DNA of 64,000 bases from Candidatus Poribacteria bacterium. Lineage in GTDB: Bacteria; Poribacteria; WGA-4E; JAJDTR01. The notes under the pieces were generated by a model. It was not told the origin of the DNA, made no database searches, and saw only the letters and a program-made list of their open reading frames with translations. A program made the translations under genes and the position numbers. The number at the start of each line of letters is the position of its first letter. Position 1 is the first letter of the stretch. Where the stretch lies: positions 30,113-94,112 of the forward strand of contig JAPPIK010000021.1 in assembly GCA_028820655.1 (NCBI GenBank), written 5' to 3'. Positions 1-64,000 of this stretch are shown here, piece after piece.

Positions 1-1186
1 GCTGCGAAAAAGGGATGGAGGCACAATCAATGTGAGCTTGAATGCCACAACCGTCCGCGATGAAAATGGGAACCCAACCGAGGCACGATTTGATTGGCGT
101 GACACCACCCGTCATGCGGGGGAAATTGACGGCTTGCGCGCCGAGAATCGCCAACTGAAGCAGCGTCTGAGTTCTAACAGACCCCAAAACCCCGAAGTGT
201 TTTCCGAAATTATCACTCAAGATCCCGAAATGTATTCGATTTTTAGTCAAGTCGAGTCCATGGCGGGGAGCAGCAATCCTATGTTGATTACCGGAGAGAC
301 GGGGGTAGGCAAGGAGAAGATTGCGGCGATCGTCCACAAACTGAGCGGAAGACGCGGCGAATTTGTCCCGGTCAATATCGCCGGAGTTGATGACATGCTG
401 TTTTCGGACACCCTTTTCGGTCACGAAAAGGGGGCACACACTGGCGCCGATTCGGCGCGCCACGGGTTGGTTGAACAAGCGTCGGGCGGCACGCTATTCC
501 TTGATGAGATTGGCGACCTCGGTACCGAATCACAAACGAAACTCCTTCGCTTTTTGCAGGAGGGAGAATACCGTCATCTAGGTGAGGACACACCCATTAT
601 AGGCGACGTAAGGATCGTAACGGCAAGCAACCGGACGATTGAATCCCTCAGGGAAAGCGGGAACTTTCGCAGCGACCTCTTCTATCGCCTCGAAATCCAT
701 CATATTCACCTGCCATCGCTGCGTGAGCGGGTGGGGGATGTTCCTTTGCTCCTATCCCATTTTCTCAAGCGAACTGCTGCGGAGCTTAACAAAAAAACGC
801 CTACGCCTCCACCGGAACTTTTTACGTTGCTTGCGACCTACCACTTCCCGGGAAACATCAGGGAGCTTGAAGGGATGGTGATCGATGCCGTTAGCGGGCA
901 CAAAGGGGGTGTCCTCTCTACCGAACCTTTCCGCCTGAAAATTGACGAGCACACTTCCGTTTCTCCCGGAGACGGGGCGCCTGAAGTGGGCGGGATTTCG
1001 TTCTCGGATACCCTGTCACTGTTGCGGGAACTCCCGGCGCTGAAGGAAGTTCAAGACCGCGTGATTGCCGAAGCCCTCGAGCGCGCCGATGGCAATCAGA
1101 CGATTGCGGCTCGACTCTTGGGCATGTCAAAACAGGCGTTAAACAATCGTTTAAACCGCGCGCGAAATTCAAATAAAGTAGGGTGA
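1..1186 (+). CDS. sigma-54-dependent transcriptional activator (bacterial enhancer-binding protein), 5' end cut by the window edge
   Basis: Frame 2 is open from nt 2, so the start is probably upstream. The AAA+ sigma-54 interaction domain is present (GETGVGKE Walker [19 protein letters not shown] Walker B). A C-terminal Fis-type HTH is present ([22 protein letters not shown]). Confidence 0.85.
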
Positions 1187-1364
1187 AACGGAATTTCCTT
1201 TTTCAATCCACTCTTTCCTCTACGTATTCTTCCGTCTTTGCTCTGCAACTGTCGCGCTCAAAGGGAGTCAACATTTGTGGATTTGTCCACTTTTTTTTAC
1301 ATTTACGCAAGCGCGTATGTGGCAAGGGTTCAAGCCCTTTTTGAGCCGATTTTGCCGGGATGTC

Positions 1365-1380
1365 GTCAACAAACGTTGAC
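1365..1380. promoter_or_regulatory. perfect palindrome GTCAAC-N4-GTTGAC, candidate enhancer (UAS) for a sigma-54 activator
   Basis: The palindrome has 6 bp arms and lies about 125 bp upstream of the sigma-54 -24/-12 element at 1496. A second palindrome, GTGGA-N4-TCCAC, is at 1277-1290. Confidence 0.3.
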
Positions 1381-1495
1381 TGCCTTTGTAATTCGCCCGC
1401 CTTATTCTCCTCTCCAGCGCAAAAAGTCCCTGAACCCGCACTACGCCTAGCTTCTACGCCTTCACTAACGTCAAATTGATGTCCGTTTTCGGCTT

Positions 1496-1511
1496 TGGCA
1501 TGGGCTTTGCT
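1496..1511 (+). promoter_or_regulatory. putative sigma-54 (-24/-12) promoter TGGCAT-N5-TTGCT
   Basis: GG at 1497-98 and GC at 1509-10 are separated by exactly 10 nt. The match to the TGGCAC-N5-TTGCW consensus is good. It lies 310 nt downstream of the activator gene and upstream of co-directional genes. Confidence 0.45.
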
Positions 1512-1537
1512 CTGATTTGGGTGAAACTTGGGCTGCT

Positions 1538-1765
1538 ATGGACACTGAAACCAATATGATTAGCAATCTGTTTGAATTTTTCAAATGCGCCTTTCGAGAA
1601 AAGGACGTTGGGAGGTTAATGACTTGCAAATTCGACAATTGCAACCTTCAAATTGCCGGAACACAGTCTTGCCATCGATTTTTCAAGCAGGTTCTAAAGG
1701 ATAAAGATGCGATGTCAATCTATTCGATGTGTAAGCTCGGATTGACACGCTGTTTTCGTGCGTGA
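1538..1765 (+). CDS. hypothetical small Cys-rich protein
   Basis: ORF of 76 aa from ATG 1538, or 82 aa from TTG 1517. It starts about 16 nt after the predicted sigma-54 transcription start. It has several Cys and no recognisable domain. Confidence 0.25.
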   Translation: MDTETNMISNLFEFFKCAFREKDVGRLMTCKFDNCNLQIAGTQSCHRFFKQVLKDKDAMSIYSMCKLGLTRCFRA

Positions 1766-1839
1766 TAACATTGAAAGGAGAATTACCGATGACACCTCGT
1801 AGTTTCACACAATAATACGGCTGCATCGCTGTTCTACTC

Positions 1840-2277
1840 GTGTTGGCGTTGGTCAGCGCCATTCCACTTATTTACGCCCACTCCGTTCAGGTCCCCTGGA
1901 GCGACATACACGACACCTCCGGTTGGGCTTGGGTTGGCGCTGTGGATTACCAAGTTCAAAACGGAAACTTTAACACTAGGTCGGAACACCAGTGCGGCAT
2001 TCTGAACGAGACCGGTGGGGATATCGGTATTCGCGTCGGATATGACCACAAAATTCTTCGAAATGGGCAGGTCGTGGAAAATGACGACTACTCACAAGCC
2101 CTTACAGTGGAAAATAATGAGTATTTTACGACTAGCGACGTACCCGGTCATTACGTAAGAAGTGCGTCTACACCCGTAGGTCCCGGCAATTACACGTTTG
2201 ATGCTTACACCTTGATAGCCTACAGAGGGAACGCACAAGCAAAAGCGACGCATCCTACCGTCGATTTGGAGGATTAA
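1840..2277 (+). CDS. hypothetical protein, possibly exported
   Basis: 145 aa ORF with a GTG start and a weakly hydrophobic N-terminus. No start-codon context or homolog recognised. Confidence 0.3.
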   Translation: MLALVSAIPLIYAHSVQVPWSDIHDTSGWAWVGAVDYQVQNGNFNTRSEHQCGILNETGGDIGIRVGYDHKILRNGQVVENDDYSQALTVENNEYFTTSDVPGHYVRSASTPVGPGNYTFDAYTLIAYRGNAQAKATHPTVDLED

Positions 2278-2291
2278 ATAGGAACCGTTGC

Positions 2292-2322
2292 GAGGGGCAG
2301 CTTTCGTTTGAGGTTGCCCCTC
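2292..2322 (+). promoter_or_regulatory. conserved 5'-leader stem-loop upstream of LamG paralog 1
   Basis: Stem GAGGGGCA/TGCCCCTC around the loop gctttcgtttgaggt, followed by a CU-rich tract containing CCTCC, then GAGGG-N6-ATG. The same architecture is repeated upstream of paralog 2. Confidence 0.35.
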
Positions 2323-2353
2323 TACCTCCAAAACCTTCTCTCGAGGGTACGCC

Positions 2354-3271
2354 ATGACATACTACAAAACGCTTTGGATAATCGTGATCGTTGCCCTTTT
2401 AGTAGCCGCCCCAACCGCCTCGGCTCAGCCTGACGAAGTCCCTCCCGATGTGTTTGAAGCCGCGGTCGACGGATACCTCTACGCCGATTACCCCGGCGTG
2501 TTCGATGACGCCGAAGGAGATGAAGCCTTTGGCGAAGGCATCACAATAGAAATGTGGATCTATTTCACCGAGGTTCCGCCGGAACGGCAGTCACTCCATT
2601 GGGAACACTGGGCTATCGTCGCCAAGCCGGGCAGTTATTTTATTTCGGCGGCTGGAAGAGCTCTTGAAGATTCCGTCGATTCCAGTCTGCCAGAGGGGCA
2701 TACCAGGCTCATCTTTGCAGTGGAGTCAATTTCCGATGACCATGGCTGTTGCAATCGCGGCGTAGGCGGGATGCCGTTAGAGCCCGGAGAATTCCCCTTA
2801 AAGCGCTGGCTTCATATTGCCATGCAGATCGTGGTGAAAAAAGACGGGACACACCGTACAGAATTTATCGACCGCCACGGTGAAGTAAGAAGGCGATTCT
2901 CGGGGCAGATGGGACGCACGGAGGCGCCGCTATATGTTGGAGGCGCGCCAATGGTAACATTCGAGAACGGCGATACATGGAACAATGACTGGGGCAAACC
3001 GGTGTTCGAATCCATGAAAGGCTACATCGACGAGATTCGTATTTCCAAAGGGTGGCGGTATGTCGCCAAGGGGAATATCCACCCCAAGCGCAACTTCCGC
3101 GTTGATAAACGCACCATAGCGCTCTGGCGCTTTGAGGAAGGTCCCGGCGCACCCTTCTATCGCGATTCTTCGGGCAACGATTATACACTTTTTCCCGGCG
3201 GCTCCCTCGACGTTCAACCACTCAGCAAGATGAACATCACTTGGGGAAGCCTTAAACAGGGTAGGTTTTAG
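2354..3271 (+). CDS. secreted LamG/concanavalin-A-like jelly-roll protein with a shared C-terminal TWGxLK tail (paralog 1)
   Basis: N-terminal signal peptide (LWIIVIVALLVAAPTASAQP). LamG-type signature ALWRFEEGPGAPFYRDSSGNDYTLFPGG. About 80% identical to the adjacent paralog. Ends ...PLSKMNITWGSLKQGRF. Confidence 0.85.
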   Translation: MTYYKTLWIIVIVALLVAAPTASAQPDEVPPDVFEAAVDGYLYADYPGVFDDAEGDEAFGEGITIEMWIYFTEVPPERQSLHWEHWAIVAKPGSYFISAAGRALEDSVDSSLPEGHTRLIFAVESISDDHGCCNRGVGGMPLEPGEFPLKRWLHIAMQIVVKKDGTHRTEFIDRHGEVRRRFSGQMGRTEAPLYVGGAPMVTFENGDTWNNDWGKPVFESMKGYIDEIRISKGWRYVAKGNIHPKRNFRVDKRTIALWRFEEGPGAPFYRDSSGNDYTLFPGGSLDVQPLSKMNITWGSLKQGRF

Positions 3272-3330
3272 CGATGTCAAGATGAAAGGAATAAATCGTG
3301 TCCGCCCCCGCTGTTGCGTGCAGAGGAGGA

Positions 3331-3358
3331 GGGAGGCTTTAGTCTGAGGTTGCCTCCC
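3331..3358 (+). promoter_or_regulatory. conserved 5'-leader stem-loop upstream of LamG paralog 2
   Basis: Stem GGGAGGC/GCCTCCC around the loop tttagtctgaggtt (the loop shares TTTGAGGTTGCC with paralog 1), followed by a CU-rich tract and ATG. Confidence 0.35.
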
Positions 3359-3392
3359 CCTTTCTCCCCAAACCTACTCTCAAGGTAACGCC

Positions 3393-4301
3393 ATGACATA
3401 CTACAAGACGCTACTGTTAATCTTACTCGCTGTCCTTTTTGTTGCTGCAAACACCTTCGCCGAACCTGAAGAAGTCCCTCCCGATGTATTCGAAGCCGCT
3501 GCCGATGGCTACCTCTACGCCGATTACCCCGGCGTGTTCGATGACGCCGAAGGCGATGAAGCCTTCGGCGAAGGCGTCACAATCGAAATGTGGGTCTATT
3601 TCACCGAGATTCCGCCCGACCGGCAGTGGCTCCGCCCGTACAACTGGGTAATCGTCGCAAAGCCCGCCAGCTATTTTATTTCGGCGGCTGGAAGAGCTCT
3701 CGAGGACGGCTTTGATGCCAATATGCCGGAGGGGTTTACCAGGGTCACATTCGCAGTGGAGGAGAACACCGAAGGCTGTTGTGGTCGCGGCGAAGGCGGG
3801 ATGAATTATGATCCCGGCGAGTTCCCCTTAAACCGATGGCTTCATATTGCCTTCCAGCTCGTCGTGAAAAAAAGCGGCACACACGACACGACATTTATAG
3901 ACCGCTTCGGCGAGGGAAGCGGGCGTTTTAGCGCACCGATGGGGCGCACCGAGGCGCCGCTATACGTCGGTGGCGCGCCAAAGGTAACATTCGAAAACGG
4001 CGATAAATGGAACGACGACTGGGGGCGCTCGGAGTTCGTATCCATGAAAGGCTACATTGATGAGATTCGCATTTCGAAGGGATGGCGGTATGTCGCCAAG
4101 GGGAATATCCACCCCAAACGCAACTTTCGCGTCGATAAACGCACCATCGCGCTCTGGCGCTTTGAGGAAGGTCCCGGCGCACCCTTCTACCGCGATTCTT
4201 CGGGCAACGACTATACACTCTTCCCCGGTGGCTCCCTCGACGTTCAACCGCTCAGCAAGATGAACATCACCTGGGGAAGTCTAAAACAGGGTGGGTTTTA
4301 G
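3393..4301 (+). CDS. secreted LamG/concanavalin-A-like jelly-roll protein with a shared C-terminal TWGxLK tail (paralog 2)
   Basis: Tandem duplicate of 2354..3271, with a unit length of about 1039 bp. It has a signal peptide and ends ...PLSKMNITWGSLKQGGF. Confidence 0.85.
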   Translation: MTYYKTLLLILLAVLFVAANTFAEPEEVPPDVFEAAADGYLYADYPGVFDDAEGDEAFGEGVTIEMWVYFTEIPPDRQWLRPYNWVIVAKPASYFISAAGRALEDGFDANMPEGFTRVTFAVEENTEGCCGRGEGGMNYDPGEFPLNRWLHIAFQLVVKKSGTHDTTFIDRFGEGSGRFSAPMGRTEAPLYVGGAPKVTFENGDKWNDDWGRSEFVSMKGYIDEIRISKGWRYVAKGNIHPKRNFRVDKRTIALWRFEEGPGAPFYRDSSGNDYTLFPGGSLDVQPLSKMNITWGSLKQGGF

Positions 4302-4303
4302 CT

Positions 4304-4687
4304 ATGCCAAAATGGAAACTATATCTCGTCGAAGCCGCTCCCATCGCCATCGGCGTCGTTTTCCTCCTCGCGATAACTGCCGCTCCCAACATTTCCCTTC
4401 CTGATCGGAAAGACACATTGGAAGCCATCGTCAAAGTACATTTTTGGAGAGAAATCGCCTTTCAGCGGAATATCCCCAAACTGCTCCAACAGCTTTCACA
4501 CGCCAACCTGAAGAAATCAACACAAACAAGCTTTAATCCCGTCCGGTCCCCAGTTTCCACCGATGTATCACGAGCGCATATCATGACAGTCATCAACATT
4601 GACATCAAAAACTCCGATGAAAACCCCATTGAAAAAACCGATTGGCAGACGCAATCGACGCTTTGCGAGAAAACGGCGCACGGTTGA
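4304..4687 (+). CDS. hypothetical protein with an N-terminal membrane anchor
   Basis: 127 aa. The ATG is 2 nt after the LamG2 stop. One N-terminal hydrophobic helix (APIAIGVVFLLAITAAP). Confidence 0.4.
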   Translation: MPKWKLYLVEAAPIAIGVVFLLAITAAPNISLPDRKDTLEAIVKVHFWREIAFQRNIPKLLQQLSHANLKKSTQTSFNPVRSPVSTDVSRAHIMTVINIDIKNSDENPIEKTDWQTQSTLCEKTAHG

Positions 4688-4721
4688 CCCTCACCTACCA
4701 CATGATAAATGAGTAACCGAA

Positions 4722-5216
4722 ATGCTCAACATACCGTCTAGCCGCACTGTCGTCGCCATCATGGGCTTAATCGCAATCCTATACGCTTACGCGCAAAGCG
4801 CCGGGGAGTTACAACCGCTGTTTCTCATTCCTGCCACATTCCTTGCCGGTGCCGCGGCTTGTTACCTTTGGAAAACCGTTGTCCACACTTCACTGGTTTC
4901 CTACGCCGCTCATGCCGGCGCCCTCGGGTTCCTTTGGGCGCTTTATCTGATTTACCGCGAAGATTTTTTAGAAAGGCTGCCGCCCTTCAGCGCGAAAGTG
5001 GCTCCCATTACCCTCTTCTTCTTTCTGGCGTTTAGCGTATTGGTCCTAATTCGCCGTCTATGCCGGCAGGTACGCCCCATGCGTAAGTGGGCGGCCGTGC
5101 TGTTAGCGCTCTACCCCGTTTCTCTGGATTATCGTTACCCTAGCAGTAGAAGATACATCAGACCAAGAATTGCACGGTTTCCACTTCGGGGCGGTCATAG
5201 AAAAAATCAATGTTAA
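4722..5216 (+). CDS. hypothetical small 4-TM integral membrane protein
   Basis: 164 aa with four hydrophobic helices. No recognisable catalytic motif. Confidence 0.4.
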   Translation: MLNIPSSRTVVAIMGLIAILYAYAQSAGELQPLFLIPATFLAGAAACYLWKTVVHTSLVSYAAHAGALGFLWALYLIYREDFLERLPPFSAKVAPITLFFFLAFSVLVLIRRLCRQVRPMRKWAAVLLALYPVSLDYRYPSSRRYIRPRIARFPLRGGHRKNQC

Positions 5217-5667
5217 GGGGATTTCATTGCCTTACCAAATCTACCGCTACCATGCGTCAAAGCGCACCGTTGCGTTGCCAGAGTTGGAACTAAAAAGCAT
5301 CTGCCTCAGTGTAAATGACACTCAATCTTCCGAGATTGAACGAACGGATTTGGTGGAGATTCCTATGCCCGTGTCGGCAGTTCTAGAGGTTATTGATAAG
5401 AAAGGCAGAACACAACATGTCGTACCGCCCACCGTACGATTCGATGGAATACCGCTTGAACCGGAAAAATCGAACCACCGATCAACCGAGCAAATTGAGA
5501 ATTCCATAGGAGATGCGATGGAATCTGATAGAAAACTTGCAGACGGACAACTCATCATAATTTCCAACGACGGCCAGCCCTACGATTGGGACGTGTTCTA
5601 TCTCCTGCCCTCCGCGTCTCATACCCTAGACAATCGCCGTGTAGATAACGAGGGATCAACCAACTGA
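5170..5667 (+). CDS. hypothetical protein
   Basis: 165 aa ORF overlapping the previous ORF by 47 nt. No domain recognised. Confidence 0.25.
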   Translation: MHGFHFGAVIEKINVKGISLPYQIYRYHASKRTVALPELELKSICLSVNDTQSSEIERTDLVEIPMPVSAVLEVIDKKGRTQHVVPPTVRFDGIPLEPEKSNHRSTEQIENSIGDAMESDRKLADGQLIIISNDGQPYDWDVFYLLPSASHTLDNRRVDNEGSTN

Positions 5668-6363
5668 ATAGCGGGGACGATAGAAATCCTGCGGCGACCA
5701 GCAAGTAAATGCCCAAGAATCGCTTTGTCATGACCTTAAACATAGGCCAAGCTATAACAAGATCCCGTCTTTATTGATTTGTCACGACCTACCGCTTCAA
5801 TCCGTGCTCAACGCAACCCACCGCCTTGCCGGCATTCCACTGCACAATTAACCCCTTCAGAAAATCCTCACCCCGCAGCATTCCTAAAATACTCCGGCTC
5901 GATTTGGTGCATCTGTAGGGTGGAATCAGGCGAATAGATAGTGAGTGCGATAGAGATCCCCTTCCCATCAGTGGCTGATCCCCGCAAATAGGCAGGGATC
6001 AAGCGAGCGAACAGACCTAGCGCAGAATGGGGAGTAGGAAGTTCAATCGCGCACTTTATCCAGTCGGTTGATCGATAGAGAATCTGATTTGCGACCACCA
6101 TAAATAATCCCACGCGACAGAGTTTCCATAGCAATCCCACAATCAATGGCGCTAAATTGCGCCCAGCGGTTTTAGGTTGTTACTCTTAAAAATGGTTCAT
6201 AAAGCAGCACGGTTCAAAATCACTCGACCACTATTCCAGCAGCTCAATTCAAAAGGAACTAGCCGCGTTGTCCCTGTTGGAACGTGTAAGCCACTTGCGA
6301 ATCCACCCGCAAATGTGATAGAATATCAATTCAAAAACTCAGAAAAATCCAATTCGTTGAGAG

Positions 6364-7386
6364 GTGTATACTTACGTGAGGGAACATCATCGTATTGCAA
6401 TTGTCGGCGCAACGGGCGCTGTCGGCAATACACTCATGTCCATTTTGGAGGAGAGAGCGTTTCCATACGCTGCTCTCAAGTTGCTGGCTTCGCACAGATC
6501 CGCAGGCGAGATTCTCGCATTCAAAGACCAGCCGATCATGGTTGAAGAATTGACCCATGATTCGTTTGATGATGTCGATCTCGTGTTTTCGTCCGCCGGC
6601 TCAGCCATCAGCAAGGAGTTTATTCCAACCGCAGTCGACAAGGGGTGTCTCGTAATCGACAACACCAGCGCGTTTCGCATGGACGCGGATACACCTCTGG
6701 TAGTTCCGGAAGTTAACATGGGCGCGGCGATCAAACACAATGGCTTGATTGCCAATCCGAACTGTTCAACCATTCAGATGGTGGTCGCTCTCAAACCCAT
6801 CTACGACCGTGTCGGGATAAAGCGAATTGTCGTCTCGACGTATCAGAGTGTGTCGGGCAAAAGCGGTTCGGCGGTGATTGAGTTGGTAGAGCAGACAACG
6901 GCGGCGCTGGAAGGACGCCCGATCGAGCCGGATAAGTTTCCGCATCAGATGGCGTTTAACGTGGCATTCGACTGGCCGTTTACCGACAGCGGAGACAGTG
7001 AAGAGGAAATGAAGATGGTCAACGAGACGCGGAAGATTCTGGAAGATGACACGATTGCCGTGTCCGCGACGACGGTTCGCGTGCCGGTTTTCTTCGCTCA
7101 TTCCGAATCCATCAATGTGGAAACCGAGGACAAGCTTTCCCCGGAAGATGCGCGTCAACTACTGTCGGAATCTCCCGGCGTAGTGGTAACGGACGATCCG
7201 GCGAAGGGATCGTACCCGCTCGCGGTTGACGTTGCGGGAAAAGATGAAGTGTATGTCGGACGCATTCGAGAGGATCGCTCGATCGAAAATGGACTCAATC
7301 TCTGGGTCGTCGCCGACAATCTCCGAAAGGGCGCCGCCCTCAATGCTATCCAGATTGCCGAAACGCTTGATCGCATAAGTGTGTAA
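6364..7386 (+). CDS. asd: aspartate-semialdehyde dehydrogenase
   Basis: N-terminal NAD(P)-binding motif IAIVGATGAVG. Active-site region NPNCSTIQMV. Typical Asd length (340 aa). Confidence 0.9.
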   Translation: MYTYVREHHRIAIVGATGAVGNTLMSILEERAFPYAALKLLASHRSAGEILAFKDQPIMVEELTHDSFDDVDLVFSSAGSAISKEFIPTAVDKGCLVIDNTSAFRMDADTPLVVPEVNMGAAIKHNGLIANPNCSTIQMVVALKPIYDRVGIKRIVVSTYQSVSGKSGSAVIELVEQTTAALEGRPIEPDKFPHQMAFNVAFDWPFTDSGDSEEEMKMVNETRKILEDDTIAVSATTVRVPVFFAHSESINVETEDKLSPEDARQLLSESPGVVVTDDPAKGSYPLAVDVAGKDEVYVGRIREDRSIENGLNLWVVADNLRKGAALNAIQIAETLDRISV

Positions 7387-7635
7387 GAAGGCTTCGACAA
7401 TTTGATTCCTTGAAGTTGATGTCTCCCCGATTTCTCCACCGTTTACGCTTTAGAGGGCCCACACAATCCCTGTTAGCGGCGTAACAGAAGGAAACCGAAT
7501 GCGGCGGAACATTGACTGAGTAGAGGGAATGTTGGCGATTTGGGCGTCACGCTCGTAGAGTAATTCATTGAGCGCAGTTGATGTGGTTCGTAATATTCGG
7601 AACGAGTTTGGTGAATATGCAAGGAAAGGTACATA

Positions 7636-8502
7636 ATGGCACAACGGGACTACTATGAGGTGCTCGGCGTGAGTCGGGACGCATCTCCCGACGAAATAAA
7701 AAAAGCGTATCGCAAACTTGCCGTCAAATATCATCCTGACAAGAATCCGGGAAACGCCTCGGCGGAAGAAAAATTCAAAGAAGCCTCCAACGCTTACGAA
7801 GTGCTGTCTGATCCGAAGAAGCGCCAGATCTACAATCAGCGTGGACACGCGGGCGTTAACGATATGGGATTTCACGGATTTACGAACACAGAGGACATTT
7901 TCTCGAATTTTGGCGATATTTTCGGGCGCACGGTCTTCGGAAATTTTGGCGACGTCTTTGGGGATGTGTTCAACCGCCGAGGGCCCGGCACGCCTCAAGC
8001 ACAAGCGGTGGATACGCGCACCAAATTGACGATTTCGTTCATGGAGTCCGTGTATGGAACCGAAAAACGGGTGAACGTCGAGGGCAGAGATATCACAATC
8101 AAAATACCGGCGGGCATAAAAGACGGGCAGACTCTCCGGCTCCAGGGGCAGGGCGGGCGAGCATTTAGCGGCCGACAAACGGGTTCACTGTTGGTCACAA
8201 TCTCTGTTGAACCTCACCCGGATTTTCAACGCGAAGGGTTGGACCTCATCACGCAGGTTTCCATTCCTTTTACGCTCGCGGCGCTTGGCGGGAAGGTACC
8301 CGTACCGACCTTAACCGGAAAAATCAACTTAACAATACCCCAAGGAAGCCAACCGGGATCGCAATTGCGTCTGCGGGGCCAAGGCATAGTTGATTCCGCG
8401 GGGAGGAAGGGCGATTTGCGGGTATTGGTTCAGATAGAGATTCCGAAAGCGTTAACTCGGAAACAGAAAGAACTGCTCAACGAGTTCGACGAGACGCTGT
8501 AA
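7636..8502 (+). CDS. DnaJ-class J-domain chaperone without a zinc finger (CbpA-like)
   Basis: J domain (DYYEVLGV...KYHPDKNP) and a Gly/Phe-rich region (NFGDIFG). The CxxCxGxG zinc-finger repeats are absent. Two C-terminal beta domains. Confidence 0.8.
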
Positions 8503-8544
8503 CCCAAGCATCATCGCCCTACCAACCAGGAGGAATACATCTGC

Positions 8545-9732
8545 ATGCTTTCACTCTCGCAGCGGAGCGAGAACGTTGCTCCCTCGGAAACGTTAGCGAT
8601 TACCGCGAAGATAAACTCAATGCAGGCACAAGGCATTGATGTCATCAAATTTGCCGCAGGCGAGCCTGATTTCGACACACCCGAATACATTAAAGATGCC
8701 GCAATCGAATCGTTGCGAAACGGTTTTACCAAATATACTCCGGTTCCCGGCATCGCGGCGTTGAGAGAAGCGATTGTCGAGAAATTCAAGAGAGACAACA
8801 ATTTACACTATTCCCCGTCTCAGATTATTGTGTCGTGCGGCGCCAAGCACTCCATTTACAATATCTTACAGGCAATCTGTAATCCGGGAGACGAGGTTGT
8901 ATTTGCCGCACCCTATTGGGTCAGCTACCCGGAGATAGTGAAGCTATCGGATGCCAAACCGATCGTCGTGGAGACAACCGCCGGCCAGAACTTTTGCATG
9001 AAGCCGGAACAGATCGAAAGCGTATTATCGGATAGAACAAAGGCGATTATCATCAGCAGCCCAAGCAATCCGACCGGAACCGTCTATGACGCCGCAACCC
9101 TCTCGCAAATCGGGGAACTTGCACTTGAGCGCCAATGCTACGTCATTTCCGATGAAATCTACGAATCGCTCCTCTATGACGATTTAAGGCATCAAAGTAT
9201 TGCATCGCTCGATGAAGCCGTTCAGGGAATCACCTTCGTTGTCAACGGCGTGTCGAAAGCCTATTCCATGACCGGTTGGCGTATCGGATACACGGCAGGA
9301 CCGGAAAAAGCGGTTCAAGCCATGTCGCGAATTCAATCGCACAGCACTTCCAACCCAACATCGATCGCGCAGATTGGCGCACTGACCGCGCTGACCGCCT
9401 CCCAGGAAGCGGTCGAGGAAATGCGAAGGGCGTTTGAGGAGCGGCGAAATGTAATATGCCAGCGATTTGACGAAATTGATGGCATTACATACGCCAAACC
9501 CCAAGGCGCGTTTTACATTTTTCCGGATGTTTCCTCGCACTATGGACGCAACATCAACGGGAAAACCGTGAACGGGTCTGTGGAGATGACGGCTTTCTTG
9601 CTAGACAGCGCAAGGGTCGGCGTGATTCCGGGAAATGCGTCGGGCGCCGACAACCATCTGCGGCTGTCTTTTGCGACTTCGCTGGCAGAGATAAACAGCG
9701 GTATGGATAGGATTAAGGAAGCGCTTGCCTAA
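8545..9732 (+). CDS. class I/II pyridoxal-phosphate aminotransferase (aspartate aminotransferase-like)
   Basis: PLP-lysine region SKAYSMTGWRIGY. Overall AspAT-family layout (395 aa). Confidence 0.85.
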   Translation: MLSLSQRSENVAPSETLAITAKINSMQAQGIDVIKFAAGEPDFDTPEYIKDAAIESLRNGFTKYTPVPGIAALREAIVEKFKRDNNLHYSPSQIIVSCGAKHSIYNILQAICNPGDEVVFAAPYWVSYPEIVKLSDAKPIVVETTAGQNFCMKPEQIESVLSDRTKAIIISSPSNPTGTVYDAATLSQIGELALERQCYVISDEIYESLLYDDLRHQSIASLDEAVQGITFVVNGVSKAYSMTGWRIGYTAGPEKAVQAMSRIQSHSTSNPTSIAQIGALTALTASQEAVEEMRRAFEERRNVICQRFDEIDGITYAKPQGAFYIFPDVSSHYGRNINGKTVNGSVEMTAFLLDSARVGVIPGNASGADNHLRLSFATSLAEINSGMDRIKEALA

Positions 9733-9796
9733 TGGCGCATGCAGTGACCGAGAACACCGCGCCTTCGTCCTGTGCAACAACCAAGGAATCGCACAT

Positions 9797-10312
9797 ATGA
9801 CAGATTTTCTAAGTTATATTCGAGATGTGCCTGATTTTCCCAAACCGGGAATCGCATTTAAGGATATTACGCCGCTTCTTCAAAGTAAATCGGCATTTCG
9901 CGACGCCATTGAGGTTTTGAGAGCGAACTATCAACCCAAGGAGGTTGATGTCGTTGTGGGGATTGACGCGAGAGGGTTCATACTTGGCGGCGCTCTGGCG
10001 CATCAGTTGGGGGTTGGTTTTGTTCCCGTCCGCAAGAGTGGAAAATTGCCGTACCACACCTACGAAGCCGAATACGACCTTGAATACGGCACCGATACGC
10101 TTGCCATTCATCAAGACGCATTTGTTCCGGGGAGTCGTGTGTTGATCTGCGACGACGTGATTGCGACCGGCGGCACCATCGCCGCCACTATCGAACTCGT
10201 CGAAAAACTCCAAGCGGAAGTCATCGGGATAGGGGTGCTTATAGAGTTGACCTTTCTCAACGGGCGTGAAAAATTCGAGGGACACGACATCTTTTCTCTG
10301 ATTGAATTTTAG
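9797..10312 (+). CDS. apt: adenine phosphoribosyltransferase
   Basis: PRPP-binding motif VLICDDVIATGGT. APRT N-terminal region DFPKPGIAFKDITPLL. About 171 aa from ATG 9797; the listed ORF has an upstream extension overlapping the aminotransferase gene. Confidence 0.9.
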   Translation: MTDFLSYIRDVPDFPKPGIAFKDITPLLQSKSAFRDAIEVLRANYQPKEVDVVVGIDARGFILGGALAHQLGVGFVPVRKSGKLPYHTYEAEYDLEYGTDTLAIHQDAFVPGSRVLICDDVIATGGTIAATIELVEKLQAEVIGIGVLIELTFLNGREKFEGHDIFSLIEF

Positions 10313-10461
10313 CGGTCGGTGTGCTATACTAATCTAGATTGCGTCTCGGCTCGGAGAATAAAAGCAGTATATTTTTTGAAGTGGGAATTGCCGGGTTATG
10401 AACATAGCTTTTCAATGAAGATTCAGAAGGCTCGGTCATACGAAGGTAGAATCATCCAAAC

Positions 10462-10493
10462 CCCTCATCCGATGTTTTAGATGAGGGATTTTC
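10462..10493 (+). terminator. candidate intrinsic terminator downstream of apt
   Basis: 8 bp stem CCCTCATC/GATGAGGG around a 10 nt loop, followed by ATTTTCAC. Confidence 0.35.
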
Positions 10494-10545
10494 ACGTTCA
10501 GAATCGGTTTGGCGCTACTCGGCGCTAACGTTGACAAGACACGAT

Positions 10546-10618
10546 GCGCCTGTAGCTCAGGGGATAGAGCAGGGGCTTCCTAAGCCTCGTGCCGGGGGTT
10601 CGAATCCTCCCAGGCGCA
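10546..10618 (+). tRNA. tRNA-Arg (anticodon CCU)
   Basis: Cloverleaf identifiable: acceptor GCGCCTG/CAGGCGC, D-arm GCTC-AGGGGATA-GAGC, anticodon loop TTCCTAA, T-arm GGGGG-TTCGAAT-CCTCC. No encoded CCA. Confidence 0.85.
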
Positions 10619-10639
10619 TCATCCATTTTCTAGGAGAAA

Positions 10640-12607
10640 TTGATGTACCAATTCAGTGCATGGAAACTTACATTAATCATTGTCGTACTCGTTTTTGCGG
10701 CGCTGTACCTGATTCCCACCCCCGATTACTTTTTCAATCCGCTCTATGGGAATCTCCCGCCCTGGATGCAGGAAAGATTGTCCAAGTTTGAAGCGACTGA
10801 AGATAACAGCTTGAAGGTCAGCTTGAATGACGTGCAATTTCCGGAAGGGATCAACTTACATGATGCCAAGACGGATTTGAAAGACATTTTCCGTGTACAT
10901 CTGGGTAAACTTGGGTTTGTAGAGGAAACGAATTACGAGTTCGCCGGACCGGAGTCCTCCGATTTTATCGTTAAGTTCCTTCAAGAGAAAAGCACCGCCG
11001 ATCTCCAATCGGTTCTCGAAGATTTGCATCTTTACGGTAGCCTGCCGACGTTTGTGCGCAGGTTGGTTCCTAGCAACCGACTAAAGCTGGGACTAGATCT
11101 CAAAGGGGGAGTTCGCCTTGTGCTCGAGGTTGATCCGGAGCAATCCACGGCGGAGTTGCTAAAAGAACGCGCATCATCCATCCCGGAACGGCTAAGGGCT
11201 GATGACATTCTGTGTAAGAAAGTGGACGTTGTGGCCGACCAGGAATCGCTAAATGTATTCATTGTTGTTAAGAAGAAACACCGGGCCGATGTGGAACAGA
11301 AAGCCGAATACTTGAATAAAGCTCGAAAACTGCTCGATGAAATGGAATATTTTGACGACGCGACGGAGCTTTCTGCAACCGATACCCAGATCGTGTACGA
11401 AATGCGACTCAGCAAGGATGGAATTGAGAAATACAGCGAGGGTGCAATCGAGCAAGTCTTGGTCGTCCTAAGGAACCGTGTCGACGCATTCGGTGTCGCT
11501 GAACCTTCTATCAGGCGGGAAGCCAACAGACCGCGAATTATTGTTGAACTACCCGGTGCAAAGGACTCGTCCAAACCTCTTCAGATTGTCAAGACGATGG
11601 GTAGACTGGAGTTCAAACTTGTGGAGAAGAACCCGAATGGCGGCATCTACTGGTCGGGTTCCGCGGATACCCAACCCCCCGAAGATATCCCTGAGGGAAC
11701 AGAGATAAGTCTTCATCACGATGATGGAACTTCCCAAGCGAATAGTTGGTACGTGTTGAAGAGCCCTGTTCTACTCACAGGTGATCGGATAACTGGGGCG
11801 GGGCCAACTCAAGGGGCGACGGGTTTCGAAATTGCGGTGTCCATGAGCTTCGATTCGGCGGGACGACGTAAATTTGCCGAAGTCACGAGCAACCATGTCA
11901 ATGAAGCCTTGGCGATTCTGCTAGACGGGAGAGTGCAATCGGCGCCAAGGATCGAGGAACCAATCGTCGGCGGACAGGCGCGCATCACGGGGGACTTCAC
12001 ATTTGAGGAGGCAAACTATTTGTCGAATATTCTTAAATCCGGTGCTTTTCCGGTTGGCGTGAGGATTGCCGAGGAACGCACGGTAGGTCCGACGCTTGGA
12101 CAGGAATCAATCGACAACGGCATCAAGGCGGCACTCATCGGCATGGGATGTGTCATCATATTCATGCTAGTTTACTACAAGCTTTCAGGGATAGTCGCCA
12201 TCATTGCCTTGGTATTCAACATGTCGATCCTTCTCGGGGCGCTAGCGGGTTTTGGCGCGGCGTTGACTTTGCCGGGTATCGCAGGGCTCGTTTTGACTAT
12301 CGGAATGTCTGTTGATGCCAATGTTCTTATCTTTGAACGCATCCGTGAAGAGTTGCGTACGGGCAAGAATGTATGGTCGTCAATTGTAAGCGGTTACCAG
12401 AGGGCATTCTTGACAATCGTTGACGCGAATCTTACGACATTTTTCACGGCGCTGGTACTGTACCAGTTTGGGACGGGGCCTATAAAGGGATTCGCGATTA
12501 CGCTCGGAATTGGCATATTGGCAAGTATGTTCACGTCGATTGTTGTTACTCGCGAAATCTACGGATGGGTCATCGGCAAACGCAGCATAGAGAAACTCAG
12601 CATTTAG
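10640..12607 (+). CDS. secD: protein translocase subunit SecD
   Basis: N-terminal TM helix, large periplasmic domain containing LGLDLKGGV, and C-terminal multi-TM bundle. It is immediately followed by secF. Confidence 0.9.
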   Translation: MMYQFSAWKLTLIIVVLVFAALYLIPTPDYFFNPLYGNLPPWMQERLSKFEATEDNSLKVSLNDVQFPEGINLHDAKTDLKDIFRVHLGKLGFVEETNYEFAGPESSDFIVKFLQEKSTADLQSVLEDLHLYGSLPTFVRRLVPSNRLKLGLDLKGGVRLVLEVDPEQSTAELLKERASSIPERLRADDILCKKVDVVADQESLNVFIVVKKKHRADVEQKAEYLNKARKLLDEMEYFDDATELSATDTQIVYEMRLSKDGIEKYSEGAIEQVLVVLRNRVDAFGVAEPSIRREANRPRIIVELPGAKDSSKPLQIVKTMGRLEFKLVEKNPNGGIYWSGSADTQPPEDIPEGTEISLHHDDGTSQANSWYVLKSPVLLTGDRITGAGPTQGATGFEIAVSMSFDSAGRRKFAEVTSNHVNEALAILLDGRVQSAPRIEEPIVGGQARITGDFTFEEANYLSNILKSGAFPVGVRIAEERTVGPTLGQESIDNGIKAALIGMGCVIIFMLVYYKLSGIVAIIALVFNMSILLGALAGFGAALTLPGIAGLVLTIGMSVDANVLIFERIREELRTGKNVWSSIVSGYQRAFLTIVDANLTTFFTALVLYQFGTGPIKGFAITLGIGILASMFTSIVVTREIYGWVIGKRSIEKLSI

Positions 12608-12623
12608 AAAAGGAGACGTTGAG

Positions 12624-13538
12624 TTGGAATTACTTAGAAACGCAAATTTCGATTTTATCAGCAAATACCGAAAAGGATTCATGCTATCGAGTATCTTGAT
12701 TGTCATAGGTCTGATTTTCCTTGGCATGAACGCAGGTCCGAATTTTGGTATCGATTTTCGCGGCGGGGTCAAAATTCAAGCGAAATTCAACCGAGCGGTA
12801 ACAGAAAACGAGCTTAAAGAAAAGCTGGAATCGCTCGGGTTCGGGCGAGCCACAATTCAGGTCAATGCGATACAGCGGGAAGCCTCCATCTCACTTGGAT
12901 ACAGCGCCGATTTTGAGGCGCAAGCCGGCAGAGACATCTCCGAGGGGCTGATTGAAGGGAGTGCCGATTGGAACGCACTGCCTCAAGGGGTGAGCGTTTC
13001 AGCAGTTGGACCAAGCGTTGGGAAAGATCTTAAGTGGGCGGCTTTGTGGTCCGTGCTTTCGTCTATCGTGATCCTACTTGCCTACATTTCGTGGCGCTTC
13101 GAATTTCGCTTCGCAATCGGCGCTATCGCCGCGCTGATTCATGATGTTCTAATTACGTTAGGTGTATTTTCGGTTCTATCCAAAGAGATTAATCTGCCGA
13201 CAATTGCCGCATTCCTTACGATAATCGGATACTCCCTCAACGACACGATTGTCGTGTTCGACCGCATCCGCGAAAACACATTGACGCTAAAGGGCATTGA
13301 ATACAGCGAGACACTTAACCGAAGCATAAATCAATCCCTTAGCCGCACGGTGATTACTTCTCTGACAACTTTCTTTGTGGTGCTTGTGATTTTTTTCCTT
13401 TCAAGTTCGGGCGAGGAGATTAACACCTTTGCGTTGGCGCTCATTGTCGGCGTCATTATCGGCACCTATTCCTCGATTTTCGTGGCAAGCCCAATTTTGC
13501 ATTTGTGGAATCTCAAAACCAGACAGAGCGCAGCATAG
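12624..13538 (+). CDS. secF: protein translocase subunit SecF
   Basis: GIDFRGGVKIQ motif and a 6-TM C-terminal region. Adjacent to secD. Confidence 0.9.
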   Translation: MELLRNANFDFISKYRKGFMLSSILIVIGLIFLGMNAGPNFGIDFRGGVKIQAKFNRAVTENELKEKLESLGFGRATIQVNAIQREASISLGYSADFEAQAGRDISEGLIEGSADWNALPQGVSVSAVGPSVGKDLKWAALWSVLSSIVILLAYISWRFEFRFAIGAIAALIHDVLITLGVFSVLSKEINLPTIAAFLTIIGYSLNDTIVVFDRIRENTLTLKGIEYSETLNRSINQSLSRTVITSLTTFFVVLVIFFLSSSGEEINTFALALIVGVIIGTYSSIFVASPILHLWNLKTRQSAA

Positions 13539-13846
13539 ACATCATCGGTCCTGTGTAGTTCCGGCAACGGCGATCACAATAATACGTCCAAGTGGTTTTC
13601 CCAATTTCGGGGCGTGATGGATTGTACTTGACGGAGAAGGAATCTTAATATCAGAATGTGTTCACAAGTCTGTTTATAATTACAACCTGTCTCCGATGTC
13701 TGAGATTTTTTGCTGCATTTATCAAATCTTCAAATGTGATATGTTGGCACAAATTGAACGCCACCTCCAGCCCCTCGTAGATACAAAACACTGACCGCAT
13801 CAACACCAACGTTTGACAACCCATCCAACACTCTGATTGAATTATC

Positions 13847-14638
13847 ATGGACATCGCTTGGTGGCAATTTCCCTTGGCGGGTAGTCTAATCATCCTTGTT
13901 GTCCTTGCAATAACGTTTGGAGTGATTAGGGCACGGCAGTGCAGCCGACCAACGGCAACCGGCAATGATGCTTCCGAGCAGTCTAATGCGCTCGCCAGAG
14001 AATTGGTACATGAAATCCGGAATCCTCTCAATAGCGTCGGCTTAAATCTTCAACTCATAGAGGAGGATTTGGCGACTGTCGAATCCCGGAAAGCCAGCGA
14101 AGTGTTGAAGCGAACGCGCCGTATTCGCATTGAAATAGAGCGCTTGAATCAGATTCTGACCGACTTTCGCCGTTTCACCGGTTTGCCGCCCCTCTCTCTT
14201 CAGAAGTGCAACCTTGGCGCGTTAATTGTCGAAGTTCTCGAATTCACCGAACCTGAAGCGCAAAGCCGCAATATCACGGTCGTCCGCGAGCTTCAAGATC
14301 TTCCTTCAATCGAACTCGATCCGGATCAGTTTAAGCAGGCGCTATGGAACCTAATCATCAACGCAACTCAAGCGATGGAAACTGGCGGCACATTGACTAT
14401 ACACGCGTCTGCATTGAACGGCAATATCAAACTTGACGTACGAGACACGGGAGTGGGCATCTCTCCGGACATTGCCGATAGAATGTTCGATCTCTTTTTC
14501 CACACGAAGGAAAATGGCACCGGTGTCGGTCTAGCGATTGTAAAAAGAGTCATAGAAGGGCACGGTGGAAGCGTTAGTGTCGATAGTCTGCCAAATCAAG
14601 GTGCCACGGTGTCGATCGTGATTCCCATTAATAGATAA
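13847..14638 (+). CDS. sensor histidine kinase (single N-terminal TM, HisKA plus HATPase_c)
   Basis: H-box ELVHEIRNPLNSV. G-box GTGVGLAIVKRVIEGHGGSV. Confidence 0.8.
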   Translation: MDIAWWQFPLAGSLIILVVLAITFGVIRARQCSRPTATGNDASEQSNALARELVHEIRNPLNSVGLNLQLIEEDLATVESRKASEVLKRTRRIRIEIERLNQILTDFRRFTGLPPLSLQKCNLGALIVEVLEFTEPEAQSRNITVVRELQDLPSIELDPDQFKQALWNLIINATQAMETGGTLTIHASALNGNIKLDVRDTGVGISPDIADRMFDLFFHTKENGTGVGLAIVKRVIEGHGGSVSVDSLPNQGATVSIVIPINR

Positions 14639-14767
14639 TCAATTATATTCAGCACCGGTGGGAAAATCAGTATCCAATTGGAGGAAGTTCCCATTCTACA
14701 CTCATTGCATGAGTGATTTCCCAACGACTTTTTACGACCCATCGCCCCACTCTACGATACCTTATCG

Positions 14768-16237
14768 TTGTGGGACGCTAGTTATTCGGGCGATGAACAT
14801 TATGAACTCGAGCTGCTTGGGTTTGAATCAAAACATGGAGTGAGGACCAAATTGAATCCCCGAATTCTCATAGTGGACGACGATTCATCCGGTCTTGAAG
14901 CCACGGCTGAAGTGTTGAAGCGTGAAGGGTACGACCTCTTCACCGCGACCGGCGCGCGCGCCGCGATTCAGATTCTGGACGCGGAAAACGTCGATGTTGT
15001 GATTACCGACGAAAAGATGCCAGACATGAGTGGTATCGAGTTGTTGAAGTATATTCTCGCCAATCATCCTTATACACAGGTTATTCTCCTTACCGCTTAT
15101 GGCAGCATAGATAGCGCTGTCGAAGCCATCCAGACCGGCGCGGTCTCATACCGAGAGAAGCCAATCAGAATCGAATTACTTCGCCAAACGGTTAAGAGCG
15201 CACTGGAGAGGCGTACGCTTCATCTCCAAAACGTAAATCTACGCCAGCAACTTGATGGGAAGTTCGGTTTCGCGAACATTACCGGTACATCGAAGCCGAT
15301 GCAGGATCTTTTTGGGATGGTTCGGCGCATTGCCCCGACAAATGTAACCGTCTTGATCACGGGAGAAAACGGTGTTGGAAAGGAACTCATTGCCAAAGCC
15401 GTTCACAATCATAGTCGGCGCAAAGACAGATTGTTCAGAGACCTTAACTGCGGGGCGATTCCTCGGGAATTGGTGGAAGGCGAACTCTTTGGTCATGAAA
15501 AGGGAGCCTTTACAAGTGCGACCGCCCGCAGATTTGGCGTATTTGAACAAGCGGATGGTGGAACTCTGTTCCTTGACGAGATTGGGGAAATGACGCCCGA
15601 AACGCAGGTGAGGTTTCTCCGCGTGTTAGAGACCCAGGAATTTAGGCGGCTGGGCGGCGACAAGAACATCCGAGTTGATGTCCGCGTTATCGCTGCGTCG
15701 AATATGGATTTAAATGCCGCAGTCAGAAACGGTTCGTTTCGGGAAGATCTTTACCATCGAATTAACCGGTTCGCGCTGCACGTGCCCCCTCTCCGAGAGC
15801 GGCGAGAGGATATCCCGCTGCTTGCCAGTCAATTCCTACGAGAATTTAGCAAGGAACACGATCTGCCGGTGACGGACATCTCCCCCGATGCTATGAATCG
15901 TCTCAAATATGCGGATTGGCCCGGCAATGTACGTCAACTGCGGAATGCCATTGAAACCGGAGTGATCCTGTCGACAACCGGGGCAGTTCAGCTCTGGGAC
16001 CTTCCGCCGGAAATCCAGGCGGGACCTCCCGCTCTTCCTCCGGCGTCCAACGATTCTGAGGAAATTGTTGGGAGAGTGGGAATGACGATGGACGAGATTG
16101 AAAAGGAAGCCATTCGCAAAACCCTAGCGGACACGGGAGGGAATAAGACCCAAGCTGCAAAGATTCTCAAGATGGGGTTACGCACACTTCATCGTAAAGT
16201 GCAATCTTACGGTCTGGAAAATGAGGAGACTTGGTGA
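14768..16237 (+). CDS. sigma-54-dependent two-component response regulator (NtrC family)
   Basis: REC domain (ILIVDDD...D), AAA+ sigma-54 domain ([20 protein letters not shown]) and a C-terminal Fis HTH. The true start is probably GTG 14840 or TTG 14852, the latter with a GAGG-N7 RBS. Confidence 0.85.
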   Translation: MWDASYSGDEHYELELLGFESKHGVRTKLNPRILIVDDDSSGLEATAEVLKREGYDLFTATGARAAIQILDAENVDVVITDEKMPDMSGIELLKYILANHPYTQVILLTAYGSIDSAVEAIQTGAVSYREKPIRIELLRQTVKSALERRTLHLQNVNLRQQLDGKFGFANITGTSKPMQDLFGMVRRIAPTNVTVLITGENGVGKELIAKAVHNHSRRKDRLFRDLNCGAIPRELVEGELFGHEKGAFTSATARRFGVFEQADGGTLFLDEIGEMTPETQVRFLRVLETQEFRRLGGDKNIRVDVRVIAASNMDLNAAVRNGSFREDLYHRINRFALHVPPLRERREDIPLLASQFLREFSKEHDLPVTDISPDAMNRLKYADWPGNVRQLRNAIETGVILSTTGAVQLWDLPPEIQAGPPALPPASNDSEEIVGRVGMTMDEIEKEAIRKTLADTGGNKTQAAKILKMGLRTLHRKVQSYGLENEETW

Positions 16238-16252
16238 GAGTTGGAAAGACTT

Positions 16253-16268
16253 TGGCGGTGAATTCGCA
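16253..16268 (+). promoter_or_regulatory. weak candidate sigma-54 promoter TGGCGG-N5-TCGCA
   Basis: Has GG-N10-GC spacing and lies about 90 nt upstream of the phytanoyl-CoA dioxygenase gene, immediately downstream of the NtrC-like regulator. It departs from consensus at -24 (CGG) and -12 (TCGC). Confidence 0.2.
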
Positions 16269-16354
16269 GAGAAGCCATTAACTCGTTGAGCTAATCGGGC
16301 AAATTGTAATAACCATGCGATGCGAAAAGAATAACGTACAGGGAATGTACTATC

Positions 16355-17119
16355 ATGACCAACAGGATTCCGATAACAGACGCAACGGTGCGGAAGTACC
16401 ACGACGAAGGGTATTTCACGGTTGAAGGTTTATTCTCGAGTCACGAAGTGGAGGGAGTGAGACGAGAGATTACCAAGATTGTTGAAGATCACCCGCCCGT
16501 GGAGAGGGGGCTCGTGCAACTTGAACCCACCGTCACAGAGGGACAGGACGCGCCCGATTCCACGGAACTCGGCGTCCGCAAACTTGCAAAGATTGCCGTG
16601 CGCAATGACTACTTTCGCGATCTAGCTTTCCATCAGGGAATGGTGACAATTGCGACTACACTATTGGGCACGGATGTATACCTATTTCAAAGCATGTCGT
16701 TACTGAAACCGCCTCGAATCGGCGGTGCGAAGATGTGGCATCAGGACAACGCTTACTTTCGGCAAACCCCGTGCGATGTGTTTGGGTTCTGGGTCGCATG
16801 TGACGATACGACGGTCGAGAATGGTTGTATGCACGTCATACCCGGATCGCACAGGGGCGGAACCAAGGAACACGACATGATAAACAACGATTATATTCTA
16901 GTGAACCCGCCTTCGGCCGAGCACGCGGTGCCGATACCTCTGCGCGCGGGAGACGGGCTTGTTTTTCATGGCCAGATATACCATCACACTCCTCCGAACA
17001 GAACCGACAAACGCCGGCGCGCAATTCAATACCACTATTCCTCTGCCAAATGTCGAAGAACCAACGATAAAACCCCGTATTACATTGAACCTGAAATCTT
17101 GGTTTCCGGGAATCCTTAA
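16355..17119 (+). CDS. phytanoyl-CoA dioxygenase (PhyH) family Fe(II)/2-oxoglutarate oxygenase
   Basis: MWHQDNAYF and HVIPGSHRGG motifs (His-x-Asp...His facial triad). About 250 aa. Confidence 0.8.
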   Translation: MTNRIPITDATVRKYHDEGYFTVEGLFSSHEVEGVRREITKIVEDHPPVERGLVQLEPTVTEGQDAPDSTELGVRKLAKIAVRNDYFRDLAFHQGMVTIATTLLGTDVYLFQSMSLLKPPRIGGAKMWHQDNAYFRQTPCDVFGFWVACDDTTVENGCMHVIPGSHRGGTKEHDMINNDYILVNPPSAEHAVPIPLRAGDGLVFHGQIYHHTPPNRTDKRRRAIQYHYSSAKCRRTNDKTPYYIEPEILVSGNP

Positions 17120-17209
17120 CGTAATTCTATTAGCCAGTACCGGAGAATCCTTGCGATTTATGTCCGAGGGATTGAGAGCGGCGGGCGATTCAGCAAATTC
17201 GTCGGCATC

Positions 17210-19876
17210 TTACGAACGATCGATTACACTGTAGTATATTGCATTAAATAGGAGTTTGAACGTCCCGTGAGATTGCGCTCGATGCTGCGGTTTGAAACCA
17301 AAGAGTATCACGTTCCCTTTCCCGATTATGACATCCAATGCCGCTGCCTTTTGGCGGATGCGTTTTTCTCCCTCAATCCAACCGCTCATTAGCGGGTTAA
17401 AATTGGGATAAGACGCAATTACCCTCCCACCTCTTGCTTCAAAGGCAGGGCCTGACTTAAAGAACACTGCCGTTTCGCGATTTGACCCGTATCCGATTGG
17501 GTGTGTTGTCTCGACGAACACCCGCAACAGGGATCCCGGACAGAAAAACCCGCCTTTTGGAGATTCATGCGTGTTTGCTTGGTTTGATTGCTCCAGGACA
17601 TTTTGCACTTCCAATCCAAAGTATTCTATTGCTAGTTCGCACGCATCGTTCAGGCAAATGAGTGTTCCTCCGTTCTCGGCAAATGATCGTAGGTTGGCGG
17701 CACCCGAGTTTCCAATTCCCCCGGCATACTCCGGGGGGACAGATCCCGGGGAGTGTCCATGGATAATCTCAGCCACGGACATATCGGGCAGAATGATTAC
17801 ATCATATCGTTCCGCCAGTCCGCCGGCTCGTATCTCGGAATCCCTCAACGTGTTGTAAGGGAACTCGTGCTGTTCCAATACCCATCGCGTCCATCCTTCA
17901 TCAATGCTTGCCACCCATGGTTTGTACAACCCAATACGGGGAACCCTTAATGGAATCAAATCATCCTCGGCAGGAATCTCGTCAAGCGCATGAATTTCCA
18001 TTCCAAGCGATTCGGCAAACTCTTTTAGCTCTGACGACAAGTGGACAGGATTTCTCTTGGTTCTAATCAAGATTGAACCTCTCGGAAACACCTTGTCGCG
18101 ATGGGTAAATTCTCGCGTGCACCAAAAGAGTGTTTCGGTCCCCGCGTGCTCGCCACTGCGATTTGACCGGTTCATCAGTCGGTTCACCGCAACCGCTTCC
18201 CGGTTTGTCTGATTCTTTAAAAGAAAAGCTACCGGTTCCGGGATGCTATGCAAAATTCCCCGTTGCTTTGGAATTTCATCGAGTAGCATGGTGTGCACTT
18301 CAAATTGACTGACGACTTCAATGGCATTGACTCCCATCTGCAGAGGCAATGTCCATCCCGCTATGTCATAGGGGCGTTCAGGAGGTGCGTGGGCACTCGG
18401 TCGGCGTCGGGGATACCGTTGGATCTCAAGAAGATCCTTGGCGTGGGAGCGAAAGGGTTGCGCCATAGGGACAACAAACGTACCCGATGGATATTCGACG
18501 CCGTCAGCCGTAAATCGAGCGGTCGCGTGGTGTACCCGCACCCCGCCGTCGTGCAGGATTTCGAGCATTCTTCGCGCGGCGTAAGGATCTCGCTGTTTCT
18601 GAGGCACAAGGAAGGCGCGAGGAGGTTCACTATTGCCCATTTCCACGGCTTCTAGTCCCATTTTATAAAAGTTTGAGAGCAACAGGTCTCTATTTGTCGA
18701 GGCAAACTCAAGAATTGAGTAGACCGATGCCTTTTCATATTCTACGATATCGCGTAGGCGCCACCAACCTCCGGGCCACGGTTCGGGGAAGTTCGTCTGT
18801 TGCGCGTAATTGTCCAGACCTCGCCGATGGCCCTTCAGCCTTAGCCGTGGTTGAAATACCGGCGATGCGATGTTTGCGCTTGCGGCTTCCGTCAGTATGC
18901 CCACCATATTGTGGCGATACGGAACGGTTCGGAATCCGCCGTGCCACCACATATCGTAGACAGCGTTGGACAGTACTCCGGTGAATCCTTCGGAAGTGAG
19001 GTCAAAGGCGAGCTGTGCACCGATTAGGGAGAGTGTCCGTTGTAGAATCGCGGGTATGTTTGGATTGACGGGATCGAAATATGGCGGTATTACGAATCGT
19101 GCGCCCTTATTTTTCATCTGGTGAAGATCGAGGACCACCTGCGGGTACCAATCTTTGTAAAGAAGCTCAGTGACAATCCGCGTTTCCACTTGTGTCAGCA
19201 TAAACCAGTCGCGATTATTATCGTGCCCGGTGTATTTGTGGTATAGCCAAGGCATTGGTGAACTTTCGTAGGGTGTGCCGACCCATTCGTTGTACCAATC
19301 GATCACTTTATTCAGTCCATCGGGGTTCGTGGAAGGAATTAGCAGTATAATGACATTCTCCAGGATTTCTTTAATTCGTGAAGAGTTTTCGGACGCAAGT
19401 TCGTAAGCCAACTCAAGCGACATTTGTGAGGACGCAACCTCTGTCGAGTGCAGGTTGCAGTTGATCAACACGACGGTTTTACCGTGTCTAGCTAATGATT
19501 CTAATTCGGACCGGTCCAACCAATCCGGATTGGCGAGCTTGTATTGATAGTCTTTATGTTTTGCGAGCTGAGTCAAATTGTCCCGTGAGGATATAACGAC
19601 CAACGCAAAATCGAGCCCTTCCGTGGTGTGCCCGCGTATTTCCAAGTTTACCCGGTCGGAGTTTTCCGACAAGTGATGAAAATAATCCAATATCGTCTCC
19701 CATCTTGCGAGTTTGTAATCCGCACCAATGGGAAACCCGATTGAATCTTCGGGAGGGACAATCTGAGCGCGTACGATGACTGATGACAGCAAATAACCAA
19801 ATATAAATATAAACAGGTGAAAGTGTCGGGGTGTCAACTCTATCTCCCTCAATGCTGAGGTATACGGGCGGTGCAC
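17210..19876 (-). CDS. secreted M14-family zinc carboxypeptidase domain fused to a large C-terminal domain (class-I glutamine-amidotransferase-like)
   Basis: Signal peptide. M14 zinc ligands HSTE...NPDG...LDLHQ in the N-terminal ~350 aa. The C-terminal ~500 aa has a ThuA/DJ-1-like segment (VIILPDM...GGTLICLND). Confidence 0.7.
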   Translation of the reverse strand: MHRPYTSALREIELTPRHFHLFIFIFGYLLSSVIVRAQIVPPEDSIGFPIGADYKLARWETILDYFHHLSENSDRVNLEIRGHTTEGLDFALVVISSRDNLTQLAKHKDYQYKLANPDWLDRSELESLARHGKTVVLINCNLHSTEVASSQMSLELAYELASENSSRIKEILENVIILLIPSTNPDGLNKVIDWYNEWVGTPYESSPMPWLYHKYTGHDNNRDWFMLTQVETRIVTELLYKDWYPQVVLDLHQMKNKGARFVIPPYFDPVNPNIPAILQRTLSLIGAQLAFDLTSEGFTGVLSNAVYDMWWHGGFRTVPYRHNMVGILTEAASANIASPVFQPRLRLKGHRRGLDNYAQQTNFPEPWPGGWWRLRDIVEYEKASVYSILEFASTNRDLLLSNFYKMGLEAVEMGNSEPPRAFLVPQKQRDPYAARRMLEILHDGGVRVHHATARFTADGVEYPSGTFVVPMAQPFRSHAKDLLEIQRYPRRRPSAHAPPERPYDIAGWTLPLQMGVNAIEVVSQFEVHTMLLDEIPKQRGILHSIPEPVAFLLKNQTNREAVAVNRLMNRSNRSGEHAGTETLFWCTREFTHRDKVFPRGSILIRTKRNPVHLSSELKEFAESLGMEIHALDEIPAEDDLIPLRVPRIGLYKPWVASIDEGWTRWVLEQHEFPYNTLRDSEIRAGGLAERYDVIILPDMSVAEIIHGHSPGSVPPEYAGGIGNSGAANLRSFAENGGTLICLNDACELAIEYFGLEVQNVLEQSNQANTHESPKGGFFCPGSLLRVFVETTHPIGYGSNRETAVFFKSGPAFEARGGRVIASYPNFNPLMSGWIEGEKRIRQKAAALDVIIGKGNVILFGFKPQHRAQSHGTFKLLFNAIYYSVIDRS

Positions 19877-20253
19877 TGGAAAATCAATTGAAATTAATGG
19901 ACAATCTTCTCAGACTGGGACGACTTGATTCCTGAGAGAATTGAGATGTGCGACATGAGGATCAGGTCATTGAATTGCAGGTTTAATCCTTCCTGGAACA
20001 AAACCAGCGACACAACGTGGATGTTGAGTATAGCGCATGTGTTTCCCTCTGTCAATGTTTCCGACCAATGTTCCTTGACAGGCATTTTTACCTCTGTTAT
20101 GATGATTTTCGAAGAGTAGCGGGATTGTTGATTTGAATCGTTGAAGGAATGCCGCGATAGGTTAATGTAGAGAAGGGATCGGACAACCGGGCGCACAAAC
20201 CGCGTGGACTATCGCCCTATTAGGTCTACCGGGTTTCGCCTTGTGACAGAGAT

Positions 20254-22071
20254 ATGATGCGGTGGGACTTGGTTGTGGGGATGCTCGGACTGATTGCCGT
20301 TCCGTTACAAGTATATGCGCAGTCCGCGCTAAGCCACACATCGGGAAATGTGGCGGTTGCGGTCACGGATTTCGGATCGCTGGCAGCCGTTAGAGAAAGC
20401 ACCATCGCGCCCAACTTCAGATTCCCCAAATCTAAGGGCAGGTATTACTTGTACGAACGATCAGAGATTTGGGTTGGCGATCAAAAAGGAAATGTTGCAA
20501 ACACATGGACATGGGACTCTGTGGAGGAACAATGGTTATTGGACGAGTGGAGACCTACTACCGAAGGAAGGGTTGACGGACGGACAGACCGCGGCGGACG
20601 CCAGACTATCACCGCACAATATGCTCCTTCAGGAGTTGCGGATTTTCCATTGAATCTCTCGATCAATCAAACCAGTTTCTCGTGGCGAGGAAGCGATGCG
20701 CCGGGAACGGAAGAGTTCGTCATCATTAAGCTTACAGTAGTGAACGGGGGAAACACCAGTCACAACGGAATCTATATCGCCCTCATGGCAGATTGGGATG
20801 TCGATTCGCCAGCGGTTGAACAAGACGAACCAAGTCTTGATCGTGTCGAATGGGACGAAGAGCACAGAACGCTATTCGCTTACGATGCTGATGCGTCGGA
20901 TAGCATAAATCCGGTGCATGTTGGACTCGCGTTGCTTGACGGACAATTGAGCGCCCATCGAATAGTGCCATTCGATGTCGGCAATTTTACCGATTCCTTA
21001 AGATCCCGGTATATGAGCGACAAGTCTTTCCGCCAAGAAACCGGTGAAGCAATGCAGCCTCAAGACTATGTGTCTATTCTCGCCGCAGGTCCCTACAATC
21101 TGGAAGCCCAAGGTTCGTTTTCCGTGACTTTCGCGCTACTTGTTGGAGAGGAATTATCCGTTCTCCGGGAGAATATCGGGGTGGCGAAAAGAATGAGCTT
21201 TGCTCCCCGAAGGCTTGATGCAGATTCACAGGGCGCGTCGATTGAATTGATGTGGGAGCGTTCGATAAACTCAAGTGTTGCGGGCTACGTCGTGTTCAGG
21301 AGTCGTACGAATACAAACCAATTCGATCGCTTAAACGAGGCCCCTTTGAATGTTCCCAATTTTACCGACTCGCAAGTTGCGTTCGGATCGGAGTATACTT
21401 ACTTTGTCCGGCCGGTTGACGCAGAAGGACAGCCACTTCCGTTTGATTCAAGAGAGGTGACAATTACTCCGAGTCTGGCTCCGGCTCCTCCAGACGAAGT
21501 AACGGCGGTATTTGCGGAGAATAATGTGGTAGTCAGTTGGAAGAAATCCGCGGAACCAGGCGTTAGATACGCCATTCATCGTAACCATACGGGGCGGGAG
21601 CCGTGGACACGAATAAAGATTTTGCCTGCAGACAGCACCAGCTATGTCGACGCAGACGTGTATTCGGGGCTTCCCTATTTCTATTCTGTCACGGCGATAA
21701 ATTCGTCCGGAATACAAAGCAAGTTTTCGATGTCGGCAGGGGTAGAGGTGCCGGGTGACGAGTCTCAACAGTCTAATTCCGACCTTGCGAACGTCATAGT
21801 TGTTCCCAATCCGTACCGAATGGAGGCAAACGGCGGTCCGATCGAATTTCGAAACTTAACACGATACGCTACAATCCGCATTTTCAGTAGCGCCGGAGAC
21901 CTGATCAAGAAAATTGAACATCATGATAAAGCGTCGACCCAAAAATGGGATGGACGCACGATGGACGGCGAATTGCTCGCAGGGGGTGTATATATCTATC
22001 ACGTTGAATCACCAAGAGAATCTGGTCGGGGAAGCACAACAGTCACCGGCACGTTCGCAGTCATTCGGTAA
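20254..22071 (+). CDS. secreted protein with fibronectin-III-like domains and a T9SS-type C-terminal sorting domain
   Basis: Signal peptide. Fn3-like segments. C-terminal ~90 aa (VVPNPY...IRIFSSAGDLIKKI...WDGR...GGVYIYHV) matches the Por-secretion-tail/FlgD-Ig-like CTD pattern. Confidence 0.75.
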   Translation: MMRWDLVVGMLGLIAVPLQVYAQSALSHTSGNVAVAVTDFGSLAAVRESTIAPNFRFPKSKGRYYLYERSEIWVGDQKGNVANTWTWDSVEEQWLLDEWRPTTEGRVDGRTDRGGRQTITAQYAPSGVADFPLNLSINQTSFSWRGSDAPGTEEFVIIKLTVVNGGNTSHNGIYIALMADWDVDSPAVEQDEPSLDRVEWDEEHRTLFAYDADASDSINPVHVGLALLDGQLSAHRIVPFDVGNFTDSLRSRYMSDKSFRQETGEAMQPQDYVSILAAGPYNLEAQGSFSVTFALLVGEELSVLRENIGVAKRMSFAPRRLDADSQGASIELMWERSINSSVAGYVVFRSRTNTNQFDRLNEAPLNVPNFTDSQVAFGSEYTYFVRPVDAEGQPLPFDSREVTITPSLAPAPPDEVTAVFAENNVVVSWKKSAEPGVRYAIHRNHTGREPWTRIKILPADSTSYVDADVYSGLPYFYSVTAINSSGIQSKFSMSAGVEVPGDESQQSNSDLANVIVVPNPYRMEANGGPIEFRNLTRYATIRIFSSAGDLIKKIEHHDKASTQKWDGRTMDGELLAGGVYIYHVESPRESGRGSTTVTGTFAVIR

Positions 22072-22370
22072 GCCATAAAACACCCCAGAACTGGCAGGTC
22101 GCCTATGAATCTCGACCAATGCGGCAACCGGTGAGTTGCACGTAGCCAAGAATTGAACGCACGTCGGAGATTTTTCGTTATTATTTTCTTGACAGAGGTC
22201 CGATAATTTTGTAAACTGTTATTCCGGTCAAAAAACATCGTCCTACCCTGCTTACGAATGTCGGGAATTATATTTATGAAAGTCCCGCTGTAATCAAATC
22301 TATAGGTGGCCCAGGACCGGAAAAAATCACAGATCTTTACCAAGTCTTCGAAGAGGAGAACAGAAAGAGC

Positions 22371-23576
22371 ATGAAGAAGTTGTTGATGATACCGCTGCTT
22401 TTGATAATCACTGCAGGTTCCGGATGCGAACAGAAGCAGATAATCACCCAATTGGAGGTCGGCGAAAAGAAGCTCTTGGGTGCGGGTTTGGTCATAGAAG
22501 CCGTCGAAAACCTAAAACGAGCCGAGATTGAAGAGGGAAATAAGACTAAACCACGTGCTTTGTTGGCGATTGCTTACGCGCATGGGATTTCAACCGGGAT
22601 GGCGCGGGTCCAGTCACCGAAATTGGAGGAGGAGTATAAGAGGGAAAGAGATCGTAGGGTCCCGGCATTGAATGTAGCGGAAATGAAGGTCATCTTTCAA
22701 GTTTTGGATGAGCGACATCGAGTCCAGATGGATGCGCGGCAGATATTGATTGACAGAGGAGTTGACGTTGTCCCGCTTATTCTGGATAGTCTGAAAAAGG
22801 GGCGCTATTCAAATCTTCAGGCTGATTTCGCCGAGATGTTAAAGGAGATTGGCGTACAAGCGATGCCCCAAATCCTTTTAGCGATTGGAGACGCTGGTAC
22901 ACCGATAGATGTGAAAACCAAGCTTGTCAGGCTTGTCGGGGATATCGGTGACCCGAGTGCGAGCGGCGAGTTAGAAGCCATCGGGAACAGTAGTTCAAGT
23001 TCGGGGCTTAAAATGGAGATTGTCACTACTCTCTATAGACTTGGTAAGAAGGAGTACAGAGAAAAGATTATCGCAGGATTGCGCGCAAGCGATGTTCGGG
23101 AGTGCCGTGCCGCAGCATGGGCTATGAGGCATCTCAACGACTCGCCATCTGCCGAAATTGTGGACGCGCTCAAGGATGCTGACAATAGGGTGTGCCAACA
23201 TCTTGTCAAGGCACTTGAAATACATCCTTCAGAGGTTGCGGTTCGCTCCCTAGTCAATTTATTAAAGAGCGATTCCGATAATAAAGTCAAAAACGCTGCC
23301 GTCGTTGCTCTTACGGTTCATGCCGAAAACGATTTGGGTAGGGGCTTGGCGGTGTTACTGATCGACGCACTGACATCGGAAGAGGTTTCGGATCCGGAGG
23401 ATCGCCTGCGGCTTGTACAGTTGCTTAAGAAGAAGGCCGTGCAGAAGCAAATCAAGATGTCCCCGGAGGATATGAATCTCGAATGGAAGATTTGGGAGTA
23501 TCGTAGATCGGTTGAACAGAGCGATATGGTGAAGGATGAGCTTGATTACCTGCTGCAAGAGCTAGAATCCGACTAG
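22371..23576 (+). CDS. HEAT/PBS-lyase-repeat lipoprotein
   Basis: Lipoprotein-type signal (LLLIITAGSGC). Repeated HEAT-like helical pairs (e.g. DVRECRAAAWAMRHL, NRVCQHLVKALE). Confidence 0.6.
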   Translation: MKKLLMIPLLLIITAGSGCEQKQIITQLEVGEKKLLGAGLVIEAVENLKRAEIEEGNKTKPRALLAIAYAHGISTGMARVQSPKLEEEYKRERDRRVPALNVAEMKVIFQVLDERHRVQMDARQILIDRGVDVVPLILDSLKKGRYSNLQADFAEMLKEIGVQAMPQILLAIGDAGTPIDVKTKLVRLVGDIGDPSASGELEAIGNSSSSSGLKMEIVTTLYRLGKKEYREKIIAGLRASDVRECRAAAWAMRHLNDSPSAEIVDALKDADNRVCQHLVKALEIHPSEVAVRSLVNLLKSDSDNKVKNAAVVALTVHAENDLGRGLAVLLIDALTSEEVSDPEDRLRLVQLLKKKAVQKQIKMSPEDMNLEWKIWEYRRSVEQSDMVKDELDYLLQELESD

Positions 23577-23692
23577 AATGGAAGGGGAGCAAACTCTGCT
23601 TGTAGCTTGTTGAAGAGAGCCCACCGAGTTTAGTTGTATCGAAGCAAACTCCTTTAGAAATCACCGACGCTCATCTTTTCCTGCCTTGTAGC

Positions 23693-24453
23693 TTACGTAA
23701 CATACCAGTTGTGAATCACATACATCGGGTCGGAGTCCGGTGCCAAACGGACCGCAGCGGAATCTGCGTTTGGCAGAAATTCGTTCCGCAACGCATTCCC
23801 TAATTCAGGATCAACACGTAACCCCGCCAAACTCCAGCGTAAGTTGTCGCTGTCTTTCACACGGACGTTGGCTTGCTCCGCATGAAGCGACACCCGCTGC
23901 AAGCCGTCGTTTCTTCTTGTCAGATTCAATTCAGACACAACAAAATGAATTGTTTGGAACACATCTCGCATTTCGGCTCTCCATGCGTGTGCTTTTTTCT
24001 TGCTGTTTTCGCTGTCGCTCTGTTGCCGGATGCGCCTTCCGAAGCACATCAGCTTTAGATTTCCAAGAAAATGGTCCGTCTCGTACTCGCCGGGGCGAGG
24101 AAGCCCACCGTAGATGATAATGCCGGTGGCACCGCATTCGTTAATCGCATGAGTGACCGCTAACTGGCCATCCGTATAATCCTTGTCTGTCTTGCCCACC
24201 CACTCGCCCACGACTTGCATGGTCGATGCAGATAATCTGTCTGCAAGACTCCCGCAGGAATCAAGGTCGCCAATCAGCAAGTTGGGTGAGTACCGATCGC
24301 CGAGAGATTGATTCAGTTCGTGGAATAATCTAATCCCACCATCCGCACAAATCAAGGGATAGTCATGATCCAACCCCCATTCGATTTCCGTTTTGTAGAA
24401 TTCCGGTTGACGGAGGTCGTAATAACCGTTGAGAAAAATTAGGGCTAACTTCA
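23693..24453 (-). CDS. thiamine pyrophosphokinase
   Basis: TPK catalytic motifs ADGG and GDLDS in the N-terminal domain. Start taken at MKLALIFLNG. Confidence 0.7.
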
Positions 24454-24483
24454 TGGGAGCTGCGCAGCAAACCGAACCGCACC

Positions 24484-25404
24484 TCAAAGCGTTAATTTCG
24501 ATACATCGTCTGTTGGGAAAACCACGTTATAGGACCTAATCTGCTTTGACGGAAGATATGACAACTTGACACGTTTCAAATTGTCCAATCCTGAATCGTC
24601 CATTGCGTTTATGATTGGAAAAATCGCCTTTCTTCGACAGAATTCTCTGAACAGGAATTGCGCAATTCCTTTCAGGCGCGGGTCTGTTATTTCGAAAACA
24701 ATACAATACACCTCGTGATTGAGAGAATAACCGAAGCTGTATGCCCTCAGTTCCCCTTTTGTTCGAACGACAATACCCTCCAGACCGAGTTCCGCGGCAT
24801 TCAGAAGCCCGGCACGGTGGGCATGCTCGGAGTCTTCCAACATGCCTAGATAGAGAGGATCGGACGAAGTCTTCCGCCGCTCCCGACGCCACAGGTTGAA
24901 TAGCTCCATGCAATCAGAATAGTCTTCGGGTTGGTACGGTGCGAGAGTCATTTCCGATTGATTCCGCATGAAAGTGTTATAGGCTCCTCGCTTGCTTTTA
25001 TAACGAGTGCCACTTAGTTGAATCAGAGAATCAGTTGAATAGAGGTATTCAGTCTCCTTTCCGAAAACTTGAAATCCCAAGTCTTGGAAAAAAGCTACCG
25101 ATGTTTCCGGAATGTTCTCGATGCGGGCGATTGGCTTTGCTCGATTGGTCTCCAGCATAAACAGATACGATTTGCGGATTGCCTCCCTGCTCGGGCTCCT
25201 ACCTAACGGCATGATTGGCATGAAATAATCGCCATTCTGACAGGCAAAAACGCACAATTGGTCGTCGATAATAGTCCAGTAGAATTGAAACAACTCTCGC
25301 CAAACATAGATTGGAGCAAAAGCATAGGTCGAAAGTTTCCAAAATGACTTTCGTGCGTATCGATCAAAAAGTTTTTTATCGCGTAGTGTGAGTGGTTCCA
25401 GCAT
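24484..25404 (-). CDS. DUF2156-like protein (phosphatidylglycerol-lysyltransferase C-terminal-like fold)
   Basis: Weak resemblance to the aminoacyl-tRNA-dependent transferase C-terminal domain. Start taken at the internal Met (MLEPLTLR) to avoid overlap with the upstream gene. Confidence 0.3.
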   Translation of the reverse strand: MLEPLTLRDKKLFDRYARKSFWKLSTYAFAPIYVWRELFQFYWTIIDDQLCVFACQNGDYFMPIMPLGRSPSREAIRKSYLFMLETNRAKPIARIENIPETSVAFFQDLGFQVFGKETEYLYSTDSLIQLSGTRYKSKRGAYNTFMRNQSEMTLAPYQPEDYSDCMELFNLWRRERRKTSSDPLYLGMLEDSEHAHRAGLLNAAELGLEGIVVRTKGELRAYSFGYSLNHEVYCIVFEITDPRLKGIAQFLFREFCRRKAIFPIINAMDDSGLDNLKRVKLSYLPSKQIRSYNVVFPTDDVSKLTL

Positions 25405-25438
25405 TCTTTGCCAGTTCGGGAAGTAATCAGATCTTGCC

Positions 25439-25993
25439 CTATTGCCTTCTCTGTTCCAAAGCCCGGCCGAGTTTCCGAAGAACTGCCACGATTGTAACGG
25501 TTTCTTGAAAGGGCCCAACCAGCGCCCAGTTGTCAGCAAGTATGTTTGTGGTCAGTTCCGTCTCAATATAGGCGCGGAGGTAATCGACATATTGTTGAAA
25601 GGACTGTGTTTCAAATTCGGCCTCTGCGAAGGGACAGATTGTATCCACACCCAAGACAATTTCTGTTCCGTCCTCATTGTACATCAGCGCAAACGGATAA
25701 ATTCGGCAATCCAATGGTCGCTTCATATAGATTCGGCACTCGCTTGATTTTGGCTCAAAAAAGGGGCAGATGTAGATGTCCTCGTACGGTTGTAGTATTG
25801 CCCGCGCGCTGCGCCCGTCTGCAGTTGTTTGAAACAGACTTCCGTCCGCTTGATTGTCCATCGCACGTTGAACCTCCGAATCGGTGAAGATTGGTGCCAG
25901 GAAACTCTCGCGAGTAGGAAAACGACAGCAAACATCGCAAGAGAGACAGGTTGTGCTCGGTACAATTTGTTGGAGTTCCAATGATTTATGCAT
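25439..25993 (-). CDS. YkgJ-family Fe-S/zinc-chelating domain protein (UPF0153)
   Basis: Family Cys pattern CLSCDVCC ... YICPFF ... CRIYMKRPLDCRIYPF. Confidence 0.75.
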   Translation of the reverse strand: MHKSLELQQIVPSTTCLSCDVCCRFPTRESFLAPIFTDSEVQRAMDNQADGSLFQTTADGRSARAILQPYEDIYICPFFEPKSSECRIYMKRPLDCRIYPFALMYNEDGTEIVLGVDTICPFAEAEFETQSFQQYVDYLRAYIETELTTNILADNWALVGPFQETVTIVAVLRKLGRALEQRRQ

Positions 25994-25999
25994 CGTCTG

Positions 26000-27220
26000 T
26001 TACGGGGTAGAAAAATCCCTTTCTATCCACTCCTCCGGATCGACGGCGATGCCGTTCACGACCATTCCCCAATGCAGGTGCGAGCCCGTGACTTGACCGG
26101 TTGCCCCCATCCATCCTAACAGTTGCCCCTTCTCGACCTGTTCTTCCGCAGCCACGTGAATCTTGCTGAGATGGTTGTAACTTGACGACACTCCTTGACC
26201 GTGATTGATCACCACTGATTTGCCGTAGAGGTGCAGCCTAGCGGCAAGAGCGACGATTCCACTATTGCTCGCATATATTGGCGTACCCACCGTGTTGGCA
26301 ATGTCTATTCCAAGATGATGACGGCGAACGCCGGTATTGTATTTGCGATATTTTCCGAAACTTGATGTGAGCCGCCCATGGGCGGGCTGGATAAATTTTC
26401 CGTTCCACAGTTGGGATTCGAACTTGGTTGATTGTGTGTAAGCCTTGCCGCGTTTGAGATTATCCGCCCGGCTCTTCGCTGTATTCATCATGGTCCTTCG
26501 TTTCGCCGGAGAGAGGGCGACGTAACCGCCGCGCTGAAACTTAGTACGCTTGACTTCAAGCTGAAAAACTTCCTCCGCAGTATTGCCTACAAGGTCGACA
26601 ACCCTCAGGGCGAGGGGATAGGTTTTCGGCGGGTGGCTCACGCTTATACCGATTAAGCCGCGGTAATATGTATTTGAAGGAACTGGATAGCAGGCAAAAT
26701 CCCAACCAAAGAGTTTGCCTTCCACTTGCGCTGCGGGTTCATCTATCAGGATGAAAAGCGGTAGCGTCTTCCCTTGTCCGACGGACAGGGACTCAGGTGG
26801 AACATAAATCTGCGGTGACGTGTTGTCAATTAGAAATTCAAACCGTTGTTGGGCGATATTTCTGAAGATAGATTTGTCTACCGCGTCTATTGAAATGACA
26901 TGGCAGCCATCGGGCAGTGAAGTTGTGTCGAACAACCACGATACGTGTCCCGCTTCGATTTCGTTTTGCGCAAGCGGTTGAGGAACATCATCAAGCGTAA
27001 GGCGGAGCGAAGCCAAACCCGATTCCGAATCCGTTATGAATATATTCAGAGTAACATGCCCGCGGTAGGTTTTTCCCTTTTCAATCCCTTCTAATTCGAG
27101 AATTGGTGGTGTGAGGTCAATCCTTAAGGAAACGGCGTGCAATCCCAATGCGACGATTACCATTAATATGGGCACTATGTACCAACGCCGTTTTCCGGTG
27201 ATTGGCTGCAACATCGTCAT
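26000..27220 (-). CDS. M23-family metalloendopeptidase (LytM-type)
   Basis: N-terminal membrane anchor. C-terminal HLGIDIA...GxTGxxTGxHLHWG M23 zinc motif. Confidence 0.85.
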   Translation of the reverse strand: MTMLQPITGKRRWYIVPILMVIVALGLHAVSLRIDLTPPILELEGIEKGKTYRGHVTLNIFITDSESGLASLRLTLDDVPQPLAQNEIEAGHVSWLFDTTSLPDGCHVISIDAVDKSIFRNIAQQRFEFLIDNTSPQIYVPPESLSVGQGKTLPLFILIDEPAAQVEGKLFGWDFACYPVPSNTYYRGLIGISVSHPPKTYPLALRVVDLVGNTAEEVFQLEVKRTKFQRGGYVALSPAKRRTMMNTAKSRADNLKRGKAYTQSTKFESQLWNGKFIQPAHGRLTSSFGKYRKYNTGVRRHHLGIDIANTVGTPIYASNSGIVALAARLHLYGKSVVINHGQGVSSSYNHLSKIHVAAEEQVEKGQLLGWMGATGQVTGSHLHWGMVVNGIAVDPEEWIERDFSTP

Positions 27221-27590
27221 AAGCCTATTTTCTTGCTGTCTTGATGGTAATTCGCCTTAAATTATACCAGATGCCTGCACCCATTGTCAGGGTACGATCT
27301 TTATTTGCTGGATCTCAGAGTGTTCAACCCCACCTAATCTGCATTCCAGTTCCGATTGCACTTGCCTCCATGAAAAATCGATTGCAGCTATAGGACTATT
27401 CGAGAATGTTGGTTGCTTTGTGCGCAGCGATGCGTAAGACTTGATAGCATTGTTGGCGATTCGCATCGCGGAACAGTCATGAATTCTGCTTGACAGGGAC
27501 ACGACTGCGGATATAATTTCGGCTATGGAAATCATGCAGTGCGATGCATGTCTGTGAGGGGAACTTGCCGCGGCTCCCAAGTTTCTCACC

Positions 27591-28514
27591 TTGCGATTCG
27601 TTGATACAAGAGGCGATTCTGATTCTATGTCTATGGTACGACAGTCAATCAATGTTCTTGAAGGCACCACTGATGGAATCGTTGAGTCGAGGATGCTAAA
27701 TATGAATTCGGAATTAGTAGCATCCAAACTAACTGGCGCGGTCGGTTCAGGCCTTTACAAGATCATTGGAAAGCATTGGCCCGATTGTTACGATCCGAGG
27801 CAGGGCGACGGTACTGTCCTGCTAAATCACATTCTGAAATTTGAAACGTTTGGCGAGATTTGCCCGGAAGGAACTCAACTGCTTAAGGAATATCAGTTTC
27901 GCCTCGTGACTACCCGGCAAGATGACGGACGATTGAAGCGGGGTCATGTGGTCATGAACTGCAAACTATTAAACAAAGAGATTGAATCCCAACCTTTAGT
28001 TGCTCGCATCGAATACTGGATGGCTTTGAGCCGTTTGCTCGCCCCAAGGGGAGAACGAGTGCCGAAGGATGTACCGGCCCAAATCGCGTTCTTGCGCGAA
28101 AGTGCGCCTACCGAAGGTGATCTTGTCTTCCGAGATATCGCATCGTACCGATGCCCTGTGGCTGATGATGACAGAAATTTTCAAGATACTTCACCCCATG
28201 CATTCCACATTGACCGCTCAGATCAATTTCTCCATATTAACACGTTGGTTTATATGGAGCAATCCTTAGACTTCCTCGCTCTGCTTTATCAAAATTCGGG
28301 GGGCAACTCAGCACATCTCCGTTTCCGGGAACTCACTATCTATTTTCGAAAGCCTTTTGTGCCGGGACAGGCGGCAGTAGTTGAAGTAGAACTTGCCGAG
28401 AAAACAGACCGGTTCCAAGGTGCCGTGCGATTCTATCACGCGGATGGGAAGGGAGACCGCAGCGAGCGAATTTCCACTGCAATATTGGTCAGCGGTCCGG
28501 TTATCCGGTTTTGA
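27591..28514 (+). CDS. hypothetical protein, possibly an acyl-ACP thioesterase-like double hotdog
   Basis: 307 aa. The C-terminal segment DRSDQFLHINTLVYMEQ resembles the D-x-N-x-H-V-N-N-x-x-Y hotdog motif of acyl-ACP thioesterases. Weak. Confidence 0.3.
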   Translation: MRFVDTRGDSDSMSMVRQSINVLEGTTDGIVESRMLNMNSELVASKLTGAVGSGLYKIIGKHWPDCYDPRQGDGTVLLNHILKFETFGEICPEGTQLLKEYQFRLVTTRQDDGRLKRGHVVMNCKLLNKEIESQPLVARIEYWMALSRLLAPRGERVPKDVPAQIAFLRESAPTEGDLVFRDIASYRCPVADDDRNFQDTSPHAFHIDRSDQFLHINTLVYMEQSLDFLALLYQNSGGNSAHLRFRELTIYFRKPFVPGQAAVVEVELAEKTDRFQGAVRFYHADGKGDRSERISTAILVSGPVIRF

Positions 28515-28801
28515 AATCAGTAATTACCTGCAGGGGTTGAAAATAGGTCTACACAAAGCCGTTCGTGCGTGACACGCCCCAAAATGCTACCTGTTCCAGC
28601 AGGCCGCGATTTGGTGGCAGAATTCAGAGTAATGTAACGACCCGTCCCACTTATCAAGCAGCCCCACAAATTGGAACAAAGTAAGTCTCCCGGCGCCATT
28701 TACCGATTGATACGTCCTGCCATATCCGCTGAATTGTGCCAATGATTGCCTGGATGCGTCTATTCGTTCTGATAAGATTCAGCAGAATCGGTCCCTTACG
28801 G

Positions 28802-31800
28802 TTATCTGTCCGCATCATCATCGGAGATTGCACCAATGCGGCAAATCCTTTTGCTCTCGCAATAGCGGCAAACATCCTTCGGATCGTGAGGAGTTAAGGG
28901 AAATTGACCTTCGGAAATGGAAGACACGTATTCTGATACGAACAACACCGACTGATCGATAACTGATTGAAAAGTATCCTCCTCAACATCAAAATCTGTC
29001 GACATCGGGTTGGAATTCGAGCGTGTAGTCCCTGGTAACAGTTGGCGATTACGTGCAGATGCTTTGAAGGCAATTCCATTGTAATCCTTGTCGCCAAGGC
29101 CAAGTTCCGCCCTGCCTTTCTCATGCAAGATATAGTATATTCCGCCGACGGCATGAAAGCGTTCGAGCGTTCGTCTCTTCAGAAGTTGCTCAGCGACAAT
29201 TAAGTAGATCGGAAGTTGTAGGTTGCGGCCCTCAAGAATTGACCGGATTTTCGGCACGTTAACACCCGTTGTGTAGTCGCCTACGGCGAAAACACGGTCG
29301 CCAATTTCAACTCGGTCAATCGTCCCTGCCAAATTAACACCACCAACCTTGACGGGTTTACTCGAACTAAGAGTCGCGTCTCCTGCGGTTGAAGAGTGAC
29401 CGCGCCCAAATCCGACCTCAAAATAGCGAGGTTCGAGCTCTAGATCCCGTTCTCTCTCCTGAATTAGAAAGTGGGGCAAGATGCCGAGTTTACCTTTTCC
29501 GCCGATTATGGTTTCCATCTCGACTTCCCAAAATAGGTTTTCGGGGTCGCACACACTAAAGATATCCTCGGCCACTTGCTTTAGCTCCTTCAAGGCTTCA
29601 TCAAACTCCAGGTCCGTGCAATTGGCAATCGCCGGTTTGTCGCAGCGTTGAATGTAAAACTCAGACAAGATTTCGTGCAACCTCAGCCCTTTGCCAAGAC
29701 TCGTCGGACCGTCCTCATCCTCTACCTCTCCTTGCTCCGGTTCCGATAAGACATGCTCTGTAAAGTATTGAAAAGGACACTGTCCATACGACTCCAATTC
29801 TCTAACTGAATAAATGCGGTCGCGTAGATTTTCCAGCGCGTTCCGACTTGACTCAGTGAGGAGTTCCAGGATCAACCTTCCTTCATACTGAGGTAGGCGG
29901 CGTGTGATGCTCCGACTCTTCTCTACGCGCACGCTGTGCTCCACGACGGGAAGGACAGCGGGGATGGAAGAACTCGGATCAGTGATACGGAACGGTAAGG
30001 GTGTGCGGTGATTGAAACCATCCTCCGACTGTGCCCAAACAAACTTTCCATAGTGCGCAAGAAGACGTTCCGGGCTAAAAATCACGTCAGCATTTGCTCG
30101 ATCAGTTGAAATATCAGCATTGCGTTGTAATTCATTGATAAAGGGCGATTGAATCAGATCTATCCCGTTATCACTCGCCGGTGCCATCAAATAAAGATGG
30201 TCTTGGAACAAATTAAGAACTTGATAGAAAAGAAAGCGTTGCTCGCGAAGGCTGTCCGCTACAGTAAGATTTTGATTGGACGGCGGGACGGTATTTTGCC
30301 GGATGCGCGCCGGAAATTCGCCATCAACCAAGCCACCCAATATGACTGTATCGAAATCCAGCTCCTTCGTATGCACGAGGGGAAGCACGGAAACGCCCGG
30401 ACTATCTTTAGGTGTCAAGGCACCCGTCGTTTCGGATGCCATCATCTTGAGCTTGTCGATATACGAACGGAGTGAATAGGATTGTTCATCTCCGTAACGC
30501 GTGATGAGAAACTCCATCAACTCGGCAATCAGAAATTCGACATTTTGGAACGCGCAAATCGCTTTCTCCATCGTCGAGGAGCAGTCGTTACGGTCAACAG
30601 CACGTACCTGATTTAGTATCTGCTGTCGTACCCTTGTGATCTGTATAAGGCGGGCAACCGATGCACTGAACTCGCTAGGCAACATCACTTCTCCAAAATC
30701 ACAATCGGCAATGAGCGTCGCGAGGTCTTCAATAAAAAAATAGGTATTTAGTAATACAGGCTCCGAAGAAGAACTGACGCTCTCTTCGATTCTTTCGAGC
30801 AGGGCAAAAAAACCTGTGACACAGCGTGAAGTTGATAGGCGAATACCGTCGTCCATGACATAGGGTACGCCGTAATTTGGAAAAATTTCGCTAATGAGAC
30901 GAGCATACCGATCCAGATTGAAATAAGTAAGGCAAATTCGATGCGAATCGGAGAAGAGGCCATTTAGCATCCGTTTCTTAATTAACTCGGCGGCCGCTTC
31001 CACCTCTTTGACGCGGTCGTTTGTTCTTACGAGCGTAATTTTGTCGGTGACATTCAGTTTTTTGACAGATGAGTGAGTTCTTCCTCTACTCCCGAAGAGA
31101 TTTCGAGAAAAATATTGAGACCAGGTCGTAGTCCGTGAAGGGCGATTCCTTGACTCATTCACTTGTTGAAATCCTACCTCCAGGAACCGGTTATAGATCT
31201 GGTCCGTGTGTCCAAATAGGACTTGGTTCCCAGCGTCCCAGTCGAAAGTGACGTACATGACCAACCTCGGGCACCGGGAAATCCCTTCAAGAATTGACAG
31301 GTTTGCCCGAGAAGAGATATCAACACCTTCGGCGACTACGAGACGTACATCGGGAAATCCCGCCCGCATCAATTGATTGCCCCGGTTTTCATCTTCAACC
31401 AGGCGGTTAATAATTGCTCTATGAACATCTGCGCAATCAATCCATTGGTTGCCGAGTTCCGCATTGTAGTGTTCCCATAACGCGACGATGTCTGACAGCG
31501 TCTTCTTATCAGTATGCAGGTTATTGTGTGCCGAGTCGGCAGAATTCACCCGCATCTGAGAGGCATCGACGCCGTCTGTTTTGAGTTGTATTATTCTGTT
31601 CAGGAGTTCTGTTGCGGCACGCTGCGGGAGCGGAATGTTTGCCGCTGATTTCAAAGAAGGATATTGTCCGCCATCTACTATCTCACGCAGCAAAAGCATC
31701 TGAAGCCCGCGTGAAATTGGGCGTTGCGAGCAAGCATGCTCCGATAACCGCTTCGCGAAACTGTCAAATGTGCAGACGTTCAAACCGGCTACAGAACGGC

Positions 31801-31957
31801 GTGAAGCGTGTTCCAAGCATTCACGTTGTCGTTTGAGTCGCGCTTGTTCGGTTGGAACGATGAAAAGTACGGCATTTGCCTCGCCCATTTCAAATCGTTC
31901 ACGAATAGCATCGTCGATAGGGTGGGAAGTCTTCCCGTTGGTCAGAACCGTATGCAT
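28802..31957 (-). CDS. AddB/RexB-like PD-(D/E)xK nuclease-family protein with a C-terminal 4Fe-4S Cys cluster
   Basis: 1051 aa. RecB-family nuclease motifs GTIDRVE ... GDYTTG ... QLPIYLIV. Fe-S cysteines C...CRYCESKRIC (C-x2-C-x5-C). No adjacent UvrD/AddA-like helicase gene. Confidence 0.7.
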   Translation of the reverse strand: MHTVLTNGKTSHPIDDAIRERFEMGEANAVLFIVPTEQARLKRQRECLEHASRRSVAGLNVCTFDSFAKRLSEHACSQRPISRGLQMLLLREIVDGGQYPSLKSAANIPLPQRAATELLNRIIQLKTDGVDASQMRVNSADSAHNNLHTDKKTLSDIVALWEHYNAELGNQWIDCADVHRAIINRLVEDENRGNQLMRAGFPDVRLVVAEGVDISSRANLSILEGISRCPRLVMYVTFDWDAGNQVLFGHTDQIYNRFLEVGFQQVNESRNRPSRTTTWSQYFSRNLFGSRGRTHSSVKKLNVTDKITLVRTNDRVKEVEAAAELIKKRMLNGLFSDSHRICLTYFNLDRYARLISEIFPNYGVPYVMDDGIRLSTSRCVTGFFALLERIEESVSSSSEPVLLNTYFFIEDLATLIADCDFGEVMLPSEFSASVARLIQITRVRQQILNQVRAVDRNDCSSTMEKAICAFQNVEFLIAELMEFLITRYGDEQSYSLRSYIDKLKMMASETTGALTPKDSPGVSVLPLVHTKELDFDTVILGGLVDGEFPARIRQNTVPPSNQNLTVADSLREQRFLFYQVLNLFQDHLYLMAPASDNGIDLIQSPFINELQRNADISTDRANADVIFSPERLLAHYGKFVWAQSEDGFNHRTPLPFRITDPSSSIPAVLPVVEHSVRVEKSRSITRRLPQYEGRLILELLTESSRNALENLRDRIYSVRELESYGQCPFQYFTEHVLSEPEQGEVEDEDGPTSLGKGLRLHEILSEFYIQRCDKPAIANCTDLEFDEALKELKQVAEDIFSVCDPENLFWEVEMETIIGGKGKLGILPHFLIQERERDLELEPRYFEVGFGRGHSSTAGDATLSSSKPVKVGGVNLAGTIDRVEIGDRVFAVGDYTTGVNVPKIRSILEGRNLQLPIYLIVAEQLLKRRTLERFHAVGGIYYILHEKGRAELGLGDKDYNGIAFKASARNRQLLPGTTRSNSNPMSTDFDVEEDTFQSVIDQSVLFVSEYVSSISEGQFPLTPHDPKDVCRYCESKRICRIGAISDDDADR

Positions 31958-32485
31958 AAATCACACGCAAGAGCGGCAGGGGTATCAAGCAGGACACTGC
32001 GAGTTATTGACAGGGTTCGAATCGACTTTTCGGTACAACGGGCACCTTGAAAGGCTAATCACACATTACCCACAAGTTAAGACGTGGAGATTCACACGAG
32101 AGTGGTTGTTCAAAGCCCGTGCAACGCCGCTTCGTTTCAGCGGCAACCATGATTGGAAGTTTATCATCTCCCGCGAATCTCCGCAATAATTTTTGTGCGA
32201 GCGGGTTGCATGTTCCGCTTGTTTAACTGCATCGACCACTGTGAGACAGTGTCCTCGGGTTACTTGATCCAACTCCCCCTGCACATTCACTGGCTTGCGA
32301 TTGGCGTGTTCAACGTCGTTTCCGACTTGCCAGCGAAATCTGAACATCTATGGCGCAGACGAATCGTTGAGATTGACACTGGCCGACGACCGTTCTACAA
32401 TAGATAAAGCAGAATTGTGAGTTTAGGCTAGTAGGACACGGTTGTTGGGAACGTACAAAGTTGCTGAAATTGCCTCGGAGTCACC

Positions 32486-33277
32486 TTGATTTCAAAATGG
32501 ATTGAACCCCTCGTTACGTTCATTTTTCCGTCAGCGTGCCGTGAATGTGGAAACTTGATGGGGATCCCCCAAGTTCCATATATCTGCGGCGAATGTTGGG
32601 CGAAAATCGAATGGCTCGAACCGCCATGGTGCGAACATTGCGGAATTCCCGTACGTGATCAGAATAGCCTCGCATCTAACTCGACGATCACCTGTTCCGA
32701 GTGTCTGGCGAGTCCGCCATCGTACGGAAAGCTCCGGGCCACGGGTTTCTACGAACCAACTTTGCGTGAGGCTATACACCTCCTGAAATATGAAAGAAAA
32801 CAGGTTCTCGCGAAACAATTGATACGTCTAATGCAGTGTCATCTTCCCGGCGATTCATCGGGAGAGGACTACGATCTGCTGTTGCCCATACCATTGCACA
32901 GGAAACGACTCCGAAAACGAGGATTCAATCAGTCGGAGTTGATTGCAACGGGAGTGTCAAGAATTTGGAACGTACCGGTTCGAAAAGACATTCTGTTGCG
33001 AGTCAGAAATACGGTTGCACTCAGCACATTGGATTCTCAAGCGGAGCGAATCGACACTATAACGGGCGCTTTTGAGATACGCTATCCGGAATCGATTCAA
33101 GGTAAACGTCTACTATTGGTTGACGATATCTTTACGACCGGCACCACCATTTATGAAGCGGTCCGAGTTTTAAAACCGGCGAATCCGTCTATCATAGATG
33201 TATTGGTACTGTGCCGCACGAAGCCGCCAATTGGCAGACAAGCATCGCAGCACATATCAGCACCCTACAACACCTAA
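32486..33277 (+). CDS. comF: ComF-family protein (double zinc ribbon plus phosphoribosyltransferase domain)
   Basis: N-terminal CxxC...CxxC ribbons. C-terminal PRT motif LLLVDDIFTTGTT. Confidence 0.8.
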   Translation: MISKWIEPLVTFIFPSACRECGNLMGIPQVPYICGECWAKIEWLEPPWCEHCGIPVRDQNSLASNSTITCSECLASPPSYGKLRATGFYEPTLREAIHLLKYERKQVLAKQLIRLMQCHLPGDSSGEDYDLLLPIPLHRKRLRKRGFNQSELIATGVSRIWNVPVRKDILLRVRNTVALSTLDSQAERIDTITGAFEIRYPESIQGKRLLLVDDIFTTGTTIYEAVRVLKPANPSIIDVLVLCRTKPPIGRQASQHISAPYNT

Positions 33278-33591
33278 GAAAATTCAGTTGTTAAATTTCG
33301 TGCTCTCAACATTTGCGCAAGCACGGATATTCGTTGATGACGGAAAGTTTGTGATCGAAAGGGAATAGCCGAAATGAAAATATGTTTGACGAATGTATTG
33401 CTTTTGTGTGATAATTTCAACTAACTATTTCTAAATAACATCCCTGTTCATCACGTGATGATTTAGTAACAGAAGCTGTTGAGGATTGGGAGCTTTTTTT
33501 CAGGTCGAGGATCAGTCAGTTGTCTTCTGGTGGGCGAGTTGTTGCTCGCAACGCGGCAGGGGGAATGGAAACGAATTGGAGGATTCAGTGA

Positions 33592-34596
33592 ATGTCGGTA
33601 AGAGTTGGAATAAACGGTTTTGGTCGAATTGGACGCAATGTCCTCCGAGCCGCACTTCAAAATCCAGATTTGCCTGTAGATGTTGTTGCAATCAACGACC
33701 TGACTCAAGCGGATACACTTGCGCACTTGCTAAAATATGATTCGATACACGGAATATTGCCTGTTGAAGTTGATTCGTCTGACAAAGGACTTGTGATCAA
33801 TGGCAATTTGGTCCATGTGTTTGCGGAACGTACTCCGGGAAATCTTCCTTGGTCAACAGTCGGGGTTGATGTCGTAATTGAATCTACGGGATTCTTTACC
33901 GATCGAGAAGACGCCGAGGTCCACATCACCGAAGCAGGCGCACAAAAGGTGGTTATCTCCGCACCTGCCAAAGGGGCGGATCTCACGGTCGTGATTGGCG
34001 TCAACGATGACCAATATGAAAGGGAGAAGCATCACATCATTTCTAATGCCTCATGTACGACAAACTGCCTAGCGCCGCTCGCGAAGGTGCTGCATGAGAA
34101 TTTTGAGATTCTTAGCGGTTTGATGACAACGGTTCATGCGTACACCGGCGACCAGCGGGTACACGATTTTCCGCATGAGGATTTAAGGAGAGCCCGCGCT
34201 GCCACACTTTCAATGATTCCTACAACGACGGGGGCCGCTTCGGCCGTGGGTCAGGTGCTTCCCGAGTTGGACGGCAGGCTTGATGGCTTTGCCATTCGCG
34301 TCCCGACGGCGAATGTGTCTGTGGTTGACCTTACAGTCGATCTGGAGAAAAAACCGAGCGCCGATGTTGTCAACGCTGCTGTAAAACAGGCTTCAGAGCG
34401 AGAATTGAAGGGCATACTCGGGTATTCGGATCTTGATCTAGTGTCGAGTGACTTTAACGGCAATTTCCTCTCATCAATATTTGACGCTCCGTTTACAAAA
34501 GTCATAGACGATGGGTTGGTCAAAGTGTTGTCGTGGTATGACAACGAATGGGGTTACTCGAATCGTCTCCTCGAATTGGCAGCGCGGGTGCTTTAG
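33592..34596 (+). CDS. gap: glyceraldehyde-3-phosphate dehydrogenase
   Basis: INGFGRIGR NAD-binding motif and SNASCTTNCLAP active-site motif. Confidence 0.95.
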   Translation: MSVRVGINGFGRIGRNVLRAALQNPDLPVDVVAINDLTQADTLAHLLKYDSIHGILPVEVDSSDKGLVINGNLVHVFAERTPGNLPWSTVGVDVVIESTGFFTDREDAEVHITEAGAQKVVISAPAKGADLTVVIGVNDDQYEREKHHIISNASCTTNCLAPLAKVLHENFEILSGLMTTVHAYTGDQRVHDFPHEDLRRARAATLSMIPTTTGAASAVGQVLPELDGRLDGFAIRVPTANVSVVDLTVDLEKKPSADVVNAAVKQASERELKGILGYSDLDLVSSDFNGNFLSSIFDAPFTKVIDDGLVKVLSWYDNEWGYSNRLLELAARVL

Positions 34597-34614
34597 ATAG
34601 GAGACGATTGGTAC

Positions 34615-35370
34615 GTGAGAACTCCCATTGTAGTCGCCAATTGGAAGCTCAACAAGACCGTTGGTGAAGCCGTAGAATTTACATCCGCACTCAAGGGCAT
34701 GGTATCGGGGGTTGACGGCGTAGAGGTGGTCGTGACACCGGCATTCACGGCGCTGAACGCTGTGGCTTCGACATTGAGCGGGAGCAATATCCATCTCTCC
34801 GCCCAGGACGTTTTTTGGGCGGACAATGGCGCTTTCACGGGGGAGATTTCGCCCGCAATGCTCAAGGATGTCGGCTGCGAGTATGTAATAATCGGGCATT
34901 CGGAACGGCGTCAGTATTTCGGCGAGACAAACGAATCGGTCAATAAAAAGGTCAAAGCCGCGCTCTCTTACGACCTACGACCCATAGTCTGTGTTGGCGA
35001 AAGCCTTGAAGACCGGGAGGCGGGTCGCACGGAATCGGTAATCGATAACCACGTAAGAAACGGGATCGCGGGCATCTCACCGGAGGCGATGCAATCGGCA
35101 GTCATTGCTTATGAACCCGTCTGGGCAATTGGTACCGGTGTGACGGCAACGCCGGATCAAGCGCAAGATGCCCACCTAGTTATCAGGTCGTTGTTGTCGG
35201 AACTTTATTCCGTGGAATTGGCAGCCCAGGTACGCATCCAATATGGAGGCAGTGTCAAACCGGAAAACACCTCCGAATTGATGACGCAACCGGATGTGGA
35301 TGGCGCGTTGGTCGGGGGCGCCAGTCTTGAGGTCGAATCTTTTGCGGCGATCGCGAGATTGGCGGGCTAG
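34615..35370 (+). CDS. tpiA: triosephosphate isomerase
   Basis: ANWKLN and IIGHSERR motifs. GTG start with an AGGAGA RBS. Confidence 0.95.
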   Translation: MRTPIVVANWKLNKTVGEAVEFTSALKGMVSGVDGVEVVVTPAFTALNAVASTLSGSNIHLSAQDVFWADNGAFTGEISPAMLKDVGCEYVIIGHSERRQYFGETNESVNKKVKAALSYDLRPIVCVGESLEDREAGRTESVIDNHVRNGIAGISPEAMQSAVIAYEPVWAIGTGVTATPDQAQDAHLVIRSLLSELYSVELAAQVRIQYGGSVKPENTSELMTQPDVDGALVGGASLEVESFAAIARLAG

Positions 35371-35588
35371 CATTGAATAACTCAGCAGTTGACAACGCAA
35401 GTATATCGATAGACCGAGAGGAAATGCAATCCCGGATCGGGATGGTAGAAGTCTAGGCGTTTGGAACGGCATGAGGCTGCACACCCCAAGGGGATTGAAC
35501 GGGGATCAAGAACCAACACTAAAGATAGATTGGATAGACCGACCAGCTATAAATGTAGTGGTAGATTTGGTTCCTCTTAACAAATCTA

Positions 35589-36017
35589 TTGGTAGAAGGT
35601 TCCCCGATGTGTTTCGTTCGATTCCGCGATGTCAAAGAACGACTGAGAGAAAGATCGCTCCGTGACAACGAAGTGCTGCCTTATCTTCTTCTGGATTGCG
35701 TCGTGTATGCGTTACCCGGCGCCGCCGGTGAACATGGACTGATTCTGTTCCTCTGGAGGTTGATTATCGCCATTGGTGGCGTCATATATGTGTATAACTC
35801 CAACGGAGGCGCGTACGGGTTTGATTTGGTCCAAAAGTTCCTGATTTTGGGCTGGGTTGTCTTCTTTCGGTTTTTGCTGGTATTTCTACCAGTGTTCATC
35901 GTGTCGGTGCTACTCGGATTTTCGACGGCGACCCTCGGCGGTATGCTATTACTAATAACACTTGACATAATCGTGTATCAGCGTATTGGAAGACACATAC
36001 GCGATACGACACAGTAA
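35589..36017 (+). CDS. hypothetical integral membrane protein
   Basis: 142 aa with several hydrophobic helices. Lies between tpiA and secG. Confidence 0.4.
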   Translation: MVEGSPMCFVRFRDVKERLRERSLRDNEVLPYLLLDCVVYALPGAAGEHGLILFLWRLIIAIGGVIYVYNSNGGAYGFDLVQKFLILGWVVFFRFLLVFLPVFIVSVLLGFSTATLGGMLLLITLDIIVYQRIGRHIRDTTQ

Positions 36018-36141
36018 ATCTTGGTTGAAGAATGGTGTACCGAGAGTTATTGGTAACATAATTCGACCCAGATTCTCGACCGGATGGAACATTTTGTTCG
36101 AGATCACATAAGTAAAATCGTATTTTGGAAGAGAGAATCTA

Positions 36142-36564
36142 ATGGAAATCATTGTGGGGATCGTCGTAGTTCTTTTTGTTCCTGTGTGTGTATTGTTAAC
36201 GATAAGCATTCTTCTGCAAGATAGCAAGGGAGAGGGGCTTTCGGGGAGTGCGTTCGGCGCCTCCGAAATGCAATCCCTCCTCGGTGGGCAGGGCGCTGCT
36301 ACCTTCCTGTCCAAGTTGACTACGTACGTGGCGATTGCGTTCATGATCATCGCCCTATTTCTCATGCGCTTCTATGGCGGCGGAGACAGCGGCACACTTA
36401 CCCCCCTGGAAACGGAGACGGAACAGATTGAGGCATCCGCAGGCGGCGATGAAGCTAACATCGGTGAAAGCGACGAGGAGACGAGCCAAACGGGAGAGGG
36501 TGAAGAAACGAGTGAAGAGTCGGCGGGTTCTACTGAAGAAGAAACAGCGCCTTCCGATCAGTAA
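36142..36564 (+). CDS. secG: preprotein translocase subunit SecG with an acidic C-terminal extension
   Basis: Two TM helices flanking LLQDSKGEGLSG...FG. Canonical position downstream of tpiA. The acidic tail is rich in E, T and S. Confidence 0.8.
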   Translation: MEIIVGIVVVLFVPVCVLLTISILLQDSKGEGLSGSAFGASEMQSLLGGQGAATFLSKLTTYVAIAFMIIALFLMRFYGGGDSGTLTPLETETEQIEASAGGDEANIGESDEETSQTGEGEETSEESAGSTEEETAPSDQ

Positions 36565-36668
36565 GGTATCGGTTGAAGGCCGGCATGGGAGATTCATCCA
36601 ATCCGACCATGCTGGCATAGGAATTCTTTGAATGGAATTGTTCGCGTTACATCACTTTGTAAGCGTTC

Positions 36669-37106
36669 TTGCCGATGTCTGATGACCCCCTCCTTCAGCA
36701 TTCATGGACAGTTCATCCGCTGCGAGATAACTGGATTCGAACCTTACTTCTATTCGTTTTACTCGCACTCATATTCGCCGCGGTCCACCTGAGTTTTCAG
36801 TCTATAAGCGTCACCGTTCTTACAGCCCTCTGTATATCCTGTTCCTTGTACCGCTATTTCTTTCCCTCTCGATATGATTTTTACGAAGATCGGATCGAGG
36901 TTGTGTCCTTCTCACGCCGTTCCATGAAACCATGGTCCGATTTCCGTAGTTTCTATGCGGATCGAAACGGGGTATTGCTAAGTCCATTTTCACGACCGTC
37001 TCGATTGGAAAATTTTCGCGGCGTTTATGTGCGTTTTGGAAACAGCGGGCGCCTCGAGTTACTTGATTTCATTCGGCGAAAAGTCCAACCCGACAGAACC
37101 TCGTGA
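36669..37106 (+). CDS. hypothetical membrane-associated protein
   Basis: 145 aa with an N-terminal hydrophobic segment. No domain recognised. Confidence 0.35.
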   Translation: MPMSDDPLLQHSWTVHPLRDNWIRTLLLFVLLALIFAAVHLSFQSISVTVLTALCISCSLYRYFFPSRYDFYEDRIEVVSFSRRSMKPWSDFRSFYADRNGVLLSPFSRPSRLENFRGVYVRFGNSGRLELLDFIRRKVQPDRTS

Positions 37107-37163
37107 AGCGTCTACTCTTCTCCCCCATGATCCGAAAGCGTTCGTTTCGTTGCCGCCGTCACT

Positions 37164-37451
37164 CTACCGGCAAGCACAAGGCGTAGAATGGCATTTCGGA
37201 CATCCCCTCGCATAAATCTCTGCCGCTTCTTGAAGGTCTATGTCAAGTAAGTTGGCGAGCGTCGTGAGCCAAGCAAAGACATCGGCAAATTCCTCCCGAA
37301 TCCGTTCGGTCTGAAGTTCGTCGCGGCGGATTTCCTTTGCAAGTTCTCCCACCTCTTCCACAAACCAGACGAACGTATCTTCCACACCACGGGCGGCGTC
37401 TTGATCAAAGTAAATCTGCTCAATCAGTTTCTGAAATTCTCTAACGGTCAT
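37164..37451 (-). CDS. MazG-like nucleotide pyrophosphohydrolase domain protein
   Basis: EEVGELAKEI ... EEFADVFAWL motifs typical of the MazG/NTP-PPase all-alpha fold. Start taken at MTVREF. Confidence 0.7.
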   Translation of the reverse strand: MTVREFQKLIEQIYFDQDAARGVEDTFVWFVEEVGELAKEIRRDELQTERIREEFADVFAWLTTLANLLDIDLQEAAEIYARGCPKCHSTPCACR

Positions 37452-37494
37452 TGATTGGAAAAGGGCATGACATAGGCAGTCCGCCGGTAATCCA

Positions 37495-38367
37495 TCACCG
37501 AATCTTCTCAATTATTGCCAACAGATTCTTCATGCAAACTTGGGACGCAACTTCTCCAGTTTCAGAAAAGGTGCTGCCTCCAGGCCGATTGAGCAAACTT
37601 TCATCGAGTTTTCGTGCGGGACGCCAGTGGGTCTCCAGAGAGATGTAACCATCGTATCCATCGTCCAGTAACGCTCGAAGTTGGTTTTGCCAGTCAATCA
37701 CCCCTTCGCCGATCGCCACACACTCTATTTTACCTGTAGCGCTGTTTTTGGCTGAATCCTTTACATGGACATGAACCATCATGCGCTTCAATCGTTCATA
37801 GCCATCGGGATAAGGAGTTTCACCTAATCCTTCGGCGTGGAATTCGTTTGCCGGGTCCCAGACTACGCGGACATTAGGTGAATCGATCTCACTGACAAAT
37901 CGTTCCGTCATTTTGGCGGTTGCGAGAGAAGTGGAAGCCTCGTTTTCCAGCCCCAGGACGATCCCCTCGCTTTCGGCAATCTTCACCGGTTCATCATACG
38001 CAGCAACAATCTCGCTCCATCGCTCCTCAACGTCGTCCATGTACCAAAATGCAAACGTGCGAATCAGGTTCGCGTCAAACTCCTTGGCTAGGTCAATGCA
38101 CGCGTGCAGAATTCCGTGATGCTCATTGCGAGCATTCGTATCATCGATATCGCATTTGAGGAAAGGCGAAGCGATCCCGACGATCGAGATACCGGTGCCA
38201 TCCAAAACACGTTTCATTTGGTCAATATCGCGGGGTGTCAATGCTTGCGGCGGCTTGTTCCAGACGGACCGAATTTCAATCGCGCCCAGATTGAATTCTG
38301 CGGCAAAGTTCACAACGCTTTGGAAATCCTGAGAAACTTCGTCGCCTACAACACTGATTTTGAACAT
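37495..38367 (-). CDS. sugar phosphate isomerase/epimerase (xylose-isomerase-like TIM barrel)
   Basis: Family-typical length and the N-terminal pattern VGDEVSQDFQSVVNFAAEFNLGAIEI. Confidence 0.7.
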   Translation of the reverse strand: MFKISVVGDEVSQDFQSVVNFAAEFNLGAIEIRSVWNKPPQALTPRDIDQMKRVLDGTGISIVGIASPFLKCDIDDTNARNEHHGILHACIDLAKEFDANLIRTFAFWYMDDVEERWSEIVAAYDEPVKIAESEGIVLGLENEASTSLATAKMTERFVSEIDSPNVRVVWDPANEFHAEGLGETPYPDGYERLKRMMVHVHVKDSAKNSATGKIECVAIGEGVIDWQNQLRALLDDGYDGYISLETHWRPARKLDESLLNRPGGSTFSETGEVASQVCMKNLLAIIEKIR

Positions 38368-38381
38368 GGTTATCCCTTTTT

Positions 38382-39251
38382 CTAATTGTACGTATGTTCT
38401 TTGTCCGGAAACAATCCTCGCTTAACCTCTGACCTATAATGCGATACGGCACGCTTGAGATCCCTCCCCAAGTCGGCATACTTCTTGGCGAAGGTGGGAT
38501 TAAACTGATCAAAAAATCCAATCAGATCATGAAGGACTAACACTTGACCGTCACAAGCTGCCCCAGCGCCGATTCCAATTGTGGGAATGCGTAAGACACC
38601 GGTAATTTCTTTGGCAAGACGAGCCGGGATTCCCTCAAGCACGACGGCAAAGCAGCCGGCAGCTTGAAGCGCCTTCGCATCGTCCACAATCTGAACTGCT
38701 TCCGATGGTTTTCGACCATGTACCCGGAACGTCTCGCTTGTCTGCGGCAGCAAGCCCACGTGTCCGACCACGGGAATACCGTCGGCAACGATGGCTTTGA
38801 TGCTTTCCAGTTTCTTGCCCTCCGGTTTCACTGCGTCGGCCCCCGCATCACGAAGCATTCGGGCATTTTTTACCGCATCGGAAGGCGTTTCGTACGTGCG
38901 ATAGGGAAGATCGGCAATAAGAAGACATTCCGTGTTGCCGCGTGCAACGGCGCGCGTGTGATGAAGCATATCCGCCATCGTCACAGACCGGGTGTCTTCA
39001 AAACCCAGCACTACCATGCCAAGGGAGTCTCCAACAAGAATGACATCAAGTTCCGCCTCGTTGAGAACGCGGGCGGTTGGACAATCATAAGCCGTCAGCA
39101 TGGCGATTTTCTGATTTGCCTGTTTCATCGATTGAATAAATTCGACGGATTTCTTCATTTCGACAGTGCTGTCTATAGACTCCGATTCTACGAGAGTCGG
39201 AGGTCTGAATCGTGCACAACTCCCTTTTTTGATTGTGAGACCGGCTGCCAT
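38382..39251 (-). CDS. panB: 3-methyl-2-oxobutanoate hydroxymethyltransferase
   Basis: KIAMLTAYDCPTARVLNEAELDVILVGDSLGMV signature region. Confidence 0.9.
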   Translation of the reverse strand: MAAGLTIKKGSCARFRPPTLVESESIDSTVEMKKSVEFIQSMKQANQKIAMLTAYDCPTARVLNEAELDVILVGDSLGMVVLGFEDTRSVTMADMLHHTRAVARGNTECLLIADLPYRTYETPSDAVKNARMLRDAGADAVKPEGKKLESIKAIVADGIPVVGHVGLLPQTSETFRVHGRKPSEAVQIVDDAKALQAAGCFAVVLEGIPARLAKEITGVLRIPTIGIGAGAACDGQVLVLHDLIGFFDQFNPTFAKKYADLGRDLKRAVSHYRSEVKRGLFPDKEHTYN

Positions 39252-39270
39252 TTCCTATCGGGGCTGACTC

Positions 39271-41751
39271 TCATTTGAGAATCGCGATACGGCCAACGGT
39301 TTGCGCCTCATCGCCGTTAGAGATTGCATGAATCTTGGAAATATAAGTGCCGTTTGCAAGTGGTTCTCCTTCTTCATCCCTGGCATCCCACATTACTTCA
39401 TTATATCCCTTCTTGGCCGGCACGTTTTCAAGTCTGCGAATTCGACGTCCGGAGGAGGTATAGACTGAGATGGAGACCTCGTCGGCATCACGACTCAACT
39501 CGTAGGTTAAGGTTGCGTGATCTCGCGAGGGATTGGGGTGACTGTAGAAGGAACGAATTTCAATGGGAAGAATTTTCAGATCCGATTCAGTATCTTCAGG
39601 TCGAATGAGAACACTCGCGTCAAGATTCGAAAGCCACGCAATTTCGTCTTCAATCCGCTCAATCACGATCGCTTCAAGCGTGGTGTGGGAATAGCCAAAA
39701 ACCGGGACAAATGCCTCAATGGATTGAACAGCATGAAGCATGGACCTAGAGAATTCAATTCCGTTGTCAAGCTTGGTGCGTATCTGATTTTCCGTTCCAC
39801 CCTCATAACCGATCGTTACGGCTTCAATCAGATGTGTTCGGCTTTTGAAAAACAACAACCAGAGTTGCATGATGTGAGTTGTGTCGCTAAGATTGTCAGA
39901 CTCCATCTGAGAAGCGGGGATGGCGATCTTCCACGCTTTTCCCAGTTCATCCACTGCGCTCCGCTGCTGATCCAGTAATTTCACATGCCGCCCAGCGGCA
40001 TAGCGCGCCGCAGCAAGATTGGGAATTGAGAGAATATCTTCAACGGCACCTTTTCCGATTAAGTCCCAGAAGCGCGTAGCATATCCCCTAGATCCGTCGC
40101 CATATTTTCCCGTTACCGACCTTGAACCCGCGTAATCGCCAAAATAACTCGACAGAGTCCATGAGTTGATTCGTAATGCTTTCAGAACCAGCCGTGCGGC
40201 ATCTGATCCTACACGCGTCGTCAAATCGTTTTCAAGAAGCGACACATAGTCCAGATCAACATCCCAGTTCAATTTTGCGCTCAGAATTCGATCCAAACGG
40301 CCAAATCCTTGATGTGCTCCTTGAATGGTGAATCCACCCAAACCTATGGCTTCCGGGTTATTTGCGAGTTGGCGCACACCTTCCACGAACAAATCTCCTT
40401 CAAGCATCCATAAAGGCATGACTTCCTCGACATCATGCGAAAGTACGATGAAATGATGGCCCAGTTCGCCATATACGTCCAGTTGGGAAGTCGGAACCTC
40501 GGCATGAGGGACGGGTTCTCCATCAATACCCCACTTCTGTGAGAAAATCGTTCCTGCCGGCAACTGACGGATATAATCACGTTCAGGGTCCCTAAGCCAA
40601 CTGCTGTCGTATCCGGAGATGTAAAACTTGAAATCCGGGCGAACTTCACGTGCGGCGTCGATGAGAGAGAAATAAATTTGCCACAGGAGATGCTGCCCGC
40701 TTTCCGAGCGGTCACCGCACTCGGGACACTTGCAGGCTCGCGTCTCGTTTCCCCACGAACGAAGGTGGAATCCGGAAAGCGTCGGATAGGTGAATACAAT
40801 CTCCTTTACCAGTTTGCGGACAAGGTCGTGAATCTCGGGTCGAGACCAGCAAAAGGGTAGGTAAGACTCGCCGTTTCGCGAAGTTCCGTACGCCACCGTT
40901 GGTCCAAACAGATGTGGACGTTCCCGAATGAGTGCTTCCGTGGCTTCGCCGGTGACATACATAAAGAGGTAGGAATCGATACCTCTTCGATGAAGTGCGT
41001 CAAACCGCTCTCTCAGGGCGTGGATGCGATCCTGACGTTGCGCACGCGGCTCATCCTGCCAAACCTCAAATTCGTCGGCGGCGACATATTTGAATGCCGT
41101 GCCCAGCCCATCGTCAATTCCTGTGCCGGTCCAGACACCCTCCCCGCCGCTCATATTTATTCGATTCCTGGAGAGTAGAACTGGGTCATCAGTTTCCAAT
41201 ACTGCTCTTACCGGATAAAAAGGACGCGATTTCTCGTCAAGATAGGGTAGATTGAGATTTCGCGAGGGGATTACAAGGAAGTCGGGATGTACCGGGGAAA
41301 GGCCCGTTAAGGCTGTAATGCATGCCTCGACAAACGCATAGGCTCCATGGATAACCCCTCGCTCGGTGTTTGCACCGATGACAACGACAATTTCCCCGTT
41401 TGTCTCGACGGTTTTTATACCATATCCTTCCTTTCCAAGATCAGCGTCTATTTCTATCGATAGAGCTTCAATGGTAGGGTTCGATGCAAGCGTTCCGAGT
41501 ATGATGACAGTTTGTGTTGAAGTTGGCTCACGGTTTGTAACAATTGGTAGCTCGGCCTGAGTGAAATTGCGGACAAAGGTCTGAATCTCTTGGGCGGCAA
41601 ATCGTTCTTGGTCAGACGCGGCGGCTCCAATCTGGATAGATGCCATTGCTTGCCCAGAGCGAACAATTGGAATGCTCGCCGCTATCGTGAATCTTGAGGA
41701 GATGCACAATATAGTAAGCCCAAATATGAGATGGCAAATGGCACTTCTCAT
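39271..41751 (-). CDS. secreted putative glycoside hydrolase (GH20/GH67/GH115-like N-terminal domain) with a T9SS-type C-terminal sorting domain
   Basis: Signal peptide from Met-47 of the listed ORF. N-terminal ERGVIHGAYAFVE-type domain. C-terminal ~90 aa (FYSHPNPS...VSISVYTSSGRRIRRL...WDARDEEGEPLANGTYISKI) matches the T9SS CTD pattern. Confidence 0.65.
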   Translation of the reverse strand: MRSAICHLIFGLTILCISSRFTIAASIPIVRSGQAMASIQIGAAASDQERFAAQEIQTFVRNFTQAELPIVTNREPTSTQTVIILGTLASNPTIEALSIEIDADLGKEGYGIKTVETNGEIVVVIGANTERGVIHGAYAFVEACITALTGLSPVHPDFLVIPSRNLNLPYLDEKSRPFYPVRAVLETDDPVLLSRNRINMSGGEGVWTGTGIDDGLGTAFKYVAADEFEVWQDEPRAQRQDRIHALRERFDALHRRGIDSYLFMYVTGEATEALIRERPHLFGPTVAYGTSRNGESYLPFCWSRPEIHDLVRKLVKEIVFTYPTLSGFHLRSWGNETRACKCPECGDRSESGQHLLWQIYFSLIDAAREVRPDFKFYISGYDSSWLRDPERDYIRQLPAGTIFSQKWGIDGEPVPHAEVPTSQLDVYGELGHHFIVLSHDVEEVMPLWMLEGDLFVEGVRQLANNPEAIGLGGFTIQGAHQGFGRLDRILSAKLNWDVDLDYVSLLENDLTTRVGSDAARLVLKALRINSWTLSSYFGDYAGSRSVTGKYGDGSRGYATRFWDLIGKGAVEDILSIPNLAAARYAAGRHVKLLDQQRSAVDELGKAWKIAIPASQMESDNLSDTTHIMQLWLLFFKSRTHLIEAVTIGYEGGTENQIRTKLDNGIEFSRSMLHAVQSIEAFVPVFGYSHTTLEAIVIERIEDEIAWLSNLDASVLIRPEDTESDLKILPIEIRSFYSHPNPSRDHATLTYELSRDADEVSISVYTSSGRRIRRLENVPAKKGYNEVMWDARDEEGEPLANGTYISKIHAISNGDEAQTVGRIAILK

Positions 41752-42382
41752 GAAGTGAATCAGACCAATCGTTGTTCTAGGGGCTGAAATGAGATTCCTT
41801 TGATATTGAGTCACAGTGGGCAAAAGCATAGCACGTTCGGATTGGGTAAGGCAATGCAAAAACCGGGCATAGTACCTAATTATATTCATTAGAATTGACC
41901 ATACTTTGGGATTGACATTGTAAGTTGAGACGCTATAATTGAGGGCGGTCCATCATCCTCAAACGAACGCCATCGATCACTTGATGGCATGGGATAAACA
42001 CTCGGAAAACTAGAGGGCTATAGGTCCGATCGCCAGCTACATCCGAGGTTATTGCTCATGTCCCTTCGATTGATGCGATTCGTTGGGAGGTCGAATGGAA
42101 AATTGCCGCGAAGCAGTGGCGAAAAACGACATCTTGTGCGCTGATTCGCGATTCTAACGGAGTTTAGATTACAATTAGAATAATCTGTTCCACTCGTGAC
42201 GGTTGATGCCGGTTAAAGACGAAGACTGTTGCGGAAATATGTCTTACGGGCGTTTTATGCTCCGGTTTCCATCCGTGACCGGAAACTCTCCCACCGAATC
42301 CCGCGAGGCTTTCCAGTAAAGCACATACCAAGTTTCATGTTTGCCGCATGAGCCTAAATTCCCATCTTCAAGGAGATAGTAC

Positions 42383-43387
42383 ATGTCCAAAGTTCAACTG
42401 GGTATAATCGGTTGTGGCGGAATGTCCGGTAGCCATGCCGGCCGATTGAAAGTCAATTCAGATGTCCAAATTGTCAGTGTATGTGATGTGAACACCAACA
42501 TCACCGGGAGATATATCGAAAACAACCTCAAAGAAATTGAGCCGCGTCCCAAAGAATATGATGACCTGGGACGAATGCTAGACGAAAGCAAACCGGATGC
42601 TGTGGTCATTGTCACGCCACACGCACTTCACTTCCAACAGGGAATGCAAGCACTCGGTGCGGGCTGCCACGTGCTGATGGAAAAACCGATGGTTACGGCT
42701 GCCGATGACGCCTACGTGCTAGCTCAGAAGGTGGAGGAGACTGGAAAGGTGTTCGTTGTTGGTTACAACACGCCTTGCGCGGCGAACTTCTATTACATAC
42801 GTGAGTGCATCCGCAACCGCGATTTCGGAAAGTTGGAACTCGTATCCGGCTATCTCACGCAGGATTGGAAAGGAATAACCAAAGGCACATGGCGGCAAGA
42901 CGCGAAACTCGCGGGAGGAGGTCAAGCGTACGACAGCGGCGCGCATATACTCAATAGCCTATGCTGGTCGGTTGAATCGGACGTTGAAGAGGTTCATGCA
43001 TTCCTAGACAATCAAGACACCCCCGTGGACGTCAATTCGTCCATCAATATCCGTTTCGAAAACGGCGTTCTTGCCGGCATTTTGATTAGTGGCAACTGCC
43101 CAAGCGGCGGGTCCCATATGACATTTGTCTTCGAGAATGGACGAATAGAGGTCGATGGATGGGGCAGTTCATGGATTCGGGTGTGGGAAGGAGCCGAACG
43201 TTTGGATCCACCGCCGGTCAAAGAGGAGATGAACGCGGGTTCGCCTGATGACAACTTGATCGATGCGATTTTGGGGCGCGCCGAGCCGCGTACAAGTGCC
43301 CTGAACGGCATCATTCAGTGCGAGTTGATGGATGCCATCTATGAATCCGGGCGGACTGGAGGAATTGCGCGGCCGAAACGTCGATAA
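42383..43387 (+). CDS. Gfo/Idh/MocA-family NAD(P)-dependent oxidoreductase
   Basis: N-terminal Rossmann motif LGIIGCGGMSGSHA. Confidence 0.85.
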   Translation: MSKVQLGIIGCGGMSGSHAGRLKVNSDVQIVSVCDVNTNITGRYIENNLKEIEPRPKEYDDLGRMLDESKPDAVVIVTPHALHFQQGMQALGAGCHVLMEKPMVTAADDAYVLAQKVEETGKVFVVGYNTPCAANFYYIRECIRNRDFGKLELVSGYLTQDWKGITKGTWRQDAKLAGGGQAYDSGAHILNSLCWSVESDVEEVHAFLDNQDTPVDVNSSINIRFENGVLAGILISGNCPSGGSHMTFVFENGRIEVDGWGSSWIRVWEGAERLDPPPVKEEMNAGSPDDNLIDAILGRAEPRTSALNGIIQCELMDAIYESGRTGGIARPKRR

Positions 43388-43722
43388 GTACCACGACAAT
43401 AAGCACTCGCATCTTCAGACGATGGGTTTAGCCAGCGGTAACCGCTCGAACAGATTACTGAACCGGAGACTCGAATCGCGAGCGTTTTTTGGTTCTCCTC
43501 CGCGCGGCGCAAGACCGGACAGTGTGCATCCTTGAAATTCCATCAGAGGTCGCGTAAAGTGATACTGTGTGTGATTTGATTGTTAAGCCCTTCGTTCTCG
43601 TGGTAAAATACAAGAGTTGGAGTGTGAGATGAAGGCTTCTTGACCATTAGAGCGTGAGGACGCCTTCGGTGTATGTTCCAAAAAGAGTTGTCATGAACAA
43701 TTTCGAAAAAGGAGACACAAAA

Positions 43723-44505
43723 ATGAAACATCTTGTTTTTACAATGGCTGCCTTAATGATTTTTGCGGTTGCATCTTTAACTGTGGTCGCACAGCAAATC
43801 GTATTGGACGAGAACTTCGATAACGTCCCGAATGGTGAACTACCGGATGGCTGGACAGTTCTCTACAACGACACTTATAATGGATTCGATGATGCGGCTC
43901 AAAAACAGGTGCCGTGTGACCCGCCGTGTCCCGGTTGGCAAGTATTGGACGGGGTATTGGATTCCGGTAATGGCGACCATGACAGAGAAGCCCTGTTTAT
44001 CATGGTTGGGAGTGGCTGGGAACAGATCACTGTCCAAGTCGATATGGTGCGGGCGCAGGGCACAGGGTATATGGGAACTGCGACCAACGTCCAGCCAAAC
44101 GGCGACCGATACGACTGCAGATTCATGACCGGCAACCCGGGCAATCTCCTGAATGCCGAAGGAACGAATGACTTTGACCGACGCGGCGCCAATCCCGTGC
44201 TATGGTTAGTTCAACGCGTGAATGGAAAGTTTACGGTTCTCGCTCAAGCAGACAACGTCGCCGACTTGGAGCGCGGACCGTTTCATCCGATGGAGATGAC
44301 GGCCAACGGCGCCAACTTGAGTTGTACCGCCGCAGGTGCTACTGTGGAGGCTACGGCGTTGGATGCGCTTCCCGCTGGCGGTGTCGGTTTCCATAACGGC
44401 GAATACGGTGCGTTCTATGACAGCGTGTTGGTGACGGCCGTTGCGACATCGGTAGATCCGAAAAGTAAATTGGCGGCAACCTGGGGACAGATTAAGCAGC
44501 AATAG
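43723..44505 (+). CDS. secreted jelly-roll (LamG/glucanase-like) protein with the shared C-terminal TWGxIK tail
   Basis: ATG at 43723 with an AAAGGAG RBS. Signal peptide MKHLVFTMAALMIFAVASLTVVAQQ. Ends ...SVDPKSKLAATWGQIKQQ. Confidence 0.75.
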   Translation: MKHLVFTMAALMIFAVASLTVVAQQIVLDENFDNVPNGELPDGWTVLYNDTYNGFDDAAQKQVPCDPPCPGWQVLDGVLDSGNGDHDREALFIMVGSGWEQITVQVDMVRAQGTGYMGTATNVQPNGDRYDCRFMTGNPGNLLNAEGTNDFDRRGANPVLWLVQRVNGKFTVLAQADNVADLERGPFHPMEMTANGANLSCTAAGATVEATALDALPAGGVGFHNGEYGAFYDSVLVTAVATSVDPKSKLAATWGQIKQQ

Positions 44506-44890
44506 CGCTGTTTATATCTTGTTGAGCCGACCACAGTTGCAGCCTTCAAAGAGGAAACCGGGTCTCTCTTCTGCGATCCATGCACGGTAAAACTACGGTT
44601 TTACCAGTGTTGAATCGTTGGGGCGACTCGGTTTCTATTCGTTTTCTTATCAAATAGGGGATGCGAACGCTGTGTTAATGTACTCAACGCCCTAACCTCT
44701 TGCGGCAATCGAGATGATTATAGTCCTCAACGAATTGCCACGTGTGGATGTCATATCGTGAGCCGCATTCGTTGATTGTTAAGGGGATTTCCTCGCGGTC
44801 TGATTCGATTATTTTCTGTTTTCCGTTACACCATTCCATTACGGGTAATGGTGCGAGGAAGTCTATTCGAAAGACTGGCTTTCCTGTTAC

Positions 44891-45736
44891 TTGATGGCGA
44901 CGAATCAACTGTCAGGAGGTTTTATTCAGATGATAGTGTCAATCGCGAAACAGGTACTTCTGAGCGCAATTTGCTTGATGTTTCTCTTTTTTCCTTATGC
45001 GGAGTGTATCGCAAAGGTTTTAGAAATTGCCGACAGCAGGGAAAGTATCAACGACCTGCGCAGCAAAGCCGTAATCAACTTTGCACATCAAGGCGAAGGT
45101 AATCCCAATGTGCCACTCAAACTGGAAAACGAGGACGGATTTGGGGATAGGTGGTCTATCTTTTTGGGAACGGCTGAATATCACACACATCCCGCGACCA
45201 ATTGGGGCATTGAGATTAAGCCGAATCCGCAAGGGGAAAATGAATACCGATACATGACTATCGCTTGGAAGGCCGACCGAAGAAATAGAGGTTTGATGAT
45301 TCAACTTCACGGGAAATGGGGATTTGGCTGCGTCCACGAAGATTCGTGTTGGGACCATCGATGGTATGCCGGCGATTTAGATTCGATGGCTCCCGTATTA
45401 AAGAATCCCAAAGATGGTGGAAACGTACAAAAGTTCGAATTGCCCGAAGGAAGTTTTTCGCACGAGTGGAAGTTCCTTATTCTAGATCTTTCTCAGTATG
45501 CGATGAATGTGATTCACGCAAAACCCTTCAAAGTATTAAAAGGAGAATGGACAGTTAACGCAATAGCGCTTGATACGGATAATCCTTTCCCCAACGGCGG
45601 CGGAGCGCACTTTGACGTTATATACTTTACGCAGACGTTCGAAGAAGCCGAAGAGATAGAACGGTTGGCATTGGCGGTTTCCCCGGAGGATAAGGTGACC
45701 ACATCATGGGGAACAATCAAGGCTTCTCAACATTGA
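44891..45736 (+). CDS. secreted protein of unknown fold with the shared C-terminal TWGxIK tail
   Basis: N-terminal hydrophobic signal. Ends ...VSPEDKVTTSWGTIKASQH. Confidence 0.7.
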   Translation: MMATNQLSGGFIQMIVSIAKQVLLSAICLMFLFFPYAECIAKVLEIADSRESINDLRSKAVINFAHQGEGNPNVPLKLENEDGFGDRWSIFLGTAEYHTHPATNWGIEIKPNPQGENEYRYMTIAWKADRRNRGLMIQLHGKWGFGCVHEDSCWDHRWYAGDLDSMAPVLKNPKDGGNVQKFELPEGSFSHEWKFLILDLSQYAMNVIHAKPFKVLKGEWTVNAIALDTDNPFPNGGGAHFDVIYFTQTFEEAEEIERLALAVSPEDKVTTSWGTIKASQH

Positions 45737-45919
45737 ATCTGCTGACGTTGATTTGTTTCGAGTTGAGCGTTGGATTGGCGTTGTTTACCGGCATTGGGTC
45801 GCAGCAATGTTCATGGGCTATGAATCGGCGGTCTGTGCGAATTTGGTGATCGGATACAATTGAACGGATAAGTGCGAGATCATGACGACACAGGCAACTT
45901 TGACGGACGCGAATTATTG

Positions 45920-46501
45920 ATGAGAATCGCCATCATGGGTGGGACATTCAACCCCATTCATTATGCACATCTCTTGAGCGCCGAACAGGTATATGACCGG
46001 TTGGACTTTGATAAGGTTCTTTTTGTCCCGTCCGCACGCCCTCCGCACAAAGATAACGGAGACATCATTGACTCAGAGCATCGCTACCAAATGGCACTGC
46101 TTGCAACATCGGGTAACTCCCATTTCGAGGTGTCGCGAATTGAACTGGAGAGGACAGGTACCTCATACGCGATTCAAACCGTGAAAGAACTACAGAAGCA
46201 ATATGGAAGCGACTGCACACTTGCGTGGATTATCGGCGCGGACTCCTTAATTGAATTTAAGATCTGGAAGGATTTTGACGAACTGCTCGATATCTGCCAA
46301 TTTATCGCCACGACGCGACCAAGTTACAATCTTGACAACGTGCCCCCTACGCTGCGGGACCGCGTTCAGATATTTCCGGTTACCGGAGTCGATATTTCCG
46401 CGACCGAGATTCGCCGGCACGTTAGACAAGGGTTATCAATTCGGTATCTAGTGCCGGAGGCGGTCAGGCGGTATATCGACCAGCACAAATTGTATAAGTG
46501 A
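45920..46501 (+). CDS. nadD: nicotinate-nucleotide adenylyltransferase
   Basis: MGGTFNPIHYAHL (H/T-x-G-H motif). Followed by yqeK and rsfS as in the conserved operon. Confidence 0.9.
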   Translation: MRIAIMGGTFNPIHYAHLLSAEQVYDRLDFDKVLFVPSARPPHKDNGDIIDSEHRYQMALLATSGNSHFEVSRIELERTGTSYAIQTVKELQKQYGSDCTLAWIIGADSLIEFKIWKDFDELLDICQFIATTRPSYNLDNVPPTLRDRVQIFPVTGVDISATEIRRHVRQGLSIRYLVPEAVRRYIDQHKLYK

Positions 46502-46733
46502 CTTGGGCAGATTAGCATACAATTCATGAGAGCAAAAACCAGAGGACTGAATCGTACCTAGCACTGCAGGAGGTGTAGACGATCAAGGTTTGTTTTGAAA
46601 TCGATATTCGGGCTTTTGGATTCGGATGAGATTGGGACGCCCGCACCGCTCGTTTGTGAATGAAACGGGGTTATCACGGAAACGCGGTTTTCGGGCAAAT
46701 TGGCTGGTGTGGCAAGCGGAGAGGGATTCCAAA

Positions 46734-46991
46734 TTGAAACACAAATGTAGTATCTGCGGACAATCTTTCGAGTTCAGCTATAGGAAGGGCAAAGACCTCC
46801 CGCCAAATTTTCCGTTCTGCAGTCGCCGTTGTAAAGCGATTGACTTGAAAAAATGGCTCAACCATGAATACCGAATAAGCACTGAATTGGCTAACTCCAA
46901 ATTTATGACCGAACAGGAACGAGAGGTGTTCGCGCGGTTTCTAATCGAATCAGGCGAGGTTGACGAATTGAGTGATGAAGACCAGAAATGA
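46734..46991 (+). CDS. YacG-like zinc-ribbon protein (DNA gyrase inhibitor family)
   Basis: CSICG...FCSRRCKAIDLKKW matches the YacG CPxC...FCSxRCKxIDLGxW signature. TTG start at 46734 with a GAGGGA-N7 RBS. The listed ORF begins earlier, at 46626. Confidence 0.5.
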   Translation: MKHKCSICGQSFEFSYRKGKDLPPNFPFCSRRCKAIDLKKWLNHEYRISTELANSKFMTEQEREVFARFLIESGEVDELSDEDQK

Positions 46992-47595
46992 CCGCGCCGG
47001 CAGGCACGAATTGATCGCGGATCCGAAGAGTGAGGAGATTAACGCATATCTTGGGGCTAAGCTTGAGGAAAAGCGTTACCAGCATGTCCTATCGGTGCGC
47101 GACATGGCCGTGGATTTGGCGGGCAAATTCGATGCGGATTTGCAGAAAACAAACCTTGCCGCTATGCTGCATGATTGCGCGAGGTGGATGAACACGCGCC
47201 AGCTATTCGATGCCGTCGCCGACTACGAGATTGGACTTGATGAATTTGAAAGAATTAGCGCGTCACTCTTGCATGCACTCGTGGGCGCTGAACTCGCGGT
47301 TGATGTTTTTTCAGTTGATGATGAGGAGATACTCAGCGCTGTCCGAAGTCATACTAAAGGAAACAGGGCAATGACGTTGGTTGACAAGATCTTGTTCGTG
47401 GCAGATTTTGCTGAACCGAATCGAACTTATCCGGAAGCAGAGTCGGTACGCCAGATCGCCAACGAAGATATCAATCAAGCGGTGTTTGAGGTAGCCAGAC
47501 ACAAAATCACCACTCTCCTTGAGAAGGGGTTAGTCATACATCCTGATACCATCGCCGTCTACAATGGGGCGCTGTGCGAAAATACAGATTTGTAA
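46972..47595 (+). CDS. yqeK: HD-domain bis(5'-nucleosyl)-tetraphosphatase YqeK
   Basis: HD motif H...HD (YQHVLSV...MLHDCAR). Conserved position after nadD. Confidence 0.85.
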   Translation: MMKTRNDRAGRHELIADPKSEEINAYLGAKLEEKRYQHVLSVRDMAVDLAGKFDADLQKTNLAAMLHDCARWMNTRQLFDAVADYEIGLDEFERISASLLHALVGAELAVDVFSVDDEEILSAVRSHTKGNRAMTLVDKILFVADFAEPNRTYPEAESVRQIANEDINQAVFEVARHKITTLLEKGLVIHPDTIAVYNGALCENTDL

Positions 47596-47625
47596 TTTGC
47601 CAGCGAAGCCCGAGGAGGAAAAAAC

Positions 47626-48039
47626 TTGGCAGGACATGCTACAGTGGATATCGTACAAGCGGCGGTAAGTGCGGCGTTGAGCCGACGCGCGCGCGACCCG
47701 ATTATCCTAGATCTCCGGGAGTTGGGGTCTTTTACGGATTACTTTGCAATTTGCAGTGGGACATCCGACATTCAGGTCGAAGCCATATCCGCTGCCGTCT
47801 TGGACGAGTTGGAAGAGAAATGGAACGTTCGGCCTTGGCATCGCGAAGGCTTGCATCAGTCGGATTGGGTCTTGTTGGACTACGTTGACTTTGTTGTGCA
47901 CATTTTTCTTGATGAAAAACGGAACCATTTCAATCTTGAGCGGCTCTGGATAGAAGCTCCAACGATTGAAGTGCCGGATGTTGAAGTAGAAGGCGATACC
48001 GGATTTGACTCGTTCGAGAAAGAAGAGTCAATCCTGTGA
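47626..48039 (+). CDS. rsfS: ribosome silencing factor RsfS (Iojap)
   Basis: Iojap signature DYFAICSGTSDIQVEAI...DYVDFVVHIF. Confidence 0.9.
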   Translation: MAGHATVDIVQAAVSAALSRRARDPIILDLRELGSFTDYFAICSGTSDIQVEAISAAVLDELEEKWNVRPWHREGLHQSDWVLLDYVDFVVHIFLDEKRNHFNLERLWIEAPTIEVPDVEVEGDTGFDSFEKEESIL

Positions 48040-48547
48040 ATTTTTTTGGCTACCTAGAATGTAGCCAACGAATACCGAATTATTAATTCCTACCATTCTC
48101 CCATTAACATCGCAGCTTGTGGACTTGCCATCTTTAATTCTGAGGTATTTGTTAGGAATTCTTTGCACTAGTTCGTGGTTGCCCTAGATGATTGCAACGC
48201 CACGTAGAACCTCGCTGATCAGGAGTCATTACGAAAACCGAGCGTCGTCCAAGCCATACCCGATTGAACTCGCAGAGGTAATCGTTCTTGATGTATGTCC
48301 GCCCTTTGAGTCGTTGAGTGACCGCGAAATCTCTATCGCCTTGAGATCTCTATCTCGGCCGTTATGGGATTCACTATGGGATCACTATCGCACTTCTTGT
48401 TCAGCCGCTTGATCCTTCCTTGTCCAGTCAGTTGAACTCCCTTGATTTATCCGCGAAGCTGATAAATCTCTTGATTGTCGTTCGCTCATTCACTTGATAT
48501 TCGACAATTTCTCGACTTTACCGACACAAAATCCATGAGGTGACAAA

Positions 48548-49534
48548 ATGCTACTCAAGCTGATTCCCCGGAGTCTTTTGTTTGCGGCACTGTGCCTCTG
48601 TCTGACGCGTGTGGAAATGGTGTTGAGTCAGGGACCCGTGGCCCAAGAGTCACAGATCGTCTTTACCTCCGAAAGGGATGGGAATTATGAAATTTACGTG
48701 ATGGATGCCAACGGCAAGTCTATAAAAAGACTCACACATCACCCGATGGCCGACGGCCAAGCTGTATGGTCTCCTGATGGAACGAGAATAGCATTTGCGT
48801 CCGATAGAAATGAGGGCAATATCCAGATTTTCATCATGGACAGCAATGGAGGAAATCCGACAAGACTAACGGACGGCGTCTGGGACTGATATCCAGCGTG
48901 GTCGCCTGACGGCCGCAAGATAGCATTCTCGGGCTATCCCGAGGAACTTAACCCTGAGATTTTCGTGATAGACACCGACGGAAAGAACCTGACGAGACTA
49001 ACGAACCAAATCGGGCTTGACACTGCACCGTCATGGTCACCCGACGGTCAAAGGATTGCCTTCATGTCCCGCAGGGGCGGGGACGATGACATCTTCGTGA
49101 TGGACGCTGACGGCGGTAATCAGACGAGGATAACACGCAATCTGGATCTCTCGGGTAACCCGTCTTGGTCGCCGGATGGACAGAGGATTGCATTCGATGC
49201 CTTTGAAGACAAAAACTTTGAAATCTATGTGGTGGATCCTGATGGAAAAAACCTGGACAGATTGACTAACAATCTAGTGCATGACCAAGCTCCCGCTTGG
49301 TCACCTGATGGGCGTAAGATTGCATTTAATAAATGGGAAGTAGTGCCTTTCCCCCACATCGAAATACATCTAATGACATCCGACGGAAAATATCTGAAAC
49401 GTCTTACCAATCTGCCAAATCATGATGATTACCATCCTGATTGGACTGATTCTTCAGGACGTGCTGTTTCTCCGACAGGCAACCAAATTACAATTTGGGG
49501 CAGGGTTAAGAAATTTTCGTCTCTATTTCGGTAA
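48548..49534 (+). pseudogene. PD40 (TolB-like) beta-propeller gene, first unit of the array, interrupted by an in-frame TGA at 48887-48889
   Basis: The 113 aa and 189 aa ORFs are in the same frame and separated by one TGA (...LTDGVWD*YPAWSPDGRKIAF...). Signal peptide at the N-terminus. The shared tail ...QITIWGRVKKFSSLFR is at the C-terminus. Confidence 0.6.
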
Positions 49535-49753
49535 TTTGTATCTAGCTGGCTGACATCCGACAACTGGGCAAGACCATTTGTATTAGGCTAAAAGGCGGTT
49601 GAAGGACGCCCTGAGCAACAAACTGCAAGGGGAGTTGACCGATGAATGGGCGTAAATCCTTAAAGCCCCTCCGAGGTCAAAGGCAAAAGGGATAGTTTCC
49701 GACTTTCTCGACAGAGAAGAGGGGAAGTTAGCCAGCCGCAGCGCCTTTGCAAC

Positions 49754-49921
49754 GGTGGCATTGGTTTGCACAACCGCTCTGGTAATGACGTTTCTTGTTG
49801 CCTCGGACGCCGAGGCAGGACCGCCTTGCGGCAAAGCAAATAGTGCAGATGGCTGGGTCGGTTGCAGTAAGTTTGTGAATCAGGTCTGGCATCGCAGGTG
49901 CATTCCGGAGGGGTGGAATTA
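49754..49921 (+). CDS. degenerate copy of a small Cys-containing secreted peptide gene (no good start codon)
   Basis: The DNA is ~80% identical over about 80 nt (49739-49819) to the leader region of the 53.8 kb peptide gene, which encodes SAFATVALV.TTAL.MT.LVA.DA.A. Only a GTG without an RBS is available as a start. Mature part GPPCGKANSADGWVGCSKFVNQVWHRRCIPEGWN. Confidence 0.2.
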
Positions 49922-50402
49922 ACCGTGACATTTAGCGTATAGACCATCCTGAATTGTTCATTATCCTGTTGTTGACTCATGACGCGTTTTTTCCATTGTC
50001 CTCCATCAATTGGCAAGCCGGCAAACAAGCGCTCAAACCATAGGCACCTGAATATGCTCGGTTGACCGGTTTGTGCCTTGTTTACCAATGCGCTGGCGTG
50101 TTGAGAGAGGGGTGGCATTTATCAATGTGCACGGAGATTGAAAATTCGGGATGAGCTATGCATTTAGCTCTTTTCATTGAGACATAAAGGAAAAACCTTG
50201 CAAGCTTGATGCTTGTCGGTTGCTTAATTTTATGGAAATCAAACCGGGGAATTAATTTCTCTGGTTCGTGCCGCATTCGGTTGGCTATTTTGTCACAAGA
50301 ACTAGGAGGTGTAATCATCAATCTTGATGATTTTCTCAAGCGATTCATGTGCTTTTCAATAATATTGCGACGCAACCGACATGAAACCTATGAGGGAGAG
50401 AG

Positions 50403-51362
50403 ATGCGATTCAAGCTGATACTCGGACATCTACTGTTTGCGGGACTGTGCGTCTGTCTGACGAGTGGAGAGTTGTGGTTGGGAAGCGCGCTCGCCTTTAA
50501 CACAAATCGAATTGTTTTTACATTCTGGAAACATGGCGACGGTGAAGTCTATGTAATGGATGCCGATGGCAGAAACCGAGAAAACCTTACAAACCATCCA
50601 GGGTATGACTTCGATCCGGATTGGTCTCCCGACGGGACGAAGATTGCATTCGGTTCCGGCCGAAACGACGTTTTTCAAATCTACGTAATGGACGCCGATG
50701 GTGAAAACCAAATGAGACTGACAGATGGACCGCGGCAAAAGCGGGAGCCAGACTGGTCTCCCGATGGGAGTAAGATTGCGTTCACCGTCGACGATGGGGT
50801 ATCTCATATCGGCGTGATGGACGCGGATGGAAAGAATCGTGTAAGGCTTGAAAACCGGGCGAGTGAGCCATCATGGTCTCCGGATGGGAGACAGATTGCA
50901 TTCGCGACCTCGAGAAACGGGGACCATGAAATCTTCGTGATAGGCGCTGACGGACAGGGACTTGAAAGGGTGAAGCACGGTTTGCGTGGACACAGCCCGT
51001 CGTTTTCTCCCGACGGACGACGGATTGCATACTATGAGTCGCACGAAGGATTCAGACACATCCATTCGGTCGACACTGATGGGAAAAATCGGGTGAGGCT
51101 CACGCACAATCAAGGGCATCATTCGCACCCCACGTGGTCTCCCGATGGGCAGATGATTGCATATGTGGCCTATAAAGATCTATTTTTCGGCGACGCAACG
51201 ATTCACTTGATGACCGCGGACGGAAAATATCTTAAGCAACTTAGCAGAATTCGCGATGGGATCGATTTCCAGCCCGACTTTAGTCCGGTGGGACTAGCTG
51301 TCTCTCACTCTTCCAAGACAGCTACAATTTGGGGTAAGATCAAAATACCGTTTGGGCAATAG
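50403..51362 (+). CDS. secreted PD40/TolB-like beta-propeller protein with the shared C-terminal tail
   Basis: Signal peptide. Repeated (D)WSPDG.(K/R)IAF blades. Ends ...SKTATIWGKIKIPFGQ. RBS GAGGGAGAGAG. Confidence 0.85.
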   Translation: MRFKLILGHLLFAGLCVCLTSGELWLGSALAFNTNRIVFTFWKHGDGEVYVMDADGRNRENLTNHPGYDFDPDWSPDGTKIAFGSGRNDVFQIYVMDADGENQMRLTDGPRQKREPDWSPDGSKIAFTVDDGVSHIGVMDADGKNRVRLENRASEPSWSPDGRQIAFATSRNGDHEIFVIGADGQGLERVKHGLRGHSPSFSPDGRRIAYYESHEGFRHIHSVDTDGKNRVRLTHNQGHHSHPTWSPDGQMIAYVAYKDLFFGDATIHLMTADGKYLKQLSRIRDGIDFQPDFSPVGLAVSHSSKTATIWGKIKIPFGQ

Positions 51363-51473
51363 AAGAAATAGACGTTATTTGGCAATTGGAGTCTTGTTTC
51401 CCGTGGGGGCGGGGAGTCGCGACCTGCAAATCGCTCCTACAGGTATAGAGCTCGAAAAAGGAGTAAATGACCT

Positions 51474-52472
51474 ATGAAAAACGTCAGCCATTATATCAGC
51501 AGATACCTGCTTCTATTGTTGTTGGGGTTACTGTTTGCGTCGTACAGCGCGGCGCAGGGATTTGTGCCGAGAATCGTCTTTGCATCGAACCGTGACGGGG
51601 ACTGGGACATTTACTCCATGGATGAGAACGGGGATAACGTGGTCCAGCTCACCAACAACCCGGCATCCGATCGCTTTCCCGGTTGCTCGCCGAACGGGAG
51701 AAGGATAGCGTTCGAATCAGAGCGCGGCGTTACGCCTGACCTGTATGTGATGGACAGCGATGGCAGTAACGTGGTAAGACTCACCCAAGACAATTTTTTA
51801 GAAGGCCGCCCCAGTTGGACGCCGGAGGGAACGAAGATTGCCTTTTCATCTTTCCGTTTTGCCGTTGGCAACTCGGAAATCTACGTGATGGACGGCGACG
51901 GAAATAACCTGATAAATTTGACAAACCACAAGTGGCAGGACGTTAGGCCGAGTTGGTCGCCAGATGGCAGCAAGATGGCGTTTACCTCCATGCGTGATGG
52001 CCGCTTCAATACTCCCAGGCATATTTTCGTGATGAATGCGGATGGAACGGAAAGGCGCAATCTCACTGCCGATACCCAACTAACGAACAGTCGGAATCCT
52101 AGTTGGTCACCGGATGGACGCAAGATTGCTTTTGACTCGCGGCGCCTCTTCCGAGATGGCCAGCGTGATGACATTTTCGTGATCACCGCTAAAGGAGAAG
52201 AGTTAGAAAGGCTTACGAACAAGGAGGGTGCCAATATTCAACCCGTCTATTCGCCGGATGGTACCAATATCGCCTTTGTGTCAACGCGTGATGGAGGTTA
52301 TAACATATATTTGATGGACACCAACGGGAAGAACGTTGTCAGACTCACGAAAACTCCGCATGGTATTGAAAACCTAAATCCCGCATGGCCTCACGGCGCA
52401 TTAGCAGTCAATCCCAGCGGAAAGTTACCGATATCTTGGGGAGAACTCAAGCGCACCCACAACCCGCGATGA
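51474..52472 (+). CDS. secreted PD40/TolB-like beta-propeller protein with the shared C-terminal tail
   Basis: Signal peptide and PD40 blades. Ends ...SGKLPISWGELKRTHNPR. Confidence 0.85.
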   Translation: MKNVSHYISRYLLLLLLGLLFASYSAAQGFVPRIVFASNRDGDWDIYSMDENGDNVVQLTNNPASDRFPGCSPNGRRIAFESERGVTPDLYVMDSDGSNVVRLTQDNFLEGRPSWTPEGTKIAFSSFRFAVGNSEIYVMDGDGNNLINLTNHKWQDVRPSWSPDGSKMAFTSMRDGRFNTPRHIFVMNADGTERRNLTADTQLTNSRNPSWSPDGRKIAFDSRRLFRDGQRDDIFVITAKGEELERLTNKEGANIQPVYSPDGTNIAFVSTRDGGYNIYLMDTNGKNVVRLTKTPHGIENLNPAWPHGALAVNPSGKLPISWGELKRTHNPR

Positions 52473-52628
52473 TGTCAATCGGGCTAGAGGACTGGGCGGG
52501 TCATTGAAAAAAATCTCCAGCGCCGATAGCGTTGCAAAATGGTTTGGAGCGCGTCCATACTGTACCTGCGCAGCCACTCAAAACAGGTTTCTTTACCGTT
52601 CTTTTTACGCACAACCAAGGAGAAAAAA

Positions 52629-53594
52629 ATGCGATTCGGGAGCATGCTTGGGACGTTTATTGGGTTCACCGTGATTCTGTTAAGCGGTGAACTGTGGTTA
52701 ATAGAAGGAATCGCCGCGCAGAAGTCACGGATTGTCTTTAGTCACCTCGGATTTGACAACTTTGAAATCTATGTAATGGACGCCGATGGAGGAAACCGGG
52801 AAAATCTTTCAAACCACCCAGTGCACGACGTGGATCCGGATTGGTCTCCCGACGGGACGAAGATTGCATTCGTTTCCAACAGAAACGATGCCAAATATCA
52901 GATCTACGTCATGGATGCCGATGGAACGAACCAGATTAGACTGACTGATGGACCGCGGGACAAGTGGCAACCTGACTGGTCTCCGGATGGGGGTAAGATT
53001 GCGTTCTCCGTCGACGATGGGGTTTATCGTATCGACGTGATGGATGTGAATGGAGATAATCGTGTGGTGCTTGAACACGAAGCTTCAGCGCCGTCATGGT
53101 CTCCGGACGGGGGTAAGATTGCATTCATATCGAGGAGAGACAAGGGCCGTGAGATCTACGTGATTGGCACTAATGGACAGGGGCTTGAGCGGCTGACGCG
53201 CAATTTCTTGGGCGGGCACAGCCTGTCGTTTTCTCCCGACGGTCGACGGATTGCATCCGACCCCTGGCATGGGGAATTCAATCACATCTATGTGATGGGG
53301 GCGGATGGAAAAAATCCCATGAGACTTTCGCACAATCAAGAGCATCATACGGCCCCGACGTGGTCTCCCGATGGGCAGATGATCGCATATGTGGTCTCTG
53401 ACGATGGCAATCCTTTCGACCGAAGAATTCACTTGATGACCGCGAACGGAAAATATATTAAGCAACTCAGCAAAGTTCGTGAGGGGATCGATGACCAACC
53501 GGACTTTAGCCCGGTGGGACTAGCTGTGTCCCCCGTTTCCAAAACAAGCACAACTTGGGGCACGCTGAAGAAAATGTCGTCCAGTTTCCGGTAG
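52629..53594 (+). CDS. secreted PD40/TolB-like beta-propeller protein with the shared C-terminal tail (close paralog of 50403..51362)
   Basis: ATG at 52629 with an AAGGAGA RBS. Signal peptide and PD40 blades. Ends ...VSKTSTTWGTLKKMSSSFR. Confidence 0.85.
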   Translation: MRFGSMLGTFIGFTVILLSGELWLIEGIAAQKSRIVFSHLGFDNFEIYVMDADGGNRENLSNHPVHDVDPDWSPDGTKIAFVSNRNDAKYQIYVMDADGTNQIRLTDGPRDKWQPDWSPDGGKIAFSVDDGVYRIDVMDVNGDNRVVLEHEASAPSWSPDGGKIAFISRRDKGREIYVIGTNGQGLERLTRNFLGGHSLSFSPDGRRIASDPWHGEFNHIYVMGADGKNPMRLSHNQEHHTAPTWSPDGQMIAYVVSDDGNPFDRRIHLMTANGKYIKQLSKVREGIDDQPDFSPVGLAVSPVSKTSTTWGTLKKMSSSFR

Positions 53595-53828
53595 TTTGCG
53601 CCTTCCCTGTCGAAATCCGGCGCCCAGGCAAGGACAAGTGCATCAAACTATGAGAGCCAAATGGTTTCATGTGATGGCGTAACGCGCCAATGCACAGAAG
53701 CAAGACTTGATAAAGATAATTGAAGATTTAAATTATCAAGGGTTCAGTGAGGCGTCGATTTAAGAGTTTAAGATTTGGAGTTGGCGGAGCGGAAAGTGTC
53801 GCTCATCCTTCTCCATGTAGAGGGAATC

Positions 53829-54032
53829 GTGGGTACTCGCAGCGCATTTGCAACAGTGGCATTGGTTAGTACGACCGCTCTGGCAATGACGTTGCTTGTC
53901 GCTCCAGATGCCAAAGCCGTTTGGTGTCCAGCGGGTTGCGGCCAAGGACAATTTTGTTGTTGGTATGGCGGAGGACACTATTTCTGCCGGGGGCTGGCGC
54001 CAGAGCCTGGCTATAAGTGCTGGAGGGTGTAA
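53829..54032 (+). CDS. small secreted Cys/Trp/Gly-rich peptide (bacteriocin- or defensin-like precursor)
   Basis: GTG at 53829 (or TTG at 53775). Predicted signal peptide MGTRSAFATVALVSTTALAMTLLVAPDAKA with an AxA cleavage site. Mature peptide VWCPAGCGQGQFCCWYGGGHYFCRGLAPEPGYKCWRV (37 aa, 6 Cys). A perfect hairpin follows. Confidence 0.4.
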   Translation: MGTRSAFATVALVSTTALAMTLLVAPDAKAVWCPAGCGQGQFCCWYGGGHYFCRGLAPEPGYKCWRV

Positions 54033-54045
54033 CCTTGAACCAGTA

Positions 54046-54075
54046 GACAAATCAGGGGATTACCCCTGATTTGTC
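54046..54075 (+). terminator. perfect 13 bp-stem hairpin downstream of the small peptide gene
   Basis: GACAAATCAGGGG atta CCCCTGATTTGTC, 14 nt after the stop codon and followed by a weak U-tract (tgcctt). Confidence 0.45.
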
Positions 54076-54109
54076 TGCCTTAAAGAGATGGAGGCATTCT
54101 TAGCGAAAA

Positions 54110-55117
54110 ATGAAATTCGAATTCATTAAGACGACTCTTCCCATCCTTAAGAACAGTTTGTATCTTTTGCTGACCGGTTTGTTGCTCGCGTCGTTAAACT
54201 CGGTGCGGGCGGTTGCGGACACGATTGCTTTCAGTTCAAATAAAAGTATCTACACTATGAATACTGATGGGACAAATCTCATCAAACTTGCTCCGGGCGG
54301 TACCCCCTCTTGGTCGCCGGATGGGACAAGGATTGTGTATTCCTTCGGACTCGGCAGGTTTCGCGGTGATGTCTCCGACATTTACATCATGGATGCCAAC
54401 GGTGCGAACGGCGTGAATCTCACCAAAGGACGGCACAAGGTTAACTCACTGCCTGCTTGGTCGCCCGACGGTACGAAGATAGCTTTTAGGTCCAATCGTG
54501 ATGGGAATTTCGAAATATATGTGATGAACGCCGACGGGAAGAATCCAATCAACCTCACACTGCACCCAGATAGCGACAGTTGGCCGACGTGGTCACCGGA
54601 CGGGAGGCAAATCGCCTTCGAGTCGTTGCAAGTTGCCGCCGGAGTGCTCAATCATTGCGATATATTTGTCATGGATGCCGACGGCGCCAATCGGACCAAT
54701 GTTACCCAAAACCCCCGCGCATACAATCGGACACCTGATTGGTCGCCGGACGGAAGCAAAATAGCGTTCGCGGCGGTGCGAAATGTCAATCGTGTAGACC
54801 TCTGGAATTCAGATGTTGACATCTTTGTGATGGATGCCGACGGAACTCATCCCGTAAGACTCACTGAAGATGCGCGGTTCAATTGGTTCCCAAGTTGGTC
54901 ACCGGATGGCAAAAGGATGGTCTTTGTTCGAGGAACGCAAGACGATGTCACCGACTGCGACATCTGTATCATGAACGCGGATGGAACCGGTCTTGAAAAC
55001 CTCACCCAAACCCCCGGTGTGGGCGAGTTCCACCCTTCTTGGAAACCAACTCCGTTTTCGGTATCATCACGAGGAAAGTTGACCGTTGTATGGGGAACGG
55101 TGAAACAGAATCACTAG
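54110..55117 (+). CDS. secreted PD40/TolB-like beta-propeller protein with the shared C-terminal tail (tandem unit 1 of 3)
   Basis: 335 aa. Signal peptide and PD40 blades. Ends ...SVSSRGKLTVVWGTVKQNH. Confidence 0.85.
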   Translation: MKFEFIKTTLPILKNSLYLLLTGLLLASLNSVRAVADTIAFSSNKSIYTMNTDGTNLIKLAPGGTPSWSPDGTRIVYSFGLGRFRGDVSDIYIMDANGANGVNLTKGRHKVNSLPAWSPDGTKIAFRSNRDGNFEIYVMNADGKNPINLTLHPDSDSWPTWSPDGRQIAFESLQVAAGVLNHCDIFVMDADGANRTNVTQNPRAYNRTPDWSPDGSKIAFAAVRNVNRVDLWNSDVDIFVMDADGTHPVRLTEDARFNWFPSWSPDGKRMVFVRGTQDDVTDCDICIMNADGTGLENLTQTPGVGEFHPSWKPTPFSVSSRGKLTVVWGTVKQNH

Positions 55118-55141
55118 CTATGGAGGCGTGACGAACGAGAA

Positions 55142-56149
55142 ATGAAATCCGATCCATTAGGAAGACTCTCCCCATCATTAAAATGCATCGTATTCCAATT
55201 GATGGCCGGTGTATTATTCACGTCCCTAAATTCGGCATGGGCTGTTGGGGGCACGATTGCTTTCACTTCACAGGGGAATATCTACACCATGGCAACCGAT
55301 GGGACAAATCTCATCGAACTGACTCAGGGTAGCAGCCCCTCCTGGTCGCCGGATGGGACAAAGATCGCGTATTCCTTCGGACTCGGCAGGTTTCGCGGTG
55401 ATGTCACCGACATTTACATCATGGATGCAAACGGCGCGAACCTTGTGAACCTTACCCAAGGACGGAAGAAAGTCAACATGTCGCCCGTTGTGTCGCCGGA
55501 TGGGAAAAGAATTGCGTTTGCCTCATACCGCGATGCCAATTACGAAATTTACGTGATGGATGCTGATGGGAAGAATCCGAAAAACCTTACTCTGCATCTG
55601 GATGACGATACCTCCCCGGCTTGGTCACCGGACGGGACAAAGATTGCCTTCGGGTCAAGGCAGGTTAGAGAAGACATATTGACTCACTCTGACATATTCG
55701 TGATGAATGCCGATGGCGCCAATCGAACCAATATAACCCAAAATCCCCGTGCATACAATATCACGCCCAGTTGGTCGCCGGTCGGAGACAAAATTGCCTA
55801 CGCAGCATTTTCAAATGTCGATCATGTAGGCCCGTTAAACGCTAACTTGGACATCTCTGTGATGAATGCCGATGGAACTGATGCCGTCAGACTCACTGAA
55901 GATGCACGTATGAATTTGTCCCCAAGTTGGTCGCCGGATGGTAAAAGGATTGTCTTCGTGCGAGCACACGAAGACGATCCCATATACTGCGACATCTACG
56001 CAATGAACGCGGATGGAACCGGTCTCGTAAACCTCACCCAAACCCCTATTGTGGGCGAGTTCGACCCTTCTTGGAAACCTACTCCGTTTTCGGTATCATC
56101 ACGAGGCAGGTTGCCCGTCGTGTGGGGAACGGTGAAACAGAAACGATAG
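55142..56149 (+). CDS. secreted PD40/TolB-like beta-propeller protein with the shared C-terminal tail (tandem unit 2 of 3)
   Basis: 335 aa. Ends ...SVSSRGRLPVVWGTVKQKR. Its start is exactly 1032 bp after the previous start, with a conserved spacer gctatggaggcgtgacgaacgagaaATGAAAT. Confidence 0.85.
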   Translation: MKSDPLGRLSPSLKCIVFQLMAGVLFTSLNSAWAVGGTIAFTSQGNIYTMATDGTNLIELTQGSSPSWSPDGTKIAYSFGLGRFRGDVTDIYIMDANGANLVNLTQGRKKVNMSPVVSPDGKRIAFASYRDANYEIYVMDADGKNPKNLTLHLDDDTSPAWSPDGTKIAFGSRQVREDILTHSDIFVMNADGANRTNITQNPRAYNITPSWSPVGDKIAYAAFSNVDHVGPLNANLDISVMNADGTDAVRLTEDARMNLSPSWSPDGKRIVFVRAHEDDPIYCDIYAMNADGTGLVNLTQTPIVGEFDPSWKPTPFSVSSRGRLPVVWGTVKQKR

Positions 56150-56173
56150 CTATGGAGGCGTGACGAACGAGAA

Positions 56174-57181
56174 ATGAAATACCGTCGATTAGGAAGACTC
56201 GCCTTATCTTTAAAAGGCATCCTTTTCGTTTTGATAATCGGTGTATTATTCACGTCCTTAGATTTGGTACGGGCGGTTGGGGACACGATTGCTTTCACTT
56301 CACAGGGGAATATCTACACTATAGACACTGATGGGACAAATCTGAAAAAACTTACTCGAGGCTATAATCCCTCTTGGTCGCCTGACGGGGCAAAGCTCGT
56401 GTTTTCCTTCGGTCTCGGCAGGTTTCGCGGTGACGTCACCGACATTTACATCATGGATGCGAACGGTGGGAACCGCTTGAATCTTACCAAAGGACGCCAC
56501 AAACAGAATGCCCTGCCTGCTTGGTCGCCCGATGGGACAAAGATAGCTTTTGAGTCCAACCGTGATGGGAATTCCGAAATCTATGTGATGAATGCCGAGG
56601 GGAAGAATCCCAAAAACCTCACGCTGCACCTCGATGACGATACGTGCCCGACGTGGTCACCGGATGGGACAAAGATTGCCTTTTGGTCAAGGCAAGTCGC
56701 TGCCGGGGTGCTGAGTCTTTCGGATATATTTGTAATGGATGCCGACGGCTCCGATCGGATCAATATCACCCAAAATCCCCGTGCCTCCAATAGGACGCCA
56801 AGTTGGTCGCCGGACGGAAGCAAAATCGCTTACACGGCAGTGCGAAATGTCAATCGTGTAGACCCTTGGAATGCAAACTTGGACATCGTTGTGATGAATG
56901 CCGACGGAACTCATCCCGTCAGACTCACTGAAGATGGACGTGCAAATTGGCTCCCGAGTTGGTCACCGGATGGCAAAAGGATCGTATTCGAACGAACGAT
57001 GCTCAACGATCCCATTTACGCCGACATCTATGTGATGAACGCGGATGGAACCGGTCTTGTAAACCTCACCCCAACCCCTCTTGTGCCCGAGTGGGACCCT
57101 TCTTGGAGACCGACTCCGTTTTCCGTATCATCACGAGGCAAAATGCCAACCCGATGGGCGGAGATAAAAGAAAGGCGCTAA
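56174..57181 (+). CDS. secreted PD40/TolB-like beta-propeller protein with a degenerate shared tail (tandem unit 3 of 3)
   Basis: 335 aa. Ends ...SVSSRGKMPTRWAEIKERR (WG changed to WA). Its start is again exactly 1032 bp after the previous start. Confidence 0.85.
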   Translation: MKYRRLGRLALSLKGILFVLIIGVLFTSLDLVRAVGDTIAFTSQGNIYTIDTDGTNLKKLTRGYNPSWSPDGAKLVFSFGLGRFRGDVTDIYIMDANGGNRLNLTKGRHKQNALPAWSPDGTKIAFESNRDGNSEIYVMNAEGKNPKNLTLHLDDDTCPTWSPDGTKIAFWSRQVAAGVLSLSDIFVMDADGSDRINITQNPRASNRTPSWSPDGSKIAYTAVRNVNRVDPWNANLDIVVMNADGTHPVRLTEDGRANWLPSWSPDGKRIVFERTMLNDPIYADIYVMNADGTGLVNLTPTPLVPEWDPSWRPTPFSVSSRGKMPTRWAEIKERR

Positions 57182-57374
57182 ATCAGGTTAGGGCGAATAA
57201 AGTTGCGATTCGGTGCAAATCGACAGAGGTAAAAGTCAACTTTCCTCAACTTCTCGGATGGTGGCAGGATATTGCGACAATGTGTTAGTTGAAAAGATGG
57301 TTGACGGTCGTTGATTTGAGAACCGCCAATCGGTCGGTAGGCGCGACGATTGAAAACAAGAGGCTATTAGCACA

Positions 57375-58298
57375 TTACGGCCGGATTATCTCCAATGTCT
57401 CCTCAAGGTTCTTGATTCCGGCGGTTGTTCCGATTGCCGTGACGCACGCCGCACCCGCCGCCGAGGCTAGTTCGCTCGTGCGTTTCAAATCCCACCCCAT
57501 CACGATTCCTGCGAGAAATCCCGCGACATATGCATCCCCAGCCCCCGTAGCATCAACGACGTCGACCTCGTAGGCTGGCACATAAATTTCGTCAGTGCCG
57601 GTACGGACGTAACTTCCGCGTTCTCCCATTTTCAATCCGACAGTCCGGATTCCATAATCCATAAGGAATCTTGCAATCTCGGGAGGCGAATCAAGCCCGG
57701 TGAGTTGCTCGGCCTCTTCAATGCTAGGCAAAAATACGTCAATGTACGGCAAGCAAGGCTCTAGTGTTTTCAACCAGTTTCCCGATGTGTCCCAGACGGT
57801 ATCCAGAGATGTTGTCACGCCCGCGTCTTTGGCATGGCGTAGGATGCGCGCCGTAGGTTCACCATCTAACTTCGGCATAACAAATGTACCGGCGACATGC
57901 AATATTTTGCTCGACCGAATCAAATCCAAATTCATGTCGTCCTCGGACAGGACACTATTTGTTCCCATGTAGTGGAGGAAACTCCGCTCACCGTCGGACG
58001 CGACAGCGACAAATGTAACGGGCGAGTTGATGTCGGCATCGCGAATCATCGCACGCGTATCCACTCGATTGTTATCCAAGACCTGCAACACCATGTCGCC
58101 AAACGTGTCGGTGCCGATCCTTCCCATGGCTCCGACATTGATTCCCAACTTGGAGAGGGTGATCGCCGTATTGTTGGCGCAGCCGCCGGAGTGCATTTCA
58201 AACTCATCAAACACCATCAATCTGCCCTTTTCCGGAAACGTATCAATAGGGCGCCCTATCACATCTACCACGAAAATACCGAGAGACAATACATCCAT
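57375..58298 (-). CDS. PfkB-family carbohydrate kinase (ribokinase/2-keto-3-deoxygluconate kinase-like)
   Basis: C-terminal DATGAGDAYVAGFL anion-hole motif. N-terminal GG-containing sugar-binding region. Start taken at MDVLSLGIFVVD. Confidence 0.8.
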   Translation of the reverse strand: MDVLSLGIFVVDVIGRPIDTFPEKGRLMVFDEFEMHSGGCANNTAITLSKLGINVGAMGRIGTDTFGDMVLQVLDNNRVDTRAMIRDADINSPVTFVAVASDGERSFLHYMGTNSVLSEDDMNLDLIRSSKILHVAGTFVMPKLDGEPTARILRHAKDAGVTTSLDTVWDTSGNWLKTLEPCLPYIDVFLPSIEEAEQLTGLDSPPEIARFLMDYGIRTVGLKMGERGSYVRTGTDEIYVPAYEVDVVDATGAGDAYVAGFLAGIVMGWDLKRTSELASAAGAACVTAIGTTAGIKNLEETLEIIRP

Positions 58299-58587
58299 GC
58301 AACCACCTCGTAATGGGTACATCGCGAGAACACGTGTTCTATTGTGTCACGCGATGTGTTCTGATTCCGAGTGTAATATCGTCATTTCTATATAGTCCGG
58401 CCATGTCTAAATAGGTGAAGATGTGGTTTGACACTACCACATTTTAGTCCAATGGTGGACCGGTAAGCGTCTGCAAATTTGCTAACCGTAGTGGCGCGGC
58501 TCAAATCATGAGAATGTGGGGATAGGTATCTGGAATTGAATAAACGGGTACAATTCTGTCTCACCGTCCGGATGATGAAGATTAGCC

Positions 58588-60564
58588 TCAATGCAGATAC
58601 ATGATTACGAATGTTTCATCGGCGGTTTCTACGGGCTGGTTGATTTTCATTGGCAAAAACGAATGGTCGATCCAACCTACCAGTTTCGGCGCCGCATCTT
58701 CGAGGATATATTGCAGGATACCCTCACTTGCAAGTATTTGGGCAAACTGTTTTCGTTTACCGGTTAATCCTCGGAGGGATGGCGTACGATTCACGGGCAC
58801 AAAGTCGTCCTTTAGCTCAACGGCCGTGTTCGGGGATACCGATCCAAGTTGCATATACCTTCCATTGTACACCACTCCCGCACTTTCAAGCGTGCCTGGC
58901 AAATGATGTTTCACCGTGGCGAGTCTTTTTTCGTGAAGATCCGGCAATGTCCATTCAGTTGAGTTTGGTGGAGCCGGGATTTCAAAGAATGACTCAATAC
59001 GAAATGTTCGTGATTGCCAAGCGCTCAAGTCCACGTCACAGATCCGATCGGATCGCGCCTCCGTTACATGTATCGGAGGCGAAGGAGTTTGCTTAAGTGG
59101 TCTGATATAGGTTTCGCCCTCCAATAGGACCGACGACGTTGAGTGGGCAGACGCTATTGCCCCGATGTAAGTTCGCAAATGCGCGCGAGAACCTTCCGAA
59201 TAAACAGAAAGTATGGATAAGCGGCTAACCGAGACCGGTATTGAGAGGATATGCTTCGGGAATACGGCGGCACTGCCGAGAAATACCGTTATCAAAATAC
59301 TACCAATCCAATAATATTTAACTTCCTTCACGCGAGTTCCCAACCACCACGTGAATCCCCCGAAACCGAGTAGACAAGCTAACAGGAACAGTGGCAGTAT
59401 GCGGAATAAAGGTACGCGCCCCGACGGAAGAGATTTTAGCACTTTATGGATCTTCTCTGCGTCCCTCTGATGCTGTTCATAGCGATCATCAAGGTGCCGC
59501 GGCGATTTTCCGACTGTTTTGATAAACTCCGACCAAAGCTGTACCCTCTCCGGAGATTGGGAGATAGGAAGCACCTCATAATCGAAAGCCAAACTAACAA
59601 TCTGCCCACTCCCAAATGACCGTCGTGATGCCAGTATGCTATCGCTTCCGTCTCTGAGAACTACATCGCTCCCGATTCCAAGTTTCTCAGCGTTGTCTTT
59701 CAGTTTGAAGCCAATTAAGTCAATCGAGATGTCTGCGCGTCCTGCCAACCGAGTTAGCGGTTCCGGCAGATGGGACGCAGGCCGCAATTCACCAAGGTGT
59801 ACGGGGAGCAAGGGTTCGAGAAAGCTGCCGTGTAGATGCCGAAGATTACTCCCGCCCGAGAGGAGTAAACTACCACCGTTGCGAACCCAATCTAACAAAG
59901 CGGACTGTTGAGCTGACGAGATACGATTCGGCGCCAGCGAAATGCCGCGAATCACCACAAGATCGATAGAATCAAAATGTTTCCAACTGTGGGGCAAATG
60001 CCTTTGAGACGCAGGATGAACGACGAAAACGCGTGAATCTGCATTGGCACCGACCGGGAGTCCGTGCCAATCATCAAAAACATCACGACCCGGCGGAGTC
60101 AGAGCAAGAACAAACAGGTCTTTTGTTTCTTTCGGTAAGTCCGGAATAATCTCGCGTTCAACCCTAACCTGTCCCTCGCGATTCACAATTCGCAATGTCA
60201 GTTTCGTCGAAGTGCCGGGTTGAAAAACGTGGAGAGTATAACGTCGACGATCGGTTCTCGTTAGGGAGACAGGTGTCGAGTAGGTTTGGATGACGGCTTC
60301 CGAGAACAGATTGGTGACCTCTAATTCAAGATCGCCCGCAAACGATTCATGCTCATTCTCGCTCACCACCAGGAGTTGCAATGGCGCCCATCTGCCCCGC
60401 TTATAGTAACCGTCGAACCCGAATTCAACAGATTCGATCTCGATTGCTCCGAAGACAGAGGGGATTGTCAAGAGAAATAGACAAAATGTCACAGTGAGAT
60501 GGTGAATCGTTGGGAGGCGACCCGCGTTTTCCCGCATATGCCGAATTCCTGTCCACTCATCCAT
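58588..60564 (-). CDS. hypothetical exported or membrane protein (658 aa) with a ThuA/GATase1-like segment and central TM helices
   Basis: Signal peptide (LTVTFCLFLLTIPSVFGA). Segment VVIRGISL...WVRNGGSLLLSGGS. Two adjacent TM helices near residue 400. Confidence 0.5.
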   Translation of the reverse strand: MDEWTGIRHMRENAGRLPTIHHLTVTFCLFLLTIPSVFGAIEIESVEFGFDGYYKRGRWAPLQLLVVSENEHESFAGDLELEVTNLFSEAVIQTYSTPVSLTRTDRRRYTLHVFQPGTSTKLTLRIVNREGQVRVEREIIPDLPKETKDLFVLALTPPGRDVFDDWHGLPVGANADSRVFVVHPASQRHLPHSWKHFDSIDLVVIRGISLAPNRISSAQQSALLDWVRNGGSLLLSGGSNLRHLHGSFLEPLLPVHLGELRPASHLPEPLTRLAGRADISIDLIGFKLKDNAEKLGIGSDVVLRDGSDSILASRRSFGSGQIVSLAFDYEVLPISQSPERVQLWSEFIKTVGKSPRHLDDRYEQHQRDAEKIHKVLKSLPSGRVPLFRILPLFLLACLLGFGGFTWWLGTRVKEVKYYWIGSILITVFLGSAAVFPKHILSIPVSVSRLSILSVYSEGSRAHLRTYIGAIASAHSTSSVLLEGETYIRPLKQTPSPPIHVTEARSDRICDVDLSAWQSRTFRIESFFEIPAPPNSTEWTLPDLHEKRLATVKHHLPGTLESAGVVYNGRYMQLGSVSPNTAVELKDDFVPVNRTPSLRGLTGKRKQFAQILASEGILQYILEDAAPKLVGWIDHSFLPMKINQPVETADETFVIMYLH

Positions 60565-61232
60565 GTGCGCGTTCTCATTTCGTCAATTCCTACTCGTCAA
60601 TCGGGGGTGCCTTCAGTGGAAAACTGCACGTCAATGCCAATCTTGGCTATTATAAGAATCCTACTTGGGACTATTCGACAGCAAAGAATCGTATGATTCG
60701 TAAAGATCGGCAGATGTTGTGTCGCCGATGGTGGGTATTCTGTTCGTCGGCCGAGTCAATTAGGCTCATGGCAAGAGAGTCAATCATCTTAACCGCTATG
60801 TGATTAACTATCTCGTTCCCCATTTGGTCTGTTGAAGGGAGGCTAAATTGTCCTCGTCAGGATTGTCCTATTGATCAGAGACGTCGGAATCAAGAACCAC
60901 TTCCTTTCAAATGCGTACATGATAAATGTAGAACATTTGTTGCAGTCTAGATGAAATGCCTCAAAATGTCAAGCCGTTTTTAATGGACTCGCTTGGATCC
61001 TCCCTTCAGTCCTCACTCAACGATCTGCTCTGCAAACGTGACAGGATTGCGGCAAATATCCAACGATTTCTGTTTACTAGAAGCTCGGAAAGAGGTAGAA
61101 TCCTCACCAAGTTTAATCCGGATCGTCAAACAATTCGCTCTCGAATTCAACCATAATCACATGCCCCGATAGAGATTTAAGGTTGCCACGACGAATAACG
61201 CAAAAGAACACTGTGAAGAAAGAGTAAATTCT

Positions 61233-62111
61233 ATGGATATCGACTGCTTGCAACATTTGTTGACGGTTGAGGAACGTACGGCGTTTGACCGGGACGGGTT
61301 CATAGTGGTTGAAAACGCACTTCCTGACTCTCTTGTGAAAGATCTAAACAGGGCGATGGACCGTATTGAAGGGGCGGTCGATTTTATCGGGAAAGACGAT
61401 CTGTTTCTGGAATTGATCGATTGGCCAACGGTGTTTCCAAAGGTATTTGGAATCCTCGGCTGGAATATCCATATTTACCACACGGTTGCACTCGCGAGAC
61501 CACCGGACACGGGGGAACAACGCCACCGGAGTGCGCGTCTTGCGTGGCATCAGGACAGCGATCGGGTAAACGCCGATATTGCACCGGGACCGACAATGCG
61601 AATCTCGCTGAAGGTGGGTTATCTGCTGACAGACCTAACCAAGAAAAATCACGGGAATCAGCTATTTATTCCCGGTAGCCATCTCAAGCGAGAGTTGGAA
61701 TGGCCGGCTGACGGTGTTTCGAATCCCCCTGGAGTTTACACGCTTCAGGCGCCGGCAGGTTCAGCCGTTCTCTTCGAGCAGCGAGTCTGGCACACGGGAA
61801 GCCCAAATTTATCCGATGTAACTCGAAAAACTCTGTATTACGGCTACAGTTACCGCTGGTTCCATCCCCGCGATGATAGAACAGTATCGCACTACATGGA
61901 ACGTTGCGATCCGATTCGCAGGCAGTTGCTGGGCGCAAAAACAAAAGCTCTGGGGCTCACGTCGCCAAAGCCGGAGGATGTGCCGTTGCGAACTTGGATG
62001 AAGGAACATATGGGGGAAGAAGCGGTTGCCGACAAATACACGCGCTTGGTCGGCGGAACTTCGGTGTCGTTTGCACGAAATCCGGATGACCATTATGCCG
62101 TGCTCAAATGA
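61233..62111 (+). CDS. phytanoyl-CoA dioxygenase (PhyH) family oxygenase
   Basis: WHQDSD ... HTGSPN motifs. Second PhyH-family member in the window. Confidence 0.75.
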   Translation: MDIDCLQHLLTVEERTAFDRDGFIVVENALPDSLVKDLNRAMDRIEGAVDFIGKDDLFLELIDWPTVFPKVFGILGWNIHIYHTVALARPPDTGEQRHRSARLAWHQDSDRVNADIAPGPTMRISLKVGYLLTDLTKKNHGNQLFIPGSHLKRELEWPADGVSNPPGVYTLQAPAGSAVLFEQRVWHTGSPNLSDVTRKTLYYGYSYRWFHPRDDRTVSHYMERCDPIRRQLLGAKTKALGLTSPKPEDVPLRTWMKEHMGEEAVADKYTRLVGGTSVSFARNPDDHYAVLK

Positions 62112-62551
62112 TCAGATTCTGACGCAGTTTTCCCGGTGACAAGCGTGTAGGGGAACCAGTGGGTGGAGTATCCGAGAATCGATGTTCGCGGTGTGAGAAG
62201 ACTGTAGCAACAGCAGATTGGAAGTTTGGAAAAGTTAAATGCGATCCAAGAATCATCTGCTTCTCGCTGAGGGTGTGTTTATCCTGGCACCTTGACACAA
62301 ATTTTTGTGATTGAGGAGATGAAAGATAGGCTCGCTCCCGAGACACGATAATTGGTAGAAACCACATGGCGGACACACGAGAAGGAAACCACGAAGCGTG
62401 ATACCATTCGTTTGATTTAGTTGATTTGCCATAGCATGTGTTGGGCGCTGGCCGACAAGAACGTGATTATTCAAACTGCGCATCTATTTGCGCGCTTGGA
62501 TTCAAATGAAGTTAAAGTGTTTTAGTAAATCGTCAAATTCCGGAGGTATTC

Positions 62552-63397
62552 ATGGCAGGTAGAATGGATGGCAAGGTCGCCATTGTCACCGGCGGCAACA
62601 GCGGCATGGGTTTGGCAACAGTCGAGATGTTCGTGAAGGAAGGCGCCCGTGTCATGATTGCCGCCCGCGGTGAGGAGCGTGGACGAGAGTCGGCTGAACG
62701 TCTCGGCAAAAATGCCTCCTTCGTACGAACCGACGTGACCTCCGAAGACGACATAAAGGACATGATTGATGCCACGGTGGATCGATGGGGGCGCGTAGAT
62801 TGTCTTTTCAATAACGCAGCGGCCGGGTGCCCAGCCGCCAAAGTCGAGGACTTTGATACAGTGGACTTTCAGTCGCGGATCATGAATATTCTCGGATCGG
62901 TATTTCTTGGCATGAAGCACGTGGTTCCCGTAATGAAAAAGCGGGGCGGCGGAAGCATCATCAACAACGGCAGTACCGCCGGAGTCATCGTTGACGGTTG
63001 CGGCTCTGCGATTTATAGCGCCGCCAAAGCGGGCGTCATTCATGCGACCAAACTCTGGGCGCTTGAGTTGGCGGAGTTTGGCATTCGGGTTAACTGCATT
63101 TCTCCCGGCGCTATCGTGACCCCGATTATGGTCGGCGGATATCACCGTTACGAACCGGAGGAACTTGACCGCCTTTTAGGTCGCGTGGATTCGCACTTTG
63201 CTGAAGTGTTGCCCTTGAGACGAGGCGGAAAGCCGGAGGATATCGCGTATGCCGCGGTATACCTAGCCAGCGATGAAAGCCTGCACACGACGGGGCATAA
63301 TCTGGTGATTGAATCGGGCAATACGCTCGGCAGAAGCCAAGCCGAGCAGGACCTGCGCAGCGCTAGAAGGAAGAAGGCGGTCTTTGGCTCGGACTAA
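62552..63397 (+). CDS. short-chain dehydrogenase/reductase (SDR)
   Basis: TGGNSGMG cofactor motif and YSAAK catalytic motif. Confidence 0.9.
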   Translation: MAGRMDGKVAIVTGGNSGMGLATVEMFVKEGARVMIAARGEERGRESAERLGKNASFVRTDVTSEDDIKDMIDATVDRWGRVDCLFNNAAAGCPAAKVEDFDTVDFQSRIMNILGSVFLGMKHVVPVMKKRGGGSIINNGSTAGVIVDGCGSAIYSAAKAGVIHATKLWALELAEFGIRVNCISPGAIVTPIMVGGYHRYEPEELDRLLGRVDSHFAEVLPLRRGGKPEDIAYAAVYLASDESLHTTGHNLVIESGNTLGRSQAEQDLRSARRKKAVFGSD

Positions 63398-63511
63398 CGG
63401 ACACATCAAGGCTAGGTCTGCCGGCATTTCTTGTCGTTCAATTGCCAGTTTGTGAGTGTTGACAGCAGACATCGCAAGGCAGTTACTTTGCTACCTGCAT
63501 TGGAGAATTCA

Positions 63512-64000
63512 ATGAATTCATCGAATCCGAACATCATCTTGGTAAATTGTGACGACCTTGGATACGGCGATTTAGGTTGTTACGGATCCACTGTGAACCG
63601 TACACCGACGCTTGATCGCATGGCACGAGAAGGAGCAAGATTTACCGACTTTTACATGGCGTCGCCGGTGTGTTCGCCTTCCCGCGGCGCCATGATGACA
63701 GGGTGCTACCCCAAACGTATCGGTTTCGGGGACTTCGACGGGCTAGTCGTGCTGTTTCCCGGTCAGGGAATGGGGTTAAATGCGGATGAAATTACCATTG
63801 CGGAGATCCTCAAAGAGCAAGGGTACGCGACGATGCTGGTCGGAAAATGGCACTGCGGCGATCAGTCCGAATTCATGCCGACACGCCACGGATTTGATCA
63901 CTACTACGGTATACCGTATAGTAATGACATGGGGCGGCAATCGGGCCGCGAGAACCGATTTCCGCCATTACCGTTGCTATGCGGCGAAGAGGTAATCCAA
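63512..64000 (+). CDS. sulfatase (formylglycine-dependent arylsulfatase family), 3' end cut by the window edge
   Basis: ILVNCDDLGYGDLGCYGS and the C-x-P-S-R formylglycine motif (CSPSRGAMMTG). The ORF runs off the window end. Confidence 0.85.
   Translation, partial: MNSSNPNIILVNCDDLGYGDLGCYGSTVNRTPTLDRMAREGARFTDFYMASPVCSPSRGAMMTGCYPKRIGFGDFDGLVVLFPGQGMGLNADEITIAEILKEQGYATMLVGKWHCGDQSEFMPTRHGFDHYYGIPYSNDMGRQSGRENRFPPLPLLCGEEVIQ

Follow-up and report, generated by a model that had tools for sequence, protein, structure and literature searches.

Cysteine-Rich Peptide Genes with a Conserved Leader in the β-Propeller Arrays of Sponge-Symbiont Poribacteria: A Truncated Member and Its Undescribed Family

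Introduction

Several multigene families of small cysteine-rich peptides, such as the O-superfamily conotoxins, the legume NCR peptides and Brassica SCR/SP11, follow a birth-and-death evolution and retain invariant cysteines; in the conotoxin framework VI/VII these are arranged as C-C-CC-C-C. In the SCR/SRK system, the gene of the variable Cys-rich ligand is tightly linked to that of its receptor. To our knowledge, the conotoxin-like layout, consisting of an invariant leader and of a hypervariable Cys scaffold, is rare among bacterial families. Conserved segments of about 25 aa ahead of an ordinary n-h-c signal peptide are represented by the ESPR of autotransporters and TPS proteins and by the YSIRK-G/S of Gram-positive surface proteins; each extension characterizes a single class of exported proteins, and basic recognition by Sec does not require it. 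Small periplasmic Cys-rich subunits complexed with a seven-bladed propeller partner encoded alongside are found in methylamine dehydrogenase (MauA/MauB) and in quinohemoprotein amine dehydrogenase (gamma/beta); the MauA-type subunits are conserved, are 80-130 aa long, contain a Trp-derived quinone cofactor and require MauG or radical-SAM genes. Finally, a strong stem-loop located after a short structural gene and ahead of a larger co-transcribed one occurs in nisA-nisB, papA, puf and the mal REP elements.

Poribacteria are uncultivated and abundant sponge symbionts, and we know of no established means by which they communicate with their host. PD40 and other repeat proteins, considered "eukaryote-like", are enriched in sponge microbiomes, with no partner proposed (PMC9531527). 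In the mussel, the MgCRP-I are a family of Cys-rich secreted peptides with a conserved pre-region and a hypervariable mature part (PMC4558851), while the sponge knottins asteropsins, recifin and stryphnines were published as products of the sponge host (PMC12426817, PMC13418204). The literature on Poribacteria PD40, propeller or cysteine-rich proteins and on sponge/symbiont knottins gave no account of the peptide family described here, which has two members, copy A and copy B, in the 64-kb stretch of DNA that was analyzed as a whole (the window).

ORF B and Its Product

ORF B (53829/53775-54032, + strand) has its stop codon at 54030-54032 and starts at TTG 53775 or, more plausibly, at GTG 53829, which is preceded by GAGG 5 nt upstream; it is absent from the gene calls of the source assembly. 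The product from GTG 53829 is formed by a 30-aa signal-like segment (MGTRSAFATVALVSTTALAMTLLVAPDAKA, 53829..53918) and by a 37-aa core (VWCPAGCGQGQFCCWYGGGHYFCRGLAPEPGYKCWRV, 53919..54032 including the stop codon) with six Cys at positions 3, 7, 13, 14, 23 and 34, which correspond to a C-C-CC-C-C framework of the subtype here called W-type. The first segment begins with MGTR, where a single residue is basic, and continues with 19 hydrophobic aa (mean Kyte-Doolittle 1.99) and then A-K-A; by inspection, this agrees with the layout of Sec type I signal peptides (a basic n-region, 10-20 residues of h-region and small residues at -3/-1), and signal peptidase I is predicted to cut the precursor after AKA. 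A small Cys-rich peptide gene with a signal peptide and an AxA site, as put forward in the original prediction from the DNA alone, is indeed present. For the mature peptide, the AF2 model (pLDDT 75.9) contains three beta strands at 12-15, 21-24 and 33-36.

Copy B shares 78% identity with the sequence P0001 across the 67-aa query (E = 6.5e-27), and both the Cys (6/6) and the W/H/Y/F framework are preserved. Pfam and NCBIfam contain no family that matches the peptide, and sequence and fold searches of the PDB returned no match; among toxin and knottin families, only Toxin_12 (Pfam) was hit, by 1/55 members and at E = 0.58. Because the MelC1 Tat leader was weakly matched (E = 1.8), we considered a Tat signal, which was rejected: S/T-R-R-x-F-L-K is absent, and the consensus reads G-N-R-S-A-F, where only one residue is basic; RR is found in two distant members only, with a spacing that is wrong for Tat. 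ORF B is real and belongs, as a copy truncated at its 5' end, to an undescribed family of genes of sponge-symbiont Poribacteria.

The Peptide Family

The family includes 53 clusters at 90% identity, with E-values down to that of P0001, and 57 representatives at 50%, 29 of which at E <= 1e-10. Close relatives are confined to Candidatus Poribacteria, and more distant members are found in other lineages; two members are present in the Logan assemblies of ERR14057259 and SRR13587048, which has no bearing on expression. Intact precursors are about 90 aa long and consist of a 53-aa leader followed by a hypervariable core of 35-55 aa. The leader is composed of a 28-aa N-extension (MRSHLRSxAKRKVSDFLLREEGMVGNRS), a hydrophobic region (19 aa, Kyte-Doolittle 1.9-2.0) and an AP-D-A-x-A site. 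Thus, the predicted signal-like part with its AxA site stands, but the leader is not a plain signal peptide, since in the family it also carries the conserved N-extension. The C-C-CC-C-C framework is found in most members, some having 7-9 Cys, while Trp is conserved in the W-type cores only. The leader is >90% invariant across the family and the cores are barely alignable; the pattern of a conserved leader and a hypervariable core, originally noticed on two loci, therefore extends across the 53 clusters.

This conservation is that of a coding sequence. Among 11 intact genes, 19, 15 and 38 sites vary at codon positions 1, 2 and 3, respectively, and codons 12-38 are nearly invariant at positions 1 and 2 and vary at position 3. 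In the leader the NG86 pN/pS is 0.24, or 0.05-0.2 when intact copies are compared, versus 0.66 in the core; the leader is under strong purifying selection. In the intact copies the ATG is preceded by AAGGAGGT 8 nt upstream. Degraded copies occur elsewhere: L010a has a frameshift, L014a is truncated, L015c has decayed, and deletions are found in L011 and L021c. In the course of its evolution, the family appears to duplicate, to diversify its core quickly and often to lose copies by decay.

Pilins, too, typically combine a conserved N-terminus and a variable C-terminus with disulfide bonds, and in the leader FLLREEG precedes a hydrophobic helix, in a way reminiscent of the Flp motif FLKDESG|ATAIEY. 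The peptides could then be Flp/Tad-like minor pilins, cut by a prepilin peptidase after the Gly of ..REEG|MVGNRS.., or uncleaved single-pass membrane proteins with a variable Cys-rich head; in the distant locus L024, a Peptidase_A24 gene lies 2.6 kb from a family member. However, Flp_Fap PF04964 is not matched by any of 55 members even at E <= 10, E5/Y6 are absent and Arg or Lys is found at about +5, the sequence after the Gly reads x-V-G-x-[RK]-[SN]-A-[FL], and between the Gly and the helix there are eight polar residues. Neither A24 peptidase nor tad genes were detected by tblastn in the window or in the other ~20 loci, A24 being found in L024 only. Moreover, the h-region and the small-x-small site that follows it are kept in all members, including the very divergent ones, which points to signal peptidase I. 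We therefore regard the pilin or membrane-protein reading as very unlikely.

Copy A and the Coding Nature of the Repeat

Copy A (49674..49922, + strand) comprises a leader remnant (49674-49817) and a core remnant with its stop codon (49818-49922). Its frame is open from 49665/49674 to 49922, not from 49664 as first proposed, and the first ATG/GTG/TTG is the GTG at 49755. Both the SD and the ATG are lost. The core aligns to L012b and P0027 and keeps three Cys, lacking Cys II, III and VI of the 'CC[RM]KWV.QVMHY.C.P' subtype; the mature part of copy A, which had been considered unrelated to that of copy B, belongs to another core subtype of the same family and is decayed. Decay is uniform along the leader (8/21 and 6/25 changes, p = 0.35). 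The degenerate second copy that had been suggested near 49.7 kb is thus confirmed; it is a dead paralogue, i.e., a pseudogene, of the same family.

Copies A and B share about 85 nt at ~84% identity, close to the ~80 nt of leader conservation previously reported, with a weaker similarity across about 145 nt. Two leader probes of 24-26 nt match only loci A and B within the 64 kb, where shuffles give 0 expected matches; the search for further copies by leader DNA thus returned these two loci alone in the window. Such a conservation might in principle reflect a non-coding repeat or a regulatory element of the PD40 array, with a fortuitous ORF: the 5'UTR, the hairpin and a 225-nt element (see below) are also conserved between units, and the synonymous divergence (pS), 0.25 in the leader versus 0.42 in the core, hints at gene conversion or at a constraint at the nucleotide level. 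This reading is already contradicted by the codon-position data, i.e., the third-position variation and the low pN/pS of the leader, as well as by the strong SD ahead of the ATG in intact copies and by the ORF and Cys framework kept in at least 50 divergent sequences. In the frame first proposed, the differences between A and B fall mostly on third codon positions, so that the conservation is a coding one, and not that of an opposite-strand gene or of a non-coding repeat. Coding on the minus strand was considered for the spacer 3' of copy A, where a 152-aa ORF (49660-50118) is present as a gene in the source assembly, and was rejected: the ORF is not conserved, and its substitutions and 1-nt indels are not codon-like. 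A non-coding origin of the repeat is accordingly hardly credible.

The 5' Deletion of Copy B

In a focused alignment, copy B has undergone a deletion of about 200 nt, with the junction at 53780/53781, by which the proximal 5'UTR, the SD, the ATG and codons 1-7 are gone. A multiple alignment by MAFFT had suggested that 13 nt inserted 3' of an ancestral GTG at 53747 had shifted the frame, a model that was dropped because the focused alignment shows the deletion. Upstream of the junction, window positions 53655-53780 are collinear with the region from about -330 to -215 of the intact homologues L009b and L012b; this block contains a candidate promoter found by a consensus scan (53707..53736, + strand: TTGATA, spacer of 16-18 nt, TAAATT/AATTAT). 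Just 3' of the junction, a remnant of the N-terminal extension is found (53781..53828, + strand), LAERKVSLILLHVEGI versus the consensus MAKRKVSDFLLREEGM. From the sequence, the only start codons left are GTG 53829, from which an ordinary signal peptide of 30 aa would result, and TTG 53775, and the loss of the SD, the ATG and the first seven codons makes expression uncertain.

Copy B may thus be a recent pseudogene, whose frame is open by chance. According to this reading, both copies in the window are dead relics, B giving no product here, and the family is functional elsewhere. The deletion itself, the decay of what is left of the N-extension, the lack of a usable SD for TTG 53775, the omission of ORF B by the gene caller of the assembly, the many degraded copies at other loci (L010a, L014a, L015c, L011, L021c) and the clearly dead copy A are all in its favor. 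On the other hand, decay in copy B is uneven, with 8/21 residues changed in the remnant of the N-extension versus 1/25 in the remaining leader (h/c region), from GTG 53829 on (Fisher p = 0.007). The six Cys and the framework aromatics are intact, GAGG is found 5 nt ahead of the GTG, the downstream hairpin is perfect and has a compensated A-U pair, and the promoter-like block is retained. We consider the dead-relic reading possible, although on the unlikely side; since signal peptide and core are still constrained, a product of copy B may still be made.

Structured Elements Downstream of the Peptide Genes

Copy B is followed by a perfect 14-bp stem-loop with the loop ATTA (54045..54076, + strand; arms 54045-54058 and 54063-54076), located 12 nt past the stop codon and 33 nt ahead of the next ATG. 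The hairpin had been described as a perfect one of 13 bp at 54046-54075, directly downstream of the gene: its perfection and position hold, and it is one pair longer. It occurs once within the 64-kb window. As RNA, it forms 16 pairs, with a centroid hairpin of about -27 kcal/mol and a z of -4.95 for the 86-nt segment. Across 11 W-type cassettes the 14 pairs are kept, with compensatory changes at two pairs; one of these is the A-U pair of copy B, which is G-C in the other copies. A Rho-independent terminator was considered and ruled out, because no U-tract directly follows the stem, which is followed by GCCTTAAAGAG, and a terminator scan does not report the site. The lack of a U-tract and the 33-nt distance from the next start codon indicate an intercistronic stem-loop, not a classic terminator; the same distance leaves no room for a separate promoter ahead of the PD40 gene. 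Without a U-tract, any effect of the stem-loop on expression is a guess.

In non-W-type units the place of the hairpin is taken by a structured element of about 225 nt with a long basal stem, which is conserved 3' of 10 non-W-type copies. In the window, it begins just past the stop codon of copy A (49937..50161, + strand) and is partly decayed (z -3.0). RNAalifold gives 73 pairs; in about 11 pairs a one-sided change leaves G-U on the + strand, versus C-A in one pair, and the folding energy is -83 kcal/mol (z -5.4) for the + strand versus -67.7 (z -3.4) for the - strand. The element has terminal inverted repeats and was considered as a mobile MITE, but it occurs in one orientation only and nearly always directly 3' of a peptide gene; orientation, position and the G-U bias of the + strand favor an RNA structure over a MITE. 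An exception in its placement is found in L011, near 4012. The covariance models of Rfam 15 gave no match at E <= 1 over 47500-57500, a region including both the hairpin and the 225-nt element.

The Propeller Genes and the Genomic Context

The gene following copy B (54110..55117, + strand) codes for a 335-aa secreted PD40/TolB-like β-propeller (Pfam PD40, E = 3.3e-36) with the C-terminal tag ...SVSSRGKLTVVWGTVKQNH, and this 335-aa subtype comes after every W-type peptide gene, at a distance of 72-95 nt. Copy A is followed by a tagged PD40 gene of 319 aa (50403-51362, + strand), which is preceded by a promoter-like site (50290-50318, + strand: TTGTCA, 17 nt spacer, AATCAT); the same order of spacer, promoter and MRFKLI-type PD40 gene is found in L009, L015, L016 and L017. 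In the window, PF07676 is found in six ORFs (E = 1e-16 to 3.5e-51), with several PD40 repeats above the gathering score; the partner propeller matches the NCBIfam TolB equivalog below its cutoff, and the window propellers are thus not TolB itself.

About 30 copies of the family, in about 20 loci, are co-directional in arrays of secreted β-propeller genes, usually directly upstream of one of them. This is the case for 17/17 copies in nine GTDB loci of five Poribacteria MAGs, which are inside PD40 arrays; the placement is repeated in L018-L021 and in L026. In the distant locus L022, three peptide genes are each located 59-79 nt ahead of a propeller gene, two of the BNR/Sortilin-Vps10 type and one PD40, all with the same C-terminal tag. 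The location among propeller genes, already remarked on in the original prediction, is thus conserved across genomes, loci and propeller families. The peptide gene is absent from several propellers of the same subtype, e.g., 55142 and 56174. The placement of the peptide genes next to propeller genes suggests that peptide and propeller may interact; linked genes in a duplicating array share a history whether their products interact or not.

According to Pfam annotations, the neighbors in the ~20 loci are only propellers, housekeeping genes, glycosyltransferases, an epimerase and a DsbA/GILT-like protein; the latter oxidoreductase is found near four arrays. This content bears on the likeness to bacteriocins, toxins or RiPPs that was initially pointed out. 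In a reading along these lines, the peptides would be RiPP precursors or Sec-dependent bacteriocins or toxins directed against competitors, the leader would be recognized by enzymes of modification or export, and the propeller would have an accessory or immunity role. A conserved leader and a hypervariable Cys-rich core are found in the precursor families of lanthipeptides and bacteriocins as well, several paralogues are present per genome, operons of this kind commonly have a strong stem-loop past the structural gene, and the N-extension is conserved as a protein with no obvious role in export. However, within +/-6-10 kb in ~20 loci neither a maturase gene (radical-SAM, LanM/LanB, YcaO) nor one for a peptidase-domain ABC exporter or a small membrane immunity protein was found, the leader-core junction has no double-glycine site, the standard hydrophobic region with AxA is unlike the cytoplasmic leaders of RiPPs, and the searches of Pfam and NCBIfam gave no match for the peptide. 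Such a reading is thus not sustained, and we judge it improbable.

Proposed Function

The explanation that we favor, with moderate confidence, is that the genes code for an exported disulfide mini-protein, which is co-expressed with the downstream propeller and probably partnered to it, and that both copies of the family in the window are damaged. The data establish the coding nature of the sequence, its pattern of selection, the family, the synteny and the covariation in the hairpin; the course proposed from here on goes beyond them. The precursor would be exported via Sec and cut by signal peptidase I after the AxA; oxidation in the periplasm would then produce a small, three-stranded mini-protein locked by disulfides. 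Outside the cytoplasm, this may work with the tagged β-propeller from the next gene, most likely as its ligand or subunit. In W-type cassettes, the two genes would share one transcript, where the stem-loop could be an element of RNA stability, processing or attenuation that favors the peptide cistron.

A bolder proposal, which we advance as doubtful, is that every hypervariable Cys-rich peptide pairs with the adjacent tagged propeller, as its cognate ligand or as a small subunit, the pairs forming a polymorphic and fast-diversifying peptide-receptor system on the symbiont envelope, with the N-extension as a dedicated route of export or timing. If so, peptide-propeller pairs could serve in host recognition, in evasion of sponge phagocytosis or in kin or phage discrimination, and they would be a bacterial analogue of linked ligand-receptor pairs of the SCR/SRK type.

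Coming back to the favored mini-protein, exported disulfide-locked peptides that are genetically tied to propellers provide testable candidates, both as masses in peptidomes and as peptide-propeller binding pairs. Some of the disulfide-rich peptides of sponge extracts possibly derive from symbionts instead of the animal, and the family could supply stable peptide scaffolds.

Comparison with Known Systems

The family resembles those of the conotoxin type in having small precursors, a conserved leader and a hypervariable core held by invariant Cys in a C-C-CC-C-C framework; it differs from them because it is bacterial, lacks a propeptide, has a leader of 53 aa that includes the conserved N-extension of 28 aa, is linked to propeller genes and displays no sequence or detectable structural similarity. 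With the knottins it shares a core of 30-40 aa, six Cys with a CC doublet in the same C-C-CC-C-C order, a predicted three-stranded sheet and the sponge holobiont as source, whereas solved knottins are matched neither in sequence nor in fold, some members have 7-9 Cys and copy A has three.

As in MauA/MauB, a small disulfide-rich, Trp-containing polypeptide with a long leader is encoded next to a propeller gene; the analogy with quinoprotein small subunits (MauA/QhpC) was nevertheless rejected on account of the hypervariable cores and of the lack of linked MauG or radical-SAM genes. In addition, a conserved Trp is found in the W-type only. The stem-loop of copy B, located directly 3' of a short gene and ahead of a larger one, recalls nisA-nisB, papA and puf, with the difference that no U-tract follows the W-type stem-loop and that non-W-type units carry the 225-nt element in its place.

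Unlike ESPR and YSIRK, the leader has the motif [KR][KR]VSDF[LI]xxExGxVGx[RK], no ESPR-type family is found by the Pfam scan, and the cargo is a tiny peptide instead of a large surface protein. Like those extended signal peptides, it has a conserved segment that precedes an otherwise ordinary signal peptide, and the 28-aa N-extension may define an unrecognized class of them.

The peptide family and its distribution

The small plus-strand ORF of the original prediction is present in the window (copy B, from TTG 53775 or GTG 53829 to the stop codon at 54030-54032), and a protein search with its product retrieved 53 clusters, with E-values down to 6.5e-27, all of them 54-109 aa long and none carrying a Pfam domain; scanning 1.84 billion representatives in full with HMMER yielded 57 matches at E <= 1e-3, 29 of which at E <= 1e-10. 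In the family alignment the first 53 residues, the leader, are almost invariant (MRSHLRSxAKRKVSDFLLREEGMVGNRSAFATAALVSTTALAMTLLVAPDAxA), while the remaining core is barely alignable apart from its cysteines, arranged as C-C-CC-C-C. The pattern of conserved leader and hypervariable core, proposed on the basis of two loci, thus extends across the family. Distant members retain the motif [KR][KR][VIL]S[DH]F[IL]xxExGxVGx[RK][SN]A[FL], followed by a hydrophobic region, a small-x-small site and a Cys-rich core with a CC doublet. Sequence searches of the family against Pfam, NCBIfam, Rfam and PDB returned no match, and full-text literature searches found no description of it.

When one genome of each GTDB species was scanned, close relatives were confined to five Candidatus Poribacteria MAGs, three of which are complete chromosomes, with 2-3 or more family copies each. 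The flanks of the window are syntenic with a Poribacteria chromosome, on one side through two unannotated genes (260 and 268 aa), nadD-like, HD and RsfS genes, and on the other through PfkB and PhyH; this common gene order identifies the window as poribacterial.

Two kinds of rearranged members were also observed. In deletion variants (L011 5983-6258, the same as in L003-L006, P0016; L021 6001-6276, P0003), which several complete genomes carry, the last Cys and the downstream hairpin are lost and the ORF runs on into the post-hairpin spacer (...PALKRWRHY*), stopping 7 nt short of the PD40 start. The metagenomic protein P0074 (116 aa) is chimeric, joining a PD40-type N-terminus (MRFGRTLVSFIGLTV...IVFTHLGFDD) to the hydrophobic region of the peptide leader and a Cys-rich core, a composition that points to recombination between array members.

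Coding status and selection

Among eleven intact genes, the leader has 19, 15 and 38 variable sites at the first, second and third codon positions, respectively; within codons 12-38 the first two positions are essentially fixed and the third is variable. The sequence AAGGAGGT is found 8 nt upstream of the ATG in intact genes. Nei-Gojobori estimates for 11 genes of the W-type, the core subtype of copy B (window 53781-54029 and homologues), gave a pN/pS of 0.24 for the leader (0.05-0.2 among intact copies) with a pS of 0.25, and of 0.66 for the core, invariant Cys included, with a pS of 0.42. The family is therefore real and coding, and its leader and core are under different selection. A non-coding repeat, which the original prediction expected to be betrayed by conservation on the opposite strand, is contradicted by these codon-position data, since conservation follows the coding frame. 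The lower pS of the leader as compared to the core may reflect gene conversion or constraint at the nucleotide level; the same is reportedly the case in conotoxin signal sequences.

State of the two window copies

Both copies in the window are damaged. From GTG 53829, copy B encodes a signal-like segment, MGTRSAFATVALVSTTALAMTLLVAPDAKA, with a hydrophobic stretch of 19 aa (mean Kyte-Doolittle 1.99) and A-K-A at its end, followed by the 37-aa core VWCPAGCGQGQFCCWYGGGHYFCRGLAPEPGYKCWRV with six Cys. A focused alignment revealed that 53655-53780, which contains a promoter-like TTGATA...TAAATT block, is collinear with the far-upstream region of intact homologues (about -330 to -215); a deletion of ~200 nt has joined this block to leader codon 8, taking away the SD, ATG and seven codons. 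We consider it less likely than not that copy B is a dead relic or recent pseudogene in this genome, which is the main alternative for this copy specifically: residue changes affect 8/21 positions in the surviving part of the 28-aa N-extension vs 1/25 in the remaining leader (Fisher p = 0.007), and the core retains all Cys and framework aromatic residues. GTG 53829 stands where the family has its Val24 codon, with GAGG 5 nt before it; most simply, copy B, if translated at all, would start at 53829 and yield a precursor of 67 aa bearing an ordinary signal peptide.

The second locus (copy A, 49674-49922, plus strand) resembles copy B over about 85 nt of leader DNA (about 84% identity), and leader probes matched only copies A and B in the 64 kb, with no match in shuffles. 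It is degenerate, as had been proposed: SD and ATG are absent, three of the six Cys are gone from a core otherwise recognisable as a relative of the 'CC[RM]KWV.QVMHY.C.P...CP' subtype, the leader has decayed evenly across both parts (8/21 and 6/25 changes) and the structured element that follows has broken pairs. Copy A is a pseudogene. Antisense to it and to this element runs a 152-aa minus-strand ORF (49660-50118), which the source assembly lists as a gene (L001 5551-6009); other loci do not conserve it, and it is likely to be spurious.

Linkage to tagged propellers

The link to propeller genes is the strongest contextual result. The neighbours in the window encode secreted propellers of the PD40/TolB-like kind (PF07676, E-values down to 3.5e-51), and all copies in nine GTDB loci (17/17), likewise those of five further metagenomic loci, are co-directional and lie within PD40 arrays; both the syntenic locus and unrelated loci show this. 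The suggested link is supported at the level of conserved synteny, and peptide and propeller are putative physical partners. W-type cores follow the pattern AWCP..C..CCW.G..HYFC..Y.CW, and their cassette is fixed: the peptide gene is followed after about 12 nt by the stem-loop and, about 33 nt further on, by the ATG of a 335-aa PD40 gene whose product begins MKFEFIKTTLP and ends SVSSRGKLxVxWGxVKQ. In the distant lineage L022, propeller genes start 59-79 nt after each of three family members; two encode the BNR/Sortilin-Vps10 type and one PD40, and all three products end in the same SPxGKLxxxWGxIK tag, so that the partner is a tagged secreted propeller rather than PD40 as such.

In the window, three tandem 335-aa PD40 paralogues with 24-nt spacers (54110-57181) have a peptide gene before the first only. 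The PD40 ORFs at 48548-48889 (113 aa) and 48965-49534 (189 aa) look like a single disrupted propeller gene; since similar fragmentation affects many PD40 genes of related loci, these arrays decay quickly.

The tag, (S/D)PxxKxxx(T/S)WGx(I/L/V)K plus 2-12 mostly basic residues, stands at the C-terminus of every PD40 protein in the window (all PD40 genes from 48965 to 57181), of four Pfam-less proteins (2354-3271, 3393-4301, 43654-44505 and 44891-45736) and of the L022 BNR/Sortilin-type propellers. It has no match in NCBIfam or Pfam and seems to be a general sorting or anchoring signal of the lineage, as yet uncharacterised.

Structured elements 3′ of the peptide genes

The perfect hairpin reported downstream of copy B stands, with a stem of 14 bp instead of 13 (54045-54058 and 54063-54076, loop ATTA; not 54046-54075). 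This inverted repeat is unique within the window, and the 86-nt segment containing it folds with z = -4.95. The stem-loop is retained in 11 W-type cassettes and covaries at two pairs, one being A-U in the window vs G-C elsewhere, the other G-C in L018 vs A-U elsewhere. Since no T-run follows it and the next ATG is 33 nt away, it is best read as intercistronic, presumably lying on one transcript with the propeller gene, and not as a classic terminator.

Non-W-type units, copy A included, have another element instead, about 225 nt long, which begins directly after the stop codon (window 49937-50161; L009 3035-3260; also L012 to L017) and is followed by a sigma70-like promoter and a MRFKLI-type PD40 gene. 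Its basal stem is long (about 35 bp). On the plus strand, one-sided substitutions in the element leave G-U in about 11 pairs and C-A in a single pair, and the element folds more stably on the plus than on the minus strand (-83 vs -67.7 kcal/mol; z -5.4 vs -3.4). Without a match in Rfam, it is a candidate structured 3′UTR or RNA element; in L011 (about 4012-4230) it occurs with no recognisable peptide gene upstream. Each type of unit having its own element, strong RNA structure directly 3′ of the peptide gene is found in both.

Predicted product and comparison with known systems

In AlphaFold2 modelling based on the family alignment, confidence was low for the leader, whose sole helix is the hydrophobic region, and about 70-75 for the core; the mature 37-mer modelled alone reached a pLDDT of 75.9, with three short strands. 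The precursor would be exported via Sec and cut by signal peptidase I after AxA, with disulfides forming in the periplasm; peptide and propeller genes would be co-transcribed, the stem-loop stabilising or attenuating the transcript. A conserved DsbA/GILT-like thiol oxidoreductase whose N-terminal part has two CxxCH motifs, absent from the window, is encoded near four peptide-propeller arrays (L022 1333-2046; L024 11290-12051; L012 about 10922-11611; L015 about 11733-12191); in L022 and L024 its gene comes after that of a Pfam-less protein whose N-terminal segment reads MRKYLIL... The enzyme may catalyse folding of the Cys-rich peptides, and its presence would fit oxidative folding.

The suggestion that these are RiPP or bacteriocin precursors found no support, as no maturase, exporter or immunity gene is linked in about 20 loci. 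An identity as Flp-pilins fails the Pfam and motif tests, and a prepilin peptidase (Peptidase_A24) occurs in one distant locus only (L024 8913-9611, 2.6 kb downstream of a distant member), the single case among the loci examined.

PD40 belongs to the classes of repeats listed as enriched in the microbiomes of sponges (PMC9531527), and sponge knottins are at present ascribed to the host (PMC12426817, PMC13418204). The conserved 28-aa N-extension can be likened to ESPR and YSIRK signal peptides and, by this analogy, may tune the timing or route of export. Secreted Cys-rich peptides with a conserved leader and a hypervariable core are a kind already known, of which this is an undescribed family, unusual in its bacterial origin, its extended leader and its obligate linkage to tagged propellers.
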